From contig JBCBAP010000002.1 of assembly GCA_038532435.1 (NCBI GenBank), forward strand, positions 66,327 to 130,326: a DNA stretch of 64,000 nucleotides, written 5' to 3'. The DNA is from Pseudomonadota bacterium (lineage in GTDB: Bacteria > Pseudomonadota > Alphaproteobacteria > Rhodobacterales > Rhodobacteraceae). Positions within the stretch are counted from its first letter, which is position 1. Every line of letters begins with the position of its first letter. Below the pieces are notes generated by a model. It worked only from the letters and a program-made list of their open reading frames with translations, ran no database searches and was not told the DNA's origin. This document shows, in pieces, positions 1 through 64,000 of this stretch. The translations under genes and the position numbers were made by a program.

Positions 1-1581
1 TTCCTCGGCGGTGGTGGCGTGGACTACGCAACGCCCCAAAAACTCACCCTGAAATATGCAAATCGTCACGGTTTGATTGCCGGGGCAACCGGAACCGGAA
101 AGACGATCACGCTGCAAATCCTCGCCGAGGAGTTCTCCGCAGCGGGCGTGCCCGTGTTTCTCGCGGACGTGAAGGGCGACGTGTCCGGCCTCGCCAAACC
201 GGGGTCCGAGGGGCACAAGCTTCACGAAAAGTTGCTGGAGAGAGCAGGAGTTATCGGACTCTCGCCCTACGGGTATCAGGCGTTTCCGGTTGTGTTCTGG
301 GACATGTTCGGCGCCGCTGGCCATCCGGTGCGGACGACGGTGGCGGAGATGGGGCCGCTGCTCCTCGCCCGCCTGCTTGATCTGAGCGACGTACAGGAAG
401 GGGTTCTGAACATCGCCTTCCGGCTCGCGGACGAGGAGGGCCTCGCGCTGCTTGATCTGAAGGATCTGCGCGCGTTGCTGGTCTGGTTGGGCGAAAATGC
501 GGCAGAGCTGACCCTGCGCTATGGCAACATCTCCTCCGCGTCGGTGGGTGCGATTCAGCGCAGCCTCGTGATCCTAGAGAATCAGGGTGGTGAGGCGTTT
601 TTCGGGGAGCCTGCGCTCAAGCTGACCGACCTGCTTGGCCACGCCCCGGACGGACGGGGACAGATCAATGTGCTCGCAGCGGACAAGCTCATGGCATCCC
701 CGCAGCTTTACTCGACCTTCCTGCTGTGGCTTCTGTCGGAGCTTTTCGAGGAGTTGCCGGAGGTCGGCGATCCCGACAAGCCCAAGCTCGTCTTCTTCTT
801 CGACGAGGCGCACCTGCTCTTCGATGGGGCGCCCAAGGCGTTGGTTGACAAGGTGGAACAGGTCGCCCGGCTCATCCGGTCGAAAGGGGTCGGCGTCTAC
901 TTCGTGACACAGAACCCGGACGACGTGCCCGAGGATATTCTGGGGCAGCTTGGCAACCGGGTGCAGCACGCGCTGCGTGCCTACACGCCCCGGGATCAAA
1001 AGGCGCTCAAGGCCGCGGCGGAGACGTTCCGGCCCAATCCCCGGTTCGACACGGAAGAGGCGATCCGTGATGTCGGCGTCGGGGAGGCGGTTGTCTCCAC
1101 GCTTGAGGCAAAGGGCGTACCCAGCGTTGTTGAGCGGACGCTGATCCGCCCGCCCTCGTCCCAGATCGGCCCGATCACCGCGGACGAACGGGCGCAGGTC
1201 ATGGCGGTCTCTCCCCTCGCGGGCAAATACGAAACAGCCATCGACCGCCGCTCCGCCTACGAAATCCTCAAGGAACAGGCGGAGGCCGCTGCAGCGGCGG
1301 CGGAGAATGAGGCGCTTCCCGAGGATGAGGAGCCGGTGTGGCGACGGGGCGGTGCCGACCACGGCTATCAGGGCGAGGAGACGGCCCCAAGCTGGAAGAG
1401 CCGGGAGTACCGTTCCGCCCGGCGGTATTCCCCGACGACCTCCGTCAAACCCAAGCGCGCCAGCCGCAGCCGGGACTCTGTGGGCACCGCCTTCGCGAAG
1501 TCCCTCGCCCGTACTGCGGGGACCCAGCTCGGTCGTCAGATCACCCGGGGTATTCTGGGCGGGCTTTTCCGCGGACGGTAG
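1..1581 (+). CDS. DUF853/HerA-like P-loop NTPase (YjgR family); 5' end cut by window edge
   Basis: Frame 1 is open from nt 1 ([13 protein letters not shown]), continuous with listed ORF 19..1581. It has Walker A GATGTGKT, a Walker B-like [13 protein letters not shown], and the basic Arg/Ser-rich C-terminal tail typical of this family. Confidence 0.85.
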
Positions 1582-1630
1582 CTCCTGATCCCTGCTGGGC
1601 CAGTTCCGGCAGGGCGAGCTTGAAGTGCGC

Positions 1631-2938
1631 CTAGGTGAGCCGGTTGATCTTCACTGCCGTCAGCCGGTTCCGCTCTCTCCCGGAAATCTCGAACCTGTAG
1701 CCGTGAAACCGAAACATCTGGCCGGTGGTGGGGATCGTTTGCGCCTCGTGGATCACGAGACCCGCAAGGGTGTTCGCCTCGTCATCAGGCAGGGACCAGT
1801 CGAGCGCGCGGTTCACGTCGCGGATGGTCATCGCGCCGTCCACCATCACCGATCCGTCGCCGAGGCGCTCGATCCCCTCAACCTCGACGTCATGCTCATC
1901 CGCGATGTCGCCAACGATCTCTTCGAGGATATCCTCCAGGGTGATGAGGCCCTGAAGCGCGCCGTATTCATCCACGACAAGGGCGAAGTGGCTGTGCCGC
2001 CGCAGGAAGGCGCGCATCTGATCGTCCAGCGATGTGGCGTCTGGCACGAACCAGGGCTCCATCGCCACGTCCATCACATCGAACGCCTCGAGGTTTGCAA
2101 GGCCCCCCTGAGTCCCCCGCACGAGGCTGTCCACCTTGCGCAGGAGGTCCTTTGCATGGATCACGCCGACGATGTTCTCCGGATCCTCCCGGAACACCGG
2201 GATGCGGGTGTAGGGGGAGCGCAGGGCGAAGGTGAGGATCTCTTCCGGTGGCCAGTCCGCGTCGATCATCTCGATATTGCGGCGGTGGCGCATGACCTCC
2301 TCCACTGTCCGCTGGCGCAGGTCGAGGGCGGCGAGCAGACGGTCCCGGTCGTCCTTTTCCACCGCCCCTTCGGAATGGTGAAGTGAGATTGCTTCGGCAA
2401 TCTCCTCATGGGCCATGATGTAGGCACCCGGATCAGTCGGCACGCCCACGGCCCGCAGGGTCATTCGCACGATGCCGCGGACCACGTTAACGACCGGTGC
2501 CAGCAGGCGCACCACGATGGCGATGGGCATGGAGACGAAGGCGGCCATCCCTTCCGGCTTGATGATTGCGTAGGTCTTCGGCAGCACCTCCGCAAAGATC
2601 AGCACGAGTGCTGTCATGACCAGCGTCGCCGCAGCGACACCGCCTTCGCCCAGCATCGCGGTGAACAGCGACGTGGCAAGCGATGTGGCGAGGATGTTGG
2701 CCAGGTTGTTACCGAGCAGGATCGACCCGATCAGCCGCTCGCTATCTTCCTTGAGCGTGAGCGCACCGGAGGCGCCGCGCGATCCCCGCTCCGCTGCGCC
2801 GTGTAGTTTCGCCCGGTTCGCCGCCGTGAGCGCGGTTTCGGATCCGGAGAAGAACGCGGACACGCACAGCAGGACGAAGATCGCAAGCGATGTGCCCCAC
2901 ATCCATGTTTCCCAGGTGAAGAGTGCCTCGGTCTCCAT
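1631..2938 (-). CDS. HlyC/CorC (TlyC) family transporter, DUF21-CBS-CorC_HlyC architecture
   Basis: 435-aa ORF. The N-terminal membrane region carries FFSGSETAL, followed by a CBS-pair-like middle and a C-terminal transporter-associated domain. Confidence 0.85.
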   Translation of the reverse strand: METEALFTWETWMWGTSLAIFVLLCVSAFFSGSETALTAANRAKLHGAAERGSRGASGALTLKEDSERLIGSILLGNNLANILATSLATSLFTAMLGEGGVAAATLVMTALVLIFAEVLPKTYAIIKPEGMAAFVSMPIAIVVRLLAPVVNVVRGIVRMTLRAVGVPTDPGAYIMAHEEIAEAISLHHSEGAVEKDDRDRLLAALDLRQRTVEEVMRHRRNIEMIDADWPPEEILTFALRSPYTRIPVFREDPENIVGVIHAKDLLRKVDSLVRGTQGGLANLEAFDVMDVAMEPWFVPDATSLDDQMRAFLRRHSHFALVVDEYGALQGLITLEDILEEIVGDIADEHDVEVEGIERLGDGSVMVDGAMTIRDVNRALDWSLPDDEANTLAGLVIHEAQTIPTTGQMFRFHGYRFEISGRERNRLTAVKINRLT

Positions 2939-3014
2939 AACCGCATCGTTCCTTGTAAAGATCCGTCTCGGACTTCACTTATGGCGTGCGGCAGCGATCT
3001 GGCAAGGAGGCGAG

Positions 3015-3815
3015 ATGGAGCGCATCGCAGATTGGGGTGATCTGACCGGTCCTCTGGTGGTCTATGGCGGGGTTTACTCCAACCTTCAGGCGTTCGAGGC
3101 GCTGGTGACGGCGTCAGGCGATGTGCCTCCCGGAAATACCATCTGCACCGGTGACATCGTCGCTTACTGCGCCGACGCGGCAACGAGCGTGGCCGCGGTA
3201 CGCCGCTCGGGCCACCGGGTGATCGCGGGCAATTGCGAAACGCAGCTTGCGGCCAATGCACTCGATTGCGGCTGCGGGTTCGAGGAGGGGTCGACCTGTG
3301 ACCGCCTCTCTGCCGCCTGGTACGCCCATGCGAACGCGGAGATCGGGGCAGGGGACCGGGCCTGGATGATGGACCTGCCGGACTGGGCGGTGTTCACCCA
3401 CGCAGGGCGGCGGGTGCTCGCGCTTCACGCGGCACCGTCGGCGAACAACCGGTTCGTCTGGCCCGTGACGGAAGATGAGGATCTGCGACGGGAAGTCGGG
3501 ATTGCAGTGGCAGCGGTCGGCTCCGTCGATCTGGTGCTGTCGGGCCATTCCGGAATTCCCTTCGACCGGGATCTAGGGGGAACGCGCTGGGTGAACGCAG
3601 GCGTGATCGGCATGCCACCCCACGATGGCCGGGCGCAGACCCGCTATGTCCGGATCGAGGCGGACGGGGTGGTGACACTTGAACGTCTCGCCTATGACCC
3701 TGCCGCGACCGTCCGCGCGATGGAGCGTGCAGGTCTGACCCAAGGCTACCATCGCACGCTCACATCCGGCATCTGGCCGAGCGAAGACGTCCTTCCCGAC
3801 GCGCTGCGCCGCTGA
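3015..3815 (+). CDS. Metallophosphoesterase family protein
   Basis: In-frame ATG at 3015 is preceded by AGGAGG (3006-3011). Motifs seen: GDIVAYCAD, AGNCE, LSGHSG. Listed ORF 2616..3815 has an Ala/Ser/Pro-rich extension antisense to the CorC gene, which I reject. Confidence 0.75.
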   Translation: MERIADWGDLTGPLVVYGGVYSNLQAFEALVTASGDVPPGNTICTGDIVAYCADAATSVAAVRRSGHRVIAGNCETQLAANALDCGCGFEEGSTCDRLSAAWYAHANAEIGAGDRAWMMDLPDWAVFTHAGRRVLALHAAPSANNRFVWPVTEDEDLRREVGIAVAAVGSVDLVLSGHSGIPFDRDLGGTRWVNAGVIGMPPHDGRAQTRYVRIEADGVVTLERLAYDPAATVRAMERAGLTQGYHRTLTSGIWPSEDVLPDALRR

Positions 3816-3820
3816 CAAGC

Positions 3821-4735
3821 CTAGCGGTCCGCGAGCGGGTGGGAGGTCAGGACAAGCTCCTTCAGACGATCCTCGAGCACGTGGGTGTAGATCTCCGTCG
3901 TCGAAATGTCCGAGTGCCCCAGCAGCATCTGGATCACCCGCAGGTCTGCACCGTTCGCGAGGAGGTGCGTGGCGAAGGCGTGGCGCAGCGCGTGGGGAGA
4001 GATCGCCGCGGGTGACAGTCCTGCCTCGACCGCAATCTCCTTGATCAGGGTGAAAAACCGCACCCGGGTCATGTGGCCCTGCTTTGCCCGGCTCGGAAAC
4101 AGGAACTTCGAGGGCTGCCCGGTCGCCTCCTCGGTCGCATCACGTTCCTGCAGCCATGCGCGAAGTGCTGTCTGTGCATCGGGGGAAAGCGGGACCATGC
4201 GGTCCTTCCCCCCCTTGCCGCGGACGAGGATCATCTGCGGATCGCCTCGAACGGCGGCAACGGGAAGCGAGACCAGTTCAGTGACCCGCAGACCGGTGGC
4301 ATAGAGGAGCTCGAGCAGGCAGGTGTTGCGCAGCCGGTCCGCCGGCCTACGCCCCGTGCGGCGTGCGGCGTCAAGCAGCCGGTCGACATCTCCCTCGCTG
4401 ATCGTCTTGGGCAAATGTCGGGCGCGTCCGGGCCCCTTGATCTGGGCCGCCGGATCGTCGGTCCGCCACCCCTCGAGAAAGGCGAAGCGGTGGAACTGTC
4501 GGATCGCGGACAGGCGTCGCGCGCGGGTGGCCCGCGCCAGACCCTCCGCCTCCAGCCCCGCGAGAAAGGCTTCAATGTCCGCGCGCTTAGCAGAGAGCGC
4601 CGTGCGCCCCTCATGTTCCAGATGCTCCACGTAGAGCGTCAGATCTCGCGCATAGGCCGCGATCGTGTTGGCAGAAGCGTCCTGTTCCGCCCGGATGGCT
4701 GTGAGAAAGGCCTCGATCTTGCGCGCATCGCTCAT
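3821..4735 (-). CDS. xerD: Site-specific tyrosine recombinase XerD
   Basis: 304 aa. It has an N-terminal SAM-like core-binding domain and a C-terminal catalytic region with HALRHAFATHLL and LLGHSDISTTEIYTHV (R-H-R-Y family). Confidence 0.9.
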   Translation of the reverse strand: MSDARKIEAFLTAIRAEQDASANTIAAYARDLTLYVEHLEHEGRTALSAKRADIEAFLAGLEAEGLARATRARRLSAIRQFHRFAFLEGWRTDDPAAQIKGPGRARHLPKTISEGDVDRLLDAARRTGRRPADRLRNTCLLELLYATGLRVTELVSLPVAAVRGDPQMILVRGKGGKDRMVPLSPDAQTALRAWLQERDATEEATGQPSKFLFPSRAKQGHMTRVRFFTLIKEIAVEAGLSPAAISPHALRHAFATHLLANGADLRVIQMLLGHSDISTTEIYTHVLEDRLKELVLTSHPLADR

Positions 4736-6258
4736 GGCTGGCCGAACAGGGTTTCGACCGCGATCTGCCGGGCGACCCGCCCCTGTCCCGCCGCGTCGAG
4801 CGCGGAGAGCGCGCTGCGGAAGTCCGCGGGCTCGACGGCGGCGCCCGCGTCCAGAATGCGCAGAGCTGCGAGGATCGCCTCGCCCTCCCGCCCGCCTTCG
4901 GTCAGCAGCCGCAGGGGATCGTCCGCCTCCGCCCCGTCGCGAAACGCGCGCAGCGCAGCGTCTGCCCTGACCTCGCCATCACCGGCGGCAGCGGGCAACG
5001 GATCGGTGAAATCGCTGCCCCGGGCAAGCGCGAGGGCGGCACGGTGGAGCCACTGTGCCTCGCCAGGTAGCCAAGCGCCTGCTGCAATCGACTTGCCATC
5101 GAGAAGCAGCAGCTCTGCCACCCGTCCGGACGGGCGGGGGCGCTGTTTGATCAGCGTACCGGCATACATGCGTGCGAGCGCGGGGCGCAGCCCCTGGGGC
5201 GAAAGCGCGGTGTCAGCCGCCGCAAGCGCCTCCTCCCATTCCTCGCCATCGAGTGCTGCGTCGAGATCCTGGATCGCGCCCGCACGGCCCCAGACACCGC
5301 CGGACGCCGCAGGCGGACGCGCCCGATAGGCCGCTTGCAGGATCCGCGGGGGTGTCGTGGACTGGCGGACAAGCCGCTCGGCCACTTCAATCCTGTCGCG
5401 CACGGTCGCGGTATCCGACAGGTCCCAATGCAGGAACGCAAGGGGCAGAGGCTCCGCCGGGCGGGGCTGGCCGATCGCCTCGCGCACGACAAAGTCGAGC
5501 GGGGTCAGCGGCGATGGCGCGTCGAGTTCCTCATCTGTCGCGAAGAGTTCCGGATCGAGGAACCACGACATGTGCGTCGCCCGCAGCGGGTCGATCGCCT
5601 CGATCCGCTCCCCCACAGAGAGGGTGAAGGCAGCCGAACGCCAGTCGCCCCGCCGCACGGTGCAAAAGACCTGCGCCTGAATGCTGGGCGCAAACTCCGG
5701 GAAGGCCGCGATACGATCGCACGCCCTTTCCGTGTCGCCCGCCAGAAGGCTCGCATCGAACATCCGGCGGAACACATCGCGGCTCGGGTCGCCGATGAGC
5801 GCCATGAGCGCGCGCGCCTCCTCCAGCGCGCCGAGCATGAGCAGCATATCGATCCGTGAGAGCAACAGGTTCGATTGCTGGGATCCGCCGGCGGGTGGCG
5901 CGGTGCGCGCCAGCAGAAGCCGGGCGTAGAGCGCGCGCGCCGCGGGCACACCCGTGCCCTTGACCTGCCGCATCAGGCTCCGGATGCGCAGCCCGCTCGA
6001 CCGGCCCCAGACCTGCTTGGAGAATCCGGTGTTGGCACTCGGCAGCAACCCTATCCCGTCGAAGGAAAGGGGTGGCAAGCTTTCCTGCGTGACCTTTCCA
6101 CCGGTACTGCCCGGGGTGACGGACGGCGTCGCCCGCCCCGGATCGGCAAGCACATCAGACAGCCAGTCGATGGCGCTCAGGGGCGCATCCTGCGCCGCGG
6201 CATGTCCCGCTGTCAGCGACAGAAGAACCGCGGCAGCGATCTTACGAACCGAGATCAA
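4732..6258 (-). CDS. Secreted hypothetical protein; stop overlaps the xerD start
   Basis: Listed ORF is 4732..6315. SD GAGGAGG lies 9 nt upstream of an in-frame TTG at 6258, giving a canonical Sec signal (ISVRKIAAAVLLSLTAGHAAA/QD). The ATG-6315 extension is Arg/Pro-rich and overlaps a better small ORF. The 3' end forms an ATGA overlap with xerD. No family recognised. Confidence 0.6.
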   Translation of the reverse strand: MISVRKIAAAVLLSLTAGHAAAQDAPLSAIDWLSDVLADPGRATPSVTPGSTGGKVTQESLPPLSFDGIGLLPSANTGFSKQVWGRSSGLRIRSLMRQVKGTGVPAARALYARLLLARTAPPAGGSQQSNLLLSRIDMLLMLGALEEARALMALIGDPSRDVFRRMFDASLLAGDTERACDRIAAFPEFAPSIQAQVFCTVRRGDWRSAAFTLSVGERIEAIDPLRATHMSWFLDPELFATDEELDAPSPLTPLDFVVREAIGQPRPAEPLPLAFLHWDLSDTATVRDRIEVAERLVRQSTTPPRILQAAYRARPPAASGGVWGRAGAIQDLDAALDGEEWEEALAAADTALSPQGLRPALARMYAGTLIKQRPRPSGRVAELLLLDGKSIAAGAWLPGEAQWLHRAALALARGSDFTDPLPAAAGDGEVRADAALRAFRDGAEADDPLRLLTEGGREGEAILAALRILDAGAAVEPADFRSALSALDAAGQGRVARQIAVETLFGQP

Positions 6259-6379
6259 GGGGTACGACCTCCTCGACCGTCGAGCGCGGCGCGGGCAGAT
6301 CGGCAAACATGGCATAGACCGCGAAGCCAGCCACGGCGATCAGCAGCAACACGATCAAATAGAGCAGCACACGTCCCAT
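6242..6379 (-). CDS. Candidate 45-aa single-pass membrane micro-protein (below ORF-track cutoff)
   Basis: Hand translation gives MGRVLLYLIVLLLIAVAGFAVYAMFADLPAPRSTVEEVVPLDLGS*. There is one strong hydrophobic helix, AAGGA lies 9 nt upstream of the ATG, and the 3' end overlaps the TTG start of the next gene by 17 nt. Confidence 0.4.
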   Translation of the reverse strand: MGRVLLYLIVLLLIAVAGFAVYAMFADLPAPRSTVEEVVPLDLGS

Positions 6380-6509
6380 GCGCCTGTGTCCTTTGCCTCA
6401 TGCGCACGTCATCGCGTTGCGCTATTTTTTTCAGATGTTATCACTCAAAACCGAGGCAGGTCCACCGTAAGCCACAGGGGCGCGGGGCGGCGCCTCGTCC
6501 GACTCCGTT

Positions 6510-7112
6510 TTGCCATCAAGGTGTTGCACCCGCGTGACCGACCCAGCCACCACCGCAAGCCTGAAACGGCCGATCATCCTGATCGGACTCATGGGGGCCG
6601 GAAAGACCAGCGTCGGCCGGAGGCTCGCAAGCCGTATCGGGGCACAGTTCGTGGACTCCGATGCGGAGATCGAGGCGGCGGCGGGCATGAGCATTCCGGA
6701 AATCTTTCAGGTCCACGGGGAGCCGCACTTCCGTGCCGGGGAGCGCAAGGTGATCTCCCGCCTGCTCGATGGTCCGCCCCGTGTGGTGGCGACCGGCGGC
6801 GGGGCCTTCATGGCGCCGGAGACGCGGGAAGCGGCGCTGCAGGTGGGCACCGTCGTTTGGCTCGATGCAGACCTCGACACGCTCTTTGCCCGGGTGTCGC
6901 GGAAACCCGGGCGCCCGCTTCTCGCGCAGGACGACCCGAAGGCGGTGCTCGCTGCTCTCATGGATGATCGCTATCCCATCTATGCGCGGGCCCATGTGCG
7001 GGTGAGGTCCACACCGCAGGCAAGCCATGATGAGATGGCGGCAGCCATCCTTGAGGCCGTTGCGGCGTTCGACGTCACCCGCGCGGCGGCCGACCGCACC
7101 TTCCAGTCCTGA
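6510..7112 (+). CDS. aroK: Shikimate kinase
   Basis: P-loop LIGLMGAGKTSVG, plus DSD and GGG motifs, directly upstream of aroB. The start is uncertain: TTG at 6510 or in-frame GTG at 6534. Confidence 0.9.
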   Translation: MPSRCCTRVTDPATTASLKRPIILIGLMGAGKTSVGRRLASRIGAQFVDSDAEIEAAAGMSIPEIFQVHGEPHFRAGERKVISRLLDGPPRVVATGGGAFMAPETREAALQVGTVVWLDADLDTLFARVSRKPGRPLLAQDDPKAVLAALMDDRYPIYARAHVRVRSTPQASHDEMAAAILEAVAAFDVTRAAADRTFQS

Positions 7113-7122
7113 AAGGCTGACC

Positions 7123-8241
7123 ATGACAGAGACCCGGCTCACCGTGCCAATTGGCGAGCGCAGCTATGACATCCTGATCGGGCCGGGTCTGATCCGCCGG
7201 GCGGGTTCAGAGATTGCACCGCTGCTGCGCCGCCCCCGCGTCGCGGTCATCACCGACGAGACGGTCGCGGCCCTGCATCTCGACACCCTGCGTGACGGTC
7301 TGGCAGAGGCGGGGATCGCCATGAGTGCCCTCTCCCTTCCCGCGGGAGAGAAGACGAAAGGATGGCAGGGCATCGAACGCGCGGTCGAGTGGCTGATCGC
7401 GGAACAGGTTGAGCGGGACGACATCGTGGTCGCCTTCGGCGGCGGCGTGATCGGGGATCTCGCCGGGTTTGCCGCGGCGATCCTCCGCCGGGGGGTTGCT
7501 TTCGTGCAGATCCCGACCACCCTGCTCGCCCAGGTGGACAGCTCCGTTGGTGGGAAGACCGGCATCAACTCACCCCAGGGCAAGAATCTGGTTGGTGCGT
7601 TCCACCAGCCGCTCCGCGTGCTCGCCGACGTGGATGTGCTGGGCACCCTTGACCAGCGCGACTTTCTCGCGGGCTACGGAGAGGTGGTCAAATACGGTCT
7701 GCTCGGCGATTTCGACTTTTTCGAATGGCTCGAAGGGCAGGGCCCAGCTATCGCCGCCGGAGATCAGGCCGCGCGGATCGAGGCGGTTCGCCGGTCCTGC
7801 CAGATGAAGGCCGATATCGTCGCGCGTGACGAGACGGAGCGGGGCGACCGTGCCTTGCTCAATCTCGGCCACACGTTCGGCCACGCGCTTGAGGCCGCAA
7901 CCGAATACTCGGACCGGCTGCTCCATGGGGAGGGGGTGGCCATCGGGTGCGCGCTCGCCTTCGAAACCTCCCAACGGCTCGGGCTGTGCGCGCAGGAGGC
8001 TCCGTCGCGGGTCCGTGCGCATCTCAGCCGTATGGGTATGAAGACGACCCTGCGCGACATTCCCGGGGATCTGCCCGGGGCGGAGACGCTCATCGCGCTG
8101 ATGGGACAGGACAAGAAAGTCCGCGACGGGCAGATCGCGTTCATTCTCGCCCGCGGTATCGGGGAGGTGTTCGTGACCCGTGATGTGGATCCCGCCATCG
8201 TGCGCCAAGTGCTCGAAGATGCGCTTGCGGAGCGCGGCTAG
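7123..8241 (+). CDS. aroB: 3-dehydroquinate synthase
   Basis: In-frame ATG at 7123 (MTETRLTVPIGERSYDI) after trimming the 32-codon extension that overlaps aroK. Motifs seen: GGGVIGDLAGFAA, VDSSVGGKTGIN, HTFGHALE. Confidence 0.92.
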   Translation: MTETRLTVPIGERSYDILIGPGLIRRAGSEIAPLLRRPRVAVITDETVAALHLDTLRDGLAEAGIAMSALSLPAGEKTKGWQGIERAVEWLIAEQVERDDIVVAFGGGVIGDLAGFAAAILRRGVAFVQIPTTLLAQVDSSVGGKTGINSPQGKNLVGAFHQPLRVLADVDVLGTLDQRDFLAGYGEVVKYGLLGDFDFFEWLEGQGPAIAAGDQAARIEAVRRSCQMKADIVARDETERGDRALLNLGHTFGHALEAATEYSDRLLHGEGVAIGCALAFETSQRLGLCAQEAPSRVRAHLSRMGMKTTLRDIPGDLPGAETLIALMGQDKKVRDGQIAFILARGIGEVFVTRDVDPAIVRQVLEDALAERG

Positions 8242-8250
8242 CCGCCGAAT

Positions 8251-9459
8251 CTACCGCGCGCCAAGTCCCAGATGCATCGCCGCCTGTTTGAGCGGCCCGA
8301 TCCCGGACAGTGCACGAAGCCCGATCCGACGAAGGTCCCGCAGCGGCTGAGCCTCGGTCATCGCCGCGCGGTTGAGCAGGTCCACGCCAGTAATACGCAG
8401 GGCCACATCCGGCCGTCGCGCGCGGGCGTAGCGGGCGAGCAGGTCGGACGTTCCGATATCCTTGCCCGCGCTTCGCGCAGTCGTCACCAGATCGAGCAGG
8501 GTTTCGATATCCGCAAGGCTCATGTTGAGACCCTGTGCGCCAATGGGCGGCATCACGTGGGCGGCCTCGGCAATGAGCGCCGTGCGCGGACCGGAAAGCC
8601 GGGAAGCGGTCTGGCTGATGATGGGCCAGATCCTGCGAGGGGATGCGGGCGTGAGCCGCCCGAGAACGCCGCAGGCCCGCGCGTTCAGCGCCTCGGTAAA
8701 TGCCTCATCCGGCATCGCATAGAGTTCGGCGGCCCGCGCCCCGGTCTCTATCCACACCACCGCGGAACGGTTCTGCGTGCCCTCTGGACGGAGGGGCACG
8801 AGTGTGAAGGGGCCGCCGGTGCGGTGGATCTCCGTTGAGATATCCTCGTGGGGCAGATCGTGGTTTACCGCGAACACGAGTGCCTTCTGCCCGTATCGGG
8901 TCGTGCGAGCCCCGATGCCCAGCGCCTCACGAACGAAGGAGTTTCGCCCGTCGGCGCCAATCACAAGCTCAGCTGCTACGCTAGTTCCGTCGGTCAGCGT
9001 GACGCGGGCATGGTCCGATCGCACGAGCAGGTCGCTGACGCCAACGCCTGTACGCAACTCCGCAAGCGGCAGTTTGGCGATGAACCCGGTCATCTCCCGT
9101 CGGAGGAGCCAGTTTGGAAGGTTGTAGCCGAACACCTCCTGCCCGATCTCGCGCGCGGTGAAGTCCGCAACCTCCCGGATGCCATTCTCTTCGCCGCCCG
9201 CATCCGCGAGGCGCATAACGCGCAACGGGGCGGCAAAGGGGGCGAGGGCCGACCACAAGCCTACCCGCTCCATCAGGGTGATCGAAGGCATGAGGAACGC
9301 GGTGCTGCGCAGGTCGGACCCGTCCGCTGCCGCCTCTGTCACCGGTGGTACCGGGTCGACGCACAAAACCGTCAGGCCCTCGGCCGCAAGGGCAATGGTC
9401 GCCATCAGGCCGGCGACACCTCCGCCAGCGATGACCACATCTGTCTGGATCCGCTCCAT
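8251..9459 (-). CDS. UbiH/UbiF/VisC/COQ6-family FAD-dependent hydroxylase
   Basis: N-terminal DVVIAGGGVAGLMATIAL dinucleotide fold, about 400 aa, with a C-terminal GDAAH-like EAAHVMPPIGAQGLN motif. Confidence 0.8.
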   Translation of the reverse strand: MERIQTDVVIAGGGVAGLMATIALAAEGLTVLCVDPVPPVTEAAADGSDLRSTAFLMPSITLMERVGLWSALAPFAAPLRVMRLADAGGEENGIREVADFTAREIGQEVFGYNLPNWLLRREMTGFIAKLPLAELRTGVGVSDLLVRSDHARVTLTDGTSVAAELVIGADGRNSFVREALGIGARTTRYGQKALVFAVNHDLPHEDISTEIHRTGGPFTLVPLRPEGTQNRSAVVWIETGARAAELYAMPDEAFTEALNARACGVLGRLTPASPRRIWPIISQTASRLSGPRTALIAEAAHVMPPIGAQGLNMSLADIETLLDLVTTARSAGKDIGTSDLLARYARARRPDVALRITGVDLLNRAAMTEAQPLRDLRRIGLRALSGIGPLKQAAMHLGLGAR

Positions 9460-9463
9460 AAGT

Positions 9464-9489
9464 AAAAAGATAGGCCGCAGCCCCCGGCC
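9464..9489 (-). terminator. Weak hairpin plus T-run after the nucleotidase gene
   Basis: The minus strand reads GGCCG-ggggctg-CGGCC-tatcttttt, 12 nt after the stop at 9502. Confidence 0.35.
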
Positions 9490-9501
9490 CGGGAAGGGCG
9501 A

Positions 9502-10143
9502 TCAGACGAGCTGCGTCAGAAAGCCCTTGAGGTTGTCTGTGCGGAATTCGATGTGGGGGGCGACATGATCTCCGTCGACCAGGACCGTTCGCATCCCCCG
9601 CGCATGCGGAACCCGCAGGTTGTGCGGATCGTCCTCGAACATCGCGGCGTTCGCTCCATTGATCCGCGCCTTTGAAAACACGTGGTCGAACGCCTGCCTT
9701 TCCGGCTTGGGGGTGTAAAGCGCATCTTCGGTACCGTAGAGCGCCTCGAATACCCCCTTCAGGCCGCATGCTTCTGTCACCCGCCGCGCATGCTCCCGGG
9801 TGCCGTTGGTGAAGACGATCTTGCGTCCGGGCAGCGCGCGGATCGCCTCCCGCAAGTCCGGATCGGGACGGAGAGCGCTCAGATCGAGGTCGTGGACCTC
9901 GCGCAGGAACGGTTCAGGGTCGATCCCGTGGTTGCGCACGAGCCCGGCCACGGTCGCCCCGTGATCGCGGAAATAGCTTCGCTGCATTTCGCTGGCCGTC
10001 GGTTCGTCGACGTCGAGCTCCCGCTGGATGTAGCCGACGATCAGCTGATCCATCTGGCCGAACACGTCCGCGTCCCGCGAATAGAGCGTGTTGTCGAGGT
10101 CGAAGACCCATTCGTTTACATGGGAGAAGTGATCGTAGGGCAT
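9502..10143 (-). CDS. HAD-superfamily pyrimidine 5'-nucleotidase
   Basis: 213 aa with the DxDxT motif VFDLDNTLY, a TNG motif (IVFTNGT) and a C-terminal FEDD. Confidence 0.8.
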   Translation of the reverse strand: MPYDHFSHVNEWVFDLDNTLYSRDADVFGQMDQLIVGYIQRELDVDEPTASEMQRSYFRDHGATVAGLVRNHGIDPEPFLREVHDLDLSALRPDPDLREAIRALPGRKIVFTNGTREHARRVTEACGLKGVFEALYGTEDALYTPKPERQAFDHVFSKARINGANAAMFEDDPHNLRVPHARGMRTVLVDGDHVAPHIEFRTDNLKGFLTQLV

Positions 10144-10276
10144 GAAATCTCACCGGAACTGGTCCCTGCTACTTAAGTCGAACCGACTGTCATCGCCAGG
10201 GGATTCGCCGAGCCGTGAAGTCCGCGTGACCGGTCTGCTTGACTCCGATGGTACCCCGGTTGCACATTTCAGCACC

Positions 10277-10293
10277 ATGGTATGCAATACCAT
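10277..10293. promoter_or_regulatory. Candidate GntR-type operator ATGGTAT-GCA-ATACCAT
   Basis: Perfect 7-bp inverted arms with a 3-nt spacer and a GT...AC core, ending 20 nt upstream of the GntR gene ATG (10313). Confidence 0.5.
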
Positions 10294-10312
10294 ACCGAAA
10301 AAGGACGAAACG

Positions 10313-10957
10313 ATGCACGCGCCCGAACCCGGACCCACCGACGCCTACTCCCGCATTCTCGGCTCCATCGACCTTGGGGACTACTCTCCGGGGGACCGGC
10401 TGGTGGAATCTGAACTGGCGGACCGGCTCGGCATGTCTCGGACCCCGATCCGAGAAGCGCTGCAGCGGCTGGAGACGCAGGGGGTCTTGTCCCGGGATGG
10501 GCGGAGCCTCATCGTCGCGAGCCTCGATCACGATCAACTGGGCGAACTCTACGTTGTTCGGGCGGAGCTTGAGGGCCTTGCGGCCCGGCTCGCCGCGCAA
10601 CATGCAGCGCCGGAGGAAATCCGGGTACTCAACGACATGGTCGCCGATGACCGCGCGCTCCTCAACGATCCGGAGGAGATGAGCCGGGCCAACAAGCGGT
10701 TTCACCGGCAGATCCACCTTGCCAGCCACAACCGCTACCTGATCCAGCAGCTCGAGAGTGTTCGCCGCTCCATGGCACTGCTGGCCACCACCTCCTTCAG
10801 CGCGGAGGGACGCCCGGAGATTGCGATCGAGGAGCATGCTGCCATCGTCGCCGCCATTGAGGCGCGGGATGGGGAGGCAGCTGACGAGGCCGCACGGGTC
10901 CATATATCTACCGCCTACGAAACACGGCTCAAGATCGACGCGGGCGCCGGTCGCTAG
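10313..10957 (+). CDS. GntR/FadR-family transcriptional regulator (FCD domain)
   Basis: In-frame ATG at 10313. Winged helix-turn-helix ESELADRLGMSRTPIREALQRLETQGVL, followed by an all-helical FCD-like C-terminus. Confidence 0.85.
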   Translation: MHAPEPGPTDAYSRILGSIDLGDYSPGDRLVESELADRLGMSRTPIREALQRLETQGVLSRDGRSLIVASLDHDQLGELYVVRAELEGLAARLAAQHAAPEEIRVLNDMVADDRALLNDPEEMSRANKRFHRQIHLASHNRYLIQQLESVRRSMALLATTSFSAEGRPEIAIEEHAAIVAAIEARDGEAADEAARVHISTAYETRLKIDAGAGR

Positions 10958-10959
10958 AC

Positions 10960-11712
10960 ATGCGCGATCTCGATGGGATCGCCGCGGAAATCCACGCGGC
11001 ACGGCGGGATCGGTCGCCGTTCCGGGTCTATCCTGCTCTCGATATCGCGGCAGGCTTCGACGTGCAGGATCGGGTGACCGCGCGGTCCGGTCCGGTGGGG
11101 GGCTACAAGATCGCGTGGAATTCCGCCAAGCTGATGGCCGATTACCGCATGCCCCATCCGGGCGCTGCCCGCATCCTCGCCGCAGACATCCACGAGGATG
11201 GCGCAGTACTCGATCGCACCGCCTATCGCGAACTGCTCATGGAGCCGGAGATCGCTGTCATCCTCGGCCAGCCGGTCACACCCGACCATCCGTGGGACTG
11301 CGCGGATGACCTCCGGGAGCGGGTCGCACGGTTCGTGCCCGCGATCGAGCTGCTTGATCGGAGGGGTGCGCAGGAGCTTCATGCGCCGTCGATCCTTGCG
11401 GGGAATGTTTTCAACTGCGGGATCGTGCTGGGCGGGCCGGGGGCCGGACCCGATGCGGATCTCACCTCCCACTGCACGGTGACCTGCGCCGGGCGGGTTC
11501 TTTGCGATGCGCCGGACACGGCGCCGCAACCCGTGCTGGAGGCGATGGCGTTCTTGGTGAGACACTACACCTCCCGGGGCGTAACGCTCCACGCGGGCCA
11601 GGTGCTGATGTGCGGCACCCATGCGGGCATCACCCCGCTCGCGCCCGGTGACGAGGTGACGATGACCGTCACCGGGCTTGGGTCTGTCAGCCTCTGCGTC
11701 GCGGAGGGTTGA
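10960..11712 (+). CDS. 2-keto-4-pentenoate hydratase / 4-oxalocrotonate decarboxylase-like (FAH fold) protein
   Basis: 250 aa with a GGYKIAW motif. It starts 2 nt after the GntR stop, suggesting an operon. Confidence 0.6.
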   Translation: MRDLDGIAAEIHAARRDRSPFRVYPALDIAAGFDVQDRVTARSGPVGGYKIAWNSAKLMADYRMPHPGAARILAADIHEDGAVLDRTAYRELLMEPEIAVILGQPVTPDHPWDCADDLRERVARFVPAIELLDRRGAQELHAPSILAGNVFNCGIVLGGPGAGPDADLTSHCTVTCAGRVLCDAPDTAPQPVLEAMAFLVRHYTSRGVTLHAGQVLMCGTHAGITPLAPGDEVTMTVTGLGSVSLCVAEG

Positions 11713-11716
11713 GGGC

Positions 11717-12673
11717 TCAGAGGTTGAGCTGGTAGCTCGCCGCCGTGTAGCGGAACCCGTCGCCTGCTGCCTCCAGATACCCGACGGACGGGAAGGGCAT
11801 GTGGTAGCCGACGAAAGGAATGCGATCCGACGCGATCATTCCGAAGAGCGCCTTGCGCGTCGCCGCTGCCGCTTCCTTGTCCGCATCGAACCGCACATGC
11901 CAGTCCGGCCGCTCCAGCGAAAGCACGAAATGGTTCGCCGCATCCGCCGTGAGCATGAGCGACTCCCCTTCGCTTTCGATATGGTAGGCCATGTGGCCCG
12001 GGGTGTGACCGAATGCACCGACCGCCTCGATCCCCGAGACGACGCTGCCGCCCGGGTCGAGGAAGCTCATCATCTCTGCGACCGGGGCGACATTCGCCTG
12101 CACCATGTCGTAGATCCGCTGGCCCGGCGTGCCCACACGGGCCTCGTCGGTCCAGAAGTTGTACTCTGCACTGCCGGTGACGTAGCGCGCATAGGGGAAG
12201 GCCGGCGCACCGTTCTCGAGCACGCCGCCGATATGGTCCGGGTGCATGTGCGTGAGGACCACGATATCGACCTGGTCCGCGCGATAGCCGGCAGCCTCGA
12301 TCGCGGCGGCGAGCTGCCCGCGCGCGGGGCGGGCGCCGGCGCCGTTTCCGGTATCAAAAAGGATCAGCTCTGCGCCGGTGTTGACGAGCGTCGGGGCGAA
12401 GGTGAATTCCATGGTCGTGGTCGAAAGGTTGTTCTCCGCCAGCAGAGCCTCAACGTCCGCCACCGACTGGTCCTGGCCAAAGATCGGCTGCGGCCCTTCC
12501 ACAGGCACGGCACCGTCGAGCAACGTTGTCACCTCGAACGCGCCTACCTTGAACCGGCGGAAGGTGGGGCGGGCATTGCCCAGCATCGGTGCCGCGCCGA
12601 GAGCGGGCAGGGCGGGCAGCGAAAGCCCCGCTGAGGCGGTGGCGAGCAGGGCGCGACGGGTGAGAGACGGCAT
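11717..12673 (-). CDS. Tat-exported MBL-fold metallo-hydrolase (lactonase-like)
   Basis: ATG at 12673 is preceded by GGGAGGA. Twin-arginine signal SLTRRALLATASAG and the HxHxDH motif THMHPDHIGG are present. Confidence 0.75.
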   Translation of the reverse strand: MPSLTRRALLATASAGLSLPALPALGAAPMLGNARPTFRRFKVGAFEVTTLLDGAVPVEGPQPIFGQDQSVADVEALLAENNLSTTTMEFTFAPTLVNTGAELILFDTGNGAGARPARGQLAAAIEAAGYRADQVDIVVLTHMHPDHIGGVLENGAPAFPYARYVTGSAEYNFWTDEARVGTPGQRIYDMVQANVAPVAEMMSFLDPGGSVVSGIEAVGAFGHTPGHMAYHIESEGESLMLTADAANHFVLSLERPDWHVRFDADKEAAAATRKALFGMIASDRIPFVGYHMPFPSVGYLEAAGDGFRYTAASYQLNL

Positions 12674-12763
12674 GGGGGATCCTCCCTTGGATGTGTGTGC
12701 CATCCTGGGATGTGGGGTCGGTCTCAAAAAGGTCCAGTCCGCGCAGAGCGTCCGGATTGTTTC

Positions 12764-14665
12764 TCAATCGGATCCGGTATCCGGCGCGAGCCCATGCTCG
12801 GTCTTGTGCCAATGGAATGGCTTCGCAAAGAGCTCCGCCAGTGCCCGGTAGGCCGCAAGCGCACCGAGCGGCCAGTAGACCGGCAGCGTAAGGATCCAGG
12901 GGACGAGCGCCCGTTTCGCGGGCGTGCGCACGGCGATGGCGATGGCGGTGATCATCACGAGCTGTCCCACCGGCATGGAGATCCAGAAGAGTGTCCAGAG
13001 CGGGCCAGACAGGTCGAGCGTGTCCGTGACCCGGATCCCGAGCAGGCCCAGCATGACAAGCGTCCAGAAGAGCGGCAGCGCGAGATAGCTCGTCATAGCA
13101 CCCAGAAACAGCACCTGAAACGTCGCAAACCCGCGGGGTCCAAGATCGGTGAAGAGCTGCCGCGGATCCTGCATATGGGTCATCCAGGTGATCGCGTAGC
13201 CCTTCAGCCACCGCGACCGCTGCATGATCCAGTTGCGCATCCGGCAGTTCGCCTCCTCGTGGGTCGTGCTGTCGATCATCTCGCACCGGTAGCCGTGGCG
13301 GGCGAGGCGCATGCCGAGATCCGCGTCCTCGGTGACATTGTGCGCGTCCCACGCGCCCACCTGATCGAGCGCGTCCCGCCGGAAGAATACCGAGGTGCCG
13401 CCAAGCGGGATCGGCAGGCGCAGTCGGGTCATCCCGGGCAGCAGCACCGCGAACCACACCGCATACTCCATGGCGAAGCAGCGGGTCAGCCAGTTCTGCC
13501 GCGGATTGTAGAAATCGAGCCGGGCTTGCACGCAGGCCAGATCCCGCGGCGCTTCTGACAGGCGCCGCGCCACCTTTCGCAACTGGTCCGGATCCGGTCG
13601 GTCCTCCGCATCATAGATGCCGATGATCCCGCCCTGGCAGAAGTCGAGCGCGTAGTTCATCGCCCGAGGTTTGGTGCGCAGACTGTCCTCGGGCACGGTG
13701 ATCACGTCGATCCAGGGGGGCAGGGCGACCCGCGTGAGACTGGCGCGGGTCACGGTGTCGTCGGCCTCGAGCAGCAGCTTGACCTCCAGGCAATCCCGCG
13801 GATAGTCGAGCGCCCGGAGTGCTTCGATCAAGCGATTAAGCACGCGGTCCTCCCGCAGGAGCGGCACGAGGAGGGAGATCATCGGCAGTTGCCTGTGATC
13901 GGCGAGGGCGGTCACACCCGGGGTGCTTGGCCTCGGCGTCGGGTCCCGCCATGCGCCGGTTGCGAGCGCGCTGCCGCGCAGCAGGGTGGTCGCAAAGTTG
14001 GCGACGACGATCCAGACGAGCAGGGCCGTCAGGGCCGCCTGCGGCCAGAACAGGGTAGCGGCGCCGAACAGTACCAGCGCCGCCAGCACCATATGCCGGA
14101 ACCGGGTCAGGCTGTCTGCCCGACAACTTGCCTGCTCCGGACACCGTGTCCGCGCACGGCCCGCGAGGTCCGGTCCGTGAAGTCGGGTGAGCTCATGCTG
14201 GATCGCACGGCTGTCTGCGACCGCGAAGGCGAGCCGCTCGGGCACCGGCCCGATCGCCTCCCGTATCTCCGCGATCCGGGACGGGTCCGCAACGGCGATG
14301 ATGAGGGTGGAGCCAAGCCGGTGCCAGATCACGAATTCCAGATCGAGGCAGACCAGCGGATCGAGGCCCGCGTTCGCCTCCCAATCCGAGGCCATCTGCG
14401 TGAGGTCGACGAGCCCAAGGCCGTGTTGCCTGCTGATCGCCCGCAAGAGCGCCCGTCGGCTGATCCTGCCCTCCGAGACCAGAAAATCACCGAAGCGGCT
14501 GTCGCTGCGGCGCTCGGAATACTCCGCCAGCGCCTGCCGCAGACCGGCCATGGAGAGCGCACCGGACTGCATCAGCAACTCGCCAAGGCGCAGATGCTGG
14601 TCCCCCAACGGGGTCGCCCGCGGCGGCACACGGCCCGCGCCATCGAACTGGTACACGAAACTCAT
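12764..14665 (-). CDS. Membrane-embedded processive family-2 glycosyltransferase with N-terminal T2SSE_N/MshEN domain
   Basis: 633 aa. Two tandem 24-aa RLGxxLLxxGLL-type motifs lie at the N-terminus, then 2 TM helices. GT2 motifs follow: YDAEDRPD, TEDADLG, QRSRWLKGY. The C-terminus has several more TM helices. Confidence 0.8.
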   Translation of the reverse strand: MSFVYQFDGAGRVPPRATPLGDQHLRLGELLMQSGALSMAGLRQALAEYSERRSDSRFGDFLVSEGRISRRALLRAISRQHGLGLVDLTQMASDWEANAGLDPLVCLDLEFVIWHRLGSTLIIAVADPSRIAEIREAIGPVPERLAFAVADSRAIQHELTRLHGPDLAGRARTRCPEQASCRADSLTRFRHMVLAALVLFGAATLFWPQAALTALLVWIVVANFATTLLRGSALATGAWRDPTPRPSTPGVTALADHRQLPMISLLVPLLREDRVLNRLIEALRALDYPRDCLEVKLLLEADDTVTRASLTRVALPPWIDVITVPEDSLRTKPRAMNYALDFCQGGIIGIYDAEDRPDPDQLRKVARRLSEAPRDLACVQARLDFYNPRQNWLTRCFAMEYAVWFAVLLPGMTRLRLPIPLGGTSVFFRRDALDQVGAWDAHNVTEDADLGMRLARHGYRCEMIDSTTHEEANCRMRNWIMQRSRWLKGYAITWMTHMQDPRQLFTDLGPRGFATFQVLFLGAMTSYLALPLFWTLVMLGLLGIRVTDTLDLSGPLWTLFWISMPVGQLVMITAIAIAVRTPAKRALVPWILTLPVYWPLGALAAYRALAELFAKPFHWHKTEHGLAPDTGSD

Positions 14666-14706
14666 CGTCTCCCCCGGATGTCCTCCGGCAGGATGGCGAG
14701 ACTTGG

Positions 14707-14722
14707 TTAATGTAAAATTAAC
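14707..14722 (+). promoter_or_regulatory. Perfect CtrA-box consensus TTAA-N7-TTAAC
   Basis: The sequence reads TTAAtgtaaaaTTAAC, 42-57 nt upstream of the GT2 ATG (14665), in the 66-nt spacer after carA. Confidence 0.5.
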
Positions 14723-14731
14723 TTGACGAAA

Positions 14732-15892
14732 TCAACTGTCCATTGACGCGACGAAGCGTTCGAAGAGGTAGTAGCTGTCCTGCGGCCCGGGGCTCGCCTC
14801 CGGGTGCTGCTGCACGGAAAAGACCGGGCGGTCCACGATGCGCAGGCCGCAGTTGGACCCGTCAAAAAGGGACACATGGGTCTCCTCCACACCGTCCGGC
14901 AGGCTCGCGCCATCGACCGCGAAGCCGTGGTTCATCGACGTGATCTCCACCTTGCCCGTCGCGATCTCCTTCACCGGATGGTTCACGCCATGGTGCCCGT
15001 GGTTCATCTTCAACGTGCGCGCGCCGAGCGCGAGGCCCAGCATTTGGTGCCCGAGGCAAATGCCGAAGACGGGCAGATCGGTCTTGTCGAGGATGGCCCG
15101 GATCATGGGCACGGCGTACTCCCCGGTCGCCGCAGGATCACCCGGACCGTTGGAGAGGAACAGTCCCTCCGGCTCGTGCGCCATCACGTCTTCAAAGCTC
15201 GCCGAGGCGGGCAGGACCGTGACGTCGCATCCGGCGCTGGCGAGGCAGCGCAGAATGTTCCGCTTCGCGCCGTAGTCGATTGCGACAACACGCTTTCCCG
15301 GGGTGGTCCGCTTCGGATATCCGTCCGGCCAGGCCCACCGCATCTCATCCCAGCGGTAGCTCTGCAGGGTCGAGACGTCCTTGGCGAGGTCTGCGCCTTC
15401 AAGGCCGGGAAACGCCTTCGCCCGTGCCCGTAGGTCCGCAAGATCGAACTCTCCGTCCGGGGCGTGCTGAAGGGCGACGTGGGGCATGCCCTGGGAGCGG
15501 ATGGCCCGCGTGAGCCGCCGGGTGTCCACGCCGCCGATGCCGACCCGGTTGCGGGAGTTCATCCAGTCGGACAGGGTGCTCGCCGCGCGCCAGTTCGACG
15601 GTTCGGTCGGGTGCCATTTGACGACCATCCCGAGGGCGGCCGCGTCCGCAGCCTCGTCATCCTCGCCGGTCGTGCCGGTGTTCCCGATGTGGGGGAAGGT
15701 GAAGGTCACGACCTGACCCGCGTAGGACGGATCTGTCATCACTTCCTGATAACCGGTCATCGCGGTGTTGAAGCACAACTCCGCCTCGACGATCCCGCTC
15801 GCCCCGAACCCTCGCCCGTAAAACACCGTGCCATCTGCAAGAACGAGGGCTGCGGTGGGCCGGTCGGCCCCGGCGGTGGCGGCGAGCGTCAT
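14732..15892 (-). CDS. carA: Carbamoyl-phosphate synthase small (glutaminase) subunit
   Basis: 386 aa with N-terminal LVLADGTVFYGRGFGA and FNTAMTGYQE, and the class-I amidotransferase motif GICLGHQ. Confidence 0.95.
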   Translation of the reverse strand: MTLAATAGADRPTAALVLADGTVFYGRGFGASGIVEAELCFNTAMTGYQEVMTDPSYAGQVVTFTFPHIGNTGTTGEDDEAADAAALGMVVKWHPTEPSNWRAASTLSDWMNSRNRVGIGGVDTRRLTRAIRSQGMPHVALQHAPDGEFDLADLRARAKAFPGLEGADLAKDVSTLQSYRWDEMRWAWPDGYPKRTTPGKRVVAIDYGAKRNILRCLASAGCDVTVLPASASFEDVMAHEPEGLFLSNGPGDPAATGEYAVPMIRAILDKTDLPVFGICLGHQMLGLALGARTLKMNHGHHGVNHPVKEIATGKVEITSMNHGFAVDGASLPDGVEETHVSLFDGSNCGLRIVDRPVFSVQQHPEASPGPQDSYYLFERFVASMDS

Positions 15893-16007
15893 GCGAGTCC
15901 ATCCCCTTTTTGAAGCTGCGCGAAGCTAGAGCGCACTCGGCAGCGCGTCAACCCGAACCCTCATAAAATTAACAAGGAATTACAAAGTGTTAGAAAAAAT
16001 CCTGCGG

Positions 16008-16036
16008 TTGAAGCCCGGCTGCCGCGCAGATATAGT
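16008..16036 (+). promoter_or_regulatory. Sigma-70-like promoter TTGAAG-N17-TATAGT
   Basis: It lies 34 nt upstream of the yqeY-like ATG. The 5' UTR contains a 10-nt tandem repeat, CAACCTGAGG/CAACCTGAGA (16043-16062). Confidence 0.45.
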
Positions 16037-16069
16037 GTGCGCCAACCTGAGGCAACCTGAGAGAACCGC

Positions 16070-16525
16070 ATGCTGCGTGAGCGCATCACAAAGGCCACCA
16101 AAGAGGCGATGAAGGCGAAGGAGACCCGGCGCCTGTCGACCCTCCGTCTGATCAGTGCGGCAATCAAGGATCGTGAGATCGCCGCCCGCGCCGATGACGG
16201 TGCCGAAGGGCTGACCGACACGGATATTGTCGGGATCCTGTCCAAGATGATCAAGCAGCGCCGGGACAGTGTCTCCGCCTACGAGGAGGGGGGCAGGCTG
16301 GAGCTTGCCGAGCAGGAACGCGACGAGATAAAGGTGATCGAGGAGTTCCTGCCTAAGAAGCTTTCGGACGCGGAAGCCGAGAAAGCGATTGCCGAGGCGA
16401 TTGCTGCGGTGGGCGCGGACTCCGTGCGGGACATGGGCAAGGTCATGGGCATTCTGAAGACCAAATATGCCGGTCAGATGGATTTCGGCTCTGTCGGCGC
16501 CGCAGTGAAGGCGCAGCTCGGCTGA
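16070..16525 (+). CDS. GatB/YqeY domain-containing protein
   Basis: 151 aa with a typical YqeY sequence (LRERITKATKEAMKAK...LSTLRLI...EEFLPK). Confidence 0.9.
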   Translation: MLRERITKATKEAMKAKETRRLSTLRLISAAIKDREIAARADDGAEGLTDTDIVGILSKMIKQRRDSVSAYEEGGRLELAEQERDEIKVIEEFLPKKLSDAEAEKAIAEAIAAVGADSVRDMGKVMGILKTKYAGQMDFGSVGAAVKAQLG

Positions 16526-16532
16526 GCCTTCT

Positions 16533-17693
16533 CTAGAGGTTCTGCCTGCGCCCAAGACGGGCCAGGCAGATGAGCGCCAACACGCCAAGTCCGAGAAACG
16601 CCATGGGCAGTGACGTGACCTCTGCAATCATGCCCATTGCAACCGGCCCGAACAAAAGCGAGCCATAGCCAAAGAGGGACAGCGCCGCCATGGCCCGGCC
16701 CAGCGACATGTCCCGGCTCCGCCCCGCGGCGGAAAACGCGGTCGGCGCCAGCGGTGCGAAGCCCGTCGCGAAGAGAACCATCGCCGCGTAGACCCCGAGC
16801 GTCGAGTCTGACCAGAACATCAGCGCGCCGCCTGCAAGGATGAACGTGCCCGACGCGATCACCACGCGCCGCGCGCCGATGCGGGCGACGACGTAGTCAC
16901 CGGTCAGCCGCAGCACCACCATCACGATGGAAAAGATCGCGAGGGCCGTTGCCCCCTCGCCGAGCGTGCCGGAGATACCCTCCACGATGTGGATCCCGGT
17001 CCAGTCCAGCACCGCGCCTTCCCCGGCGAAGGCGATCGCGATGATCAGGCAAAGGCCCAGAACGGCCCCGCGGGGCATGACGAATATCCGGCCGCCGGTG
17101 TCCTGGCCGGTGGTCGATGGCACCATGCGGGACATGCAGGCCAGCGCGACGAGCAGCATGAGGGCTGCGACGCCCGCGAACTGCTCAAGCATGCCGAGGC
17201 CCGCGCCCTGCGCCAGGATCAAGGCCCCGCTGCCACAACCGAAACCGACGCTCCACATCCCGTGCATGCGGGACATGGAGGGGGCCGCACGGCGCGCCTC
17301 CACCTCCGCGCCATAGACGTTCATCGCCATGTCGAGCGCCCCGCCGATCATGCCGAAGGCGATGAGCGCGGCACCGAGGGCGAGCACCGTGTCGGACAGG
17401 GCGATCAGAGGCAGCACAAGCGCCATGGCCACCGCGGACCAGGCGGAGAAGCGGGCGGCACCGATCCGGTCGACACTTCTGCCGAGGAGGAGGAAGGCCA
17501 CGACCGCGCCAATGCCGAGGGTCAGCAGGAGCCCCCCCATCGCTGCCTCGCTGAGGTCGAAGCGCAGCTTCACGTCCGGAATGCGGGCAGCCCAGGTGCC
17601 GAACAGAAAGCCGTTCAGGAAGAAAAGGCCGAGTGCTTCGGCAAATCCGCTGCGTTCAGCGGACCGTGCGGAAGGCGGTGTCGAGATCGTCAT
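16533..17693 (-). CDS. MFS transporter
   Basis: 386 aa with about 12 hydrophobic segments. Its start overlaps the 3' end of the upstream DUF2244 gene by 38 nt, and I saw no alternative start. Confidence 0.75.
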   Translation of the reverse strand: MTISTPPSARSAERSGFAEALGLFFLNGFLFGTWAARIPDVKLRFDLSEAAMGGLLLTLGIGAVVAFLLLGRSVDRIGAARFSAWSAVAMALVLPLIALSDTVLALGAALIAFGMIGGALDMAMNVYGAEVEARRAAPSMSRMHGMWSVGFGCGSGALILAQGAGLGMLEQFAGVAALMLLVALACMSRMVPSTTGQDTGGRIFVMPRGAVLGLCLIIAIAFAGEGAVLDWTGIHIVEGISGTLGEGATALAIFSIVMVVLRLTGDYVVARIGARRVVIASGTFILAGGALMFWSDSTLGVYAAMVLFATGFAPLAPTAFSAAGRSRDMSLGRAMAALSLFGYGSLLFGPVAMGMIAEVTSLPMAFLGLGVLALICLARLGRRQNL

Positions 17694-18207
17694 GGAGCAC
17701 TTCCCGTTCTTCAGGGCTCAGAAACGCGCCAAGTTCGATCTCGCGCCCGTTTCCCTTTAGAGTCAGGTATCGCTCAATGCGGGCATTGTCATGCAGTTTC
17801 AACTCGACCCAGAACGGGTTTGCGAACCAGCGTTTCCGGCTGCCGTCCCGTTCGGTCCGCTCCACGGTAATGAGGTCGGGCCAGAGCTTGACCACCTCGT
17901 TCAGGTTGGCGTCCCGGTAGTTGCGCATGACAAAGGCGTAAAAGATCCAGAGCGTGCCGCCTAGGAACGGAAGCAGGGCCCAACCGACAGGTGTGCCGAG
18001 GAACGGGATCAGCGGGATTGCGAGCCCGACGAACAGCAGGCCCATCATCCATGTGAAGCCCGACGTCGTCATGGACCGGTGCGGCCAGAGCACGATGGTC
18101 TCTGCCGGGGGGTCGCTGCGCGTGAAAGGATCCGCGTCGCGTCCCCAAACGCAGGAGGCCGGAGGTTTCCCCCCGGCCCCGTTATGTGTCTCAGACCTGA
18201 GAGGCAT
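17656..18207 (-). CDS. DUF2244 integral membrane protein (cytochrome oxidase-associated)
   Basis: In-frame ATG at 18207, 1 nt after the ctaD stop. Contains LWPHRSMTTSGFTWMM, then 2 TM helices. The listed 260-aa ORF extension lies inside ctaD and is rejected. Confidence 0.7.
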   Translation of the reverse strand: MPLRSETHNGAGGKPPASCVWGRDADPFTRSDPPAETIVLWPHRSMTTSGFTWMMGLLFVGLAIPLIPFLGTPVGWALLPFLGGTLWIFYAFVMRNYRDANLNEVVKLWPDLITVERTERDGSRKRWFANPFWVELKLHDNARIERYLTLKGNGREIELGAFLSPEEREVLHDDLDTAFRTVR

Positions 18208-18208
18208 G

Positions 18209-19915
18209 TCAGTGCGCGTCTTTGCGCCATTCCTCGTGGGTCGGATAGTGCGGGGCGGTATCCCACATGTCGCGCGTCGGGAGCTGTTCGAACGTGTGCT
18301 CCGGCGGCGGGTTGGGCAGGGTCCACTCCAGCGTCGGGTCGGTGCCCTCACCCCAGTACTTCGGATCCTCGACCTTCTTCCCGTAGCGCAGGGCGTGGAA
18401 GATGATGAAGAAGAAGAAGAGGAACGATGCGAAGGCAAGGAACGCGCCCAATGAGCTGATGTAGTTCCAGTAGGCGAACTGCTCGGGGTAGTCGATGTAC
18501 CGGCGCGGCATGCCCTGGCGACCCAGGAAGTGCTGCGGGAAGAACGTGATGTTCGCCCCGATGAACATCATCCAGAAATGGATCTTGCCCCAGGTCTCGT
18601 TGTACTCCCGGCCCGTCATCTTCGTGAACCAGTAGTAAATCCCGGCGAAGATGCAGAACACCGCACCGAGCGACATCACGTAGTGGAAGTGCGCCACCAC
18701 GTAGTAGGTGTCGTGGTAGGCCCGGTCCACCGCCGCCTGGCTCAGGACCACGCCGGTCACGCCGCCGACGGTGAAGAGAAACAGGAAGCCGATCGCCCAG
18801 AGCATCGGCGTCTTGAACTCAAGCGAGCCGCCCCACATCGTCGCGATCCAGGAGAAGATCTTGACGCCCGTGGGCACCGCGATCACCATCGTCGCGAGCA
18901 TGAAGTAGGACTGCTGAGTCAGGCTCATGCCGACCGTATACATGTGGTGCGCCCACACGACGAAGCCGAGAACACCGATCGCCACCATCGCGAAAACCAT
19001 CGGCATGTAGCCGAAGATCGGCTTCTTGGAGAAGGTCGCGATCACATGGGAAATGATACCGAAGCCCGGCACGATCACGATGTAGACCTCCGGATGGCCG
19101 AAGAACCACAGCAGATGCTGATAGAGCACCGGATCGCCGCCACCTTCCGCCTGGAAGAACGCGGTGCCGAAGTTCCGGTCCGTCAGCAGCATCGTGATGG
19201 CGCCCGCCAGCACCGGCAGCGCGAGCAGGATCAGGAGCGCGGTGACAAAGATCGACCAGGCGAACAGCGGCACCTTGAAGAGCGTCATGCCCGGTGCGCG
19301 CATGTTCAGGAAGGTCGTGATAATGTTGATGGCCCCGAGGATCGAGGACGCACCGGACAGGTGCACTGCAAAGATGGCGAGATCCGTCGAGATACCCTGT
19401 TCCGACGTGGACAATGGCGCGTAAAGCACCCAGCCGATACCCGAGCCGAGCTGACCGTTGCCGCCCGGCGCAATCGTGGACGCGACCGCAAGGGAAGAGC
19501 CCGCGACGAACAGCCAGAAGCTCAGGTTGTTCATCCGCGGGAACGCCATGTCCGGCGCGCCGATCATCAGCGGCATGAAATAGTTGCCAAATCCGCCGAA
19601 AAGCGCGGGGATCACGACGAAGAACATCATCAGGATGCCGTGGGCCGTGATCAGCACGTTCCACAGGTGCCCGTTCGGATCCGCACAATCGCCATCGGCG
19701 AAGAAGCGGGCGCCCTCCATGCACATGTATTGCACGCCGGGCTCCATCAGCTCCATCCGCATGTAGACGGTGAAGGCGACGGAGATGAACCCCAGCAGCG
19801 CCGAGGTGATCAGGTAGAGGATCCCGATATCCTTGTGGTTCGTCGACATGAACCAGCGGGTGAAGAAGCTCCGCTCGTCATGGCCGTGTTCGGCGTGGAG
19901 GGCTGCGTCTGCCAT
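18209..19915 (-). CDS. ctaD: Cytochrome c oxidase subunit I
   Basis: ATG at 19915 is preceded by AGGAGA. Contains [25 protein letters not shown] and HHMYTVG heme-copper oxidase signatures. Confidence 0.95.
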
Positions 19916-20132
19916 CAAGGTCTCCTGAACGTTGCCAAGGCACACCGAATCCCGGCATGCACAGGTATTCTGTTGCTACTCCCGGCCTACCCCCGATGAC
20001 TGCGAAGCTCAACAGTCACAGCGCCGTGAGAGGTGCGACCTGTTTACGCGACCGGCGTGGACAGGTCCTTAAGACGAAGATTACCGCTAAAAGTCCCGTT
20101 CGGCAACGAACAGGAGCTTCCAACAGGCGGGA

Positions 20133-20813
20133 TCAACACCCGAAATCGGCACGCTGCGGACTGTCCCCGAACACTCGGGAGAATGTGGAGAGCAGCGCGA
20201 GGTCCAGATCCTCCATCGTGACCGGCAGGCCAAGGTCCACGAGGCTGGTAACGCCGTATCCCTGAATCCCGCACGGCACGATCCCGTCGAAATGGCTCAG
20301 ATCCGGATCGTGGTTGATGGAGATCCCGTGGAAACTGACCCATTTGCGCAAGCGTAACCCGATCGCGGCGATTTTGTCCTCCGCGGGGCTGCCATCGGGC
20401 AGGCGGGGCTGGTCGGGACGCGCGACCCAGACGCCGACACGACCTTCGCGCCGCTCTCCGGTGACGTTGAATTCGGCGAGCGTCAGGATCACCCAATCCT
20501 CCAACTGCCGGACGAAAGCGCGCAGGTCTCGCCCGCGGACAGTCAGGTCTAGCATCGCGTAGGCGACGCGCTGGCCCGGCCCGTGATAGGTGTATTCGCC
20601 GCCCCGCCGCGCCTCGAAGACCGGAAACCGGTCCGGCTCCAGCAAATCCGCGGGTTTGGCGGACGTGCCGGCAGTGTAGAGCGGCGGATGCTCCAGCATC
20701 CACAGAAGCTCGGGCGCCTCTCCCGCGCGGATCGCCTCCACCCGCGCCTCCATCTGCGAGAGCGCGTGCGGATAGGACACAAGCCCGTCGCTATGCCAGA
20801 GATCGACCGCCAT
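20133..20813 (-). CDS. lipB: Lipoyl(octanoyl) transferase
   Basis: 226 aa with [22 protein letters not shown] and KIAAIGLRL motifs. Confidence 0.92.
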
Positions 20814-20943
20814 GCCCCCCTATGCGCGCCCCGCGCCCGGTTTGGCAAGGGCCGGTGCGGCACCTCCAGGCATCCGCGCCGGACGGGACGCACACCACCT
20901 GACTAACGTCAGGACCTATTTGCCCAAACCTGCAATTTGGCTC

Positions 20944-20973
20944 TTGCACACGGCAAAGACCCCTTGCTATACG
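20944..20973 (+). promoter_or_regulatory. Sigma-70-like promoter TTGCAC-N18-TATACG for tRNA-Leu
   Basis: The -10 element ends 14 nt before the mature tRNA 5' end. Confidence 0.4.
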
Positions 20974-20987
20974 CCGCCCACTGGATC

Positions 20988-21074
20988 GCGGTCGTGGCGG
21001 AATTGGTAGACGCGCAGCGTTGAGGTCGCTGTGGGGTAACTCCCGTGGAAGTTCGAGTCTTCTCGACCGCACCA
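20988..21074 (+). tRNA. tRNA-Leu (anticodon GAG), encoded CCA
   Basis: Hand-folded cloverleaf. Acceptor GCGGTCG/CGACCGC; anticodon stem CAGCG/CGCTG with loop TTGAGGT; long variable arm; T-arm GGAAG-TTCGAGT-CTTCT; 3' ACCA. Confidence 0.93.
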
Positions 21075-21155
21075 GCAAAAACAGGGCTCCACTGCCCTTG
21101 TCTCTTCACAAGACGCCAGAAGATATCGCGGCTCGTGCAACGGCATGTGATCTGT

Positions 21156-22331
21156 CTAGACGGACGAGCTCACGCGCAGGGACGGATGGCGCATGCCCGC
21201 CACCAGAATGATCACCGAAGCTAGCGCCACGCCGGATGCCCAGAGGATAACCGTCTGGAAATCATGGGCTTGTGCGATCAGGCCCGCGGCGGGGCCCCCC
21301 AGAAGCCCCGTGAGCATCAGCGTGTTCCAATAGACTGCGGTCGCCGCCGCCGGGCGATCCTGTCCAAGGGACTGGACGAAGCTGATCCCGAGTGTCGAGA
21401 ACAGGCCGTAGTAGAGCCCTTCCAGTGCCGCACCCAACAGCATCTCGGTGTAGCTCTCAACTGAGGCGAGGTATCTGATCGCCAGAACCGCGAGCAGTGC
21501 CGTGGCCACGAGGCTGTTCCGGATCCCGAACCGGGAGATAAGGACCGGTGTGGTGAAGATTGCAAGGATTTCCACGAATGTCTTCACCGTGAACGCGTTG
21601 CCTGGTGCATAGGCGGGCAGGCCGACCTCCTGCACGAAAAAGAGGGGAAGGGCGGTGAACGTCATGAAATGTGCCGCGGACAGGCCAAAGACGAACGCCG
21701 CCGCGATCCAGATGCCTGCCCCCTGCACGCCTGCTCCGCCTTCGGTTGCAGATGGGGCGGCCTGTCGGACGGCGTCCCGCGGTGCGGCTCCGATCCAGAC
21801 GCTTCCCCACAGAATGGCAAGCGCCAGCGTGAGGGCAAACACCGCCCGAAACCCGAACTGGTCTGCCACGACGAAGGAGACGGCGGGCCCGATCATCCAC
21901 GCAAAGGACGTGGTCGCCCGCATGTAGGCGTTGAATGTCGTGCGCTTGATCCCCGTCGTGCCCGCGATGACACCGCCGAGCGTGAACATCGTGGCAAGCG
22001 CGCTCGCGCTCGCCGAAAAGCCCGGAACGCCGAAGGTCATGACGGTCCAGAAACCCGGCGCCACCACCAGCGCGGTGGAGGCGACGACGCTCCCGCCGAC
22101 GGCAACCCCGATGAGAGGGAACGGACGCGCGCCGCCGTCCATCCTCCGGGCAAAGTGCCGATTGATCATCACGACGATCAGCGCGACCGATCCGGCATAA
22201 AGGCTGATGGTCCAGGGTTCCCGCCCCAAGCCCTCCACGATGAAATACCCCATGAAGGGGACGATCATCGACCCGCACAGGGTGCCGACGAACAGCAGTG
22301 AGAGGAAGGGTGTAATCTTGCGGGTGACCAT
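21156..22331 (-). CDS. MFS transporter (sugar-efflux-like)
   Basis: 391 aa with about 12 TM segments. Confidence 0.75.
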   Translation of the reverse strand: MVTRKITPFLSLLFVGTLCGSMIVPFMGYFIVEGLGREPWTISLYAGSVALIVVMINRHFARRMDGGARPFPLIGVAVGGSVVASTALVVAPGFWTVMTFGVPGFSASASALATMFTLGGVIAGTTGIKRTTFNAYMRATTSFAWMIGPAVSFVVADQFGFRAVFALTLALAILWGSVWIGAAPRDAVRQAAPSATEGGAGVQGAGIWIAAAFVFGLSAAHFMTFTALPLFFVQEVGLPAYAPGNAFTVKTFVEILAIFTTPVLISRFGIRNSLVATALLAVLAIRYLASVESYTEMLLGAALEGLYYGLFSTLGISFVQSLGQDRPAAATAVYWNTLMLTGLLGGPAAGLIAQAHDFQTVILWASGVALASVIILVAGMRHPSLRVSSSV

Positions 22332-22485
22332 CGGGATATTGACCGGGACGGGTTGGGCGATGCTGGGAGGGCCTCAGTGCCCTGCACCGTCGCACAAATC
22401 ATGTGCCCGGCACACAGCCGGTTCTGAAACCCGCACTGCAGGACTGAAAAGGTGCGCGCCCCTTCAGACCGGCCTGAAGCCACCT

Positions 22486-25400
22486 TCAACTGGTCTCGGC
22501 GAGCAGGGAAGCGTTGCCCCCCGCGGCGGTGATGTCGATGCACACGTGGCGCTCAAGACGACAGCGACTTGCCAGATCATCCTCCGCACAGAGCGGGATG
22601 ATCGCACCGCTGCGTGCCGCAAGGGCCACACGCAGGGGGCGGAGGTCTTCGTCCGGCGCGGCGCTCGCCACGATGGCAAAGCCGTCCAGCCTCGTCAGTG
22701 CATCGGCGGTCAGAACTCCATCGATCCCCTCATCCGGAGTAAGGCCCGGGGCGACGCACACAGCACGGCACCCGTTTGCCTCCGCGACGCGGGCCTGGTG
22801 GAGGGCGCGGCCCCGCCCGGGCCCGAGGCAGAGGACCGTGCCGCGTCCGACCTCTGTCAGACGGTTCGACTCGCCGGTCGGGCCCGGCAGGGAAAGGCTT
22901 GAGAGTGCTGTCCCTCCGTGTCGCGCGCCATCCAGCGCGTTCTGTACCTGCGCCGGATCGGCTGCATGTCCCGGCTCCGGCGCGTCCTCGTCCCGGGAGG
23001 GTTTGCAGAACCTTGGCAGGTAGGCGGGTCCGCCCGCTTTGGGTCCTGTGCCCGAGAGTCCCTCGCCGCCGAAGGGCTGGGAACCGACCACCGCCCCGAT
23101 CTGATTGCGGTTGACGTAGATGTTGCCCGCCGTAACCCGGCGTGACAGCGTTTCCACCCTGTCATCGATGCGCGAGTGGATCCCGAAGGTGAGGCCGTAG
23201 CCCGTCCCATTGATATCGTCGATCACCCTGTCGAGTTCCGCCGCCCTGAAGGATGCGACATGAAGGACCGGGCCGAAAACCTCCCGTCCGATGGCCGCGA
23301 TCCCCTCGACGCGCAAAACCGTCGGCGCGACGAACGTGCCCATGGAGGGAACCGGTCCTTCCTTGAGCAGCCGCCCCTCCCTGCGCGCCACGTCGACATG
23401 TTCGAGGATCCGGGCCCGCGCGGCCTCGTCGATCACCGGCCCCACGTCTGTTGCTACCGACCAGGGATCGCCGATCGTCAGTGCGTCCATCGCGCCAAAG
23501 AGCATCGACAGCAGGTCATCGGCCACATCCTCCTGAACATAGAGCATGCGCAAGGCCGAGCAGCGTTGCCCCGCGGACTGGAATGCCGAGGCGACGATGT
23601 CGCGGACCGCCTGTTCGGGCAGCGCGGTGCTGTCGACCACCATCGCGTTGAGCCCCCCGGTCTCCGCGATAAGCGGCGCATGGGGGGAGAGGTGTGTGGC
23701 CATCGTCCGGTTGATCCGGCCGGCGGTGTCTGTCGAGCCGGTGAAACACACGCCACCCAGGTCGGGCGCGGAGGTCAGCGCCGCCCCGACCTCCGCCCCA
23801 TGACCGGGAATAAGTTGCAGGGCGGTCCGCGGGACGCCTGCTTCATGCAGGATGCGCACCGCAAGGGCGGCGATCAGTCCGGTTGCCTCCGCGGGTTTCG
23901 CAAAAACCCCGTTGCCCGCCGCGAGGGCGGCCGCGATCTGCCCCGTGAAGATCGCAAGCGGGAAGTTCCAGGGCGAGATGCAGGTGAAGATGCCCCGGGC
24001 AGGAGCCTCCAGCCCCTCGGCCCGGGCTGCATAGTAGCGCAGGAAATCGACGGCCTCACGCAGTTCCGCGATGGCGTCGGGCGGGGTCTTGCCCGCCTCC
24101 CGTGCGAGAAGGGCAAAGATCTCGCCTTCGCGTGCCTCGTAGAGGTCGGAGGCACGGCGCAGGATGGCCGCCCGTTCTGCCACCGATGCCGCCCACGGTA
24201 GGGCAGCCTCGACCGCGTGTGCCACGTCGGTGGGTGCGGCGAAAGTGACGGATCCGACGGTGTCGTCGGGGAGAGCCGGGTTCACGACCTCAATCGTGTC
24301 ACCACGCTCCGCCTCTACCGCGAGGATTGGCTCGGCAGACCAGTGTGTCGCCTTGAAAGGAGCACGCGCTTCGTCGAACCGCTGCAAGTCGAGCGGGTCT
24401 CGCAGGTCGAATCCGCCTGAGTTCATCCGTTCGGGGGCGTAGATTTGCGCGGGAAGGGGCAGGGCGCGGATCGGCTGTTCAAGCTCCGCGAACGGGTCCC
24501 GGGCTATGATCTCCGCCGGGACCGTCGCGTCCACGATCTGGTTGACGAAGCTGCTGTTCGCACCGTTCTCCAGCAACCTGCGCACAAGGTAGGCAAGCAA
24601 ATCGCGGTGCGCGCCGACCGGGGCGTAGATCCGGCTCGCGGCTGCACCTTCGCGGAGCAGCGTGTCGTGCAGGGCCTCCCCCATCCCGTGCAGCCGCTGG
24701 AATTCGAAGGAGGCCTCGGGCCTCGCAAGTTCGAGGATCGCTGCGATCGAATGGGCATTGTGGGTCGCAAACTGCGGGTACACCCGGTCAGAGACCTCGA
24801 GCAGTCGTGCGGCACAGCAGACATAGGAGACATCCGTCGCGGCCTTCCGGGTGAAGACCGGGTAGTCCGCCAGCCCCTCGACCTGGGCGCGTTTGATCTC
24901 CGTGTCCCAGTAGGCACCCTTCACGAGCCGGACCATGACCCGCCGGTCCTGGGCCTGGGCGAGCGCATGGATCCAGTCGATGACCGGCAGAGCCCGCTTG
25001 CCATAAGCCTGCACGACGACGCCAAACCCGTCCCATCCCGCAAGCACGGGGTCGCGCAACACTTCCGCGATTACGTCAAGGCTGATGTCGAGCCGGTCCG
25101 CCTCCTCCGCATCGATGTTGAAGCCCATGTCCGCCGCTGCGGCCATCCGTGCGAGGGCCGACACGCGGGGCACGAGGTCCGCCATCACCCGCTCCTGCTG
25201 GACCGCGTCGTAGCGGGGATGCAGGGCGGAAAGCTTGACCGAAATGCCGGGGTTTCGGCGCACATCGTCGGCGTTGCAGGCCTGCGCGAGGCGTTCGATT
25301 GCCCCGGCATAAGCATCGTAGAACGCGTCCGCGTCCGCGTCCGTGAGCGCCGCCTCCCCAAGCATGTCGTAGGAGAAGGTGTAGCCAAGCGCGGTTTTCT

Positions 25401-25956
25401 CTTTGCCGCGCGCAAGTGCCTCGTCGATGGTCTCGCCGAGGACGAACTGTGCGCCAAGTTCCTTCATCGCCCGGGTCACCGCGTGCCGGATGACCGGCTC
25501 CCCCAGCCTGCGCACGGCTGAGCGGAGGATCGCCGCCGTCCCGGTCCCGTCCCGCAGCACCTTCCCGGTGAGCATGAGCGCCCAGGTGGAGGCGTTCACC
25601 AGCGTGGAACTTGACCGGCCCAGATGCGCGCTCCACTCCGACGGGGCGATTTTGTCCTCGATCAGCGCATCGATTGTCTCCGCGTCTGGGACGCGAAGCA
25701 GCGCCTCGGCAAGGCACATGAGTGCGACCCCTTCGTCGGTGGAGAGCCCGTATTCAGCGAGAAAGATCTCCATCAGCCCGGGGCGGTTGTCGTCGCGGAT
25801 CCGTTCCACCATGCCGACCGCCCGGCTCTCGATCCGGCCCCGCAGCTCGGAGGAGAGGGGCACGTGATCGGTAAGGCGCGCAAGGACGTCCGCCTCCGGC
25901 AAATGGTGTGTTCTGCGGATCTCTTCGCGCAACGTCTCAAGGCAGTGCATCGCCAA
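22486..25956 (-). CDS. putA: Bifunctional proline dehydrogenase / L-glutamate gamma-semialdehyde dehydrogenase
   Basis: 1156 aa with an N-terminal PRODH barrel region and an aldehyde dehydrogenase domain (ETGGLNAMVVD, GQRCSA). It is divergent from an Lrp-type regulator. Confidence 0.93.
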   Translation of the reverse strand: MAMHCLETLREEIRRTHHLPEADVLARLTDHVPLSSELRGRIESRAVGMVERIRDDNRPGLMEIFLAEYGLSTDEGVALMCLAEALLRVPDAETIDALIEDKIAPSEWSAHLGRSSSTLVNASTWALMLTGKVLRDGTGTAAILRSAVRRLGEPVIRHAVTRAMKELGAQFVLGETIDEALARGKEKTALGYTFSYDMLGEAALTDADADAFYDAYAGAIERLAQACNADDVRRNPGISVKLSALHPRYDAVQQERVMADLVPRVSALARMAAAADMGFNIDAEEADRLDISLDVIAEVLRDPVLAGWDGFGVVVQAYGKRALPVIDWIHALAQAQDRRVMVRLVKGAYWDTEIKRAQVEGLADYPVFTRKAATDVSYVCCAARLLEVSDRVYPQFATHNAHSIAAILELARPEASFEFQRLHGMGEALHDTLLREGAAASRIYAPVGAHRDLLAYLVRRLLENGANSSFVNQIVDATVPAEIIARDPFAELEQPIRALPLPAQIYAPERMNSGGFDLRDPLDLQRFDEARAPFKATHWSAEPILAVEAERGDTIEVVNPALPDDTVGSVTFAAPTDVAHAVEAALPWAASVAERAAILRRASDLYEAREGEIFALLAREAGKTPPDAIAELREAVDFLRYYAARAEGLEAPARGIFTCISPWNFPLAIFTGQIAAALAAGNGVFAKPAEATGLIAALAVRILHEAGVPRTALQLIPGHGAEVGAALTSAPDLGGVCFTGSTDTAGRINRTMATHLSPHAPLIAETGGLNAMVVDSTALPEQAVRDIVASAFQSAGQRCSALRMLYVQEDVADDLLSMLFGAMDALTIGDPWSVATDVGPVIDEAARARILEHVDVARREGRLLKEGPVPSMGTFVAPTVLRVEGIAAIGREVFGPVLHVASFRAAELDRVIDDINGTGYGLTFGIHSRIDDRVETLSRRVTAGNIYVNRNQIGAVVGSQPFGGEGLSGTGPKAGGPAYLPRFCKPSRDEDAPEPGHAADPAQVQNALDGARHGGTALSSLSLPGPTGESNRLTEVGRGTVLCLGPGRGRALHQARVAEANGCRAVCVAPGLTPDEGIDGVLTADALTRLDGFAIVASAAPDEDLRPLRVALAARSGAIIPLCAEDDLASRCRLERHVCIDITAAGGNASLLAETS

Positions 25957-26061
25957 CCCTCCAAACCTCTGCCCCTATGGTACCTTGAGCCACAGAGGCC
26001 GTGTGACTAAGATATGCATCAAGAGAAGAGTATCAGACTTAGATTCCCCAGAAAGACAGGT

Positions 26062-26538
26062 ATGATGGACGTTAAAGGTCAAACTGACGGGCAATTAGAT
26101 CGCTTCGACATCGCGATTCTTGAGATACTGGCCGGGGAGGGGCGCCTTCCGGTCACCGAGTTGGCGAAGCGGGTGGGCCTTTCCAAGACACCCTGCCAGA
26201 ATCGTCTGCGCAAGCTGATCGATACTGGCTACATCCTCGGCTTTCGCGCGGTGCTGAGCCCGACGAAGCTGCGGCGCGACCATGTCGCCTTTGTCGAGGT
26301 TAAGCTCGCGGATACGCGGGAGGCGGCGCTTTCTCAGTTCAATGCGGCGGTGGCAGAGCTTGCTGAAGTGGAACAGTGCCACATGATCGCCGGGGCGTTC
26401 GACTATCTGTTGAAGGTGCGCACCCGCGATATCCGCGCCTACAGGCAAGCGCTGGGCGAGAAGATCTCTGCGCTGCCTCACGTGGCAAACACCTCCACCC
26501 ACGTCTCCATGGAGGCCATCAAGGACAACGCGATGTGA
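26062..26538 (+). CDS. putR: Lrp/AsnC-family regulator, PutR-like
   Basis: In-frame ATG at 26062. Contains LDRFDIAILEILAGEGRLPVTELAKRVGLSKTPCQNRLRKL. It is divergent from putA, as described for Rhodobacter and Agrobacterium PutR. Confidence 0.8.
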   Translation: MMDVKGQTDGQLDRFDIAILEILAGEGRLPVTELAKRVGLSKTPCQNRLRKLIDTGYILGFRAVLSPTKLRRDHVAFVEVKLADTREAALSQFNAAVAELAEVEQCHMIAGAFDYLLKVRTRDIRAYRQALGEKISALPHVANTSTHVSMEAIKDNAM

Positions 26539-26544
26539 CCAGGC

Positions 26545-28053
26545 TCAGGCAGTCTTTTGACCGGAGAGGTAGGTATCGAGCGCCGCTGCGGTGCCCTCGT
26601 CCCAGATCAGCGTGAGCCAGCGTGCGAACGTTGCGCTGAAGGTGGGCACGTCCGCGAGGGTTCCGTAGATCGCGGGCTGGTCGAGCCATTTCGCGGGCGC
26701 CGTGCGGGCCTTCCGCGCGGCCTCAACGAGCGTCTCCCATTGCGGGTCGTTTGCCTCGATCCGGCTTCCGTCCTCGCGCTCTGCCGCGCACATACGGGCC
26801 CAGAGCGCCTCGACGAGGCTCAGCCCTTCCACTGATCCTCCGGCATCGAGCGCGTCCCGCAGGATCGGCAGCACGAACCCGGTGTGCCGGGATGAGCCGT
26901 CGAAGGCGACCCGTCGGGTCGTGTCGCGGATCTCCGGATTGGCGAAGCGACGTTCGATGAGCGTGAGGTAGTCCTGCGGGGTCCATTCCGGCACCGCCCC
27001 CACATAGGGCAGGATCTCATCCTCCTGCACCTTGCGGAAGAACGCCGCGATCTGTGGATGGACCATGCATTCGGCGATCGTTGGGACCGACAGAAGCTCG
27101 CCCGCGTTGGCGAGCACCTGATGGCCCGCGTTGAGCACCCGGATCTTCATCGCCTCGTGGGCATGCACGCTCTTACAGAAGGTTGCGCCGACCAGGTCCC
27201 AGTCCGGTCGCCCTGCGCAGAAATCATCCTCGATGACCCATTGGCGGAAGTTCTCGTGGGTGACCGGCACCGGGTCCTTGATGCCGAACCGCTGCGCGAG
27301 CTGGATTTCTCCGGGTCCCGTGGCGGGCACGATGCAATCGACCATCGAGTTGGGGAAGCTGCATCGCACGTCTATCCAGTCCGCCAGATCCGGGTCTGAG
27401 AGGCGGGCGAGCGACACCACGGTCTGCCGCAGGATCTGCCCGTTGCCTTGCAGATTGTCGCAGCTTTGTCCGGTGAAGGGACCGTGCCCGGCCGCCCTGC
27501 GCTGCCGCAATGCTGCGATCATCGCGCCGAAGGCGGTGCGCGGGCTGTTGGGATGCGCCGCATCATGGTGGATGTCCGGGTGATCGGTATCGAACCCGCC
27601 GGTCGCGGGATCGGTGTAGTAGCCCCCCTCCGTCACGGTGAGGCTCACGATCCGGATCGCCGGATCCGACATCCGGTCGATCAGCGCACGGTTGTCCTCG
27701 GTCACCGGCACGTAGTCGATCATGGCTCCGGTCACTTCCGCCGAGCTGCCCCCGGGGTCGAGCTCGATCAGGGTTGTCAGGCAATCCTGGGCGAGCAGAT
27801 GCGCGCGTATCTGCGCATCGTAAGGACGTACACCAGCGCCGATGATGGCCCAGTCCTGCGCGTCGCCCCGCTGCAGAAGCCGGTGAAGGTACCAGGCCTG
27901 GTGCGCCCGATGGAAGTTTCCCACACCGATGTGCACGATGCCCGGGGTGAGGGACGTGCGGTCATAGGCTGGCCGCACCACGCCCTCGGACAGATCCGCA
28001 AGCGTCCGGTCGCTCAGCGCGCGCGCGGTGGGGGAAGGGCTCAACTCATCCAT
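26545..28053 (-). CDS. mtlK: Mannitol 2-dehydrogenase family polyol dehydrogenase
   Basis: ATG at 28053 (MDELSPS) lies inside the 3' end of smoS, a 13-nt overlap. Contains HIGVGNFHRAHQAWY, and the gene occupies the last position of the smo operon. Confidence 0.85.
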   Translation of the reverse strand: MDELSPSPTARALSDRTLADLSEGVVRPAYDRTSLTPGIVHIGVGNFHRAHQAWYLHRLLQRGDAQDWAIIGAGVRPYDAQIRAHLLAQDCLTTLIELDPGGSSAEVTGAMIDYVPVTEDNRALIDRMSDPAIRIVSLTVTEGGYYTDPATGGFDTDHPDIHHDAAHPNSPRTAFGAMIAALRQRRAAGHGPFTGQSCDNLQGNGQILRQTVVSLARLSDPDLADWIDVRCSFPNSMVDCIVPATGPGEIQLAQRFGIKDPVPVTHENFRQWVIEDDFCAGRPDWDLVGATFCKSVHAHEAMKIRVLNAGHQVLANAGELLSVPTIAECMVHPQIAAFFRKVQEDEILPYVGAVPEWTPQDYLTLIERRFANPEIRDTTRRVAFDGSSRHTGFVLPILRDALDAGGSVEGLSLVEALWARMCAAEREDGSRIEANDPQWETLVEAARKARTAPAKWLDQPAIYGTLADVPTFSATFARWLTLIWDEGTAAALDTYLSGQKTA

Positions 28054-28814
28054 TGTCCGCCATCGACATTGTAGCATTGGGCAACCACATAGTCCGCCTC
28101 GTCGGAGGCGAGAAATACGGCCATCCCGGTAAGGTCGTCCGCCCGGCCCATCCGGCCGTAGGGCACCGCTGCGCCGACCTCCTGTTTCTTCTGCCCGGGC
28201 TCCTTGTTCTCGTAGCGGGCAAAGAAGGCGTCAACACCGTCCCAGTGCTCGCCATCCACGACCCCCGGGGCGATCGCGTTGACGTTGATGCCGTGCGGGA
28301 TGAGGTTGAGCGCTGCGGACTGGGTCAGGCTGATCACCGCCGCCTTGCTGGCGCAGTAGACGGCAACGAGCGGCTCGCCCCGACGCCCCGCCTGGCTCGC
28401 CATATTGATGATCTTGCCACCGCCGCCGCGGGCGATCATGTGACGCGCGACGGCCTGCAGGGTGAAGAGAGTGCCCGCGACGTTGATGTCGAAAACGCGG
28501 GCAAAGTCCGCCTTTTCGATCTCCACGATGGGCGCTGCGGTGAAGATGGCTGCGTTGTTGATCAGGATGTCGATCCGGCCGAAGCGGGCGACGGTTGCAT
28601 CGACGCCGGCGTCGATGCTGTCCGTGTCAGTGACGTCCATCTGTACCGCGACTGCGGCGCTGCCGAGCGCCTTCGCCGTCTCTGTGGCCCGGGGTCCGTC
28701 AATGTCCGCAATCGCGACCTGCGCACCCTCCCGGATGTAGGCCTCGGCGAAGGCGCGGCCGATGCCCCGTGCAGCGCCGGTGATCAGCGCCGTCTTGCCG
28801 TCGAGCCGTCTCAT
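28041..28814 (-). CDS. smoS: Sorbitol dehydrogenase (short-chain dehydrogenase/reductase, SDR)
   Basis: 257 aa. Contains [19 protein letters not shown], and the C-terminal NVDGGQWMS. It closely resembles my recollection of Rhodobacter sphaeroides SmoS/PolS. Confidence 0.85.
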
Positions 28815-29815
28815 GGCAGCCGGTTGCCCTCCCCGTCGAAGCGGTGGATCACGTCAGCGCGGGGGGTCAGGTGGACCCGGTCCCCGTGGCCGAAGCCGAC
28901 CTCTCCGTCGGCACGCACCGTGATGGTGTCGGCCAGGCCCGTCTCGTGGATGTGGAAGAACGTGTCAGAACCCAGATGCTCCGAAACGCCGACGACCCCG
29001 GACCATTCGCCGCCGCTGTCCGACACGGTGATGTGCTCGGGGCGCACTCCGATGGTTGCTGCACCATGCTTCGCTGCCTCAGCCCCGCCGATCAGGTTCA
29101 TGGTCGGGGAGCCGATGAAACCGGCGACGAAGAGGTTGCGCGGCGTGCGGTAGAGTTCGAGGGGAGAGCCGACCTGTTCGATATGCCCCGCGCGCAGCAC
29201 GACGATCTTGTCCGCCATGGTCATGGCCTCGACCTGATCGTGGGTGACGTAGATCATCGTCGTGCTGAGCCGCTTGTGCAGTTCGGAGATCTCAAGCCGC
29301 ATCCCCACGCGAAGGGCAGCGTCGAGGTTCGACAGCGGCTCGTCAAACAGGAACGCCGCAGGTTCCCGAACGATCGCGCGCCCGATGGCGACGCGCTGCC
29401 GCTGCCCGCCGGAGAGCTGCCCGGGTCTGCGATCCAGATAGTCGGTGAGGTTCAGCACCGCCGCGGCCTGTTCCACCCGCCGGTCCTGCTCTGCCTTGTC
29501 GAGCTTGGCCATGCGCAGCGGGAACGCGATGTTCTTGCGCACGGTCATGTGCGGGTAGAGCGCGTAAGATTGGAACACCATCGCGAGGCCGCGGCGCGCT
29601 GGCGGCACTTCCGTCGCGGGCGTGCCGTCGATCTCGATATCGCCGCCGCTCACATCCTCCAGTCCCGCGATGAGGCGGAGCAGGGTGGACTTGCCGCAGC
29701 CCGATGGTCCGACAAAGACGGTGAACTCCCCGTCATCGATGGTGAGGTCCAGGGGCGGGATCACCTCGACCTCGCCGAACCGCTTGGAAACCTTGCTGAG
29801 TACGATACGTCCCAT
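28811..29815 (-). CDS. smoK: Sugar ABC transporter ATP-binding protein (MalK-like)
   Basis: Walker [10 protein letters not shown], signature LSGGQRQRV and Walker [12 protein letters not shown]. Forms an ATGA overlap with smoS. Confidence 0.88.
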
Positions 29816-29824
29816 GGTTTTTCC

Positions 29825-30655
29825 TTATTTCACCGCGCCGAAGGTCAGTCCGCGGACAAGCTGTTTCTGGCTGAACCAGCCGAGGATGAGAATTGGCGCA
29901 ATGGCCATGGTGGAGGCTGCGCTGAGCTTTGCGTAGAACAGACCCTCCGGGCTCGAGTAGCTCGCGATAAAGGCGGTGAGCGGCCCGGCCTGCGCCGCCG
30001 TGAGGTTCAGCGTCCAGAACGCCTCGTTCCACGCGAGAATGATGTTGAGAAGCACGGTCGAGGCGATGCCGGGGATCGCCATGGGCGTGAGCACGTAGAG
30101 GATCTCCTCCTTCAGCGTTGCCCCGTCCATCCGCGCGGCCTCAAGGATCTCTCCGGGGATTTCCTTGAAGTATGTGTAGAGCATCCAGATGATGATCGGC
30201 AGGTTGATCAGCATGAGGATGATGACGAGCCCGAGCCGCGTGTCCAGCAAACCGAGTTCAATGAAGATGAGGTAGATCGGGTAGAGCACGCCGACCGCGG
30301 GCAACATCTTCGTCGAGAGCATCCAGAGGAGGATGTCCTTGGTCCGCTTCGAGGGGACGAAGGCCATGGACCATGCGGCGGGTACCGCGATCAGGATCCC
30401 CAGGAACGTGGAGCCTCCAGCAATGATCACCGAATTCCACAGGAACCGCATGTAGTTCGACCGTTCCTGCACCACCGCGTAGTTTTCCAGCGTCCAGTCG
30501 AAGAACAGGAACAGCGGGGGATCGTTAATCGCCTGAGCCTCGGTCTTGAAGCTCGTCAGGATGGTCCACAGGATCGGGAAGAAGATGAGAAGTCCGATCA
30601 CCCAGGCCAGAGCGGTGTTGAATGCCTTGCGTTGTGCGGTGACTGCGCGTGCCAT
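29825..30655 (-). CDS. smoG: Carbohydrate ABC transporter permease
   Basis: 276 aa with 6 TM segments and an EAA-loop-like EAARMDGAT. Confidence 0.82.
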   Translation of the reverse strand: MARAVTAQRKAFNTALAWVIGLLIFFPILWTILTSFKTEAQAINDPPLFLFFDWTLENYAVVQERSNYMRFLWNSVIIAGGSTFLGILIAVPAAWSMAFVPSKRTKDILLWMLSTKMLPAVGVLYPIYLIFIELGLLDTRLGLVIILMLINLPIIIWMLYTYFKEIPGEILEAARMDGATLKEEILYVLTPMAIPGIASTVLLNIILAWNEAFWTLNLTAAQAGPLTAFIASYSSPEGLFYAKLSAASTMAIAPILILGWFSQKQLVRGLTFGAVK

Positions 30656-30665
30656 CGTGCCCTCC

Positions 30666-31532
30666 CTACGTGTCCAGGTTCTTGCCGACGATGCGCATCA
30701 GGAAGAGCGCAACGATGTTGGCGAGGATGATTGCATAGACCCCGCCCGCCGACCCAAGCCCGACATTCTGGCTCTCCAGCACCCGCTGGAAGATCAGGTA
30801 GGTCAAGGTGCGCGTTCCGAAGGATCCCTGGGTGGTGACGAAGATCTCGGCGAAGATCGAGAGCAAGAAGATCGTCTGGATCAGGATCACCACCGTGATC
30901 GCGCGGGACAGGTGCGGCAGGATGATGAAGAAAAAGCGTGAAAGCGGTGGTGCCCCGTCCATCTCCGCAGCCTCCAACTGCTCGCTGTCGAGCGACTGGA
31001 TCGCGGTCAAAAGGATCAGTGTCGCGAAGGGCAGCCACTGCCAGCTTACGATCAGGATGATCGATTCAAGCGAGGCCTGGCTGAGCCAGGACACCGGCTC
31101 GGCCCCGAAAAACTCCCACAGATGGGCAAAAAGGCCGTTCACCGGATCCATGAACATGTTCTTCCACACCAGCGCGGAAACCGTCGGCATGACGAAAAAG
31201 GGGGCGATCACAAGGATCCGCACGATCCCCTGCCCCCACATCGGCTGATCGAGCAAAAGCGCGAGCAGCACGCCCAGAACAATGGTGATCACGAGCACCC
31301 CGCCCACGATCATCAGTGTTGCGTAGACGCTGGGCCAGAACGAACTGGAGGTGACAAATCTTGCGTAGTTCTCGAACCCTACCCATCCGAGGTCTCCACC
31401 CCTCAGGGGCAGGTATCTCTTGAATGAAAAGTAGAGCGTCATCGTCAGGGGAACGAGCATCCAGCCCAAGAGCAGCACCACGGCGGGCGCCATCATCAGG
31501 CGGGCGGCTGATCTGGAATGCTGGGTCGACAT
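30666..31532 (-). CDS. smoF: Carbohydrate ABC transporter permease
   Basis: ATG at 31532 lies 8 nt after GGAGGA. Has an EAA-loop-like EAAEMDGAP. Confidence 0.82.
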   Translation of the reverse strand: MSTQHSRSAARLMMAPAVVLLLGWMLVPLTMTLYFSFKRYLPLRGGDLGWVGFENYARFVTSSSFWPSVYATLMIVGGVLVITIVLGVLLALLLDQPMWGQGIVRILVIAPFFVMPTVSALVWKNMFMDPVNGLFAHLWEFFGAEPVSWLSQASLESIILIVSWQWLPFATLILLTAIQSLDSEQLEAAEMDGAPPLSRFFFIILPHLSRAITVVILIQTIFLLSIFAEIFVTTQGSFGTRTLTYLIFQRVLESQNVGLGSAGGVYAIILANIVALFLMRIVGKNLDT

Positions 31533-31604
31533 CCGACATCTCCTCCGTTGACGGCACAGCATGCCGCCCTGGACGATAGTGAGGGGAACTGGGGTGGGAT
31601 GAAA

Positions 31605-31626
31605 GGGCGGCGCCAGAGCGCCGCCC
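31605..31626 (-). terminator. Intercistronic 9-bp GC hairpin after the substrate-binding protein gene
   Basis: GGGCGGCGC-caga-GCGCCGCCC. On the minus strand only TTT follows it, so it is more likely a partial terminator or mRNA stabiliser between smoE and smoF. Confidence 0.5.
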
Positions 31627-31644
31627 CCGATCCCTGGGAGGCGG

Positions 31645-32946
31645 TCAGTAGCCGGCCGCTTCCATCTCTTCGGCGGTCAGCGCCTGCGCCTTTGCCAGCG
31701 CTTCGTCGGCGGTCTGCTGACCTGCCAGGGCCGCGGAGAACTCCTGACCGACCTGCGTCGCGATGCCCGCAAACTCGGGGATCGCCACGAACTGGACACC
31801 CACATAGGGCACCGGATCGACGGTCGGGTTGAGCGGATCAGCCGCGTTGATGCTGTCGAGCGTCATCTTCGCGAACGGAACCTCTGCGTAGTTGGGGTTC
31901 TCGTAGAGCGAGGTCCGGCTGCCCGGGGGCACGTTGGCCCAGCCCTCGTTTTCAGCCACCAGCTCCAGGTACTCCTTGGAGGTCGCCCACTGGATGAACT
32001 CCTTCGCGGCGCCTTCCTGCGCCGTACCCGCCGGGATCGCCAGCGCCCACGCCCAGAGCCAGTTGCCCCGCTTGCCCAGACCCGTGTCCGGCGCGAGCGC
32101 GAAGCTCACTTTGTCGGCCACGGTCGAATCGTCGGGGTTGGTCACGAAGGACGCAGCCACGGTCGCGTCGATCCACATGCCGCACTTGCCCTGCTGGAAC
32201 AGCGACAGGTTCTCGTTGAACCCGTTGTTCGACGCACCCGGAGGGCCCGCATCGTTCATCAGGTCGAGGTAGAAGGTCAGCGTCTCCTTCCACTGCGGGC
32301 TGTCGAACTGCGGCGTCCAGTTCTCGTCGAACCAGCGTGCGCCAAAGGCGTTGGAGGTCGCGGTGAGGAACGCCATGTTCTCACCCCAGCCAGCCTTGCC
32401 GCGCAGGCAGATGCCGTAGATCTCGTTGTCCCTGTCCGTCATCGCCCGTGCGGCGTTTGCGACAAACTCCCAGGTCGGCGCATCCGGCATGTCCAGACCG
32501 GCGGCCGCCATCAGGTCGGTCCGGTACATGATCATGGAGGATTCGCCATAGAAGGGCGCGGCATAGAGCGTGCCCTCGTGGGAAAGACCGCCGCGCATCG
32601 CCGGCAGGATGTCATCCACGTCGTAGGAGGCAGGAAGGTCGTCGAGTGCGACGAGCCAGCCGTTCTTCGCCCAGATCGGCGTTTCGTACATGCCGATCGT
32701 CATGATGTCGAACTGACCACCCTTGGTGGTGATGTCCGTCGTGACCCGCTGACGGAGAACGTTCTCCTCAAGGGTCACCCACTCCACGGTGTGCCCGGTC
32801 TTCGCCGTGAAATCGTCGGTCAGACCCTGCATCCGGATCATGTCCCCGTTGTTCACGGTCGCGATGGTGATGGTTTCCGCATATGCGCCGCTCGCTGTTA
32901 CCAACGACAGCGCAGTCGCCGCACGAAGTGCGTTCCTCAGGTACAT
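31645..32946 (-). CDS. smoE: Polyol/sugar ABC transporter substrate-binding protein
   Basis: 433 aa with signal peptide LSLVTASGAYA/ET. It is the first gene of the operon, and GGGAGGAG lies upstream of the ATG. Confidence 0.85.
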   Translation of the reverse strand: MYLRNALRAATALSLVTASGAYAETITIATVNNGDMIRMQGLTDDFTAKTGHTVEWVTLEENVLRQRVTTDITTKGGQFDIMTIGMYETPIWAKNGWLVALDDLPASYDVDDILPAMRGGLSHEGTLYAAPFYGESSMIMYRTDLMAAAGLDMPDAPTWEFVANAARAMTDRDNEIYGICLRGKAGWGENMAFLTATSNAFGARWFDENWTPQFDSPQWKETLTFYLDLMNDAGPPGASNNGFNENLSLFQQGKCGMWIDATVAASFVTNPDDSTVADKVSFALAPDTGLGKRGNWLWAWALAIPAGTAQEGAAKEFIQWATSKEYLELVAENEGWANVPPGSRTSLYENPNYAEVPFAKMTLDSINAADPLNPTVDPVPYVGVQFVAIPEFAGIATQVGQEFSAALAGQQTADEALAKAQALTAEEMEAAGY

Positions 32947-33021
32947 CCGACTCCTCCCTGTTTCTTTTTGGATGTTGTCCGCAAACGGTACGGGAGGAGA
33001 TTGCGCGCCGTCAATTAATTT

Positions 33022-33035
33022 TTTACGCGCGTAAA
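33022..33035. promoter_or_regulatory. Candidate LacI-type operator TTTACGCGCGTAAA
   Basis: Perfect 14-bp palindrome in the AT-rich spacer, 76-89 nt upstream of the smoE ATG and just after the LacI-family gene. Confidence 0.5.
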
Positions 33036-33061
33036 GAAAAAACGTTCTTGATCGAGATTAT

Positions 33062-34093
33062 TCAGGCAGATCCACGCATGATCAGCTTGCCGTCAAAGAG
33101 CGCGCTTTCGCGCACAGACGGCCGCTGCCCCGATTCTATAATGGACAAAAGCGCCTCGGCGCTTTTCTCGGCAATCGAGGTGTAGTCCTGGGATACGGTG
33201 GTGAGGGTAGGGCAGGTGTAGCGGGAAAACGGGTGGTCATCATGGCCTGCGACCCGCAACGCACAGCCGCTGCCAAGCCCCACGCGCAGGCCGAGTTCGT
33301 AGGCTGCAGACAGGAACCCGATGGCAAGCCGGTCGTTGCTGCACAGGACGGTATCTGTTGGCAGGTTTCGCTGCTCTATGAAACGGGCTCCTTCACGGTG
33401 GCCGATCTCCTCAAAATCCCACCCGTCCCCCTCTGCCTGGATGAGATGCGGCGTGTGGCCTCGCGCGTCCATCGCTGCGAGGTAGGCCGCCCGCCGTTTG
33501 TTCGCGTTCGGGTTGGTCGGTGACTTCATCTCGAAGAATGCCGGAGGCTCACCGGTCCGACACAGGTAATCCACGATCAGACCGACGCTCTGGCGGTTAT
33601 CCAGACCGACGAATGCCTCGCCTAACTCACTGATATTGCTGTCGAAAAGGACTGTCGGAACGTCTTTGCAGAACGCTTCGATGCGGCCGCTTTCCGACGC
33701 CCGGCCGAGCGGTGCCAGCAGGACACCCGCCGGTTTTATCGAGCGCAGGCTCTCCAGGTTGTCGAGCTCCTGCGAGGGATCCCCGTGGGAGCTCAGAAGG
33801 ATCGGGCGAAATCCTGCGGCAATGATCAGGTTTTCGATGTTGCGTGCGATCTCCGCAAAGAACGGATCCGCAAGGTAGGGCACGACGATGCCGATATTCT
33901 TCGTCAACCGGCGGTTCTGGTTCATCGCATAGACGTTGGGTCGGTAGTCATACCGCTCCAGCGCCGCCTCGATCCGCTGACGGGTCGACTGCCGGACGCT
34001 TTGCGGATCGTGGAAATACTTCGAGACCGTGGGCCGGGAGATCCCGCTGACCGCAGCGAACTCCTCCATGTTTCTGATCTTCGGTTCGTTCAT
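33062..34093 (-). CDS. LacI-family transcriptional regulator
   Basis: ATG at 34093. Helix-turn-helix MEEFAAVSGISRPTVSKYF, followed by a periplasmic-binding-protein-like effector domain. Confidence 0.85.
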   Translation of the reverse strand: MNEPKIRNMEEFAAVSGISRPTVSKYFHDPQSVRQSTRQRIEAALERYDYRPNVYAMNQNRRLTKNIGIVVPYLADPFFAEIARNIENLIIAAGFRPILLSSHGDPSQELDNLESLRSIKPAGVLLAPLGRASESGRIEAFCKDVPTVLFDSNISELGEAFVGLDNRQSVGLIVDYLCRTGEPPAFFEMKSPTNPNANKRRAAYLAAMDARGHTPHLIQAEGDGWDFEEIGHREGARFIEQRNLPTDTVLCSNDRLAIGFLSAAYELGLRVGLGSGCALRVAGHDDHPFSRYTCPTLTTVSQDYTSIAEKSAEALLSIIESGQRPSVRESALFDGKLIMRGSA

Positions 34094-34159
34094 CGTCTCT
34101 CGCCTCGGGCGCAGGGTCAGCCGCCGATCGCGCCCGCGTGCCATACTGTCCAATCTGCC

Positions 34160-34174
34160 TGACCATAATGGTCA
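34160..34174. promoter_or_regulatory. Palindrome TGACCAT-A-ATGGTCA
   Basis: 7-bp perfect arms, 67 nt upstream of the LacI-family gene ATG. Confidence 0.35.
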
Positions 34175-34268
34175 TACTTATTTGACGGGCGCAAACTTTG
34201 TGGTGTGAGATCAGTTTTGATTTGCGTCCAACCCCCGCAGTCTGCGTCGAATCACAGGGCAGTCGGTG

Positions 34269-34286
34269 GGAATCTGATCAGATTCC
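34269..34286. repeat. Perfect 18-bp palindrome GGAATCTGATCAGATTCC carrying two GANTC sites
   Basis: Read directly from the sequence. A third GANTC lies at 34249-34253. Confidence 0.6.
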
Positions 34287-34557
34287 AGTCTGTTGGCCGG
34301 CTGATATTGAGACTTTGATGCGTGTGTGTGCAAATCGCGAGTGCAGAGGTCAAAATCTGTGCAAATGGCTCCGTGGTATTTGTCCATTTGGTCAAGATGT
34401 TTGGTGTCCCCCTGAAATTCATGGTTCCGTTGGGTCAGTGAGTGCGTTCAGCGAGTTGCGTTGAGACCCGGCGGCGCAAGCAGACTGGCAAAGCCGGGGA
34501 GGCAGGAGCGGAGGTTCGCGAGGCGGAGTGCCCGTAGTTTGGGGGGCGGTCGCACGG

Positions 34558-34673
34558 GGCGAACAGCCCATACCGGTGGGGGTTGCCGGAGTTGGGGCCG
34601 CGGGGCCGGTCGGGCTGGAGCGTCTGGGGTATGTGCGGACCTCGGGCTGTTCGCCGACCAGCCGCGCGGCCCC
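34558..34673. repeat. Long-range inverted repeats forming a possible structured RNA element
   Basis: GGCGAACAGCCC (34558-69) pairs with GGGCTGTTCGCC (34644-55), a 12/12 match. GGGGCCGCG (34594-602) pairs with CGCGGCCCC (34665-73). A T6 run follows at 34677-82 on the plus strand. Confidence 0.45.
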
Positions 34674-34681
34674 ACATTTTT

Positions 34682-35242
34682 TCAGGCGCCGCGCGCGATC
34701 GCAGCAACGCCGGTGCGGGCAACCTCTACGAGGCCGAGCGGAACCATCAGATCCACAAACGCATCGATCTTCTCTGACGTGCCGGTCATCTCGAACACAA
34801 AGCTTTCGAGTGTCGAATCGACCACCTTGGCCCGGAAGACATCCGCGAGGCGAAGCGCCTCGACCCGGTCGTTGCCGGTACCGGCCACCTTGATCAGGGC
34901 AAGCTCGCGTTCCACGGATGGCCCTTCAACGGTCAGGTCGTGGACCTCGTGCACCACGACCATGCGTTCGAGTTGCGCCTTGATCTGGTAGATCACCTGC
35001 GGCGTTCCCGTCGTCACGATGGTGATGCGGGAGCGGTGGCCGGTATGGTCAATCTCAGCGACCGTGAGGCTGTCGATGTTGTAGCCGCGCCCCGAGAAGA
35101 GGCCGATGACCCGGGCGAGCACCCCATCCACATTGTCAACGACGACGCCGAGCGTGTGCCGCTCCACCACGTCACCGAGCGGGTTCTTGAGGTCGTAGGC
35201 GGACTGTCGGCTGGTGCCCTTTTTGATGTTGAGCGCGTTCAT
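34682..35242 (-). CDS. ilvH: Acetolactate synthase small (regulatory) subunit
   Basis: In-frame ATG at 35242 (MNALNIKKG) after GAGGA. ACT domain HTLGVVVDNVDGVLARVIGLFSGRGYNIDSL plus the ALS small-subunit C-terminal domain. The listed 285-aa ORF extension is rejected. Confidence 0.92.
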   Translation of the reverse strand: MNALNIKKGTSRQSAYDLKNPLGDVVERHTLGVVVDNVDGVLARVIGLFSGRGYNIDSLTVAEIDHTGHRSRITIVTTGTPQVIYQIKAQLERMVVVHEVHDLTVEGPSVERELALIKVAGTGNDRVEALRLADVFRAKVVDSTLESFVFEMTGTSEKIDAFVDLMVPLGLVEVARTGVAAIARGA

Positions 35243-35976
35243 GGGGCGGTTCCTCGTTTGATTTCGGGTCGTGTACCGGATTGGGTGGGCCGGGCCAAGG
35301 GGTCGGTCATCCAGGCGGGGCAGGCGGAGGCGATGCGGGCGGCGTCCTCTGGCGACATTTCGGTCCGGTGACGGCACGGAACGCCCTTGTTGAACTGGGT
35401 GAAGCGGGCCTGTTTGAGCGCGGCAACATCGATCGGCGCGCGGGAGACGCTGTGATGTGCGGCGAGCCGGTCGAGGGTCATCTCCGCGTCGAAAGCAATG
35501 TCCGCATAGTCGAGTGTCAGCGCGCCCGCGTCCTGCCACGCATCGAAAGCGGCGATCTGGCCGAGGATGCTTGCAAGTGCATCATCGAGCGTCCCGATCT
35601 CCGAGAACGGGATCTGTCCCCTGGCGCGAGCACGGGCGCCGTGGTCCATGAGCGACAGCGCCATGTCGCGCGGATCCCGCCAGCACGCATGGGCTGACGC
35701 CCGCCCGTCGCGCAGCAGGGGCAGGACAGCGGGGCCAGGGCGCTGATGGGTTTTCAGGACGAGGGGATGGCCCAGCCGTTGCGCCTCCAGCCACAGGCGC
35801 CCGAGCTGGCCGGGGCTCACGTCATCCACATAGTTGATGCGGCGGGGGGCTCCCAGAGCCTCAGCGGGCAGGTCAGGCTGCACAGGGCCCGCCGCATCGA
35901 GCAGGGCGCTTGTATAGTGGAACGCGAGCGTGGAGCCCGACTTCAGCATCCCGTAGCTGAAGATGAGTCGGGTCAC
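35239..35976 (-). CDS. Sulfotransferase-like protein
   Basis: GTG at 35976 overlaps the stop of the upstream gene (GTGA). It has a 5'-PSB-like LKSGSTLA and a 3'-PB-like WRDPRDMALS. Its stop overlaps the ilvH ATG (ATGA). Confidence 0.55.
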   Translation of the reverse strand: MTRLIFSYGMLKSGSTLAFHYTSALLDAAGPVQPDLPAEALGAPRRINYVDDVSPGQLGRLWLEAQRLGHPLVLKTHQRPGPAVLPLLRDGRASAHACWRDPRDMALSLMDHGARARARGQIPFSEIGTLDDALASILGQIAAFDAWQDAGALTLDYADIAFDAEMTLDRLAAHHSVSRAPIDVAALKQARFTQFNKGVPCRHRTEMSPEDAARIASACPAWMTDPLARPTQSGTRPEIKRGTAP

Positions 35977-36695
35977 GATCCGGCCATGAGGTCGCGCGCC
36001 ATCGCGATGAGCGGGGCGTTGTCTGCAACGGGTGTGCCGTCGGGCAGGCTTTGCACATCCTCCAGCCCCATGCGTGTGGACAGGCCACGCAGGCGCGCCT
36101 CCATGAGCATGGGCCAGGCGGACCGGCCGCAGCCATGGAGCAGGATCGGGAGGGCGGGACCATGCTCTGCCAGATGGGCAAGGATGCGCGCGGCTTCGGC
36201 CTTCGCGACCGGCGCGGAACAGTCGGGCAGTTCGATCAGGATGCGCAGGCACCTCTCCGCCGCGGTCAGGTCAGTGAACCGGCGGGCATCCTCGAGCGTC
36301 CAAAGCCCCGCCTCGATCCCGATCTCCTGCCGGATCATCAGGTCCATGACCGTGGGCGCGTCGGGTTCGCGCAGGTTGATCGAGACGAAATCGGGACGCT
36401 CCGTCCAGCCCGCGATATCGTCATGGCGGGCGGTGCCACCGGGCGCAATCCAGTCGCCGGTACCGATGCCCACACCCACGCCAGGGACCGCGGCACGGAT
36501 CGCGGTCAGTGCCGCGGCAACCGCATCGGGCGCGAGCGTTTCCACGCCAGCGGCATCGCGCGGGTGGACGTGCAAGCTCTCGGCTCCGGCAGCGATCGCC
36601 ACTTGCGCCTCGGCGGCCAGTTCCGCCGGGCGGCGGGGCACGCCCACCGCGGCATCTGGCTGGGTGCCGCCGTTGAGACAGGCCTGCAGCATCAT
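35973..36695 (-). CDS. DUF849 / beta-keto acid cleavage enzyme (BKACE) family protein, short form
   Basis: 240 aa with N-terminal ACLNGG and a metal-binding-like SLHVHPRD. Forms an ATGA overlap with the upstream lipoprotein gene. Confidence 0.55.
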   Translation of the reverse strand: MMLQACLNGGTQPDAAVGVPRRPAELAAEAQVAIAAGAESLHVHPRDAAGVETLAPDAVAAALTAIRAAVPGVGVGIGTGDWIAPGGTARHDDIAGWTERPDFVSINLREPDAPTVMDLMIRQEIGIEAGLWTLEDARRFTDLTAAERCLRILIELPDCSAPVAKAEAARILAHLAEHGPALPILLHGCGRSAWPMLMEARLRGLSTRMGLEDVQSLPDGTPVADNAPLIAMARDLMAGS

Positions 36696-37327
36696 TGGGT
36701 GACCTCCGCGCGCCAGGACCAGGAGACCTTGTTGGCGGCGGTGATCGGATCACGGCCGAGCCGGGCCACCGCCTCCGCAAGGGTGATCTCCGTCGCCTCG
36801 GGCATGACGAAGGGCAGGGCACCGCCTGACAGGCCCACCGGATCCCCGTCCACGATCTCGTCGGAAATGTAGAGCGATTCCGCGGCGAACCGGCAGGACC
36901 ACTGGCCCCCCGCCTCCTCGGTTACCGGGTTGTAGGTGTCCGGCCCGTATCGGTAGCACATGCGCGCCCGTCGCTCGTCGGGCAACTGCTCCGTCCGCCA
37001 GTCCCCGATCACCAACTCGACGTTGCCCGGATACCAGAGAAACGCCTTGCCGTCAGGCGAGAGGTATTCGATCTGGTTGCCGTGCCAAGGGGTGAAGCTG
37101 CGGGTCGTCGTGTCGGTGTAGAACGCCTCCAGCGTTTCCCGGGTTGCGGCGATGGCCTGCATGGCCTCCGCCTCTTCCAAGGTGATCGGGGCGATCCCTT
37201 CGGGCAGAGGCGGAACCTCGGTGCAGGCGGCGATCAGCAGGATCCCTGCGAAGCCAGGCAGCGACAGGGCGCGTTGGGGCCGACAGTGTCGGTGTTGCGC
37301 TTGCTGGTCGTGCTCTGCCCGTTTCAT
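36692..37327 (-). CDS. Lipoprotein of unknown function (paralog B)
   Basis: In-frame ATG at 37327 with lipobox LLIAAC. Shares FLWYPGN, YRY..YNPVT and GDP..LS.G..PF.MP blocks with the adjacent gene. Confidence 0.6.
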   Translation of the reverse strand: MKRAEHDQQAQHRHCRPQRALSLPGFAGILLIAACTEVPPLPEGIAPITLEEAEAMQAIAATRETLEAFYTDTTTRSFTPWHGNQIEYLSPDGKAFLWYPGNVELVIGDWRTEQLPDERRARMCYRYGPDTYNPVTEEAGGQWSCRFAAESLYISDEIVDGDPVGLSGGALPFVMPEATEITLAEAVARLGRDPITAANKVSWSWRAEVTQ

Positions 37328-37337
37328 GCGTGGAACC

Positions 37338-37931
37338 CTAGGAGTCCTCGAGCTGCGGTGCCGGTGTGTTCTCATCCAGCGGAGGCATTCGTTCTAAGCC
37401 GGCCCGCTCCATTGCATCAAGAAACGAGACGCGTTCGTCCTTGGGCATGATGAAGGGGATTTTGCCGCTAGACAGGTTGAAAGGATCTCCAACGAGCATA
37501 CGGTGCCTTGCCATCATGTAGTAAGTCCTGTCCCTGGTCTTCCAAGAATCTCCCAACTGGCGGGTCACAGGATTGTAGCTGTTGGGATATCGGTAGAAGA
37601 CTTGACTGTCTTTTATGTCCGGGTCGTACTCAACCTTCCAATAGCCATCAACGACCCTGCGGTTACCCGGATACCAGAGAAACAATCGCCCCTCCGGACC
37701 CACGTACCAGATCTGCATTCCGTGATCGTCGGAGTAATGGATGAAGGTGGTATCGGCGAGGAAGGCGAAAATGTTCTCGGGTGATGCTGCCGCTGTGAGT
37801 ATCTCGTCGACGGTCGACTTACCTCGTTGCGCGACGCCAAATTCCGTGAGCAGACGCTCGCGGTCGGACGGGCCGCAGGCGCCCAGGGCCATAAGAATAC
37901 CGGCGACTGCGACCCATGTTTTAAATGTCAT
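37338..37931 (-). CDS. Lipoprotein of unknown function (paralog A), low-GC
   Basis: 197 aa with signal plus lipobox MALGAC. It shares the same conserved blocks as paralog B. Three hand-counted 60-nt lines gave 47-55% GC. Confidence 0.6.
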   Translation of the reverse strand: MTFKTWVAVAGILMALGACGPSDRERLLTEFGVAQRGKSTVDEILTAAASPENIFAFLADTTFIHYSDDHGMQIWYVGPEGRLFLWYPGNRRVVDGYWKVEYDPDIKDSQVFYRYPNSYNPVTRQLGDSWKTRDRTYYMMARHRMLVGDPFNLSSGKIPFIMPKDERVSFLDAMERAGLERMPPLDENTPAPQLEDS

Positions 37932-37957
37932 TTTGCAAAAAACCTTGCTTGACAGGA

Positions 37958-39724
37958 TCAGACCAGAACGGCTCCGCCCGCCTCGATAGCGCCTTGGGTT
38001 TCGGCTTCGCCGAGGAGCATTTCATTGTGGGCCTTGCCCGACGGGATCATCGGGAAGCAGTTCTCGTGCTTCTCGACGAGGCAATCGAAAATCACGGGCC
38101 CATCATACTGGATCATCTCCATGATCGCATCGTCCAGGTCCGCGGGGTCTTTGCACAGGATGCCCTTGGCACCGAACGCTTCCGCCAGCTTGACGAAGTC
38201 CGGCAGCGCCTCTGACCAGGAATGGCTGTAGCGTTCCCCGTGGAGCAGTTCCTGCCACTGCCGCACCATGCCGAGGCGTTCATTGTTGAGGATGAACTGC
38301 TTGACCGGCAGGCGGTACTGCACCGCCGTGCCCATCTCCTGCATGTTCATCAGCCAGGACGCCTCTCCTGCCACGTTGATCACCAGCGCATCCGGGTGGG
38401 CGATCTGCACCCCGATGGAGGCAGGCGTCCCGTAGCCCATGGTGCCCAGTCCGCCCGAGGTCATCCAGCGGTTTGGATCCTCAAAGCCCATGAATTGTGC
38501 CGCCCACATCTGGTGCTGGCCCACCTCCGTGGTGATGTAGCGGTCATACTTCTTGGTCAGCGCCTCCAGCCGCTCAAGCGCGTACTGCGGTTTGATCGTG
38601 GTGGCGGAGTTGGTGTAGCCGAGGCACTTGATCGCCCGCCACTGATCGATCTGCGACCACCATTGGGAGAGGCGGTCAGAGCGGGTCTTTGACCCGCGCT
38701 CTTTCCAGACCCGCAGGATCTCCTCCAGCACTGCGCCGCAATCGCCGACGATCGGGACATCCACGTGGATATTCTTGTTGATCGAGGACGGGTCGATGTC
38801 GATGTGCACCTTCCGCGAGCCCGGAGAGAACGCATCGACCCGCCCCGTGATCCGGTCGTCGAAGCGGGCGCCGATACAGAACATCGCGTCGCAATCGTGC
38901 ATCGCCATGTTCGCCTCGTAGGTGCCGTGCATGCCCAGCATGCCCATCCAGAGCTTGCCGGAGGCCGGATAGCAGCCCAGCCCCATCAGCGTGGAGGTGA
39001 TCGGAAAGCCCGTCGCCTCCGCCAGTTCCCGCAGGAGGGCGGTGGCGCGGTTGTCGGTCTTGTTGCCCGAGTTGATCACGCCGCCGCCGGAATAGAGGAT
39101 CGGCCTCTCCGCTTGCTCGATCAGTTCGACCGCGGCGAGGATCGCGTCCGGATCGCCCGCGGTGCGAGGCTGATAGTGGCTGGTGCTCACCTCGTCCATC
39201 TGGACATAGTCCGCGGTGGCAAACTGGACGTCCTTTGGAATGTCGATCAGCACCGGGCCGGGCCTGCCGGAGGTCGCCACGTGGAACGCCTGGTGGATCG
39301 TGTCCGCGAGGTCCGCGGTGTCCTTCACCAGCCAGTTATGCTTCGTGCAGGGCCGGGTGATGCCGACCGTGTCCGCCTCCTGAAACGCGTCATTGCCGAT
39401 CATGAAGGTTGGGACCTGACCGGTCAGCACGATCATCGGGATGGAATCCATCAGCGCGTCCGTGAGGCCCGTCACTGCGTTCGTGGCCCCGGGCCCCGAG
39501 GTCACCAGAACCACGCCGGGCTTGCCCGTCGAGCGGGCATAGCCTTCCGCTGCATGGGTCGCGCCCTGTTCGTGGCGCACCAGGATATGGCGGATGTCGT
39601 TCTGCTGGAAGATCTCGTCATAGATCGGAAGGACCGCGCCGCCGGGATACCCGAACACGGTATCCACGCCCTGATCCTTCAGCGCTTTCACAACGATTTG
39701 TGCGCCTGTCATGGCTCGGGTCAT
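37958..39724 (-). CDS. ilvI: Acetolactate synthase large (catalytic) subunit, biosynthetic type
   Basis: 588 aa with GGAGAA 5 nt upstream of the ATG. Contains VFGYPGGAVLPIYD and the ThDP motif GLGTMGYG...NN. Confidence 0.95.
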   Translation of the reverse strand: MTRAMTGAQIVVKALKDQGVDTVFGYPGGAVLPIYDEIFQQNDIRHILVRHEQGATHAAEGYARSTGKPGVVLVTSGPGATNAVTGLTDALMDSIPMIVLTGQVPTFMIGNDAFQEADTVGITRPCTKHNWLVKDTADLADTIHQAFHVATSGRPGPVLIDIPKDVQFATADYVQMDEVSTSHYQPRTAGDPDAILAAVELIEQAERPILYSGGGVINSGNKTDNRATALLRELAEATGFPITSTLMGLGCYPASGKLWMGMLGMHGTYEANMAMHDCDAMFCIGARFDDRITGRVDAFSPGSRKVHIDIDPSSINKNIHVDVPIVGDCGAVLEEILRVWKERGSKTRSDRLSQWWSQIDQWRAIKCLGYTNSATTIKPQYALERLEALTKKYDRYITTEVGQHQMWAAQFMGFEDPNRWMTSGGLGTMGYGTPASIGVQIAHPDALVINVAGEASWLMNMQEMGTAVQYRLPVKQFILNNERLGMVRQWQELLHGERYSHSWSEALPDFVKLAEAFGAKGILCKDPADLDDAIMEMIQYDGPVIFDCLVEKHENCFPMIPSGKAHNEMLLGEAETQGAIEAGGAVLV

Positions 39725-39782
39725 CGGTCTTCTCCACTTGCTCCGGCGGTCTCCTCTGCCGCCGCTGGGTTTCGTTCCGGCA

Positions 39783-39807
39783 CAAAAAAACCCCCTTCCG
39801 GGGGTTC
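39783..39807 (-). terminator. Rho-independent terminator of the ilv attenuator
   Basis: The minus strand reads GAACCCCC-GGAA-GGGGGTT followed by TTTTT-GTG, 57 nt upstream of the ilvI ATG and 37 nt after the leader stop. Confidence 0.75.
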
Positions 39808-39843
39808 AGCGCGTTTGGTCCGTTGGGGATCAGTGCCCCCCGG

Positions 39844-39885
39844 TCAAACGCGCAAGCCGACAAGTACGATGCTGTTTCTCATCAT
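39844..39885 (-). CDS. ilv leader peptide MMRNSIVLVGLRV (13 codons)
   Basis: Hand translation of the minus strand. Six of 13 residues are Ile/Val/Leu. The UGA stop abuts CCGGGGGG, which can pair with the CCCCCGG arm of the terminator. Confidence 0.6.
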   Translation of the reverse strand: MMRNSIVLVGLRV

Positions 39886-39891
39886 GCTGTC

Positions 39892-39919
39892 GTTGTACCC
39901 CACCCATCGGGGGGGTCAA
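39892..39919 (-). promoter_or_regulatory. Promoter-like TTGACC-N16-TACAAC upstream of the leader
   Basis: The -10 element ends about 6 nt before the leader AUG, so the leader would be translated from a near-leaderless mRNA. No clear SD was seen. Confidence 0.3.
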
Positions 39920-40068
39920 GGGCGAAGATTCAGAAAAATGCGGGTAAGGGGTGGTGCGCGCAATTTTGTTAAGGCCGCACTCGATCCTGTTCCGACAGCA
40001 TCCCTTGTAGCACTCCACCGAGCAGCGGCCGTCAGCCACATCGTGTGTGATCCCTTGCGTTGGCGAGA

Positions 40069-40944
40069 TCACGACCAGTCCAATCCTGCCAGCCAGTCCT
40101 TCACCGCCATAACCGATGGGCTGGCCGCCTGATCGGCGTGAGAAAGGAGCCATACTTCCCGCGCAGGCGGCGGGTCATGACGCTCAACCGACAGCGGCCC
40201 CACGCGCGCATCGGGAAGTGCGACTGCGCGCGGCAGCAGTGATTTGCCGAGGCCGCAGGCAACCGCCTCCAGTGCCGTGTCCGCATCCCCGACCTTGATC
40301 AGGGTCTGTCTCTCCCGGTCATCTTCCGTCACCGCTTCAAGCCATCGCGCCTGTGGCAACTGGGCCAGGATGTCGGGGTAGGTGATCCACCCCAACGTCT
40401 CCAACTCATCCGGCGATATCGCACGGGAGGCGAACGCACCGAACCGCAGTTCCCCCAGCCTGTGCGCCTTGGTCTTCAGCCCCCCACCGGTCGGCCGCGC
40501 GAACCTGACGGCCAGATCCGCGTCGCGCTTGAACAGATCCAGGTTGGTCGCGGCGGGGAGCAATTCGACGGTCAGCCGGGGATGCCGCGCGCTCAAGGTT
40601 GCCAGATTGGGAACCAGCAGACGGTTCACGATGATCGGAACCGAGCTGATGCGGACGCACCCGGTGATATTGGGTCTCTGTTCCGCGAGCGTCTCGACGA
40701 TTCTGGAGTTCTCCCGCTCCACGGTTTCCGCAAGCGACATGATCCGAAGGGCGGCTTCGGTCGGCGTGTAGCGCCCTTCGGTACTTCCCAGAAACAGGGG
40801 TGCGCCAAGCTGAACCTCCAACGCGCGGATCCGGCGGGTGACGGTCGTCGGGCTCGCTCTCACCCGGCCCGCAGCACCCTTGAGGGTCCCGGAGCGATAG
40901 AGCGCGAGGAGGTATTTCAGATCGTTCCAATCGAAGCTCTGCAC
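40069..40944 (-). CDS. LysR-family transcriptional regulator
   Basis: GTG at 40944 gives (M)QSFDWNDLKYLLALYRSGTLKGAAGRVRASPTTVTRRIRALE. The listed 642-aa ORF is an artefactual upstream extension. Confidence 0.85.
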   Translation of the reverse strand: MQSFDWNDLKYLLALYRSGTLKGAAGRVRASPTTVTRRIRALEVQLGAPLFLGSTEGRYTPTEAALRIMSLAETVERENSRIVETLAEQRPNITGCVRISSVPIIVNRLLVPNLATLSARHPRLTVELLPAATNLDLFKRDADLAVRFARPTGGGLKTKAHRLGELRFGAFASRAISPDELETLGWITYPDILAQLPQARWLEAVTEDDRERQTLIKVGDADTALEAVACGLGKSLLPRAVALPDARVGPLSVERHDPPPAREVWLLSHADQAASPSVMAVKDWLAGLDWS

Positions 40945-40971
40945 ATGTGCAGAGTAGCCCTGCACATCTGC
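40939..40971. promoter_or_regulatory. CTGCACATGTGCAG palindrome plus repeated CTGCACAT half-site
   Basis: A 14-bp perfect palindrome (40939-40952) overlaps the LysR GTG. CTGCACAT recurs at 40960, 21 bp away, in the 90-bp divergent spacer to the YciI gene. Confidence 0.4.
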
Positions 40972-41034
40972 TGACTCAATCCATGAGACAGGCGTGCGAT
41001 CCTCATGATGCACCAGTTCACCGGAGACCGATCC

Positions 41035-41331
41035 ATGACCTTTATCGTCCTGTTCGAGGATGCACCCGACGCGGATGCAGACATCCGCAAGGTCAAGATG
41101 CCCGAGCATCTTGCTTTTCTGGAGGCCAATGCAGACAGGGTCAGTGCCGCCGGCCCGCTCTTCGACGCGGACAATCGAGGCAGGGACGGTCTCTGGATCG
41201 TCGAGGCTGACAACGTGGCCGAGATCGAGGCACTGATCCGGGAGGATCCGTTCTGGCCTACGGGGTTGCGCAAGTCCTACGCAATCATCGAGTGGACCCG
41301 GGTTTTCGCGGACGGGCGCAGGCTGATCTGA
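41035..41331 (+). CDS. YciI family protein
   Basis: 98 aa from the ATG at 41035 (GGAGA 7 nt upstream). Contains MTFIVLFEDAP...HLAFL...DPF. Confidence 0.8.
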   Translation: MTFIVLFEDAPDADADIRKVKMPEHLAFLEANADRVSAAGPLFDADNRGRDGLWIVEADNVAEIEALIREDPFWPTGLRKSYAIIEWTRVFADGRRLI

Positions 41332-41336
41332 GGGCG

Positions 41337-42074
41337 CTAACTCTTGAATTGACTGCGCAGGATCGCCGAATAGCGCACCGGTTCCTTGAGCGGCCAGAGA
41401 TGGTCCCGGCCGTCCAAAACCAGAGCATCGACGTTCGGGTTCTCGGCAGCGAGTCGGTTGGGTGTCAACCGGATCGCCCCGGGCTCCTTGCTGCCGGAGA
41501 CGGCGAGCAGTGGCACGGGCGGTGCCGTCAGACCGGTCGGTGACCGGAAGTCCACCGCCTGAATGCCCGCGCGCCGAATGGTGCGCGGACGGATCACCTT
41601 CGCCCCTTCCACGAAACGCGACCCGGCCTGAGGGTCGCCGAGCACGCCGGAAAACAGCCACAGCAGCGACGGTACCGCGAACATTGACCCGTTGATCACA
41701 TACGCAAGGCGGTAGAGTGGGCGCCAGCGAAGGTGGCCGATATGGAACCCGCTCAGAACCGCGCGCGCGAACCGGTCCGGTCGCTTGCCCAGCATCAGCC
41801 AGCCCACGTAGGCGCCGAGAGACTGCCCGACGAGGTAAACCGGCCGTCCCGCTGGCAGTGTCTCGACCACGTCGATGACGCTGTCTGCCGTGTGCGCAAG
41901 CGTCTCCCACGGCATTGCCGCGCTGCCCCCGTGGCCGGGCATGTCCGGCACCAAGGCGCCAAAATCTGTCAGATCCGCCCGGACCGGATCCCAGCACCAG
42001 CTGACCATGCCGAGACCGTGGAGGCAGAGGATCGCGGGCGCGTCATCCGGACCGTCCAGAACGAAGGAAAGCAT
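41337..42074 (-). CDS. Alpha/beta hydrolase
   Basis: ATG at 42074. Oxyanion region LCLHGLG and nucleophile elbow GQSLG. Confidence 0.8.
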   Translation of the reverse strand: MLSFVLDGPDDAPAILCLHGLGMVSWCWDPVRADLTDFGALVPDMPGHGGSAAMPWETLAHTADSVIDVVETLPAGRPVYLVGQSLGAYVGWLMLGKRPDRFARAVLSGFHIGHLRWRPLYRLAYVINGSMFAVPSLLWLFSGVLGDPQAGSRFVEGAKVIRPRTIRRAGIQAVDFRSPTGLTAPPVPLLAVSGSKEPGAIRLTPNRLAAENPNVDALVLDGRDHLWPLKEPVRYSAILRSQFKS

Positions 42075-42220
42075 GGGCGAGCCTTTCACCAAGCAGCGCC
42101 CCGCCCTCAACGGATCATCCGGATCGGGGCTGGCGGGATGGCACGCGGTCGACCGGTGTCGCTCATCGATGGACGGCTATGCCTCCCACGCAAGCACGTA
42201 TGCGCTCGCGGACCGGGATC

Positions 42221-42832
42221 CTAGTCCTCGGGGTCGTAGCGTTCCACGTAGGAGGTGATCAGCCGGTCCATCGCCTCGCGCGCGGCGAAGTTCATGTCCG
42301 GGCTCACGTCGAGGGAGGCTGCCATTTTCCAATGGCCGTACATTAGCGCGACGAAGAGATGGGCGAGTTCCTCGCAGGCCCGCTGGGGCAGGTCGCTGTG
42401 GCTGATCTGGATCTCATGGGCAACCGTCAGGCGCAGAAGCCCGTAGCCGTCCGTTAGGTTCTGCTTGACCCGCGGATGGGTCGCGGCGAGCGCCATCATC
42501 GCGTCGTAGATCGTGTCATCCACCGGTTTCGAATGGCCCGTGGTGGTCACCAGTCCGAAATAGAAATCGAGGAAGAGGTCCAGCCGTTCTGTCGATTTCG
42601 CGGCGAGGATCCCCTCAGCGAGCCGCCGCTTGTACTCCGCCGCCAGGGCATCGCACACCGCGACCATGAGCTCTTCGGGATCCGAAAAGTAGTGCCGGAC
42701 AAGCTGGCGGGACATGTCCGCCTCTGTCGCGATCTTGTCATAGACAGGAAGTGCCACACCTGTGGTCTGCAGCGTTCGCATGCAGGCGTCCACAATCTCG
42801 GCGCGCCGGATGTCTGCGATACGTTGTGCCAT
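42221..42832 (-). CDS. TetR/AcrR-family transcriptional regulator
   Basis: 203 aa with an N-terminal helix-turn-helix (YDKIATEADMSRQLVRHYF). Confidence 0.8.
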   Translation of the reverse strand: MAQRIADIRRAEIVDACMRTLQTTGVALPVYDKIATEADMSRQLVRHYFSDPEELMVAVCDALAAEYKRRLAEGILAAKSTERLDLFLDFYFGLVTTTGHSKPVDDTIYDAMMALAATHPRVKQNLTDGYGLLRLTVAHEIQISHSDLPQRACEELAHLFVALMYGHWKMAASLDVSPDMNFAAREAMDRLITSYVERYDPED

Positions 42833-42892
42833 GGATGAAGTCCTTGTCCGTCGAGCGCCACCCTAACTATCTGATCCAATGAGATACAATTA

Positions 42893-42908
42893 GTTAACGG
42901 ATTATTAA
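42893..42908 (-). promoter_or_regulatory. Perfect CtrA-box consensus TTAA-N7-TTAAC (minus strand)
   Basis: The minus strand reads TTAAtaatccgTTAAC, 61-76 nt upstream of the TetR ATG, in an AT-rich spacer. Confidence 0.45.
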
Positions 42909-42927
42909 TACTCGTGCCGCAATCCCG

Positions 42928-43563
42928 TCAAACTTCAAGACCGAGCAGCCCGCTTTCGAGCACATAGCGGGTCAGTCCGGCGGTGGTCGAGATGCCGAGT
43001 TTGCGCTTGATGTTTTTGCGATGGGTCTCGACCGTCCTGATCGAAATCGAGAGTTCCTCCGCCACTTCCTTGTTGCTCTTGCCCCGGGCAAGGCGCAGCA
43101 GGACCGTCTGCTCCCTGGACGTGAGGACGCCGCGTCCTTCCGCATCGTCGGGGGGCTGGATCATGCGCTCCGTGCCCGTGCAGAGGTAGATCTCGCCTGC
43201 ATGCACCCGCTCGATGGCGGTCACGATCTCTTCGGTCGGTACGTCTTTGAGGAGGTAGCCGCGCGCGCCATGGCGCAGGGCGGTGGTGATGTATTCCGGA
43301 TTGTCGTGCATGGACAGCACCACAATCCGCGCCTCCGGCGTGCGCTCCAGGATGATCTCCGTCGCGGTCAGCCCGTTCATGCCCGGCATGTTGAGATCCA
43401 TGAGCAGCACATCCGGGCTGTGCGCGGCCATCGCCTCGACCGCGTCCCGCCCGTTTGCGGCCGTGCCCAATACCTCGATCTGGGGGTAGGTCTCCAGCAT
43501 GGCGCGGATGCCCTCGGTCACCAGCGGGTGGTCATCGGCGAGGACGATGCGGATCTGGCTCAT
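42928..43563 (-). CDS. NarL/FixJ (LuxR-type) response regulator
   Basis: Receiver domain with DD...D (LLMDLNMPGMNG) and a C-terminal helix-turn-helix LTSREQTVLLRLARGKSNKEVAEEL. Forms an ATGA overlap with the kinase gene. Confidence 0.9.
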   Translation of the reverse strand: MSQIRIVLADDHPLVTEGIRAMLETYPQIEVLGTAANGRDAVEAMAAHSPDVLLMDLNMPGMNGLTATEIILERTPEARIVVLSMHDNPEYITTALRHGARGYLLKDVPTEEIVTAIERVHAGEIYLCTGTERMIQPPDDAEGRGVLTSREQTVLLRLARGKSNKEVAEELSISIRTVETHRKNIKRKLGISTTAGLTRYVLESGLLGLEV

Positions 43564-45002
43564 GCGCTGCGCTCCATGCTTTGGGGGGCACCACCGCTGA
43601 CAAGGTGCTTGGCTGGCAGGTTCACGTCGATGATCGTGCCCTTGGAGGAACTGAGCACGCGCAGCGTGCCATCCAGATGCTCGATCCGCTCCGCCATGTT
43701 GCGCAGCCCGATGCCCGCTTTGGGCCCGACCTCCGTCGAAGGGGTAAAGCCGACGCCATTGTCCCGGATTGTCATGCGCACGCCCCGGCGGTGGGGCTTG
43801 ATCTCCACAAGGGTCTGCGTGGCTGCGGCATGACGCTCGATGTTCGTCAGTGCCTCCTGCGCGACGCGGAAGAGGGCGGTCTTGCCTTCCGAATTCAGGC
43901 TGTTGCGCAGGGCGACCGTGTCGAGCCGGGTCGCGATGCCCGTGCGGTCCGAGAACTCGTCGCAGAGCGATTGCAACGCGGGAGACAACCCTAGATCGTC
44001 GAGTGCGCCCGGCCGCAGATCGCGGGAGATCCGGCGCACCTCCTGAATCGCGGTGTTGAGGGAGGATTTTGATTTTTCAATCGGATCGAGACTGTCGCCC
44101 CGCCCGGTCGCGATCCGCCGTCCTGCAAGCTCAAGCGAGTAGCGGATGGAGACGAGGAGTTGACTGATTCCGTCGTGCAGCTCCCGCGCCACACGCCCCC
44201 GCTCTTCCTCCTGTGTATCGACAATGCGCGCGGCGAGCCCGGCGAGCTTCGCATCCGCAAGGCGCCTTTCGCGCAGGTTGATCACCAGGCCGGAGAAGAA
44301 GAGGCCGACCATGACGATGAGCGTGATCGACACGATCCACACGAAGGTCGTGCGGATGCGAGCCTCCATCTCTGCCCGCGCGGCGGCGACCTCCGCAATC
44401 ACATCGTCGATGAAGATCCCGGTGCCCACGGCCCATTTCCAATCTTGCAGGCCGATCACGTAGGAAAACATCTCCGCCTCCTCGCCCGTCGACGGTTTCG
44501 GCCAGACGTAGCGGTGATATCCGCCACCCTGCCGGGCCAGATCGATCAGCGGCTCGACCACGGGTGTGCCCTGGCTGTCGGTCAAATCCTCCCAGTTCCC
44601 ACCGATCAGAAAGGTCTGGCGTGGAGAAACGAGGTTGGTCCCGTCATACTCGTAGACGAAGAAGAAGCCGTCCTTGCCATAGGTCATCGCCGAGAGGATC
44701 TGCGTCGCCCGCAGCTTCGCCTCCTCATCATCGAACTGCGCTGGGCCGTAGATGTGATAGATCGCGTTCCGCGCGAGGCTCATATAGTTGTGAAGCTCCG
44801 CCTGCTTGGCCTCCAGCAGCGTCTCCTCGAGCAGTGCAAGTTCCTGTTCGGTGAAGTGACGGTACTGGTAGGCGACCAGCGCGGTGATCGCCGCGACGGC
44901 GAGGACAAGCGGCAAGGCGGCCAGAAGAACGATCTTCTGGCCGTAGTTCGGTCTCAGCATCGTCAGGAGGGATCGCAGGCGCGCTCCCGTCGGCGTCTCC
45001 AT
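43560..45002 (-). CDS. Sensor histidine kinase, periplasmic single-Cache-like domain, HisKA_3 type
   Basis: 480 aa. Two TM helices flank a roughly 190-aa periplasmic domain. H-box ELHDGISQLL and an HATPase_c domain (GIGLRNMAERI) follow. Confidence 0.85.
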   Translation of the reverse strand: METPTGARLRSLLTMLRPNYGQKIVLLAALPLVLAVAAITALVAYQYRHFTEQELALLEETLLEAKQAELHNYMSLARNAIYHIYGPAQFDDEEAKLRATQILSAMTYGKDGFFFVYEYDGTNLVSPRQTFLIGGNWEDLTDSQGTPVVEPLIDLARQGGGYHRYVWPKPSTGEEAEMFSYVIGLQDWKWAVGTGIFIDDVIAEVAAARAEMEARIRTTFVWIVSITLIVMVGLFFSGLVINLRERRLADAKLAGLAARIVDTQEEERGRVARELHDGISQLLVSIRYSLELAGRRIATGRGDSLDPIEKSKSSLNTAIQEVRRISRDLRPGALDDLGLSPALQSLCDEFSDRTGIATRLDTVALRNSLNSEGKTALFRVAQEALTNIERHAAATQTLVEIKPHRRGVRMTIRDNGVGFTPSTEVGPKAGIGLRNMAERIEHLDGTLRVLSSSKGTIIDVNLPAKHLVSGGAPQSMERSA

Positions 45003-45074
45003 CCTCAGCCTCGGTTACCCGGGTTCTGGGCGCATTTGACGCAAATCCGTTGCAAAAGGAAAGGGGGCGCTGCC

Positions 45075-45899
45075 TTAACCCTCGATCGGGATCCAGATTT
45101 CGACGAGCCCTTCGCCGGTTACCGGGTCGAAACGGGCGTCATAAACCTCGAAATCGGGACCCGGTCTGTGGGTGAACCCGGCCTCCGAAAGACCCGTCGA
45201 CCAGACCGCGGTTACCGTGTCGCGCAGGTCGCTGATGTGCCCGTCATGGGTGAAGACGGCATAGGTTTGCGCCGGGACCCGGGCGAGAGCAGCCTCGGGA
45301 GGCAGGTCCGCATCACCGGGCACCTCCACCCCGGCAAGATAGGTGAAACCGTCATCGTCCCCGTCATACATGACACCATAGGCAGTCGGCGCGACGGGCT
45401 TGGGCATGTAAGGTTCGATCTCCTCGAACCGCGTCCAGAGTGCCGGGATCGCGAGGGTTTCCGCGAATGTGTAGCGTTTCGCGGCACCAGCGACACGGAA
45501 GGCGGGGCGCATGGCGCGGCGGGGCGGGATCAGAACGGCGGCGTCTTTCATCACAATGGTCTCCACAAGGTCGAGGGTTGCAAGCCGGTCAGCGCTCCGC
45601 GCGTCGCGCGGGGGGATGCCGAACCGGTCGGTGAATGCACGGGTGAAGGCCTCATGGGTCGTGTAGCCGACGTCGAACGCCGCCTCGAGGATCGGGGAGC
45701 CTGCCGCGATCAGCTTCGCGGCCTCCGTTAGCCGTCTGGCGCGCAGATACCGCATGACCGGCCAGCCCGTCCGCATCGGAAAGGCGCGCGCGAGTTGGTA
45801 GGGCGACATGCCCACCTCCGCCGCGAGACCGCCCAGCGTCAGAGGGTCGGCGATCCGGTGTTCGATCTTCCACAACGTTCGTTTGACGGCGTCGGTCAT
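45075..45899 (-). CDS. AraC-family regulator with GyrI-like effector-binding domain
   Basis: N-terminal AraC helix-turn-helix (GYTTHEAFTRAFTDRFG) and a C-terminal GyrI/Rob-like half. Confidence 0.8.
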   Translation of the reverse strand: MTDAVKRTLWKIEHRIADPLTLGGLAAEVGMSPYQLARAFPMRTGWPVMRYLRARRLTEAAKLIAAGSPILEAAFDVGYTTHEAFTRAFTDRFGIPPRDARSADRLATLDLVETIVMKDAAVLIPPRRAMRPAFRVAGAAKRYTFAETLAIPALWTRFEEIEPYMPKPVAPTAYGVMYDGDDDGFTYLAGVEVPGDADLPPEAALARVPAQTYAVFTHDGHISDLRDTVTAVWSTGLSEAGFTHRPGPDFEVYDARFDPVTGEGLVEIWIPIEG

Positions 45900-46096
45900 C
45901 AGCTCCTCCCGTGCATGGACAGGTTAGACGGCTGCGTTTTCGGCCGCTTGACCGGTCTTGCGGCTCGCCTGTGAGCGGAATACCGCTCGCGCATACCGGG
46001 TAGTTGGTATTTGCATGGCGAAATTGCGGCGCTAGTTTGCCCTTCGTTAATCGATCCGCCCGCCTGGGACACGGCGGGCCCGACTGGGAGGACACA

Positions 46097-47182
46097 ATGG
46101 ATCGTCGTTCGTTTCTGAAAAAATCTGCTCTGGGCGGTACTGCAACCGTCGCTGGCGCATCTCTCGCCGCTCCGGCCATCGCGCAGGGCCGCAGGACCCT
46201 TACGCTGGTGACCACATGGGGACGTGGCCTGGCAGGTGTGCACGACAGCGCGCAGTACTGCGCGGACATGATCACCGCGGCCACTGATGGTGAGCTGACG
46301 GTCGAGCTGAAAGCGGCGGGTGAACTCGTCGGTGCCTTTGAAAGCTTTGACGCCGTCGCCTCCGGCCAGGCCGACATGTACCACGGTGCGGACTATTACT
46401 GGGTCGGTCAGGACCCGACCTGGGCCTTCTTCACCGCCGTGCCGTTCGGCATGACCGCACAGGAGATCATGAACTGGTACCACTGGATGGGTGGACAGGC
46501 GCTTCATGACGAGCTTGGTGAGATCTTCAACATCAAGCCGTTCCTCGCGGGCAACACCGGCGCGCAGGCCGGCGGCTGGTATTCCAAGGAGATCACCGGT
46601 CCGGAGGACTTCAACGGTCTGAAGTTCCGCATGCCCGGCCTCGGCGGTCAGGCACTTGGCAAGCTCGGTGCTTCCGTGCAGAACCTGCCGGGCTCCGAAG
46701 TGTACCAGGCGCTCGCCTCCGGTGCGATCGACGGCACCGAGTGGATCGGCCCCTGGGCTGACGAGAAGGCAGGCTTCCAGGAGATCACGAAGACCTACTA
46801 CACCTCCGGCTTCCACGAGCCGGGTGCGGCGCTCACCCTTGGCACCAACCTCGACGTGTGGAACTCGCTCTCCGATGCGCACAAGACCGTTATCGAGAAC
46901 GTGGCGGCAGCGTCCCACTCCGTGACGCTCGCCCAGTTCATGGCGAACAACGGTGCGGCGCTGGAGCGTCTGCAGGCCGGTGGCGTGACCGTTCTGGAGT
47001 TCCCGGACACGGTCTGGGATGCCTTCGGCACCGCCTCCATGGAAGTGCTCAACGGCAACATGGACAACGAGATGTTCAAGAAGGTCAGCGACAGCGTCAT
47101 GGATTCCATGCGCAAGTCCTCTGCCTGGATTGCTCAGTCCTCCGGCGTTTACACCCGCCAGCGCGACCGCGTCCTGGGCTGA
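46097..47182 (+). CDS. TRAP transporter substrate-binding protein (COG4663-type)
   Basis: ATG at 46097 after GGGAGGA, with Tat signal MDRRSFLKKSALGG...AQG. The listed extension from 46004 is rejected. Confidence 0.85.
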   Translation: MDRRSFLKKSALGGTATVAGASLAAPAIAQGRRTLTLVTTWGRGLAGVHDSAQYCADMITAATDGELTVELKAAGELVGAFESFDAVASGQADMYHGADYYWVGQDPTWAFFTAVPFGMTAQEIMNWYHWMGGQALHDELGEIFNIKPFLAGNTGAQAGGWYSKEITGPEDFNGLKFRMPGLGGQALGKLGASVQNLPGSEVYQALASGAIDGTEWIGPWADEKAGFQEITKTYYTSGFHEPGAALTLGTNLDVWNSLSDAHKTVIENVAAASHSVTLAQFMANNGAALERLQAGGVTVLEFPDTVWDAFGTASMEVLNGNMDNEMFKKVSDSVMDSMRKSSAWIAQSSGVYTRQRDRVLG

Positions 47183-47223
47183 TTGCCGCGACGCCCCCCG
47201 CGCGGGGCACGCTCGAAAAACCG

Positions 47224-47247
47224 CCGCCGGGATCACGGTCCCGGCGG
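47224..47247 (+). other. Intercistronic 9-bp hairpin CCGCCGGGA-tcacgg-TCCCGGCGG
   Basis: It sits between the substrate-binding protein gene and the small permease gene. No T-run follows. Confidence 0.45.
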
Positions 47248-47282
47248 CACATACCTTACTGATCTGACGGGAGAAGATCGGG

Positions 47283-48179
47283 ATGCTCGACGCGCTGGCC
47301 TGGTTCTTCGGCAACCTCTTTGGCGGCATCATGAACCTGTTTCGCGCCATCGGCGACCCGCTCGCCTGGCTGAACTGGTCCGATCCACAAGCCCTCATCC
47401 GCTTCATCTACTATGGCGGATCGACGGAATTTTTCTTCGTCCTGCTCGATCTTTTCCTGATCGTCCTGATTGTTGGCCTGATCCGCCGACAGTTCCTCTG
47501 GGGCGTGGTCCGCGGCATCGAGTTTACGCACAACCTGCTCGGCCGTTTTTTCGCCTGGGCCGGGCTGATCATGGTGCTTCAGCAGGTCGTGATCGTCTTT
47601 CTACAGCGGATCTTTCGGGTGTCGGAGATCTCGATCGGCCCCTTCGGCTACATCTTCACCCGTGATCTGAGCTGGTATGCCGAGGAGCTCAAGCTCTACA
47701 ACGCCATGATCGTGGCACTCTGCTGCGCCTACACGTTCGTGCAAGGCGGGCATGTGCGGGTCGATCTCGTCTACGCGGGCGTCAGCCGCCGGACCAAGAA
47801 TCTGATCGACATGGCGGGATCCCTGCTCTTCATCCTGCCGACCATGACGCTCATCTGGATGTTCGGCTGGTTCTTCCTTTGGCGCCATCTCGTCACGCCG
47901 AAGGTTTCCGCCTCTGACCGTCTGGAGCTGCTGGAGCGCAAGGCGCGGCTGCTTAAATGGAACGTGGAGACCATCGGGTTCAGTCCCAACGGTTTCGACG
48001 GCTACTTCCTCTTCAAGATCCTGCTCGTCGCCTTCGCCGGAACCATGTTCCTGCAGGGCGTGGCATTCTTCTACCGCAACCTCCTTGAATACATCGAGGG
48101 GGATGAGAGCGCGGGCAAGTACCACGACAAAGACGACCTCGGCGATGACCTCGCCGACAAGGTCGCAGAAATCCACTAA
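47283..48179 (+). CDS. TRAP transporter small permease (DctQ-like, COG4665-type), extended
   Basis: 298 aa with multiple TM helices and an acidic C-terminal tail. Confidence 0.8.
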   Translation: MLDALAWFFGNLFGGIMNLFRAIGDPLAWLNWSDPQALIRFIYYGGSTEFFFVLLDLFLIVLIVGLIRRQFLWGVVRGIEFTHNLLGRFFAWAGLIMVLQQVVIVFLQRIFRVSEISIGPFGYIFTRDLSWYAEELKLYNAMIVALCCAYTFVQGGHVRVDLVYAGVSRRTKNLIDMAGSLLFILPTMTLIWMFGWFFLWRHLVTPKVSASDRLELLERKARLLKWNVETIGFSPNGFDGYFLFKILLVAFAGTMFLQGVAFFYRNLLEYIEGDESAGKYHDKDDLGDDLADKVAEIH

Positions 48180-48190
48180 GGGGCAGGCTT

Positions 48191-50545
48191 ATGCTTTTCG
48201 GTTTGGACGGGATCGAGATCGGTCTGATCATCACTTTCGCCTGCCTGTTCGGTGCGATCATGTCCGGCTTCCCGGTCGCCTTCGCCATCGGCGGGGCAGG
48301 GGTGCTGACCTTCGGGATCATCGCCGCACTCGACGGCTCCGGCCTGCTGATCCATCAGGCCATCGACACAAGGTCGGATGCCTACCGGGGGCTCGTCGAT
48401 GCGGGCATCCCGCGGGACGCGATCAGTAAATTCAGATTCCCGGAACTGCCGGTCTACGAAACACCTCTGTTCCCGCAGGGCTGGGAAACCGCGCTCGACC
48501 GCAACCTGAGCTTTGTCGTCAACCGGATGAATGAACGGGTTTTCGCCGGTCAGTCCATCGAGACCCTTCTGGCGGTTCTGATGTTCGTGCTCATGGGCAT
48601 CACGCTTGAGCGGTCGAAGATCGCGAACGACCTGCTCACCACCATGGCCCGCGTCTTCGGCCCGCTTCCGGGCGGGCTTGCGGTTTCAATCGTTGTTGTT
48701 GGTGCGTTCCTTGCGGCCTCCACCGGCATCGTCGGGGCGACCGTTGTCACCATGGGCCTGCTCGCCCTGCCGACCATGCTGCGCAACAACTACTCGCCGG
48801 AGCTGTCAACCGGCGTGATTGCGGCTTCGGGTACGCTCGGTCAGATCATCCCGCCCTCTATCGTGATCGTCCTGCTCGGGACGCTCGCCGGGGATCTCTA
48901 TGCGACGGCGCAGGAGGAACGGGCGCAGAATTTCGGCTGTTCGGACGCGCTCACCTATCTGGGTGAGGCGGCGGTGCTGTCCGTGGGCACGCTCTTTCAG
49001 GCTGCGATCCTGCCCGGTCTCTTCCTCGCGGCGCTCTACGGCGCCTACGCCTTCGGCTTTGCGCTCGTGTTTCCACACCGCGCGCCGCCGGTGCTGGGCA
49101 ATGGTGGGGCCACCACGGCGCTCAAGGGGCCGAACCATGGGCTGATCTGGTACCTCATCGTTCCTGTCCTCATCATCGGCGTGACCATCGGTGCCCTTTC
49201 GACCGGCGTTGCGGGATCTCAGAACACGTTCGTCTCCTCGGTGTCCACGCAAGCCGAGCAGGCGGAGCTGCGGACCAACGTGTCGGACACCTGCCGTGCG
49301 GCGATGATCAATCGCCACGGGCAGGAGAAGTGGGATCGAGCCGTCGCCCAACAGGAGGAACTCGACGCCAACGGCGGCGTTCAGGGACAGGAGACCCGCA
49401 CGGCGGAGCAGATCGAGGCGCTGCGCGCGGTTCTTGTGGCCCAGGCCGCACCTCTATCCTCCGCCATGCTGCCCTTCTGGGTGCTGACCGCGCTGATGCT
49501 GGCACTCGCCTACGGGGTACAGCCCCAGGGCGCGCAGAAGCTTGTCGTGGGTGTCGGGGGGGTCGCGCTGGCCTTGCTGACAGACATCTTCCTGATCTCG
49601 CCGCTCACCTCGCCTGGCCTTTCGATCATGCTGCTGATCCCGGCGATCCTCATGATCCTCTATTCCGCACGCACGGCGGTGACCCTGTTGGGCCAGAACG
49701 AGCTTCTCAAGGTTGTCTTCCCGCCCCTCGTGCTGATCGTCGCGGTGCTCGGCTCGATCCTCGGTGGGGTCACGAACCCGACGCCTGCCGCAGCACTCGG
49801 GGCTGCCGGTGCGATCATGCTCGCCGCCTACCGCAAGCTCGATGAAATCGAGGGTGCGTCGGGCAAGCCGATCATCATCGCCGCGTTCGCCATGGTCATC
49901 ATGCTGCTTCTGGGCGTGAACTTTGATCTAAGGGCGAACATCGAGGTCGTCACGTTCGAGAACGGCGTTGCGATTGCCGTCGCCATGCTCTGCTATCACA
50001 TCGCGATGATTGGGCTGCTTTACGGCTGCTGGGTCCTGTTCCGGGAACGGGTGCTCAGTCCTGTGGTGCGAGAGACGGCGAAGGTCACGTCCATGGTCTT
50101 CGCCATCCTGATCGGATCACAGGTACTCAACCTCGTCGTGATCTCCTACGGTGGCGAGCACTACATCCAGCAGTTCCTCAAGAGCTTCGACAACGAATTC
50201 CAGGTCTTCCTGATCGTGATGCTGGTGCTTTTCATCCTCGGCTTCGTGCTCGACTTCCTCGAGATCATCTACATCGTCATCCCGATCGTGGGGCCGGTGA
50301 TCTATGGCGGCACGATGGATCCGAAGTGGGTGACGATCATGATCGCGGTGAACCTGCAGACGAGCTTCCTGACGCCGCCCTTCGGCTTTGCGCTGTTCTA
50401 TCTGCGCGGAGTTGCGCCGCCGGAGGTCACGACCGGCCACATCTACCGCGGCGTGGCCCCGTTCGTCCTGATCCAGGTGGTCGGCCTCGCGCTGCTGTGG
50501 CTCTTCCCCGGCATCGTGACGATCGTCCCCGATCTTCTCGGCTGA
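48191..50545 (+). CDS. TRAP transporter large permease (DctM-like, COG4664-type), extended
   Basis: 784 aa and highly hydrophobic, with a roughly 77-aa hydrophilic Gln/Glu/Ala-rich insert (about nt 49214-49444). Confidence 0.85.
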   Translation: MLFGLDGIEIGLIITFACLFGAIMSGFPVAFAIGGAGVLTFGIIAALDGSGLLIHQAIDTRSDAYRGLVDAGIPRDAISKFRFPELPVYETPLFPQGWETALDRNLSFVVNRMNERVFAGQSIETLLAVLMFVLMGITLERSKIANDLLTTMARVFGPLPGGLAVSIVVVGAFLAASTGIVGATVVTMGLLALPTMLRNNYSPELSTGVIAASGTLGQIIPPSIVIVLLGTLAGDLYATAQEERAQNFGCSDALTYLGEAAVLSVGTLFQAAILPGLFLAALYGAYAFGFALVFPHRAPPVLGNGGATTALKGPNHGLIWYLIVPVLIIGVTIGALSTGVAGSQNTFVSSVSTQAEQAELRTNVSDTCRAAMINRHGQEKWDRAVAQQEELDANGGVQGQETRTAEQIEALRAVLVAQAAPLSSAMLPFWVLTALMLALAYGVQPQGAQKLVVGVGGVALALLTDIFLISPLTSPGLSIMLLIPAILMILYSARTAVTLLGQNELLKVVFPPLVLIVAVLGSILGGVTNPTPAAALGAAGAIMLAAYRKLDEIEGASGKPIIIAAFAMVIMLLLGVNFDLRANIEVVTFENGVAIAVAMLCYHIAMIGLLYGCWVLFRERVLSPVVRETAKVTSMVFAILIGSQVLNLVVISYGGEHYIQQFLKSFDNEFQVFLIVMLVLFILGFVLDFLEIIYIVIPIVGPVIYGGTMDPKWVTIMIAVNLQTSFLTPPFGFALFYLRGVAPPEVTTGHIYRGVAPFVLIQVVGLALLWLFPGIVTIVPDLLG

Positions 50546-51030
50546 CGGATGGGTCCGGAGGCCTAGCGCGCTGATCGTAAAGGTACGCTGGACCTCCCAT
50601 ACGGCGCGCACCTAAGCCGGACGCATCATCGCCACCGCAGGTCCGCCCATATGGACTGGCGATCTGCTTCCGTCGAGGACTCCTCTTCTAGCTTGGAAGG
50701 CATGACGGCTAGAGTGCGTTGATCATCTGGTGGACCACTACTTACCGACTATCTCCGCCGCCCAATTTTCGCGCCGCGTCCCGCGAAGCGAGACGGGGAA
50801 GCACGTGGCAGATGTCGCACCATTCGTCGTCCGCACCATCGGGCTGGTGATCGGTTTGGGCCGGGTTTCCCGGTCACTAGGTTCGCTGGTTTGATGCACA
50901 TAGAGTTTCAATCAGCAGCTGCATCGTCATCCCATTGACCGCCGATGGTGCTCTTGCCATTCGTCGGAGCCAGACCTAACCGCAGGCGCAATCCATGCGA
51001 GGCGCCGCAGCCCCCGGACCCGCAGACCCG

Positions 51031-51852
51031 CTACCGCTTTCCGCGCGTCCGGGGCAGGTGGATCGCGGCGACCTGGTCATCGATCGGGTCGGCGTTGAGC
51101 GGGTTGCGGTCCGTCACCACTTTCTCGGGATCTACCAGATCCTGCCATACCCCGCCCCGATAGATCTCCAGCGGTCGAAAGTTGCACTTGTAGTGCATCT
51201 TCGGGCTCCCGGGCACCCAGTAACCCAGATAGACATAGTCGAGCCCTGCCTCCCGCGCGATCTCCACATGATCGAGGATGAGGTAGGTGCCGAGGGACCG
51301 TGCAGCCTCCGCCGGGTCGAAGAAGCTGTAGACCATGGAGAGCCCGTCCTTCAGCACGTCCGTCAGGCAGACGGCGGTCAGGTTGCGAGGGGCATCCTCG
51401 CGCCGGTACTCGATGACCCGGCTGCGCACCGGCGTCTCCTCGACCATGGCGGCGAACTCGAACATGTCCATGTCCGCCATGCCCCCGTCCGCGTGACGGG
51501 TGTCGAGGTAGCGGGCGAAGAGGTCGTATTGCTCTTCGGTTGCCCAGGGACTCGTCCCCTCGCGCACCAGATCAGCATTGCGCTTGCTCACCCGGCGTTG
51601 GGAGCGGGTGGGGGCGAAGTCGCGAACCCTGATCCGGGCGGACAAGCAGGCAGCGCAGTCCGCGCACGACGGGCGGTAAAGCACGTTCTGGGACCGGCGG
51701 AACCCCTGCTGGGACAGCGCGTCGTTCAGATCCTGGCTGTCCGCCCCCTGCAGGGCTGTGAACAGCTTCCGTTCAACCCGGTTGGGCAGATACGGGCAGG
51801 TCTGCGGTGCAGTCACGTAGAACTGCGGCATATCCGGAGTCAGGTGGCGCAT
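51031..51852 (-). CDS. bpt: Arginyltransferase / Asp-Glu leucyltransferase (Bpt, ATE family)
   Basis: 273 aa with CPYLP, FRRSQN and CxxC (CADCAAC) motifs. The C-terminal half is acetyltransferase-like. Confidence 0.85.
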
Positions 51853-51926
51853 CGGGTCCCATCATAGACACAGCAAAGGTTGCCAAGCTCTCACTCGGCA
51901 ACCTACCGCCTAACCTAGCACGCCTG

Positions 51927-52403
51927 TCAATCGATAGGGGTGTTAATTGCTGTGCTTCCCAGCAGCAAATCGTGCAGTGCCTGGCCCTGACGGGTGCCGA
52001 CCATCAGAATGATCGAGATGATCTGGGCGATTACGATGGTGGTCGCGATCATGTAGGCCGTCGTGTGCACGATCGCCTGTCCGCCGGTGAAGCGGTCGCC
52101 GCGCCCGTCGCGGAACTCGATTCCCATCAGCCGCATACCCGGCGTGGCGGAGGCGGCACTGATCGTACCGACACGGTAGAGCCAGCTTATGACCACGATG
52201 GTCACGGGCCAGACCCAGAACGCCAGCGTCAGGGTAAGCAGGCCCACCACCGCGCTCAGCAGCACCACCGCGACCGCGTCGATGAACCAGGCGATGAGCC
52301 GCTTGACCGCCACACCATCGTAGAACTGCGGCTGGCGGTGGGGGTCCGGCAGGGAGTGATACGGATCGGGAGTGTAGGGGGAGGCTGTCATCGGTCCAAA
52401 CAT
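51927..52403 (-). CDS. RDD family membrane protein
   Basis: 158 aa with KRLIAWFIDAV plus 3 TM segments. Confidence 0.7.
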   Translation of the reverse strand: MFGPMTASPYTPDPYHSLPDPHRQPQFYDGVAVKRLIAWFIDAVAVVLLSAVVGLLTLTLAFWVWPVTIVVISWLYRVGTISAASATPGMRLMGIEFRDGRGDRFTGGQAIVHTTAYMIATTIVIAQIISIILMVGTRQGQALHDLLLGSTAINTPID

Positions 52404-52459
52404 GTCTGGGGGAGGGGAGACTGCCCCGCAGGAGCGCGGGGCAGGGAGGGCGTCAGGGA

Positions 52460-52849
52460 TCAGGCGGGCTGGGCGTCGTCCACCGGACCCTGCGGGTTGC
52501 TGCGACGGTCGGCCATGAACTGGTCGAATTCGGCCCGATCCTTAGCGGCCTTCAGCCGGTCGAGGAAGCCCTTGAAGGCGTCCTGTTCGTCCTCCAGCCG
52601 CTTCAGCGTCTCTTCGCGATAGGAATCGAACGCGGAGTTGCCGGTCGGGGTGAAGCTGGACTTACGGCTCCAGCGTTTGTGGGATTTGTTGCAGCTCATG
52701 CGATTGCTCCAGATCATGTAGAAGAGAAGGGCGAGACCGATCGGCCAGAAGAAGATGAAGCCCAGCACCATCGCGGCGATCCAGGCTCCCTTGCCCTTCG
52801 AGTCCAACCATGCCTCGGCGGAATTCAGGTAGTGGGCGGGGGATTTCAT
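52460..52849 (-). CDS. DUF2852 domain-containing membrane protein
   Basis: ATG at 52849 after GAGAGGA. One TM helix (AWIAAMVLGFIFFWPIGLALLFYMIW) precedes a charged helical tail. Confidence 0.65.
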   Translation of the reverse strand: MKSPAHYLNSAEAWLDSKGKGAWIAAMVLGFIFFWPIGLALLFYMIWSNRMSCNKSHKRWSRKSSFTPTGNSAFDSYREETLKRLEDEQDAFKGFLDRLKAAKDRAEFDQFMADRRSNPQGPVDDAQPA

Positions 52850-53000
52850 CGGTGTCCTCTCAATGTAAATGTTATTCACATTCACATATCTGGGAAGTGA
52901 ACAGCCGGATTCAATAGCCATTTGTCAAAAAAGCGACATGGTCCGTCCACGTGTTGCCCCCGCACCGTAAAGGTTTCGGTAACTGCGCGTTGTTATCCCG

Positions 53001-54770
53001 GTGTCACGTCATGGTGGCCTGTGGGGAACAATGCCTGAGACCTGTCATACCGAGGAGGTACTGACACTCGAACAGTTCCAGTCTGTGCTGGAGCGTAGCC
53101 CCGATCCGGTGTTCGTGAAGTCGAACGCGGGCAAGTACATCTTCTGCAATGCGGCCTTTGCCGACGCGGCGGAAGAGACCGACATCGTGGGCAGGTACGA
53201 CTATGAGGTGTTTCCCCAAAGCATGGTCGACGATTGGATTGGCGAGGATGCGGAGGTCTTCGCGGGCAAGACCGTCGTGCGGGAGGATCGAACGCGGGAC
53301 GGGCGGGTTTTCCTCACAAAACTCGTGCCCGTGCAGCTTGAATCCGGCCCCGGCCTGCTCGGCACCCGCATCGATGTGACTGAGCACCGGCTCGATCAGC
53401 TTGAGACCATCGAGGCGATCACGCGGCTCAAGCGGCAGGCGGAAATGCGCGCCTTTGAGCTGGAGGACGCGCGGGACCGGATCGAATATGTCTCCCTCCA
53501 CGATCCCCACACGGGGATCGCGAACCGCCGCTACCTCGAACAAGTGTTGGCCGACCACCGGGAGGCGGGGACGGAGCTTGCGGTGCTTCACGTGGATCTG
53601 GACCGGTTCAAGCAGGTCAATGACACGCTTGGGCACGCCGCTGGCGATCACGTGCTCCGCGCCTTCACCACACGGCTGACCAGCGTGACCCGGCTGGGTG
53701 ACTTCGTGGCCCGGGTCGGCGGGGACGAGTTTCTCGTGATCTGCGAGGATGGCCGGGATCTCGAGCCGCTGATCACGCTCGGCGAACGGATTGTGAAGGT
53801 GGCCCGGGATCCGATTCCGTATCAGGACACCCAGTGCCGGATCGGGGCGAGCATCGGTGTTGCCCGCTCCCGGGACACGGACGGGGACTATGACCGGATG
53901 CTCTCCAACGCGGACATCGCGCTTTACAGCGCGAAGGCGCGCGGCCGGAACCGGGTTGACTGGTTCTCCCCGGAGATGCGGGAGGAGACGTCTAGCGCTG
54001 CGCAACTTGGCGAGGATCTGGAGCGGGCTCTCGAACAGAACCAGTTCGTGCCCCACTACCAGCTCCAGTTCTGCGCGCGCACCCTCCGGCCCATTGGCGT
54101 CGAGGCGGGCGCGCGCTGGTTGCATCCGAGCAGGGGGCTGCTCGGACCGCGGGATTTCCTGTCCGCCGCGTCCCGGATCGGGATCCTAGAATTCATCGAG
54201 GAGGGCATTTTCGAGCGTGCAACGGCGGAGATCGACGTCTTGCGTGCGGCGGCGGAGGCACCGCTCCGCCTGTCCCTCAACGTCACGGCGAAGCGGCTGA
54301 TGCATTCGAGCCTGATGGAAACGGTCCGCGCGCTTTCGATCGGACCGGGAGAGCTCAGTTTCGAATTACAGGAAGCGGTCCTTTTCGAAAGCGTGGACGC
54401 CGCCGGTCAGGTGGTGCTCGACGGATTGCGGGAGCTAGGGATTGGCATCGAGGTCGACGATTTCGGAACCGGGGATGCGTCGATCCTGACGCTCATGCGC
54501 CTCAGCCCGGACCGGGTGAAAATCGACGAGACCTTCATCGCAGGTGTCGCGTCGGACGCGGGCGCGCGGGATCTTGTGACCGCAATGATCGGTGTCGCCC
54601 GGTCCCTCGACATCGCGGTCACGGCGGAGGGGGTTGAGACCATCGCACAGCAGGACGTGCTGCGCGATCTGGGCTGCGATGTCCTGCAGGGCTTCCTCTA
54701 TGGCGGCTACATGGATGTGCGGGAGCTTGCAGCCTTCCTGCGCACCCGCCACGATCGGCGCCGCGCCTGA
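53001..54770 (+). CDS. PAS-GGDEF-EAL c-di-GMP turnover protein
   Basis: PAS-like N-terminus. GGDEF motif (VGGDEF) with an RxxD I-site (RLGD) 5 residues upstream. EAL-domain motifs: VEAGARW, NVT, ELQE, DDFGTG, KID, EGVET, QG. The start is GTG 53001 or ATG 53031. Confidence 0.88.
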   Translation: MSRHGGLWGTMPETCHTEEVLTLEQFQSVLERSPDPVFVKSNAGKYIFCNAAFADAAEETDIVGRYDYEVFPQSMVDDWIGEDAEVFAGKTVVREDRTRDGRVFLTKLVPVQLESGPGLLGTRIDVTEHRLDQLETIEAITRLKRQAEMRAFELEDARDRIEYVSLHDPHTGIANRRYLEQVLADHREAGTELAVLHVDLDRFKQVNDTLGHAAGDHVLRAFTTRLTSVTRLGDFVARVGGDEFLVICEDGRDLEPLITLGERIVKVARDPIPYQDTQCRIGASIGVARSRDTDGDYDRMLSNADIALYSAKARGRNRVDWFSPEMREETSSAAQLGEDLERALEQNQFVPHYQLQFCARTLRPIGVEAGARWLHPSRGLLGPRDFLSAASRIGILEFIEEGIFERATAEIDVLRAAAEAPLRLSLNVTAKRLMHSSLMETVRALSIGPGELSFELQEAVLFESVDAAGQVVLDGLRELGIGIEVDDFGTGDASILTLMRLSPDRVKIDETFIAGVASDAGARDLVTAMIGVARSLDIAVTAEGVETIAQQDVLRDLGCDVLQGFLYGGYMDVRELAAFLRTRHDRRRA

Positions 54771-54777
54771 CCGCGCG

Positions 54778-55416
54778 TCAGTCCCCGGGGATCAGCCCCA
54801 GACCCCGCAGGTAGATCCCGGTGCCCGATTCCAGCAGCTCCTCGGGCGAAAACGGCGCCCGTGCGCCCGGTGCACCCCGGGCAAAAAGCTCCACCACTCC
54901 GTGGGACATCGCCCAGATGTGATGGCTCACCATCCGCGCAGGGGGCCGCTTTTCCGGCGGAAGGTGGGAGGCAAGCTCCTCCGCCGCCTGCGTCAGCACC
55001 CCCATTGCCCGGTCGGAGGCCGCCGCGAGCGCGGAATTGCGGGCAAAGTTCACACCGCTTTCGAACATCGCGATGTAGTGGCCCGGCTGCGCGCGGGCGA
55101 AGCTCAGATAGGCCCGCCCCACCCGCTCAAAGGAGGACAGTGCCGAAGGCTGCCCGTCGCCATACGCGGTCTCCATCAGATCCGCAAAGATTTCAAAGCC
55201 TTGCCGGGCGACCTCCTCGATCAGCTCCTCCCGGCCCTTGAAATGGCGGTAAGGGGCGGCGGGGCTCACGCCCGCGAACCGGGCCGCCTCCGCAAGGGTG
55301 AAGCCCGTGGGCCCCTTTTCCTCGATCAGCGACAGCGTCGCCTCGACCAAGGCCTGGCGAAGGTTGCCATGGTGATATCCCCGCCGACCGGGTTTTTCCT
55401 GCTTGGTCATGGGCAA
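54778..55416 (-). CDS. TetR/AcrR-family transcriptional regulator
   Basis: 212 aa with helix-turn-helix FTLAEAARFAGVSPAAPYRHF. Confidence 0.82.
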   Translation of the reverse strand: MPMTKQEKPGRRGYHHGNLRQALVEATLSLIEEKGPTGFTLAEAARFAGVSPAAPYRHFKGREELIEEVARQGFEIFADLMETAYGDGQPSALSSFERVGRAYLSFARAQPGHYIAMFESGVNFARNSALAAASDRAMGVLTQAAEELASHLPPEKRPPARMVSHHIWAMSHGVVELFARGAPGARAPFSPEELLESGTGIYLRGLGLIPGD

Positions 55417-55427
55417 GATATAGGCAT

Positions 55428-56306
55428 TCAGCCGCCGATCCCCATGATCTCCGGCCCGCCGACGATCTCCGGGTCGTGGGGCCAGAGTGCGTCATCGTCC
55501 CGCCCCTCGTAGGGCAGCGCCCGCAAGATATGGCTGAGTGCTGCGAGCCGCGCGCGCCGTTTGTCGTCAGAGCGGACGACTGTCCAGGGACAGAAGGGCA
55601 GGTGCGTGCGCTCAAATGTTTCCGCGATGGCGTCGGTGTAGGCATCCCACTTCTTCAGCCCTGCGGCGTCGATGCCCGAAAGCTTCCACTGCTTGAGCGG
55701 ATCGGATTCCCGGGCGAGAAAGCGGCGCAGCTGCTCAGCCCGGCCCACGTTGAGCCACAGCTTGATCACGTGCATCTCCGCCTGGGCGATCATCTCTTCG
55801 AACCGCGGCACCTGGGTGAAGAACCTCTCCCGCTGTTCATCGGTGCAGAAGCCGAACACATGCTCGACGACGCCGCGGTTGTACCAGGACCGGTCGAAGC
55901 AGACGATCTGCCCTGCCGCGGGCAGGTGGGCGACGTAACGCTGGAAGTACCACTGGCTCGCCTCGACGTCCGACGGTTTGGGGAGTGCGACGACTTTGCA
56001 GACCCGCGGATTGAGGTTCTCGCGGAACCGTTTGATCGTCCCGCCCTTGCCTGCTGCGTCGCGCCCTTCGAAAACGATCGCGACTTTCGCGTCGGTTGCC
56101 TTCGCCCAGGCCTGCATCTTCACCAGTTCGACCTGGATCGCCTCATAGGCCTCTTCGTACACGTCCTTGTCGAGCCGCTCATCGTAAGGATAGCCCGCGT
56201 CGATGATGTCGTTCTTGCCGCCATCCTCGATCGCCTTGCGCACCGATTTCGGCGCGTCATCCTCGAAATACGCGCTGATTGCCCCGTCCAGCGGCTTCTG
56301 TCCCAT
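55428..56306 (-). CDS. Polyphosphate kinase 2 (PPK2)
   Basis: ATG at 56306 after GGGAGG. Walker A FEGRDAAGKGG, FDRSWYNR and the lid region are present. Confidence 0.88.
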   Translation of the reverse strand: MGQKPLDGAISAYFEDDAPKSVRKAIEDGGKNDIIDAGYPYDERLDKDVYEEAYEAIQVELVKMQAWAKATDAKVAIVFEGRDAAGKGGTIKRFRENLNPRVCKVVALPKPSDVEASQWYFQRYVAHLPAAGQIVCFDRSWYNRGVVEHVFGFCTDEQRERFFTQVPRFEEMIAQAEMHVIKLWLNVGRAEQLRRFLARESDPLKQWKLSGIDAAGLKKWDAYTDAIAETFERTHLPFCPWTVVRSDDKRRARLAALSHILRALPYEGRDDDALWPHDPEIVGGPEIMGIGG

Positions 56307-56361
56307 GCTCGCCTCCCGTGTTTTGGATACCCTGACCGAGCGATCCGGCGGGCGCAAGCGC

Positions 56362-57228
56362 TCAGCCCAGCCCGTCCCTGATCCGGTCGAGGGCGGCGAA
56401 GAACGGATCGATGTGGCTGTGATGGGGCATGTGGCCCGCGTTTTCCAGGAGCGTGAGACGTCCGTTCGGCACCGCCTTGATCAGGTGCGCGGTGTGAATG
56501 TCGAAGGGCACGATGGTGTCGGAGGTGCCGTGTATCATCTCCACGGGCATGGTGAGCCCCGGGTAGTGCGGCGTCATCTCGACCACCCGCGGCTTCAACC
56601 TCGCAACGTCCGCCGCGTTCCACCTCACGGAGGTGTAGCGCAGGGCGAGTGCGGCGCCGATATGGTCCGGATACCCGTCAGGCGCTGTTATCGGGTCGAA
56701 CACCCGGTTGAGCGTGTCCCGGACCAGCGTGTCCGAGGCAAAAAGAGGGTAGAGTAGCGCGACCGGCGGCCCCAGCAGCCAGTGATCCGTGAGCACGTAG
56801 ATCTGCGCCACCGTGCCCTCCCACCTGTGGCTCGGTGCCGCAAGGAGGCAGAGCGCGCTCACCTGTTCCGGCACTTCGATGGCCCAGGCGAGCGCAACGG
56901 TGCCGCCGAAGGAGTGTCCCGTGACCACGGCGCGCTCCGCGCCGAGCGCCCGCGCAGCCTTTGCCAAGTGGCGGGCTTGGACGCGTGGATCGTCTGCGCC
57001 AGCGACCCGGTCCGAATAGCCGTGACCGGGGCGGTCCATCGCGATGACGTCAAAGCGCTCCGCCAGACGGTCCACATGCTGGAACGTCCAGTCCCGCACG
57101 TTCCCGCTCGCCCCGTGGATCAGGATCAGCGTCGGCCCCTCGCCCTTACGGACATAGTGCACCTTAGCCCCGTCCACGGTGGCGAACGCCCCGACAGGCG
57201 GCGGAAGGTCTAGGCGCCAGCCCATCAC
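56362..57228 (-). CDS. Alpha/beta hydrolase
   Basis: Contains LIHGASG and the nucleophile elbow GHSFGG. Its start overlaps the metA stop (ATGA). Confidence 0.8.
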
Positions 57229-58130
57229 GCGACCCAGTCGAACTCCGTCGTCTGGTAGATCTGGTTGATCCAGTTGCCGTAGAGCAGGTGCGCGTGGGAC
57301 CGCCAGCGGTTCTCCGGCTCCATGTCCGGGTCGTCCCCGGGATAGTAGTTCATCGGCACATTGATCGGTTTGCCCGCCTTCACGTCCCGGTCATACTCTT
57401 GCTTCAGCGTGCCGCTGTCATATTCGAGATGGTTGAACATGTAGAGTGCCCGGCGCCCCGGATCCTCGATCAGGCAGGGACCCGCATCCTCCGACGAGAT
57501 CAGAAGCTGCAGGTCCGCGCCGTTCACGTCGTCCCGCCGCACCTCGGTCCAGCGGCTCACGGGTACCACGAGATTGTCTGAGAAGCCGCGCAGATAGGGT
57601 GACGTCACATCGTGGACCCGGTGCCGATAGCAGCCGAAGGCCTTTGCCGCGAGCGTGTGCTTGGGAACACCGTGAAAATGGTTGAGCATCGCCTGCGCAC
57701 CCCAGCAGACGGCGAGGGTCGAATGCACATGGGTCTGCGTCCAGTCAAAGATCTCCCGCAGTTCGTCCCAGTAGCTCACCTCCTCAAACGGGAGCAGTTC
57801 GATCGGCGCGCCGGTGATGATCAGGCCGTCAAACCTCTGATTCTTCACCTCCTGAAACGGCTGGTAGAACGCCTCCATATGCGCTGGAGCGGTGTGCTTT
57901 GACTGATGCTCGGTCATCCGGATCAGGGAAAAGTCGATCTGAAGCGGCGTCGCGCCGATCAGCCGGGCGAATTGCGTTTCCGTCTGGATCTTCATCGGCA
58001 TCAGGTTCAGCAGCGCGATCTTGAGCGGCCGGATGTCCTGCCGTTTTGCCCGTCCCTCCGACATCACCATCACACCCTCGTCCGACAGCACGTCGAATGC
58101 GGGCAGGGTGCGGGGGATGGTGATGGGCAT
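57225..58130 (-). CDS. metA: Homoserine O-acyltransferase MetA (succinyl/acetyl)
   Basis: 301 aa with [16 protein letters not shown] and VCWGAQA motifs. Confidence 0.92.
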
Positions 58131-58195
58131 TGGTGCCGGTCCTTTGCTGTGATTTCGGGAGGTCGTAGATAATCCGCGCTCTTGCGGAGGGCAAG

Positions 58196-59074
58196 TTACG
58201 CGCGCGTGATCGCCGATCCGATCACGTCGAGGATGTCCTGCGCGCTTCGCACATGTGTCACATCCTCCATGTCGAGGGTGATGCCCCAGCGTGCCATCGC
58301 CGCGTATCTTGCCTGCCGGGTCTCGAGCAGACGGCGATAGCTCCAGCGGACGAAGCGGTCTGGATCGACCTCATCCTCCGCCTCTCCGGTCTCCGCACGA
58401 TAGTCGGCCCAGTTCGCACGCAGCTCCTCCGGCGGGTAGTACATGGGCTTGGGCTCCCGGTCGAACCGGTCGATCAGCTCCTCCGTATGGGCCTCCGACC
58501 CCTTGAGCCAGATCAGCAGCATTCGGTCGGTGAGGGTGGTGAGGATCGGATCATCGGGATCGTCCGCATCCACGACCTCGCAGATCGACCCGCCCGTGTC
58601 GCACACGAAATGGTCGTAGCCATAGATGTCCTGCGCCCGGTCAACGAAGGGTGCTGTGTCCAGAAGGGCCGCCTGTTCCGCCGCCCGGTGCTGCGCCTGC
58701 CGCCGCTCATACTCAGCGAACGGGATCCCGCCCTTGGCCGGGTTTCCGGGTTTGCCCAGATAGGTGGAGAGGGGATCGAGGTTCCGGAACGTGATGTTCG
58801 AGCCGATATAGATCGAGTCCGACCGCAAAAGGTCCCGCAGGAACGGCACCTTCATCGCCTCGCGCTTGAAGTTGTCGACGATGTGCTCACCCATGTAGCG
58901 GGTGCCGATGCGGTAGTCGACGGAATAGTGGAACCAATCCCCTTCCTGCCGCAGCATGTCCGAGATCACCGTCTTGCCGAGGCCCGACATGCCGAAGAGC
59001 GCTATGCGCCTGTGCGCGGCATCGTCCCATGCCGTCTTGTCCGGATAGATCATCATGTGCCTCGCGCCGTCCAT
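58196..59074 (-). CDS. P-loop NTPase/kinase-like protein of unknown function
   Basis: Walker [10 protein letters not shown] lies near the N-terminus. The start is uncertain (ATG 59074, 59056 or 59053). The listed extension to 59323 is Gly/Pro/Arg-rich and is rejected. Confidence 0.6.
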
Positions 59075-59246
59075 CGCCACGGGATAGCGGAGTGCCGCGG
59101 GCTTGGGAAGGGGGGCAACCTTCCCGCTTCCCGGAGCCCCGGTCCCCGTGGGTGAACCGGCGGATCGGGTGCTCGGATTACCGCAAGTTCGGATCAGAGG
59201 ATTGATTGAAACCTGTCTGGGGGCAGTTCTGCTGAACGGATCCGCA

Positions 59247-60179
59247 TCAGGACCTTTGCCGCGAGGTCGCCTGCGCGCCCCGCACCATGCGCAGGGCCCG
59301 GCCATCCAGAACCACCAGCCCAAGCGCGATGAGCGCGAACCCGATCAGGTCCTGACCCTCCAGCGTCTCCCCCAAAAACAGCGCGCCGAGAGCGATGGCA
59401 ACCGGCGGGATCAAGAGCGTGACGAGCATCAGGTTGCCCGCCCCGGCCATCGCCAGGATCCGGTAGTAGAGCAGATAGGCCCCCGCAGTCGCTGCGCCCG
59501 CGTAGTAGCCGATGGAAAGCCAGGTCTCCCGCTGCAACGCCAGCGTCAGCGGACCGTCCACGATCCAGGCGGTGGGCAGAGTGATGATCGCAGAGCAGGT
59601 GAGCATCCCGGCGGCGGCCACCTCCGGCGGCAGTTCTGCGAGCCTGATGCGCCCCCACACGCTCGCAAACGCATAGGAGATCGTGCCCGCAATCACGGCG
59701 ATCTGACCGAGCGAGCGCAGATCGAACGCGGCGACCGCCCCGTACCCGATCACGGTCGCGACCCCGGCAAACCCGAGCGCCGTTCCTGCGGCCTTGCGCA
59801 TGGTCAATCGCTCGTCGCGCAGGAACATGGCCGCGACCAGCACCCCGAAGAGCGCCGTTGCGGCGTTCAGGATCGACGTCAGCCCGGTTTCGATATGGAG
59901 TTGCCCCCAGGCCATCAGGCTGAAGGGCAGGACATTGTTGAAGATCCCCATACCCAGAAACGACATCCAGACCGCTGCGTTCCGCGGCACACGGTGCCCG
60001 CGCCACAACACGACGATCCAGAGCAGCACCGCCGCCCATCCCACACGGTGGGCGACCGAGGTCAGTGCCCCGACCTCGCGAAGCGCGATGGCGATGGAGA
60101 AGAACGACGCCCCCCAGATCAGGCCGAGCAGCAGAAGCTCGGCCCAGGCACGGTTCGACATGTTGCGTTGCTCGACCAT
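59247..60179 (-). CDS. DMT-superfamily (EamA) transporter
   Basis: 310 aa with 10 TM segments and duplicated EamA halves. Confidence 0.8.
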   Translation of the reverse strand: MVEQRNMSNRAWAELLLLGLIWGASFFSIAIALREVGALTSVAHRVGWAAVLLWIVVLWRGHRVPRNAAVWMSFLGMGIFNNVLPFSLMAWGQLHIETGLTSILNAATALFGVLVAAMFLRDERLTMRKAAGTALGFAGVATVIGYGAVAAFDLRSLGQIAVIAGTISYAFASVWGRIRLAELPPEVAAAGMLTCSAIITLPTAWIVDGPLTLALQRETWLSIGYYAGAATAGAYLLYYRILAMAGAGNLMLVTLLIPPVAIALGALFLGETLEGQDLIGFALIALGLVVLDGRALRMVRGAQATSRQRS

Positions 60180-60223
60180 GCACCGGACCTACGCGTGTCG
60201 CGGTGCTTGCACCACCCGAATCC

Positions 60224-60251
60224 TGCTCAAACGAAAAAGCCCCGCACGATG
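60224..60251 (-). terminator. Rho-independent terminator after the outer-membrane protein gene
   Basis: The minus strand reads AGCCCCGC-catcgt-GCGGGGCT followed by TTTTC, 30 nt after the stop. Confidence 0.75.
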
Positions 60252-60280
60252 GCGGGGCTTTCGAGGGATATCGTGTCGGT

Positions 60281-61468
60281 TCAGAGTTTGAGGCCGATAG
60301 ACGCGCCGAGCGTGAACGCGGAGTTGTCCTTGAAGTCGAATGCGGTCGGTGCCGCGAAGGACTCGTCACCAAGGTCAGTGTACTGCCCGCCCACGGTCAG
60401 GTCGTAGAACTCCGTGCTGTAGCGCGCTGCGAGCGCGTAGCCGATGCGGCCATCCGTCGGCGACAGCAGGGACGGATCGTCGGTTCCGGTTTCCGGCTGC
60501 CAGCTCAGCGTGCCGATCAGCGCCAGCTTCTCGGTGATCCGGCGTGCCACGCCGACGGAGGCGTCGATGCCCGGATCGCCGTAGGACACGAGGGATCCAC
60601 CGGTCGCCGTCTCATAGGTCGGCGGGGTGATGTCGAAGTTCTCGTAGTCGGCCCAGCGGAAGTTGGCGAAGACCAGCGTTTTTTCGTTCACGCCCGACTG
60701 GACGGAAATGTTGACCGCCTGCGGGAAGCTGAGCGTGTCGTCCGTGGACTGGGAAGAGGTTCCCGCCGCGGTGGTGATCGTCTCGTCGTAGGTCACGTCC
60801 GCATCGATAGCGCTGTGATAGGTCGCCGCGATGCGCAGTGCGATTTCGGGGATCTCGTACGCGCCGCCGACGACCACGCCGAAGCCCGGATCGGTTTCAC
60901 CGGACACTTCGTAGGCCAGCAGCGTGTTCGCGGACTTCGCGGACGCGCGCAGAACGGTCACACCACCATGGACGGAGAAGCCGCCGCCGATCTTGTAGCG
61001 CAGGAGGCCGGTGAGCGCCTCGGAATTGAACGTGCCGAAGGTGCCGTTGAGCGGGCTGGAGGAAGACCCGGCGCCCAGGCTCGACAGATCGAGCGAGCCA
61101 CCCTCGAAGTTCGCGTTCGCGCCGTAGGGCTGGTCGATGATGACCGCGTAGGACAGCTTCTCGTTGATGTCCGCCTTGTACCCGCCGCGGATGTTCCAGT
61201 AGCTGTCCTGCGCGGAGCCCGTGGTCGTCGGGTAGGCGCCAGCGGGCGGAAATGGCCCGGGCAGTGACAATTCACCTTCGCCATCGACGGACGGGCTGGT
61301 GAAGGAGGCTGCCAGCTCAAGGTAGCGGCCATCCTGGAAGATGATCGATGTGTTCTGACCGGAACGGTCAAGACCGCCCGCGAATGCTGCGGTTGCAGAC
61401 GCGATGAGTGCGGAGGCGGCTGCGCCACCTTTCAGGGCGCAAAAAACGCCAGTGTTTCTGGATGTCAT
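60281..61468 (-). CDS. Outer-membrane transport protein, FadL/OmpP1/TodX-like
   Basis: ATG at 61468. Signal peptide ends AAFA/GG, GLDRSGQ follows, and the body has an alternating beta-strand pattern rich in Gly/Ser/Thr/Tyr. Confidence 0.6.
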   Translation of the reverse strand: MTSRNTGVFCALKGGAAASALIASATAAFAGGLDRSGQNTSIIFQDGRYLELAASFTSPSVDGEGELSLPGPFPPAGAYPTTTGSAQDSYWNIRGGYKADINEKLSYAVIIDQPYGANANFEGGSLDLSSLGAGSSSSPLNGTFGTFNSEALTGLLRYKIGGGFSVHGGVTVLRASAKSANTLLAYEVSGETDPGFGVVVGGAYEIPEIALRIAATYHSAIDADVTYDETITTAAGTSSQSTDDTLSFPQAVNISVQSGVNEKTLVFANFRWADYENFDITPPTYETATGGSLVSYGDPGIDASVGVARRITEKLALIGTLSWQPETGTDDPSLLSPTDGRIGYALAARYSTEFYDLTVGGQYTDLGDESFAAPTAFDFKDNSAFTLGASIGLKL

Positions 61469-61602
61469 ATTGTCCCCCCTAGAGGATGTCCCGTGAGCCG
61501 CTTTCGCGGTTTTGTTTCGTGGCGGCACTCTAGGAAGTCACATTCGTGCGGGTCAACGCATGACCCAACGTCACCATTTTGTCGCACTTGAATTACGTTA
61601 CG

Positions 61603-61645
61603 GAAAAACCAAACACGGCGGGACTTTAGCCTAAAGCACCGCCGT
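61603..61645 (-). terminator. Rho-independent terminator after ppa
   Basis: The minus strand reads ACGGCGG-tGCTTTAggcTAAAGtc-CCGCCGT followed by GTTTGGTTTTT. Confidence 0.7.
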
Positions 61646-61669
61646 ATAAGGAAAAATTGTAAGCAGTGA

Positions 61670-62206
61670 TTACTTGTCCATCGCGTCGATGGAGGTCTGC
61701 AGGATCGCTTCCGCTTCCGCCTTGTCGCCCCAACCGATGACCTTCACCCACTTGCCCGCTTCGAGGTCTTTGTAGTGCTCAAAGAAGTGCTGGATACGGT
61801 CCCGGGTCTTCTGCGGGATGTCCGTCAAGTCCTGGATGCCGGCCTGGAACGGATCGACCTTCTCGACCGGAACGGCGATCAGCTTGTCGTCCATGCCGCC
61901 GTCATCTTCCATCTTCAGCACGCCAACGGGGCGGCAGCGGATGACGACGCCGGGCTGCAGCGGGAAGTCCACGAGCACGAGCACATCGGTCGGATCGCCG
62001 TCCGCGTGCAGGGTATTCGGCACGAAACCGTAGTTGCAGGGATAGAACATCGGCGTGTTGACCACGCGGTCGACGAACACCGCGCCGGAGTCCTTGTCGA
62101 TCTCGTACTTGATTGGCGATCCGCCGGCCGCGCCGCCCGGGATCTCGATGACCACGTTGATGTCTCTTGGCGCGTCTTTGCCCGCCGGAATCTTGTCGAT
62201 GTTCAT
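61670..62206 (-). CDS. ppa: Inorganic pyrophosphatase
   Basis: ATG at 62206 after AGAGGAAG. Contains NVVIEIP, YPCNYGF and [10 protein letters not shown]. Confidence 0.95.
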
Positions 62207-62281
62207 GAATGGCTTCCTCTTACAGGGGGTGCGGCGGTCGCCTAGCATGACCGGGAGGGTGTGGGAAGCCCCCGGCCCGGA

Positions 62282-63160
62282 TCAGGTGACGTTTTGACGC
62301 CTGCCATCCGCGCGGAGGTTGATGAGATTGGCCACGATGATGATCGCGCCGCCGAGAAACACCGCCTGTTCCAGCGGTTCGTTGTAGAGGACGAGGCCGA
62401 CAACAGCGATCAGCGGCAGCCGCAGGAAGTCGAGCGGGGCGACAACGCTTGCCGGGGCGATCTGCATGGCCTGCGTCAGGCAGAAATGGGCGGAGAGCCC
62501 GGCAAGAGACACTGCGAGGACCGGCAGCAGCATCTCCCGCGAGGGTAGGGCGATCTCCCCGTCATACCCTGCGGTCACGAGGCCGAAGAGCGCTTGCATG
62601 ATCGTCAGCCAGAACAAGATGTTGAGGGTGGAGGTCGTCCGCGTAAGCCGCTTCGTCGCAATTGTGGTGAGCGCGAAGGCGATGGCGCTGAGGGCGGCGG
62701 CGACGACACCCGGCGTCAGTTCCAGCCGCCCGGGATCGGCGACGATGACGATCCCCGCGATGCCGAGCCCGATGGCGATGAGGCGCAGGAGCGTAAGGCG
62801 CTCCCCCAACAGGAGCGGCGCCATCAGCGCAACCCAAAGGGGGCTGGTGAACTCCAGGGAGATCACCTGAGCCAGTGGCGCGAGGGAAATGGCGAAGAAC
62901 CAGAGGTTTTGCCCTGTGAAGTGCGCGATATTGCGGCCCACGTGCAGCCCCATCCGGTCCGTCGACAAATCTCTGCGCGACCCGAAGAGGGCGATGGCAA
63001 CGGACACCACAACGATCCCGATCAGTGATCGGAAGAGCATCAGTTCGAACGTGTCGAGCTCGCGCGTGGCCTCCCGCCCGGCGACGGCCATGGTCGAAAA
63101 GCTCAGCGTGGCGCCCAGCATCCAGACCACGGCGAGCCAGACGCGGGAGGGATCAGTCAT
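62282..63160 (-). CDS. DMT-superfamily (EamA) transporter
   Basis: 292 aa with 10 TM segments. Confidence 0.8.
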   Translation of the reverse strand: MTDPSRVWLAVVWMLGATLSFSTMAVAGREATRELDTFELMLFRSLIGIVVVSVAIALFGSRRDLSTDRMGLHVGRNIAHFTGQNLWFFAISLAPLAQVISLEFTSPLWVALMAPLLLGERLTLLRLIAIGLGIAGIVIVADPGRLELTPGVVAAALSAIAFALTTIATKRLTRTTSTLNILFWLTIMQALFGLVTAGYDGEIALPSREMLLPVLAVSLAGLSAHFCLTQAMQIAPASVVAPLDFLRLPLIAVVGLVLYNEPLEQAVFLGGAIIIVANLINLRADGRRQNVT

Positions 63161-63176
63161 GTACCGGGTCCGATGC

Positions 63177-63208
63177 CAAAATGAAAAGGGCGCCCGAACA
63201 GGCGCCCC
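63177..63208 (-). terminator. Rho-independent terminator
   Basis: The minus strand reads GGGCGCC-tgttcg-GGCGCCC followed by TTTTCATTTT, 24 nt after the stop at 63232. Confidence 0.75.
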
Positions 63209-63231
63209 GGTCCATGGTATATGTGGTGCGA

Positions 63232-64000
63232 TCAGAGAGCGCCAAGCTCCTGCGCCGCCTCGACAGTCAGAACATCGCTGTCGAGACCGTTTTCGAGTTG
63301 GAAGGCGCGGACGGCGCTGCGCGTGCCGCGCCCCTCGATCCCGTCGATCGCCCCGCCGTAGAAGCCGCGCGCCTTGAGCCCGCGCTGGACGGAGGCGGTG
63401 AAGGTCTTCGTGCGGTTCGTGTCGCAGACCACGTTGGTCCAGACGAGCGCTGCGGGCACCTCCTGGGTGCGCCGCTCCACAGTGCGGAAGGTGGCGGGCA
63501 CTTCCACCCGCTCAACGCGTTCCTCGGTCGCGACGACCCGGCGGGTCACGTTCTCGATCCGTGCGGGCACGGTGACCTCGCGGGACCGGGCGGGCTGCAC
63601 CACGACGCGGCGCGGGACTTCCCTGGTGACCGCGGGGATGGTGACCACCTCCGTCCGCTCCGGCGAGACAAGCTCCTCGCGCTCCACGGTTTCGAAGGTG
63701 GCGGGGAACTCGATCAGGCACTCAAGGCGCCCGGTCCCGTCGGTCCGGTTGCCGAGGAACGTTCCGCCCAGGGCAGGGCTGCCGACAGGGAACACCTGCC
63801 CGCAGGCGCGCCATGCGCGGAAGCTCGGGCGCACCGGCACCTGCTCCAGCACCCGCTGGTATTCGGCAGGGATCGTGACCGTTTCTGTCCGTTCCGGTTC
63901 CACGACGACGGTTTCCATCACGGTCTGGTAGACCGCGGGCACAACCTCGACCTTTGTGTAGGCCTCCTCAACGACGACAGGGGCCGTTTCATCCCGGAAT
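63232..64000 (-). CDS. Repeat-containing protein with C-terminal peptidoglycan-binding (PG_binding_1-like) domain; 5' end beyond window
   Basis: I hand-checked that the frame stays open to nt 64000. It has degenerate repeats of the type ERTE-V-TIPA..(Y/F)..V, and its C-terminus reads LKARGFYGGAIDGIEGRGTRSAVRAFQ. Confidence 0.7.
   Translation of the reverse strand, partial: FRDETAPVVVEEAYTKVEVVPAVYQTVMETVVVEPERTETVTIPAEYQRVLEQVPVRPSFRAWRACGQVFPVGSPALGGTFLGNRTDGTGRLECLIEFPATFETVEREELVSPERTEVVTIPAVTREVPRRVVVQPARSREVTVPARIENVTRRVVATEERVERVEVPATFRTVERRTQEVPAALVWTNVVCDTNRTKTFTASVQRGLKARGFYGGAIDGIEGRGTRSAVRAFQLENGLDSDVLTVEAAQELGAL

What the first reader, a model, noticed from the sequence alone, without database searches (positions are those of the whole stretch)
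12764..14665. Stand-alone processive GT2 synthase fused to an MshEN-type predicted c-di-GMP receptor domain
The N-terminus carries two tandem 24-residue motifs, RLGELLMQSGALSMAGLRQALAEY and RFGDFLVSEGRISRRALLRAISRQ, separated by 7 residues. These closely match the published MshEN c-di-GMP-binding consensus RLGxx(L/V/I)(L/V/I)xxG(L/V/I)(L/V/I)xxxxLxxxLxxQ. The rest of the T2SSE_N fold follows, then 2 TM helices. Next comes a GT2 catalytic domain with DAED, TED and QRSRW motifs of processive beta-glycan synthases, then further TM helices. This suggests a polysaccharide synthase gated by c-di-GMP through an N-terminal MshEN module rather than a C-terminal PilZ as in BcsA. No export or modification genes lie nearby; the flanks are carA and a periplasmic hydrolase gene. 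The product and its secretion route are therefore unknown. A GGDEF-EAL protein is encoded at 53001-54770.
Basis: partly seen in the sequence, partly recalled or inferred. Interest (0 to 1): 0.6.

Follow-up and report, generated by a model that had tools for sequence, protein, structure and literature searches.

The report
c-di-GMP-sensing sugar-polymer synthase gene
This gene encodes a membrane sugar-polymerising enzyme with a built-in sensor domain for the bacterial signal c-di-GMP; the design was catalogued in 2016 and nearly all Rhodobacteraceae carry it, so it is real but not new, and its product is still unknown.

Summary
Window 12764-14665, on the minus strand, encodes a 633-aa protein. 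It has two tandem MshEN motifs (residues 26-49 and 57-80), the MshEN_C subdomain, two TM helices, a GT2 domain with D303, DAED, TED and QRSRW, and more membrane helices. The AlphaFold2 model is confident (pLDDT 92, pTM 0.91). Its N-domain superposes on c-di-GMP-bound V. cholerae MshE, and the rest matches BcsA, hyaluronan synthases and chitin synthases.

The reading as a c-di-GMP-gated processive synthase is the best explanation, but it is not novel. Wang et al. 2016 already list 'MshEN - Glyco_trans_2_3' (Rhodobacter sphaeroides Rsph17029_0522). E. coli NfrB, with the reverse domain order, is an experimentally shown c-di-GMP-activated glycan synthase.

Points added here:
- The gene is a near-universal, syntenic core gene of the family (334 of 356 good genomes), always just downstream of carA.
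- No export partner exists next to it or anywhere in this genome.
- A CtrA box (TTAA-N7-TTAA) precedes it here and in 66 of 78 other species.
- This genome has no PilZ domain and only this one MshEN domain.

Product, export route, c-di-GMP binding and the sign of CtrA control remain untested.

The parts
12764..14665 (-). Whole gene: 633-aa MshEN-TM2-GT2-TM synthase
   Evidence: ORF and translation; Pfam and NCBIfam scans; AF2 model with pLDDT 92.1 and pTM 0.91
14706..14722 (-). CtrA box GTTAATTTTACATTAAC (TTAA-N7-TTAAC readable on both strands), 40 nt upstream of the ATG, in the 66-nt carA-synthase spacer
   Evidence: Three pattern hits at two sites in the window against 0.01 expected. The same box type lies upstream of the orthologue in 14/16 family loci and 66/78 named species. 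It occurs 0 and 1 times elsewhere in 293 kb and 372 kb of those loci
14519..14590 (-). MshEN_N motif 1 (residues 26-49); R26, L27, G28, L42, L46 correspond to VcMshE R9, L10, G11, L25, L29
   Evidence: Alignment to 5HTL; motif scoring; conservation
14426..14497 (-). MshEN_N motif 2 (residues 57-80); R57, F58, G59, L73, I77, Q80 correspond to VcMshE R38, L39, G40, L54, L58, Q61
14168..14425 (-). MshEN_C subdomain (residues 81-166)
   Evidence: Pfam PF05157, 27.7 bits against cut-off 23.1. Foldseek 5htl_B: TM-score (target) 0.84, rmsd 2.1 over 141 columns for the whole N-domain
13952..14116 (-). Two N-terminal transmembrane helices (residues 184-238), preceded by a conserved C-P-x4-S-C-R stretch
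   Evidence: AF2 helices 184-206 and 208-238; Kyte-Doolittle scan; S180 invariant and C181/R182 above 90%
13166..13906 (-). GT2 (GT-A) catalytic domain, residues 254-500, with D303, DAED 352-355 (13601-13612), TED 445-447 (13325-13333) and QRSRW 482-486 (13208-13222)
   Evidence: Pfam Glyco_trans_2_3 at 96.5 bits and Glyco_tranf_2_3 at 82.6 bits. All four motifs are invariant in 79/79 species. Foldseek top hits are BcsA, HAS and chitin synthase
12824..13129 (-). C-terminal membrane helices: TM 513-541, TM 554-580, and a less hydrophobic long helix 582-614
   Evidence: AF2 secondary structure; hydrophobicity scan
12791..12820 (-). Invariant C-terminal motif P-F-x-W-x-K-T-x-H-G (residues 616-625); candidate counterpart of the gating-loop motif of BcsA (FxVTxK) and HAS/chitin synthases (WGTR)
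   Evidence: P616, W619, K621, T622, H624 and G625 are 79/79 conserved. The gating-loop analogy is my inference from published BcsA/HAS structures and was not tested

Best explanation
The gene encodes an inner-membrane, cellulose/hyaluronan-synthase-like processive family-2 glycosyltransferase. Its cytoplasmic N-terminus is an MshEN-type c-di-GMP receptor.

Inferred mechanism:
- c-di-GMP binds the four-helix MshEN_N bundle. Its two guanines are sandwiched by R26/L42/L46/F58 and by R57/L73/I77/L27, and read by the backbone amides of G28 and G59.
- Binding relieves autoinhibition of the GT2 active site. This parallels MshEN in E. coli NfrB and PilZ in BcsA. It possibly works through the invariant C-terminal WxKTxHG loop.
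- The enzyme then polymerises a UDP-sugar and threads the glycan through its own TM helices into the periplasm.

Transcription is under the response regulator CtrA, through a conserved TTAA-N7-TTAA box directly upstream. Because c-di-GMP also controls CtrA activity through CckA in this group, the signal would act on the gene and on the enzyme.

Shown in silico: architecture, fold, motif conservation, synteny, box conservation. Inferred: c-di-GMP binding, activation, processivity, polymer identity, and whether CtrA activates or represses.
For: - Domains and motifs.
- c-di-GMP contacts: alignment to c-di-GMP-bound VcMshE retains 11 of 12 key contact residues, with L39 and L58 conservatively changed to F and I (read against PMC5013675).
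- Fold: AF2 model pLDDT 92.1, pTM 0.91. Foldseek gives BcsA 4p00_A at E=1e-12, Xenopus and Chlorella-virus HAS, chitin synthases, and 5htl_B (MshE with c-di-GMP) at TM-score 0.84 and rmsd 2.1.
- Conservation: D303, DAED, VTED, QRSRW and the C-terminal motif are invariant in 79/79 species. MshEN key positions are kept at 14 or more of 16 in 66/79 species, and this copy scores 15/16.
[quoted passage not shown] The same architecture is listed by Wang et al. 2016.
- Distribution: the gene is present in 372/401 genera of the family, and in 334/356 high-quality genomes. It sits after carA in 15/17 fetched loci.
- CtrA box.
- Genome context: 0 PilZ, 1 MshEN and 3 GGDEF proteins.
Against: - No biochemical data exist for any member of this clade in the literature searched.
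- This copy has a 2-residue insertion and Glu in place of the Gln32-equivalent, and Arg67 at a normally hydrophobic motif position. The NCBIfam c-di-GMP motif model scores 36.5, just under its 38-bit cut-off.
- About 13 of 79 species have degenerate motifs yet keep the domain, so the domain also has a c-di-GMP-independent role.
- Only four strongly hydrophobic TM helices are predicted, fewer than the eight of BcsA, so a monomeric channel is not assured.
- No outer-membrane export partner exists next to the gene or anywhere in the genome.
- All curated GT family models score far below their cut-offs, so the sugar cannot be named.
Confidence: 0.7

Rival explanations
1. The GT2 part is not a polymer-exporting synthase. 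It is a membrane glycosyltransferase that makes a glycolipid or a short oligosaccharide, in the manner of processive lipid glycosyltransferases of family GT21, NodC, or the minimal archaeal PcManGT. The product stays in the inner membrane or periplasm, which would explain the lack of any export partner. c-di-GMP gating could still apply.
For: Pfam Glyco_transf_21 hit at 32.6 bits, above its 21.7 cut-off. The highest target-normalised TM-score among the GT (synthase) hits is to the 'minimal' PcManGT 6yv7, at 0.66-0.67. Only four strongly hydrophobic TM helices are predicted. No BcsB-, XagC-, NfrA- or YbcH-like gene exists in the genome.
Against: The best E-values and longest Foldseek alignments are to BcsA and HAS. 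The full D, DxD, TED, QxxRW set, with the Trp that binds the acceptor polymer end, is invariant. Glyco_trans_2_3 scores three times higher than GT21. Streptococcal class I HAS, by established knowledge, also works with about four TM helices and no partner.
Confidence: 0.2
2. The N-terminal domain in this copy does not sense c-di-GMP. It serves as a structural, dimerisation or protein-docking module, as the homologous N1 domain of GspE/XpsE does, and regulation is purely transcriptional through CtrA.
For: The Gln32-equivalent is lost, there is a 2-residue insertion, and Arg67 sits at a hydrophobic motif position. NF053729 scores just below its cut-off. In about 13 of 79 species the motif is degenerate while the domain is retained. 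Wang et al. note that XpsE lost binding through similar substitutions.
Against: All hydrophobic stacking residues, both Gly residues and both Arg residues are retained. Mutating Q32 changed affinity less than five-fold in VcMshE (PMC5013675). The motif is kept in 66/79 species over roughly 40-50% overall sequence identity, which indicates selection for ligand binding. This copy scores 15/16.
Confidence: 0.15
3. The protein is the Rhodobacterales functional counterpart of NfrB. Its main biological role would be to make a surface glycan that phages use as a primary receptor. It may be identical to the 'NfrB homologue' RD1_1962, whose loss blocks adsorption of RDJL phages to Roseobacter denitrificans.
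For: It has the same two domains as NfrB. PMC13392355 reports RD1_1962, described there as an NfrB-homologous glycosyltransferase of at least about 490 aa, as the top phage-resistance locus, and CtrA-phosphorelay genes as the others. The gene studied here carries a CtrA box.
Against: It is not an NfrB orthologue. The domain order is reversed, GT identity is 25% over 244 aa, NF008411 scores 28.9 against a cut-off of 1170, and there is no NfrA or YbcH. I could not establish that RD1_1962 belongs to this family.
Confidence: 0.15

Closest known systems
'MshEN - Glyco_trans_2_3' architecture group of Wang et al. 2016 (example Rhodobacter sphaeroides Rsph17029_0522, ABN75638)
   Same: Same domain order, same bacterial family, and the same syntenic gene family. 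Orthologues are about 40-53% identical, all with PF05157 plus GT2.
   Different: That entry is only a catalogue line with no experiment. The R. sphaeroides motif shown in that supplement is visibly more degenerate than this copy.
E. coli NfrB (c-di-GMP-activated glycosyltransferase of the NfrBA-YbcH system)
   Same: A processive GT2 with DxD, TED and QxxRW fused through two TM helices to an MshEN domain. c-di-GMP binding to MshEN is required for glycan synthesis (PMC8669469).
   Different: The domain order is reversed, with MshEN C-terminal. The GT domains are only 25% identical over 244 aa. NfrB works with the outer-membrane NfrA and periplasmic YbcH, neither of which has a homologue in this genome. 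The NCBIfam NfrB model scores far below its cut-off.
BcsA cellulose synthase (PilZ-gated)
   Same: Best structural match (4p00_A, E=1e-12). Same catalytic motifs, membrane-embedded GT-A, and allosteric c-di-GMP control of a synthase.
   Different: There is no PilZ domain here, and none anywhere in the genome. Fewer TM helices, no BcsB, and TIGR03030 scores 51 bits against a cut-off of 699.
Xag-type clusters (bcsB-like - xagB - xagC - xagD; Xanthomonas biofilm EPS, stalk-forming Fe-oxidisers)
   Same: JGI annotation names many orthologues 'glycosyltransferase XagB'. A 36%-identical MshEN-GT2 paralogue in a related genome (G014) sits in a BcsB-like - synthase - unknown-469-aa operon like the published xag-like cluster (PMC4643136).
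   Different: The gene here is an orphan, with no BcsB-like or XagC-like gene in the genome. Whether Xanthomonas XagB itself carries an MshEN domain was not tested.
Caulobacter HfsJ (holdfast glycosyltransferase)
   Same: Same regulatory logic in an alphaproteobacterium. A surface-glycan glycosyltransferase is activated by direct c-di-GMP binding, and cell-cycle regulators including CtrA time its activity (PMC9980756).
   Different: Unrelated protein with no MshEN domain, part of a multi-enzyme Wzy-type pathway. CtrA acts there on the inhibitor gene hfiA, not on the GT gene.

Membership tests
MshEN c-di-GMP receptor domain (Pfam PF05157 / Wang et al. 2016) | HMM match above the curated cut-off | tested here: met
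   PF05157 scores 27.7 bits against 23.1 on residues 81-166. The separate NCBIfam motif model NF053729 scores 36.5 against 38, just under.
MshEN c-di-GMP receptor domain (Pfam PF05157 / Wang et al. 2016) | Two tandem 24-residue motifs RLGxx(LVI)(LVI)xxG(LVI)(LVI)xxxxLxxxLxxQ joined by about 5 residues | tested here: met
   Strict consensus 8/11 and 8/11; relaxed published motif 11/11 and 10/11. The spacer is 7, not 5, and the Q32-equivalent is replaced. Met with deviations.
MshEN c-di-GMP receptor domain (Pfam PF05157 / Wang et al. 2016) | Four-helix MshEN_N bundle plus MshEN_C fold | tested here: met
   In the AF2 model, residues about 21-180 have pLDDT of 84 and above (10-residue block means). 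Foldseek to 5htl_B gives TM-score 0.84 and rmsd 2.1.
MshEN c-di-GMP receptor domain (Pfam PF05157 / Wang et al. 2016) | Specific high-affinity c-di-GMP binding | not testable with these tools
   Needs DRaCALA, ITC or MST.
Membrane-embedded processive GT2 synthases (BcsA / class I HAS / chitin synthase type) | GT-A domain with D, DxD, (T)ED, QxxRW | tested here: met
   D303, DAED 352-355, TED 445-447 and QRSRW 482-486, invariant in 79/79 species.
Membrane-embedded processive GT2 synthases (BcsA / class I HAS / chitin synthase type) | Catalytic domain flanked by TM and interface helices with the synthase fold | tested here: met
   The top 30 or so Foldseek hits are BcsA, HAS and chitin synthases plus the minimal PcManGT, at probability 1.0 and query-normalised TM-score 0.35-0.49. 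There are 2+2 strong TM helices plus IF-like helices.
Membrane-embedded processive GT2 synthases (BcsA / class I HAS / chitin synthase type) | Gating loop with FxVTxK / WGTR-type motif | tested here: inconclusive
   An invariant WxKTxHG lies at the extreme C-terminus after the last helix.
Membrane-embedded processive GT2 synthases (BcsA / class I HAS / chitin synthase type) | Makes and translocates a polymer | not testable with these tools
   Needs in vitro synthesis or genetics.
NfrB (NCBIfam NF008411) | GT2 - TM - C-terminal MshEN order, equivalog score, NfrA/YbcH partners | tested here: not met
   The order is reversed. The model scores 28.9 bits against a cut-off of 1170. GT identity is 25% over 244 aa. 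tblastn finds no NfrA or YbcH in the genome.
BcsA cellulose synthase (TIGR03030 / NF008558) | Equivalog score, C-terminal PilZ, BcsB partner | tested here: not met
   Scores of 51 and 48 bits against cut-offs of 699 and 992. No PilZ in the protein or the genome. No BcsB-like gene.
Xag-type EPS cluster | Synthase encoded with BcsB-like, XagC and XagD partners | tested here: not met
   Partners are absent beside the gene in 15 syntenic loci and absent from the genome. They are present only with a paralogue in G014.
CtrA regulon (Rhodobacterales) | Full CtrA box TTAA-N7-TTAA(C) in the promoter region, conserved in orthologous promoters | tested here: met
   Box at window 14706-14722. It is found in 14/16 and 66/78 orthologous upstream regions and is essentially absent elsewhere in those loci. 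CtrA binding and its effect on expression were not testable.

The most novel reading that the evidence does not exclude
This orphan synthase is the missing output of c-di-GMP signalling in Rhodobacteraceae, most of which have few GGDEF/EAL proteins. This genome has no PilZ receptor, and D. shibae is reported to lack one too.

c-di-GMP would act twice on the same target. It would change transcription by switching CckA and so CtrA~P at the conserved box, and it would allosterically open the enzyme through MshEN.

The product would be the so-far unidentified attachment or rosette polysaccharide of roseobacters, and possibly a phage or gene-transfer-agent receptor glycan. It would be exported without any dedicated outer-membrane partner.
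Probability: 0.25. Interest if true: 0.65.

Novelty: new member of a known kind. Interest (0 to 1): 0.35.

Why it matters
Roseobacter-group bacteria switch between swimming and attached life under CtrA and c-di-GMP control. No c-di-GMP effector for polysaccharide production is known in them, and D. shibae is explicitly reported to lack PilZ proteins (PMC6473078). The genes for their polar adhesin are also unknown (PMC9980756). A single, nearly universal, CtrA-boxed gene that joins a c-di-GMP receptor to a polymer synthase is an obvious, easily testable candidate for that link.

As a protein design, though, it repeats what NfrB has already shown, and the architecture has been in the literature since 2016.

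Tried and rejected
- **NfrB orthology: rejected.** The domain order is reversed, GT identity is 25%, the model scores far below cut-off, and there are no NfrA/YbcH partners.
- **BcsA, PgaC, NodC, EpsU or MftF membership: rejected.** All score 20-52 bits against cut-offs of 280-990.
- **The MBL-fold neighbour as a partner: rejected.** It is present in only 3 of 17 loci, carries a Tat signal, and resembles AidB-type AHL lactonases.
- **Operon partners: none found.** The conserved neighbours are carA upstream and a divergent GntR, HAD and FAD-monooxygenase block downstream.
- **Testing whether R. denitrificans RD1_1962 is the orthologue: failed.** No supplement was held. A 5-contig, 4.3-Mb candidate genome (G442) has a 3.54-Mb chromosome, so it is not strain OCh114. 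No sampled genome had a hit near 1.874 Mb.
- **Exact-sequence context look-up of a homologue:** nothing found.
- **Literature searches** linking CtrA regulons to this gene found nothing.
- **Terminator and promoter scan** found no terminator between carA, the synthase and the MBL gene, and no sigma-70 consensus promoter.
Full report
**Observation.** The ORF at 12764-14665 lies on the minus strand and encodes 633 residues. Each matches 8 of the 11 specified positions of the strict published consensus. Against the relaxed search motif of Wang et al. 2016 the scores are 11/11 and 10/11, the exception being Arg67.

Pfam places MshEN (PF05157) on residues 81-166, above its cut-off. It places Glyco_trans_2_3 and Glyco_tranf_2_3 on 261-539. 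NCBIfam's MshE-related c-di-GMP motif model hits 26-80 at E=3e-9, 1.5 bits under its cut-off. DAED, TED and QRSRW are at 352-355, 445-447 and 482-486.

The flanks are as stated. carA is upstream on the same strand. A Tat-signal MBL-fold hydrolase gene is downstream. The PAS-GGDEF-EAL protein at 53001-54770 is real.

**Structure.** An AlphaFold2 model from a 121-sequence alignment is confident: pLDDT 92.1, pTM 0.91. Foldseek against the PDB gives the following:
- Best hits are Rhodobacter BcsA with c-di-GMP (4p00_A, E=1e-12), Xenopus and Chlorella-virus hyaluronan synthases, E. coli BcsA, chitin synthases and the minimal archaeal PcManGT.
- For the N-domain, the hit is c-di-GMP-bound V. cholerae MshE (5htl_B), with target-normalised TM-score 0.84 and rmsd 2.1 Å.

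The helices fall into these groups:
- two N-terminal TM helices (184-238);
- the GT-A domain;
- an interface helix carrying QRSRW (476-497);
- two strongly hydrophobic TM helices (513-541, 554-580);
- a long, less hydrophobic helix (582-614);
- an invariant C-terminal PFxWxKTxHG.

With 2+2 TM helices, the MshEN domain, the GT domain and probably the C-terminal motif are all cytoplasmic. The motif resembles the FxVTxK and WGTR gating-loop motifs of BcsA and of HAS/chitin synthases. That equivalence is my inference.

**Is the sensor intact?** I aligned the N-domain to VcMshE and read it against the published contact map (PMC5013675). The correspondences are:
- Gua1 sandwich: R9, L25, L29, L39 correspond to R26, L42, L46, F58.
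- Gua2 sandwich: R38, L54, L58, L10 correspond to R57, L73, I77, L27.
- The two glycines that read O6/N7: G11 and G40 correspond to G28 and G59.
- Q61 corresponds to Q80.

Only the Q32 position is lost. It is Glu51 here, next to a two-residue insertion (Y49, S50) that 109 of 114 homologues lack. Wang et al. state that altering Q32 changed affinity less than five-fold. Binding is therefore likely but possibly weakened.

**Family, distribution and context.**
- *Close homologues.* Hundreds of proteins of 40-53% identity have the same architecture and come from Rhodobacterales: Amaricoccus, Pontivivens, Sulfitobacter, Paracoccus, Rhodobacter, Phaeobacter, Roseovarius, Jannaschia, Thioclava and others.
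- *Family tally.* One genome was sampled for each of 401 genera of the window's family. Of these, 372 have the gene, and 334 of 356 high-quality genomes do. The 6 genomes sampled from a second family of the order lack it.
- *Synteny.* In 15 of 17 fetched loci the gene sits in the same block: COX1 ... small unknown gene - carA - synthase - divergent GntR - HAD - FAD-monooxygenase.
- *Insertion.* The MBL gene and a 222-aa unknown gene are inserted after the synthase only here and in two other genomes, so they are not partners.
- *Motif conservation.* Across 79 named species D303, DAED, VTED, QRSRW and the C-terminal motif are invariant. The MshEN key positions are kept at 14 or more of 16 in 66 species and are degenerate in about 13. 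This copy scores 15/16.
- *Partners.* tblastn of the whole genome finds no BcsB-like, XagC-like, NfrA or YbcH homologue.
- *c-di-GMP network.* The genome is 97.9% complete. It has one MshEN domain (this one), no PilZ domain and three GGDEF proteins.

**Regulation.** Another first-stage note (e1-2994015) pointed to a CtrA box in the 66-nt carA-synthase spacer, and I tested it.
- GTTAATTTTACATTAAC lies at 14706-14722, 40 nt upstream of the ATG. The pattern TTAA-N7-TTAAC gives three hits at two sites in the window, against 0.01 expected.
- TTAA-N7-TTAA lies just upstream of the orthologous gene in 14 of 16 family loci. Those are the only occurrences in 293 kb.
- It also lies upstream in 66 of 78 named species, against one occurrence elsewhere in 372 kb. 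It is usually 45-130 nt before the projected start, often as GTTAAC-N5-GTTAACC, and sometimes as two or three boxes phased by 11 bp.
- The box lies downstream of carA, and the next gene downstream is divergent, so it can only serve the synthase gene.

The gene is therefore a conserved member of the CtrA regulon. The sign of control is unknown.
- A box this close to the start codon could overlap either the -35 region (activation) or the core promoter (repression).
- One transcriptome of R. denitrificans reports 'xagB' up-regulated, with more biofilm, in CtrA-phosphorelay mutants (PMC13392355). xagB is the KEGG name that JGI gives many orthologues.
- If that is the same gene, CtrA~P represses it. 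I could not verify the identity.

**Comparison with what is known.**
- *Wang et al. 2016.* Supplementary Table 4 lists 'MshEN - Glyco_trans_2_3', example R. sphaeroides Rsph17029_0522, found in Actinobacteria, Firmicutes and Proteobacteria. It sits beside the reverse order, 'Glyco_trans_2_3 - MshEN', exemplified by E. coli NfrB.
- *NfrB.* It has since been shown to bind c-di-GMP through MshEN and to need both binding and GT activity to make a secreted glycan that phage N4 uses (PMC8669469, PMC8669472).
- *Not an NfrB orthologue.* The domain order is reversed, GT identity is 25% over 244 aa, and the model scores far below cut-off. The protein here works like NfrB but belongs to the other, uncharacterised, architecture group.
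- *Xag-type link.* A 36%-identical paralogue in one related genome sits in a BcsB-like - MshEN-GT2 - unknown - response regulator - kinase operon. This resembles the published 'bcsB-xagBCD' clusters (PMC4643136). The orphan Rhodobacteraceae gene may therefore derive from a Xag-type system. This is an inference.

Earlier agents of this scan reached the same classification for orthologues in other genomes. I treat those as leads, and the evidence here was produced independently.

**Verdict.**
- It is a new member of a known kind.
- What remains open: the polymer, how or whether it crosses the outer membrane without a partner, whether this slightly atypical MshEN binds c-di-GMP, and whether CtrA activates or represses.
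- The most interesting reading not excluded is that this gene is the c-di-GMP and CtrA output that builds the unknown attachment or phage-receptor glycan of roseobacters. I give that a probability of about 0.25.

Noticed in passing
window 11717-12727 (-): This MBL-fold protein has a twin-arginine signal (MPSLTRRALLATASAG...). Its best NCBIfam hit is the AidB family of quorum-quenching AHL lactonases, at 134 bits and well below the 360 cut-off. Together with a 222-aa gene of no known family (10954-11622) it is inserted after the synthase only in this genome and two relatives (L015, L030).
   Followed up: partly
window 42893-42908: This is the second perfect TTAA-N7-TTAAC site in the window. It lies 61-76 nt upstream of a 203-aa minus-strand ORF (42221-42832) with no Pfam family, directly downstream of a Cache-HisKA_3 kinase / NarL-type response regulator pair (42928-45002).
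   Followed up: partly
L032-L111 (orthologous loci), 15-45 nt downstream of the CtrA box: In many species the leader between the CtrA box and the start codon carries a hairpin whose arms differ completely between species, for example CCTTACATTAAGATGTAAGG in L047 and GCCTTAACACTTTGTTTAAGGC in L080. Over 68 loci the mean folding z-score is -1.65, and 46% score below -1.5. No T-run follows the hairpins inspected by eye. The window's own leader shows no such hairpin (z=0.0). It could be a 5'-end stabiliser, a U-less carA terminator overlapping the promoter, or a translational element.
   Followed up: partly
L029 (G014:C1:706641-724332), 5875-14101: This low-GC-looking five-gene operon encodes a BcsB-like protein (657 aa), an MshEN-GT2 paralogue (629 aa, 36% identity to the query), an unknown 469-aa protein, a response regulator and a dCache histidine kinase. 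It is a Xag-like EPS cluster present in addition to the syntenic core copy.
   Followed up: partly
L030 (G017:C6), 7989-9609: The syntenic orthologue in this genome is split into two overlapping reading frames (residues 86-379 and 357-632 of the query). This is a likely frameshifted pseudogene or a sequencing error.
   Followed up: no
window 14122-14143 and scattered (residues 175-182, 343, 378, 396): Several cysteines are conserved in more than 90% of homologues: C175 and C181 in a C-P-x4-S-C-R stretch just before TM1, plus C343, C378 and C396 in the GT domain. This is unusual for a cytoplasmic GT2. It could mean a metal site or redox sensitivity.
   Followed up: no
whole genome G000: The c-di-GMP network is very small: three GGDEF proteins (one of them the PAS-GGDEF-EAL protein at window 53001-54770), no PilZ domain, and a single MshEN domain.
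   Followed up: yes

Follow-up and report, generated by a model that had tools for sequence, protein, structure and literature searches.

The locus described here can be compared to several known systems. In the canonical alphaproteobacterial ilvIH operon (AHAS III), the genes for both acetolactate synthase subunits follow a leader peptide and a hairpin/T-run terminator, and in related operons they lie 9-170 nt apart. The window (the whole 64,000-nt stretch of DNA that was analyzed) contains orthologous ilvI and ilvH genes preceded by a candidate leader of the same type, but here the two genes are separated by 2.7 kb containing four genes. One of these encodes a predicted sulfotransferase (ST) with a Sulfotransfer_1 fold in its structural model, as in Teg12, Teg14, StaL, the cytosolic SULTs and TPST. 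It keeps their 5'-PSB loop (K-S-G-S-T), catalytic histidine (K-T-H) and 3'-PB motif (R-D-P-R-D..L-S), although it is only 12-19% identical to them and falls under the Pfam reporting thresholds. LpsS and NodH of S. meliloti may serve as a functional analogy for the envelope-glycan sulfation proposed below, being alphaproteobacterial, PAPS-dependent enzymes that sulfate LPS or lipo-chitooligosaccharide. LpsS sulfates LPS in S. meliloti (PMC12445080), and its annotation as a sulfotransferase of the Stf0 family (PMC12445080, Table 1) places it in another family than the window ST. Unlike the window ST, neither LpsS nor NodH is described as ilv-linked. Another of the four genes encodes a short enzyme of the BKACE/DUF849 family, for which a family screen is available (Bastard et al., 2014, cited here through its summary in bioRxiv 10.1101/2023.02.15.528638). 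Like Kce (PDB 2y7d), this protein matches PF05853 and has the HxH and (G)-L/F-E-D Zn-site motifs, but with 240 aa it is shorter than Kce and the BKACE family (270-310 aa). A further difference from Kce is that the short BKACE subfamily is found within Liv-type ABC transporter operons elsewhere.

According to the ORF list and the sequence, the locus consists of six co-directional genes in the minus strand order ilvI, lipoA, lipoB, BKACE, ST and ilvH. The features are:

39844-39885, minus strand: candidate leader peptide ORF, MMRNSIVLVGLRV followed by a stop (sequence reading and script)
39781-39807, minus strand: leader terminator/attenuator hairpin GAACCCCCGGAAGGGGGTT followed by T7 (terminator scan; stem at 39807-39788)
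37958-39724, minus strand: ilvI, acetolactate synthase III large subunit, 588 aa (NF006581 and three TPP_enzyme domains)
37338-37931, minus strand: lipoA, predicted lipoprotein, 197 aa, lipobox LGAC (lipobox pattern; lipoB paralogue)
36692-37327, minus strand: lipoB, predicted lipoprotein, 211 aa, lipobox IAAC (lipobox pattern; start uncertain, alternative upstream ATG at 37375)
35973-36695, minus strand: short BKACE/DUF849-family enzyme, 240 aa (PF05853, Zn-site motifs)
35239-35976, minus strand: predicted PAPS-type sulfotransferase (ST), 245 aa, GTG start (PF00685 on homologues, motifs, fold, profile)
34682-35242, minus strand: ilvH, acetolactate synthase small subunit, 186 aa (NF008864)
34593-34674, no strand assigned: inverted repeat of 21 nt, 90% complementary, 40-nt loop, no T-run (repeat search; directly 3' of the ilvH stop)

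Both AHAS subunit genes exceed the curated equivalog cut-offs of NCBIfam (ilvI, 1121.5 bits against NF006581 with a cut-off of 974; ilvH, 215.3 bits against NF008864 with a cut-off of 119). They are neither adjacent nor overlapping, with 2,715 nt from the ilvI stop to the ilvH start. The original prediction of a four-gene insert between them agrees with the ORF list and the sequence, and the junctions it gave match the sequence exactly: from ilvI to ilvH these are 26 nt, 10 nt, ATGA, GTGA and ATGA, the last three being 4-nt overlaps. The ATG of ilvH overlaps the ST stop codon, and an SD-like GAGGAA is located 8 nt upstream of that ATG. The inverted repeat behind ilvH may mark the operon end. 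The GC content of lipoB, BKACE and ST is 67-70% vs 63% for the ilv genes. Compared to the locus of a sister MAG (L170), the inserted genes have dN/dS values of 0.18-0.25 and a dS close to that of ilvI and ilvH; they are therefore real coding genes, and they are under purifying selection.

The original reading of the ST as a sulfotransferase-like protein is supported. Its N-terminus agrees in the alignment with those of its homologues, and the LKSGST and RDPRD motifs fall in invariant columns of the family alignment. Across 26 sequences, K12, T16, K75/H77 and R100-D104 are invariant, and S108 is nearly so. These elements comprise the 5'-phosphosulfate-binding loop (K-x-G-S/T-T), the catalytic His and the 3'-phosphate-binding R-x-P-x-D...S. 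PF00685 (Sulfotransfer_1) is precomputed on most ST homologues, being weak or faint in some, and the window protein itself gives no Pfam match at E <= 0.1. A profile search finds Teg12, Teg14 and StaL, with the KTH...RDPRDMxLS stretch aligned to Teg12. The AF2 model has a pLDDT of 90, and its top 50 PDB matches in Foldseek consist entirely of sulfotransferases or retinol dehydratase (probability 1.0, TM 0.45-0.62). The family of the protein is bacterial, compact (245 aa) and comprises about 80 clusters. Outside the clade discussed below, the homologues never adjoin ilv genes. Most of these outgroup genes lie beside glycosyltransferases, a sulfatase, a Wzm/Wzt-like ABC-2 (polysaccharide-type) exporter or GT2/GT1/methyltransferase genes, and because of this glycan neighborhood the ST most likely would O-sulfate a cell-envelope glycan or glycoconjugate. 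The Verrucomicrobia homologues are found among efflux, OmpA and HtrA genes, with no glycan genes.

The predicted DUF849/BKACE-type enzyme is borne out directly by Pfam PF05853, with 79.9 bits over a cut-off of 24.8 and profile positions 3-255 of 274 covered. Its Zn-site HxH and the Glu of (G)xED can be aligned to Kce (2y7d), LHVHPRD with IHLHIRE and RMGLED with RCGFED. Orthology to Kce was rejected: the protein remains far below every NCBIfam equivalog cut-off, scoring 38.6 bits against NF052387 (Kce) with a cut-off of 382, so that the ‘Kce’ names in the source databases are to be read as generic. Its positional counterparts in Rubricella and L170 share 58% and 74% identity with it, respectively (dN/dS 0.25 vs L170). 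In two other genomes, short-BKACE homologues are embedded in Liv-type ABC transporter operons (Peripla_BP_6 / BPD_transp_2 / BCA_ABC_TP_C).

LipoA and lipoB are paralogues (36% identity, E 6e-36). Together with a lipobox identified by pattern in each (lipoA ...GILMALGAC|G, lipoB ...GILLIAAC|T), this mutual identity upholds the pair of paralogous lipoproteins in the original prediction, and a Cys after a hydrophobic stretch is found in most members of the family. LipoA has no Pfam or NCBIfam match, and its composition (GC 0.556, GC3 0.672) stands apart from the GC3 of 0.79-0.85 of its neighbors. LipoB shares 79% identity with the one lipoprotein that L170 has in this position (dN/dS 0.18). A profile search places 813 representative clusters in its family, in which the motifs HGTQ.EY, LWYPGN, YNPVT and GD.FNLSSG..PF are conserved. 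The lipoB AF2 model (pLDDT 81) has no significant PDB match.

The core layout is common to a whole clade of marine Rhodobacterales and is not unique to the window. We found ilvI-ST-ilvH in about 50-60 species-level Rhodobacterales genomes, which makes the statement that no system with this layout had been described too strong, even though our literature search found no paper on ilvI-ST-ilvH and database annotation is generic only. Wherever both flanks of a Rhodobacterales locus are preserved, the order is ilvI-ST-ilvH on a single strand, with a median gap of 826 nt and an ST gene of 750-790 nt. In every carrier the ST immediately precedes ilvH, with a spacing of -4 to about +100 nt, and the ATGA overlap of ST onto ilvH recurs in L053, L054, L056, L060, L066, L069 and L076. 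This clade-wide retention before ilvH and the recurrent overlap could equally reflect a tie to AHAS, as a counterpoint to a view of the ST as cargo. On the ilvI+ilvH tree (neighbor-joining, no support values), ST-bearing loci form essentially one clade. Fitch parsimony requires three changes in ST presence, compared to 33 on average and never fewer than 24 with shuffled labels (500 permutations), and ST distances correlate with ilvI distances (Mantel r 0.70, p 0.001). The ST is thus resident throughout the clade, with an apparent loss in the nested L090/L091 lineage, which kept ilvIH.

The window contains the most expanded version of this layout. A BKACE gene in the ilvI-ilvH gap is found only in Rubricella, L170 and the window. 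L170 has the order ilvI-lipoB-BKACE-ST-ilvH without lipoA, whose only other occurrence is in one MAG (97% identity). Judged by which relatives share which gene, the implied order of acquisition is ST, BKACE, lipoB, lipoA. The four genes do not look like one coherent module as had been proposed; they point instead to stepwise accretion of unrelated accessory genes.

The same gap receives other genes in other lineages. We compared 72 ilvH-seeded metagenome operons without ST, the taxonomy of these contigs being assigned only from 74-83% ilvH identity. The gap is short and cargo-free (9-170 nt) in 53 of them, and in the other 19 it holds different cargo (305-3006 nt), namely BrnT/BrnA toxin-antitoxin genes, FkbM methyltransferases, Acyl_transf_3, GT87 (twice), small lipoproteins and an unknown 166-173-aa protein. 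Ten such loci with near-full ilvI are scattered on the neighbor-joining tree. A lipoprotein homologue also lies within the ilvI-ilvH gap of another lineage, and within the ST clade there are further additions (M90 peptidase, BrnTA, extra ST paralogues).

We lean towards the view that the ilvI-ilvH space in this Rhodobacterales branch is a long-lived slot within an essential operon, whose accessory cargo is expressed by read-through. A PAPS-dependent ST gene would have entered the slot once, early in the clade and directly before ilvH, and would have been inherited with the ilvIH operon since then. In the window lineage, further genes would have been stacked on the ilvI side, first the short BKACE, then lipoB and lastly lipoA. 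The lack of terminators in the cargo and the chain of 4-nt overlaps suggest that transcription from the ilvIH promoter and leader attenuator reads through into the cargo. LipoB, BKACE, ST and ilvH could be translated by termination-reinitiation, with ilvH also retaining a Shine-Dalgarno sequence of its own. Insertions would keep ilvH expressed only if they are compact, free of terminators and on the same strand, which would account for the tight junctions. The lipoproteins are probably exported envelope proteins, and the BKACE is presumably an unrelated enzyme of the Zn-dependent beta-keto-acid/acetyl-CoA type that came from a catabolic context linked to a transporter. On this view the module would be accessory and lie outside branched-chain amino acid (BCAA) synthesis.

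The leader region itself, with a BCAA-rich candidate peptide and a terminator, corresponds to the original prediction of an attenuator upstream of ilvI. Seven of the 13 codons of MMRNSIVLVGLRV specify Ile, Leu or Val, and a short BCAA-rich ORF followed by an intrinsic terminator 5' of ilvI is the sequence signature of a candidate leader-peptide attenuator. Almost all of the related loci that were checked have a comparable GC hairpin with a T-run at 50-120 nt before ilvI. A weak match to Rfam Atu_C8 (Rhizobiales sRNA; 32.2 bits, E 0.0015, below the gathering score) spans the leader at 39775-39886. The 8-bp GC hairpin with T7 is the sole strong terminator-like site within 34300-40200, an interval in which the terminator scan gives six sites vs 3.3 +/- 1.7 in shuffled sequence. 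Two other minus-strand matches are 5-bp stems within lipoA and lipoB.

These data also bear on a division of the operon in which at least one internal promoter, located for example at the AT-rich ilvI-lipoA junction or within lipoA, drives the cargo and/or ilvH, and BCAA attenuation controls ilvI but not the module. We consider such a division unlikely for the window. From the leader to the end of ilvH there is no strong terminator and no sigma-70-like promoter, as judged by a crude consensus that may miss alphaproteobacterial promoters; the 26-nt ilvI-lipoA spacer folds into a stem of only ~3 bp, and the run of three 4-nt overlaps speaks for translation of lipoB through ilvH as one chain. On the other hand, lipoA and its upstream junction, including a T6 run, are unusually AT-rich for the genome, and relatives provide examples of division. 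The Amylibacter subgroup has a classic intrinsic terminator 3' of ilvI and an AT-rich spacer before ST; ST and ilvH therefore form their own unit there, and attenuator control from ilvI is not universal. Some relatives have opposite-strand genes in the ilvI-ilvH gap, and ilvH can therefore be expressed independently. Many cargo-free relatives share a conserved hairpin element between ilvI and ilvH, which hints at regulated read-through at this junction generally. A single attenuator-controlled transcript, as first proposed, is thus plausible for the window but not general. The further proposal that ilvH translation needs the module in cis is unsupported, given the SD-like GAGGAA of ilvH and the SD-bearing spacers of 10-100 nt between ST and ilvH in most relatives.

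It is quite unlikely that the ST, perhaps with the BKACE, works together with acetolactate synthase or in BCAA metabolism, its operon position reflecting co-function rather than hitchhiking; the ST might then modify a pathway-related metabolite or modulate IlvH/IlvI. Its constant place directly before ilvH, kept even where a terminator splits off ilvI, and its intact retention over about 50-60 species are consistent with such a role, as are the short-BKACE homologues in Liv-type transporter operons of two genomes, since such transporters are often BCAA-related. HAAT-family transporters, however, have many non-BCAA substrates, and ST homologues outside the clade occur away from ilv genes, mostly in glycan/envelope contexts. 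Unrelated cargo occupies the gap in other lineages, and the apparent ST loss in L090/L091 left ilvIH in place. The ST also evolves much faster than ilvI/ilvH (mean p-distance 0.53 vs 0.19-0.21; dN 0.17 vs 0.01-0.02). We know of no biochemistry linking sulfation to AHAS.

The view that all four genes arrived together and recently, as one genomic islet or mobile element between ilvI and ilvH, is highly improbable and largely refuted: their composition unlike the ilv genes (lipoA low in GC; lipoB, BKACE and ST high) and the toxin-antitoxin pairs in this gap elsewhere would fit, but the genes differ in phyletic depth, lipoB, BKACE and ST have the same dS vs the sister MAG as the flanking genes, the ST co-diverges with ilvI, the six ORFs of the locus include no integrase or transposase, there are no flanking direct or inverted repeats beyond chance-level 14-34-nt matches, and none of the four proteins matches a PADLOC model of anti-phage defense at E <= 0.01.

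A slot for accessory cargo within the operon remains our preferred reading, and the gap is best understood as a site that repeatedly takes up accessory genes, mostly of the cell envelope, and not as a new amino-acid pathway. Sulfotransferases, Acyl_transf_3, FkbM methyltransferases, GT87 and BrnT/BrnA are typical flexible-genome content. The gene types found in the ilvI-ilvH gap across lineages, with glycan-decorating genes and toxin-antitoxin pairs, resemble those of flexible genomic islets. Unlike such islets, the window cargo lies inside an essential biosynthetic operon without integrase, tRNA or repeat boundaries, and one occupant of the gap, the ST, is fixed for the whole clade.

The genes from ilvI to ilvH in the window, encoding the large and small subunit of acetolactate synthase (AHAS), belong to a series of six co-directional genes on the reverse strand, as read from the ORF table and the sequence:

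39724-37958, reverse strand: ilvI, AHAS large subunit (NCBIfam equivalog, 1121 bits vs. a cut-off of 974)
37931-37338, reverse strand: lipoA, predicted lipoprotein with a lipobox (ORF table)
37327-36692, reverse strand: lipoB, predicted lipoprotein with a lipobox (ORF table)
36695-35973, reverse strand: BKACE, a short DUF849/PF05853-family gene (Pfam, 79.9 bits vs. a gathering score of 24.8)
35976-35239, reverse strand: ST, a sulfotransferase-like gene with a GTG start
35242-34682, reverse strand: ilvH, AHAS small subunit (NCBIfam equivalog, 215 bits vs. a cut-off of 119)

The original prediction of four genes between ilvI and ilvH was confirmed in its arrangement and good in its gene identities, with the DUF849/BKACE assignment upheld by the Pfam score. 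The tight junctions it described (from ilvI to ilvH: 26 nt, 10 nt, ATGA, GTGA, and ATGA) are present in the sequence. A 318-aa ORF on the forward strand (35746-36702, GC3 0.79), antisense to BKACE and ST, was rejected as a gene and regarded as an artefact of high GC, since homologues support the frames of BKACE and ST (and BKACE has a Pfam match). The module bears neither an integrase gene nor flanking repeats and shows no sign of a defence system; a search for island-boundary repeats gave chance-level matches only, and PADLOC returned zero matches among the four module proteins.

A leader ORF rich in branched-chain amino acids (BCAA), MMRNSIVLVGLRV, lies 5' of ilvI together with a terminator-like hairpin, which is the only strong one in the region, as predicted. 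Nearly all of the relatives checked have an equivalent hairpin with a T-run 5' of ilvI. An Rfam scan of 34000-40500 gave a weak, sub-threshold Atu_C8 match over the leader and no match in the module interior. Directly 3' of the ilvH stop (34593-34674) we observed an inverted repeat of 21 nt with a loop of 40 nt and no T-run, which may mark where the operon ends or be a REP-like element.

From the lack of terminators, the spacers of 26 and 10 nt, and the three gene overlaps, we infer that one transcript would run from the leader through ilvH in the window, and that lipoB, BKACE, ST, and ilvH would be translationally chained. The stronger claim that the module is required in cis for ilvH translation is not supported: ilvH has its own SD-like sequence (GAGGAA, 8 nt 5' of the ATG) and may not strictly depend on translation of ST. 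Moreover, the single attenuator-led transcript, supported by inference in the window, is not general. In the Amylibacter subgroup (comparison loci L013, L018, L021, L024, and L050) ilvI and ST are separated by an AT-rich spacer of 140-280 nt that opens with a classic intrinsic terminator (L013 9855-9995, e.g., GCCCGCCTTTTGGCGGGTTTTTT), and ST and ilvH probably form a separate transcription unit there. Some ilvI-ilvH gaps also contain opposite-strand genes. Related operons without accessory genes (cargo; L103, L111, L112, L118, L122, L125, L130, L135, L136, L145, L149, L155, L165, L167, and L168) fall into two spacer classes of 9-13 nt (TAAGGAG...ATG) and 53-170 nt. The longer spacers, present in many cargo-free operons, carry a GC hairpin, CCGGGGG-N3-7-CCCCCGG, followed by CCCCCG(A/T)GGGATATTTTT..AGATGAAAGGG just 5' of ilvH. 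This conserved element has no Rfam family match; it may act as a partial terminator or belong to an uncharacterised kind of intercistronic RNA element.

Four lines of sequence and model evidence identify ST as a predicted sulfotransferase, upholding the original assignment although the window ST itself has no Pfam match. PF00685 is carried by most of the 77 ST homologue clusters; an alignment of 26 sequences shows no variation in the PAPS-binding or catalytic motifs; the family profile matches Teg12, Teg14, and StaL; and the best 50 PDB matches of the ST model (pLDDT 90) are all sulfotransferases. Three ST homologues picked at random (Rubricella, Rhodobacterales 52_120_T64, and Limibaculum) were all located between ilvI and ilvH. 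Scanning with the ST alignment, with one genome per GTDB species, yielded 80 loci that were classified by tblastn, and all Rhodobacterales loci in which both flanks were kept are organized as ilvI-ST-ilvH on a single strand. The gap in ST loci has a median of 826 nt and is occupied by an ST gene of 750-790 nt; the ilvI-ST spacer is 5-25 nt in most loci, while ST and ilvH overlap by 4 nt in seven other genomes and are otherwise up to about 100 nt apart. No ST homologue from Verrucomicrobia, Acidobacteria, Actinobacteria, Acetobacteraceae, or other such groups lies beside ilv genes, and a tblastn search against plasmids gave no support for plasmid carriage (two remote cyanobacterial matches, 24-25% identity).

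A neighbour-joining tree of ilvI and ilvH, built from the window and 98 other loci, places the 50 loci with ST in what is essentially a single clade. Fitch parsimony requires three changes for ST presence, whereas 500 permutations of the labels needed 33 on average and never fewer than 24. Two near-identical contigs (L090 and L091) lack ST, yet are nested in this clade beside Rubricella and the window; their ilvI-ilvH spacer of 167 nt folds into several GC hairpins, and they probably reflect a secondary loss. Pairwise distances of ST and ilvI co-vary (Mantel r 0.70, p 0.001), with a mean p-distance of 0.53 for ST vs. 0.19 for ilvI. The comparison of ilvI-ST-ilvH and ilvI-ilvH neighbourhoods thus shows that the layout is not unique to the window, since the core arrangement is widespread in Rhodobacterales. 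The window is an expanded member of this lineage-specific operon variant.

It is also the most expanded member of the ST clade and was apparently assembled stepwise. Its closest relatives are Pseudomonadota MAGs, followed by Rubricella, and BKACE occurs at the gap position only in Rubricella, the sister MAG locus L170 and the window. The Rubricella BKACE is 58% identical to that of the window and overlaps ST by 4 nt. L170 has the order ilvI-lipoB-BKACE-ST-ilvH with the same three overlaps and is devoid of lipoA, which is found at high identity in only one other MAG and has a GC3 of 0.67 vs. 0.79-0.85 for its neighbours. Identity between the window and L170 is 96% for ilvI and 98% for ilvH, but only 74-79% for lipoB, BKACE, and ST. 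The dN/dS is 0.04 for ilvI, 0.01 for ilvH and 0.18-0.25 for the cargo, with comparable dS across flanks and cargo (0.58-1.0). These sequence comparisons therefore indicate cargo genes that are functional and co-inherited with the flanks, and far less constrained than those flanks.

The gap behaves as a general cargo slot, which is still growing within the ST clade. Among 80 metagenome contigs seeded by ilvH only (74-83% identical to the window ilvH), 72 operons retain the ilvI 3' end; 53 of these have a spacer of 9-170 nt and 19 (26%) a gap of 305-3006 nt. None of the 19 long gaps contains ST, BKACE or a window-type lipoprotein. Their cargo comprises toxin-antitoxin pairs (BrnT/BrnA), FkbM methyltransferases of two different kinds, two GT87 membrane glycosyltransferases in tandem, lipoproteins of 99 aa, a membrane protein on the opposite strand and, on three contigs, acyltransferases of the Acyl_transf_3 family. 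A protein of 166-173 aa without Pfam match recurs in the gap of four contigs (L100 5484-5984, L106 5462-5983, L107 1640-2146, and L120 126-641). It shares the motif HSL.SS.REEYVEYI.L..LC...W....F.EVAR.QTDA.GYDLVL....I.RHVQLKAS, in which a D..V/L...Q-L-K pattern may, on our reading, recall PD-(D/E)xK nucleases. BrnT/BrnA-type pairs occupy the gap at five loci (L033 2510-3083, L087 6847-7408, L096, L107 2323-2917, and L115; one also entered as L088), adjoining ST on its downstream side in L033 and a lipoprotein homologue in L087. The 10 loci with other cargo and a near-full ilvI are scattered among cargo-free operons on the tree, indicating independent insertions. Within the ST clade, L026 has an M90 peptidase upstream of ST, L051 an opposite-strand Cys-rich gene, L061 (9139-11551) three ST paralogues (two forward, one reverse), and Rubricella (L001/L007 8894-9355) a second, reverse-strand ST paralogue with 31% identity.

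The two lipoproteins are paralogous, as predicted (36% identity, E 6e-36), and both have lipoboxes. Neither has a Pfam or NCBIfam match, and a Foldseek search of a lipoprotein model against the PDB gave no match at E <= 0.001 (best: TP0435 lipoprotein, E 0.17); we therefore offer no fold-based function. The homologue beside BrnTA in the L087 gap, from another lineage, is 35% identical to lipoA. A further homologue (P0085, L089 6001-6606) lies on the opposite strand between rplB and rplW in the S10 operon of a 1.69-Mb contig, where a 2OG-Fe(II) oxygenase and an AAA_18 kinase-like gene are located between rpmC and rplP (1658-2921); this ribosomal-protein operon is another conserved operon with inserted genes. 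The short BKACE subfamily is large (>877 matches). Genes of about 240 aa were found between a Peripla_BP_6 binding-protein gene and two BPD_transp_2 permease genes in Liv-type ABC operons with 4-nt overlaps (L171 5001-5738, a Rhodobacteraceae MAG; L172 5001-5732, Mesorhizobium sp. J428). Given these transporter operons in two genomes, BKACE looks like a catabolic enzyme that was recruited to the gap.

The only functional clue for the cargo genes comes from outgroup contexts of ST. In one contig of Acidimicrobiia, a 4-nt overlap joins ST to the gene of an 888-aa multi-glycosyltransferase, and a sulfatase follows ST. ST homologues adjoin GT4 glycosyltransferases in Sinobacteraceae, Acetobacteraceae, and one alphaproteobacterial MAG, and an ABC-2 (Wzm/Wzt-like) exporter in a Hyphomonadaceae MAG; in Vicinamibacteria they are next to GT2, GT1, a methyltransferase, and a PKS, and verrucomicrobial copies have efflux genes on one side and OmpA/HtrA genes on the other. 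The acyltransferase, methyltransferases, and GT87 that occupy the slot elsewhere are glycan decorators too. Our best guess, based on these contexts and occupants, is that ST sulfates an envelope glycan.

The layout of the window is best explained as accretion of accessory genes in a permissive slot within ilvIH, and not as a new system linked to BCAA. If so, it offers a clean natural example of an essential biosynthetic operon tolerating, and then fixing, foreign genes, provided that these are compact, lie on the same strand, and bring no terminator; once in place they would inherit the operon regulation. A more tentative reading, which we find possible but rather doubtful, is that the Rhodobacterales junction is a dedicated lineage-wide slot for repeated insertion of accessory genes into an essential attenuator-controlled operon, with ST-ilvH as a fixed unit across one clade. 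Envelope sulfation could then be deliberately tied to amino-acid-biosynthetic (growth-state) expression, and ST could even have come to act in AHAS function or in expression of the small subunit. The constancy with which ST and ilvH are paired is compatible with such a functional tie to AHAS, which we nevertheless judge improbable.

The finding alone reveals neither a new pathway nor a new mechanism, and a link of the module to BCAA regulation is hypothetical. It does provide a testable handle on an uncharacterised ST family that marks a large marine Rhodobacterales clade (Amylibacter, Limibaculum, Thermohalobaculum, Rubricella, Oceanomicrobium, and many MAGs) and may set surface-glycan sulfation, relevant to phage, grazer, and host interactions. 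It also brings to notice an uncharacterised lipoprotein family of about 800 representative clusters. A literature search on sulfotransferase with acetolactate synthase, ilvH or Rhodobacter, on Rhodobacterales ilvIH, and on Atu_C8 found nothing relevant, and the ilvI-ST-ilvH variant is, as far as we could find, undescribed.

Among known enzymes, LpsS was rejected as an orthologue of ST because it is listed in the Stf0 family. Acetolactate, a beta-keto acid, was judged an unlikely BKACE substrate on chemical reasoning, because its C2 is quaternary and Kce-type enolate chemistry would not apply. BKACE was also rejected as a Kce orthologue because it scores far below every NCBIfam equivalog cut-off, but the two have their Zn-site motifs in common, the HxH and GLED motifs of BKACE aligning to the Zn site of Kce (2y7d).
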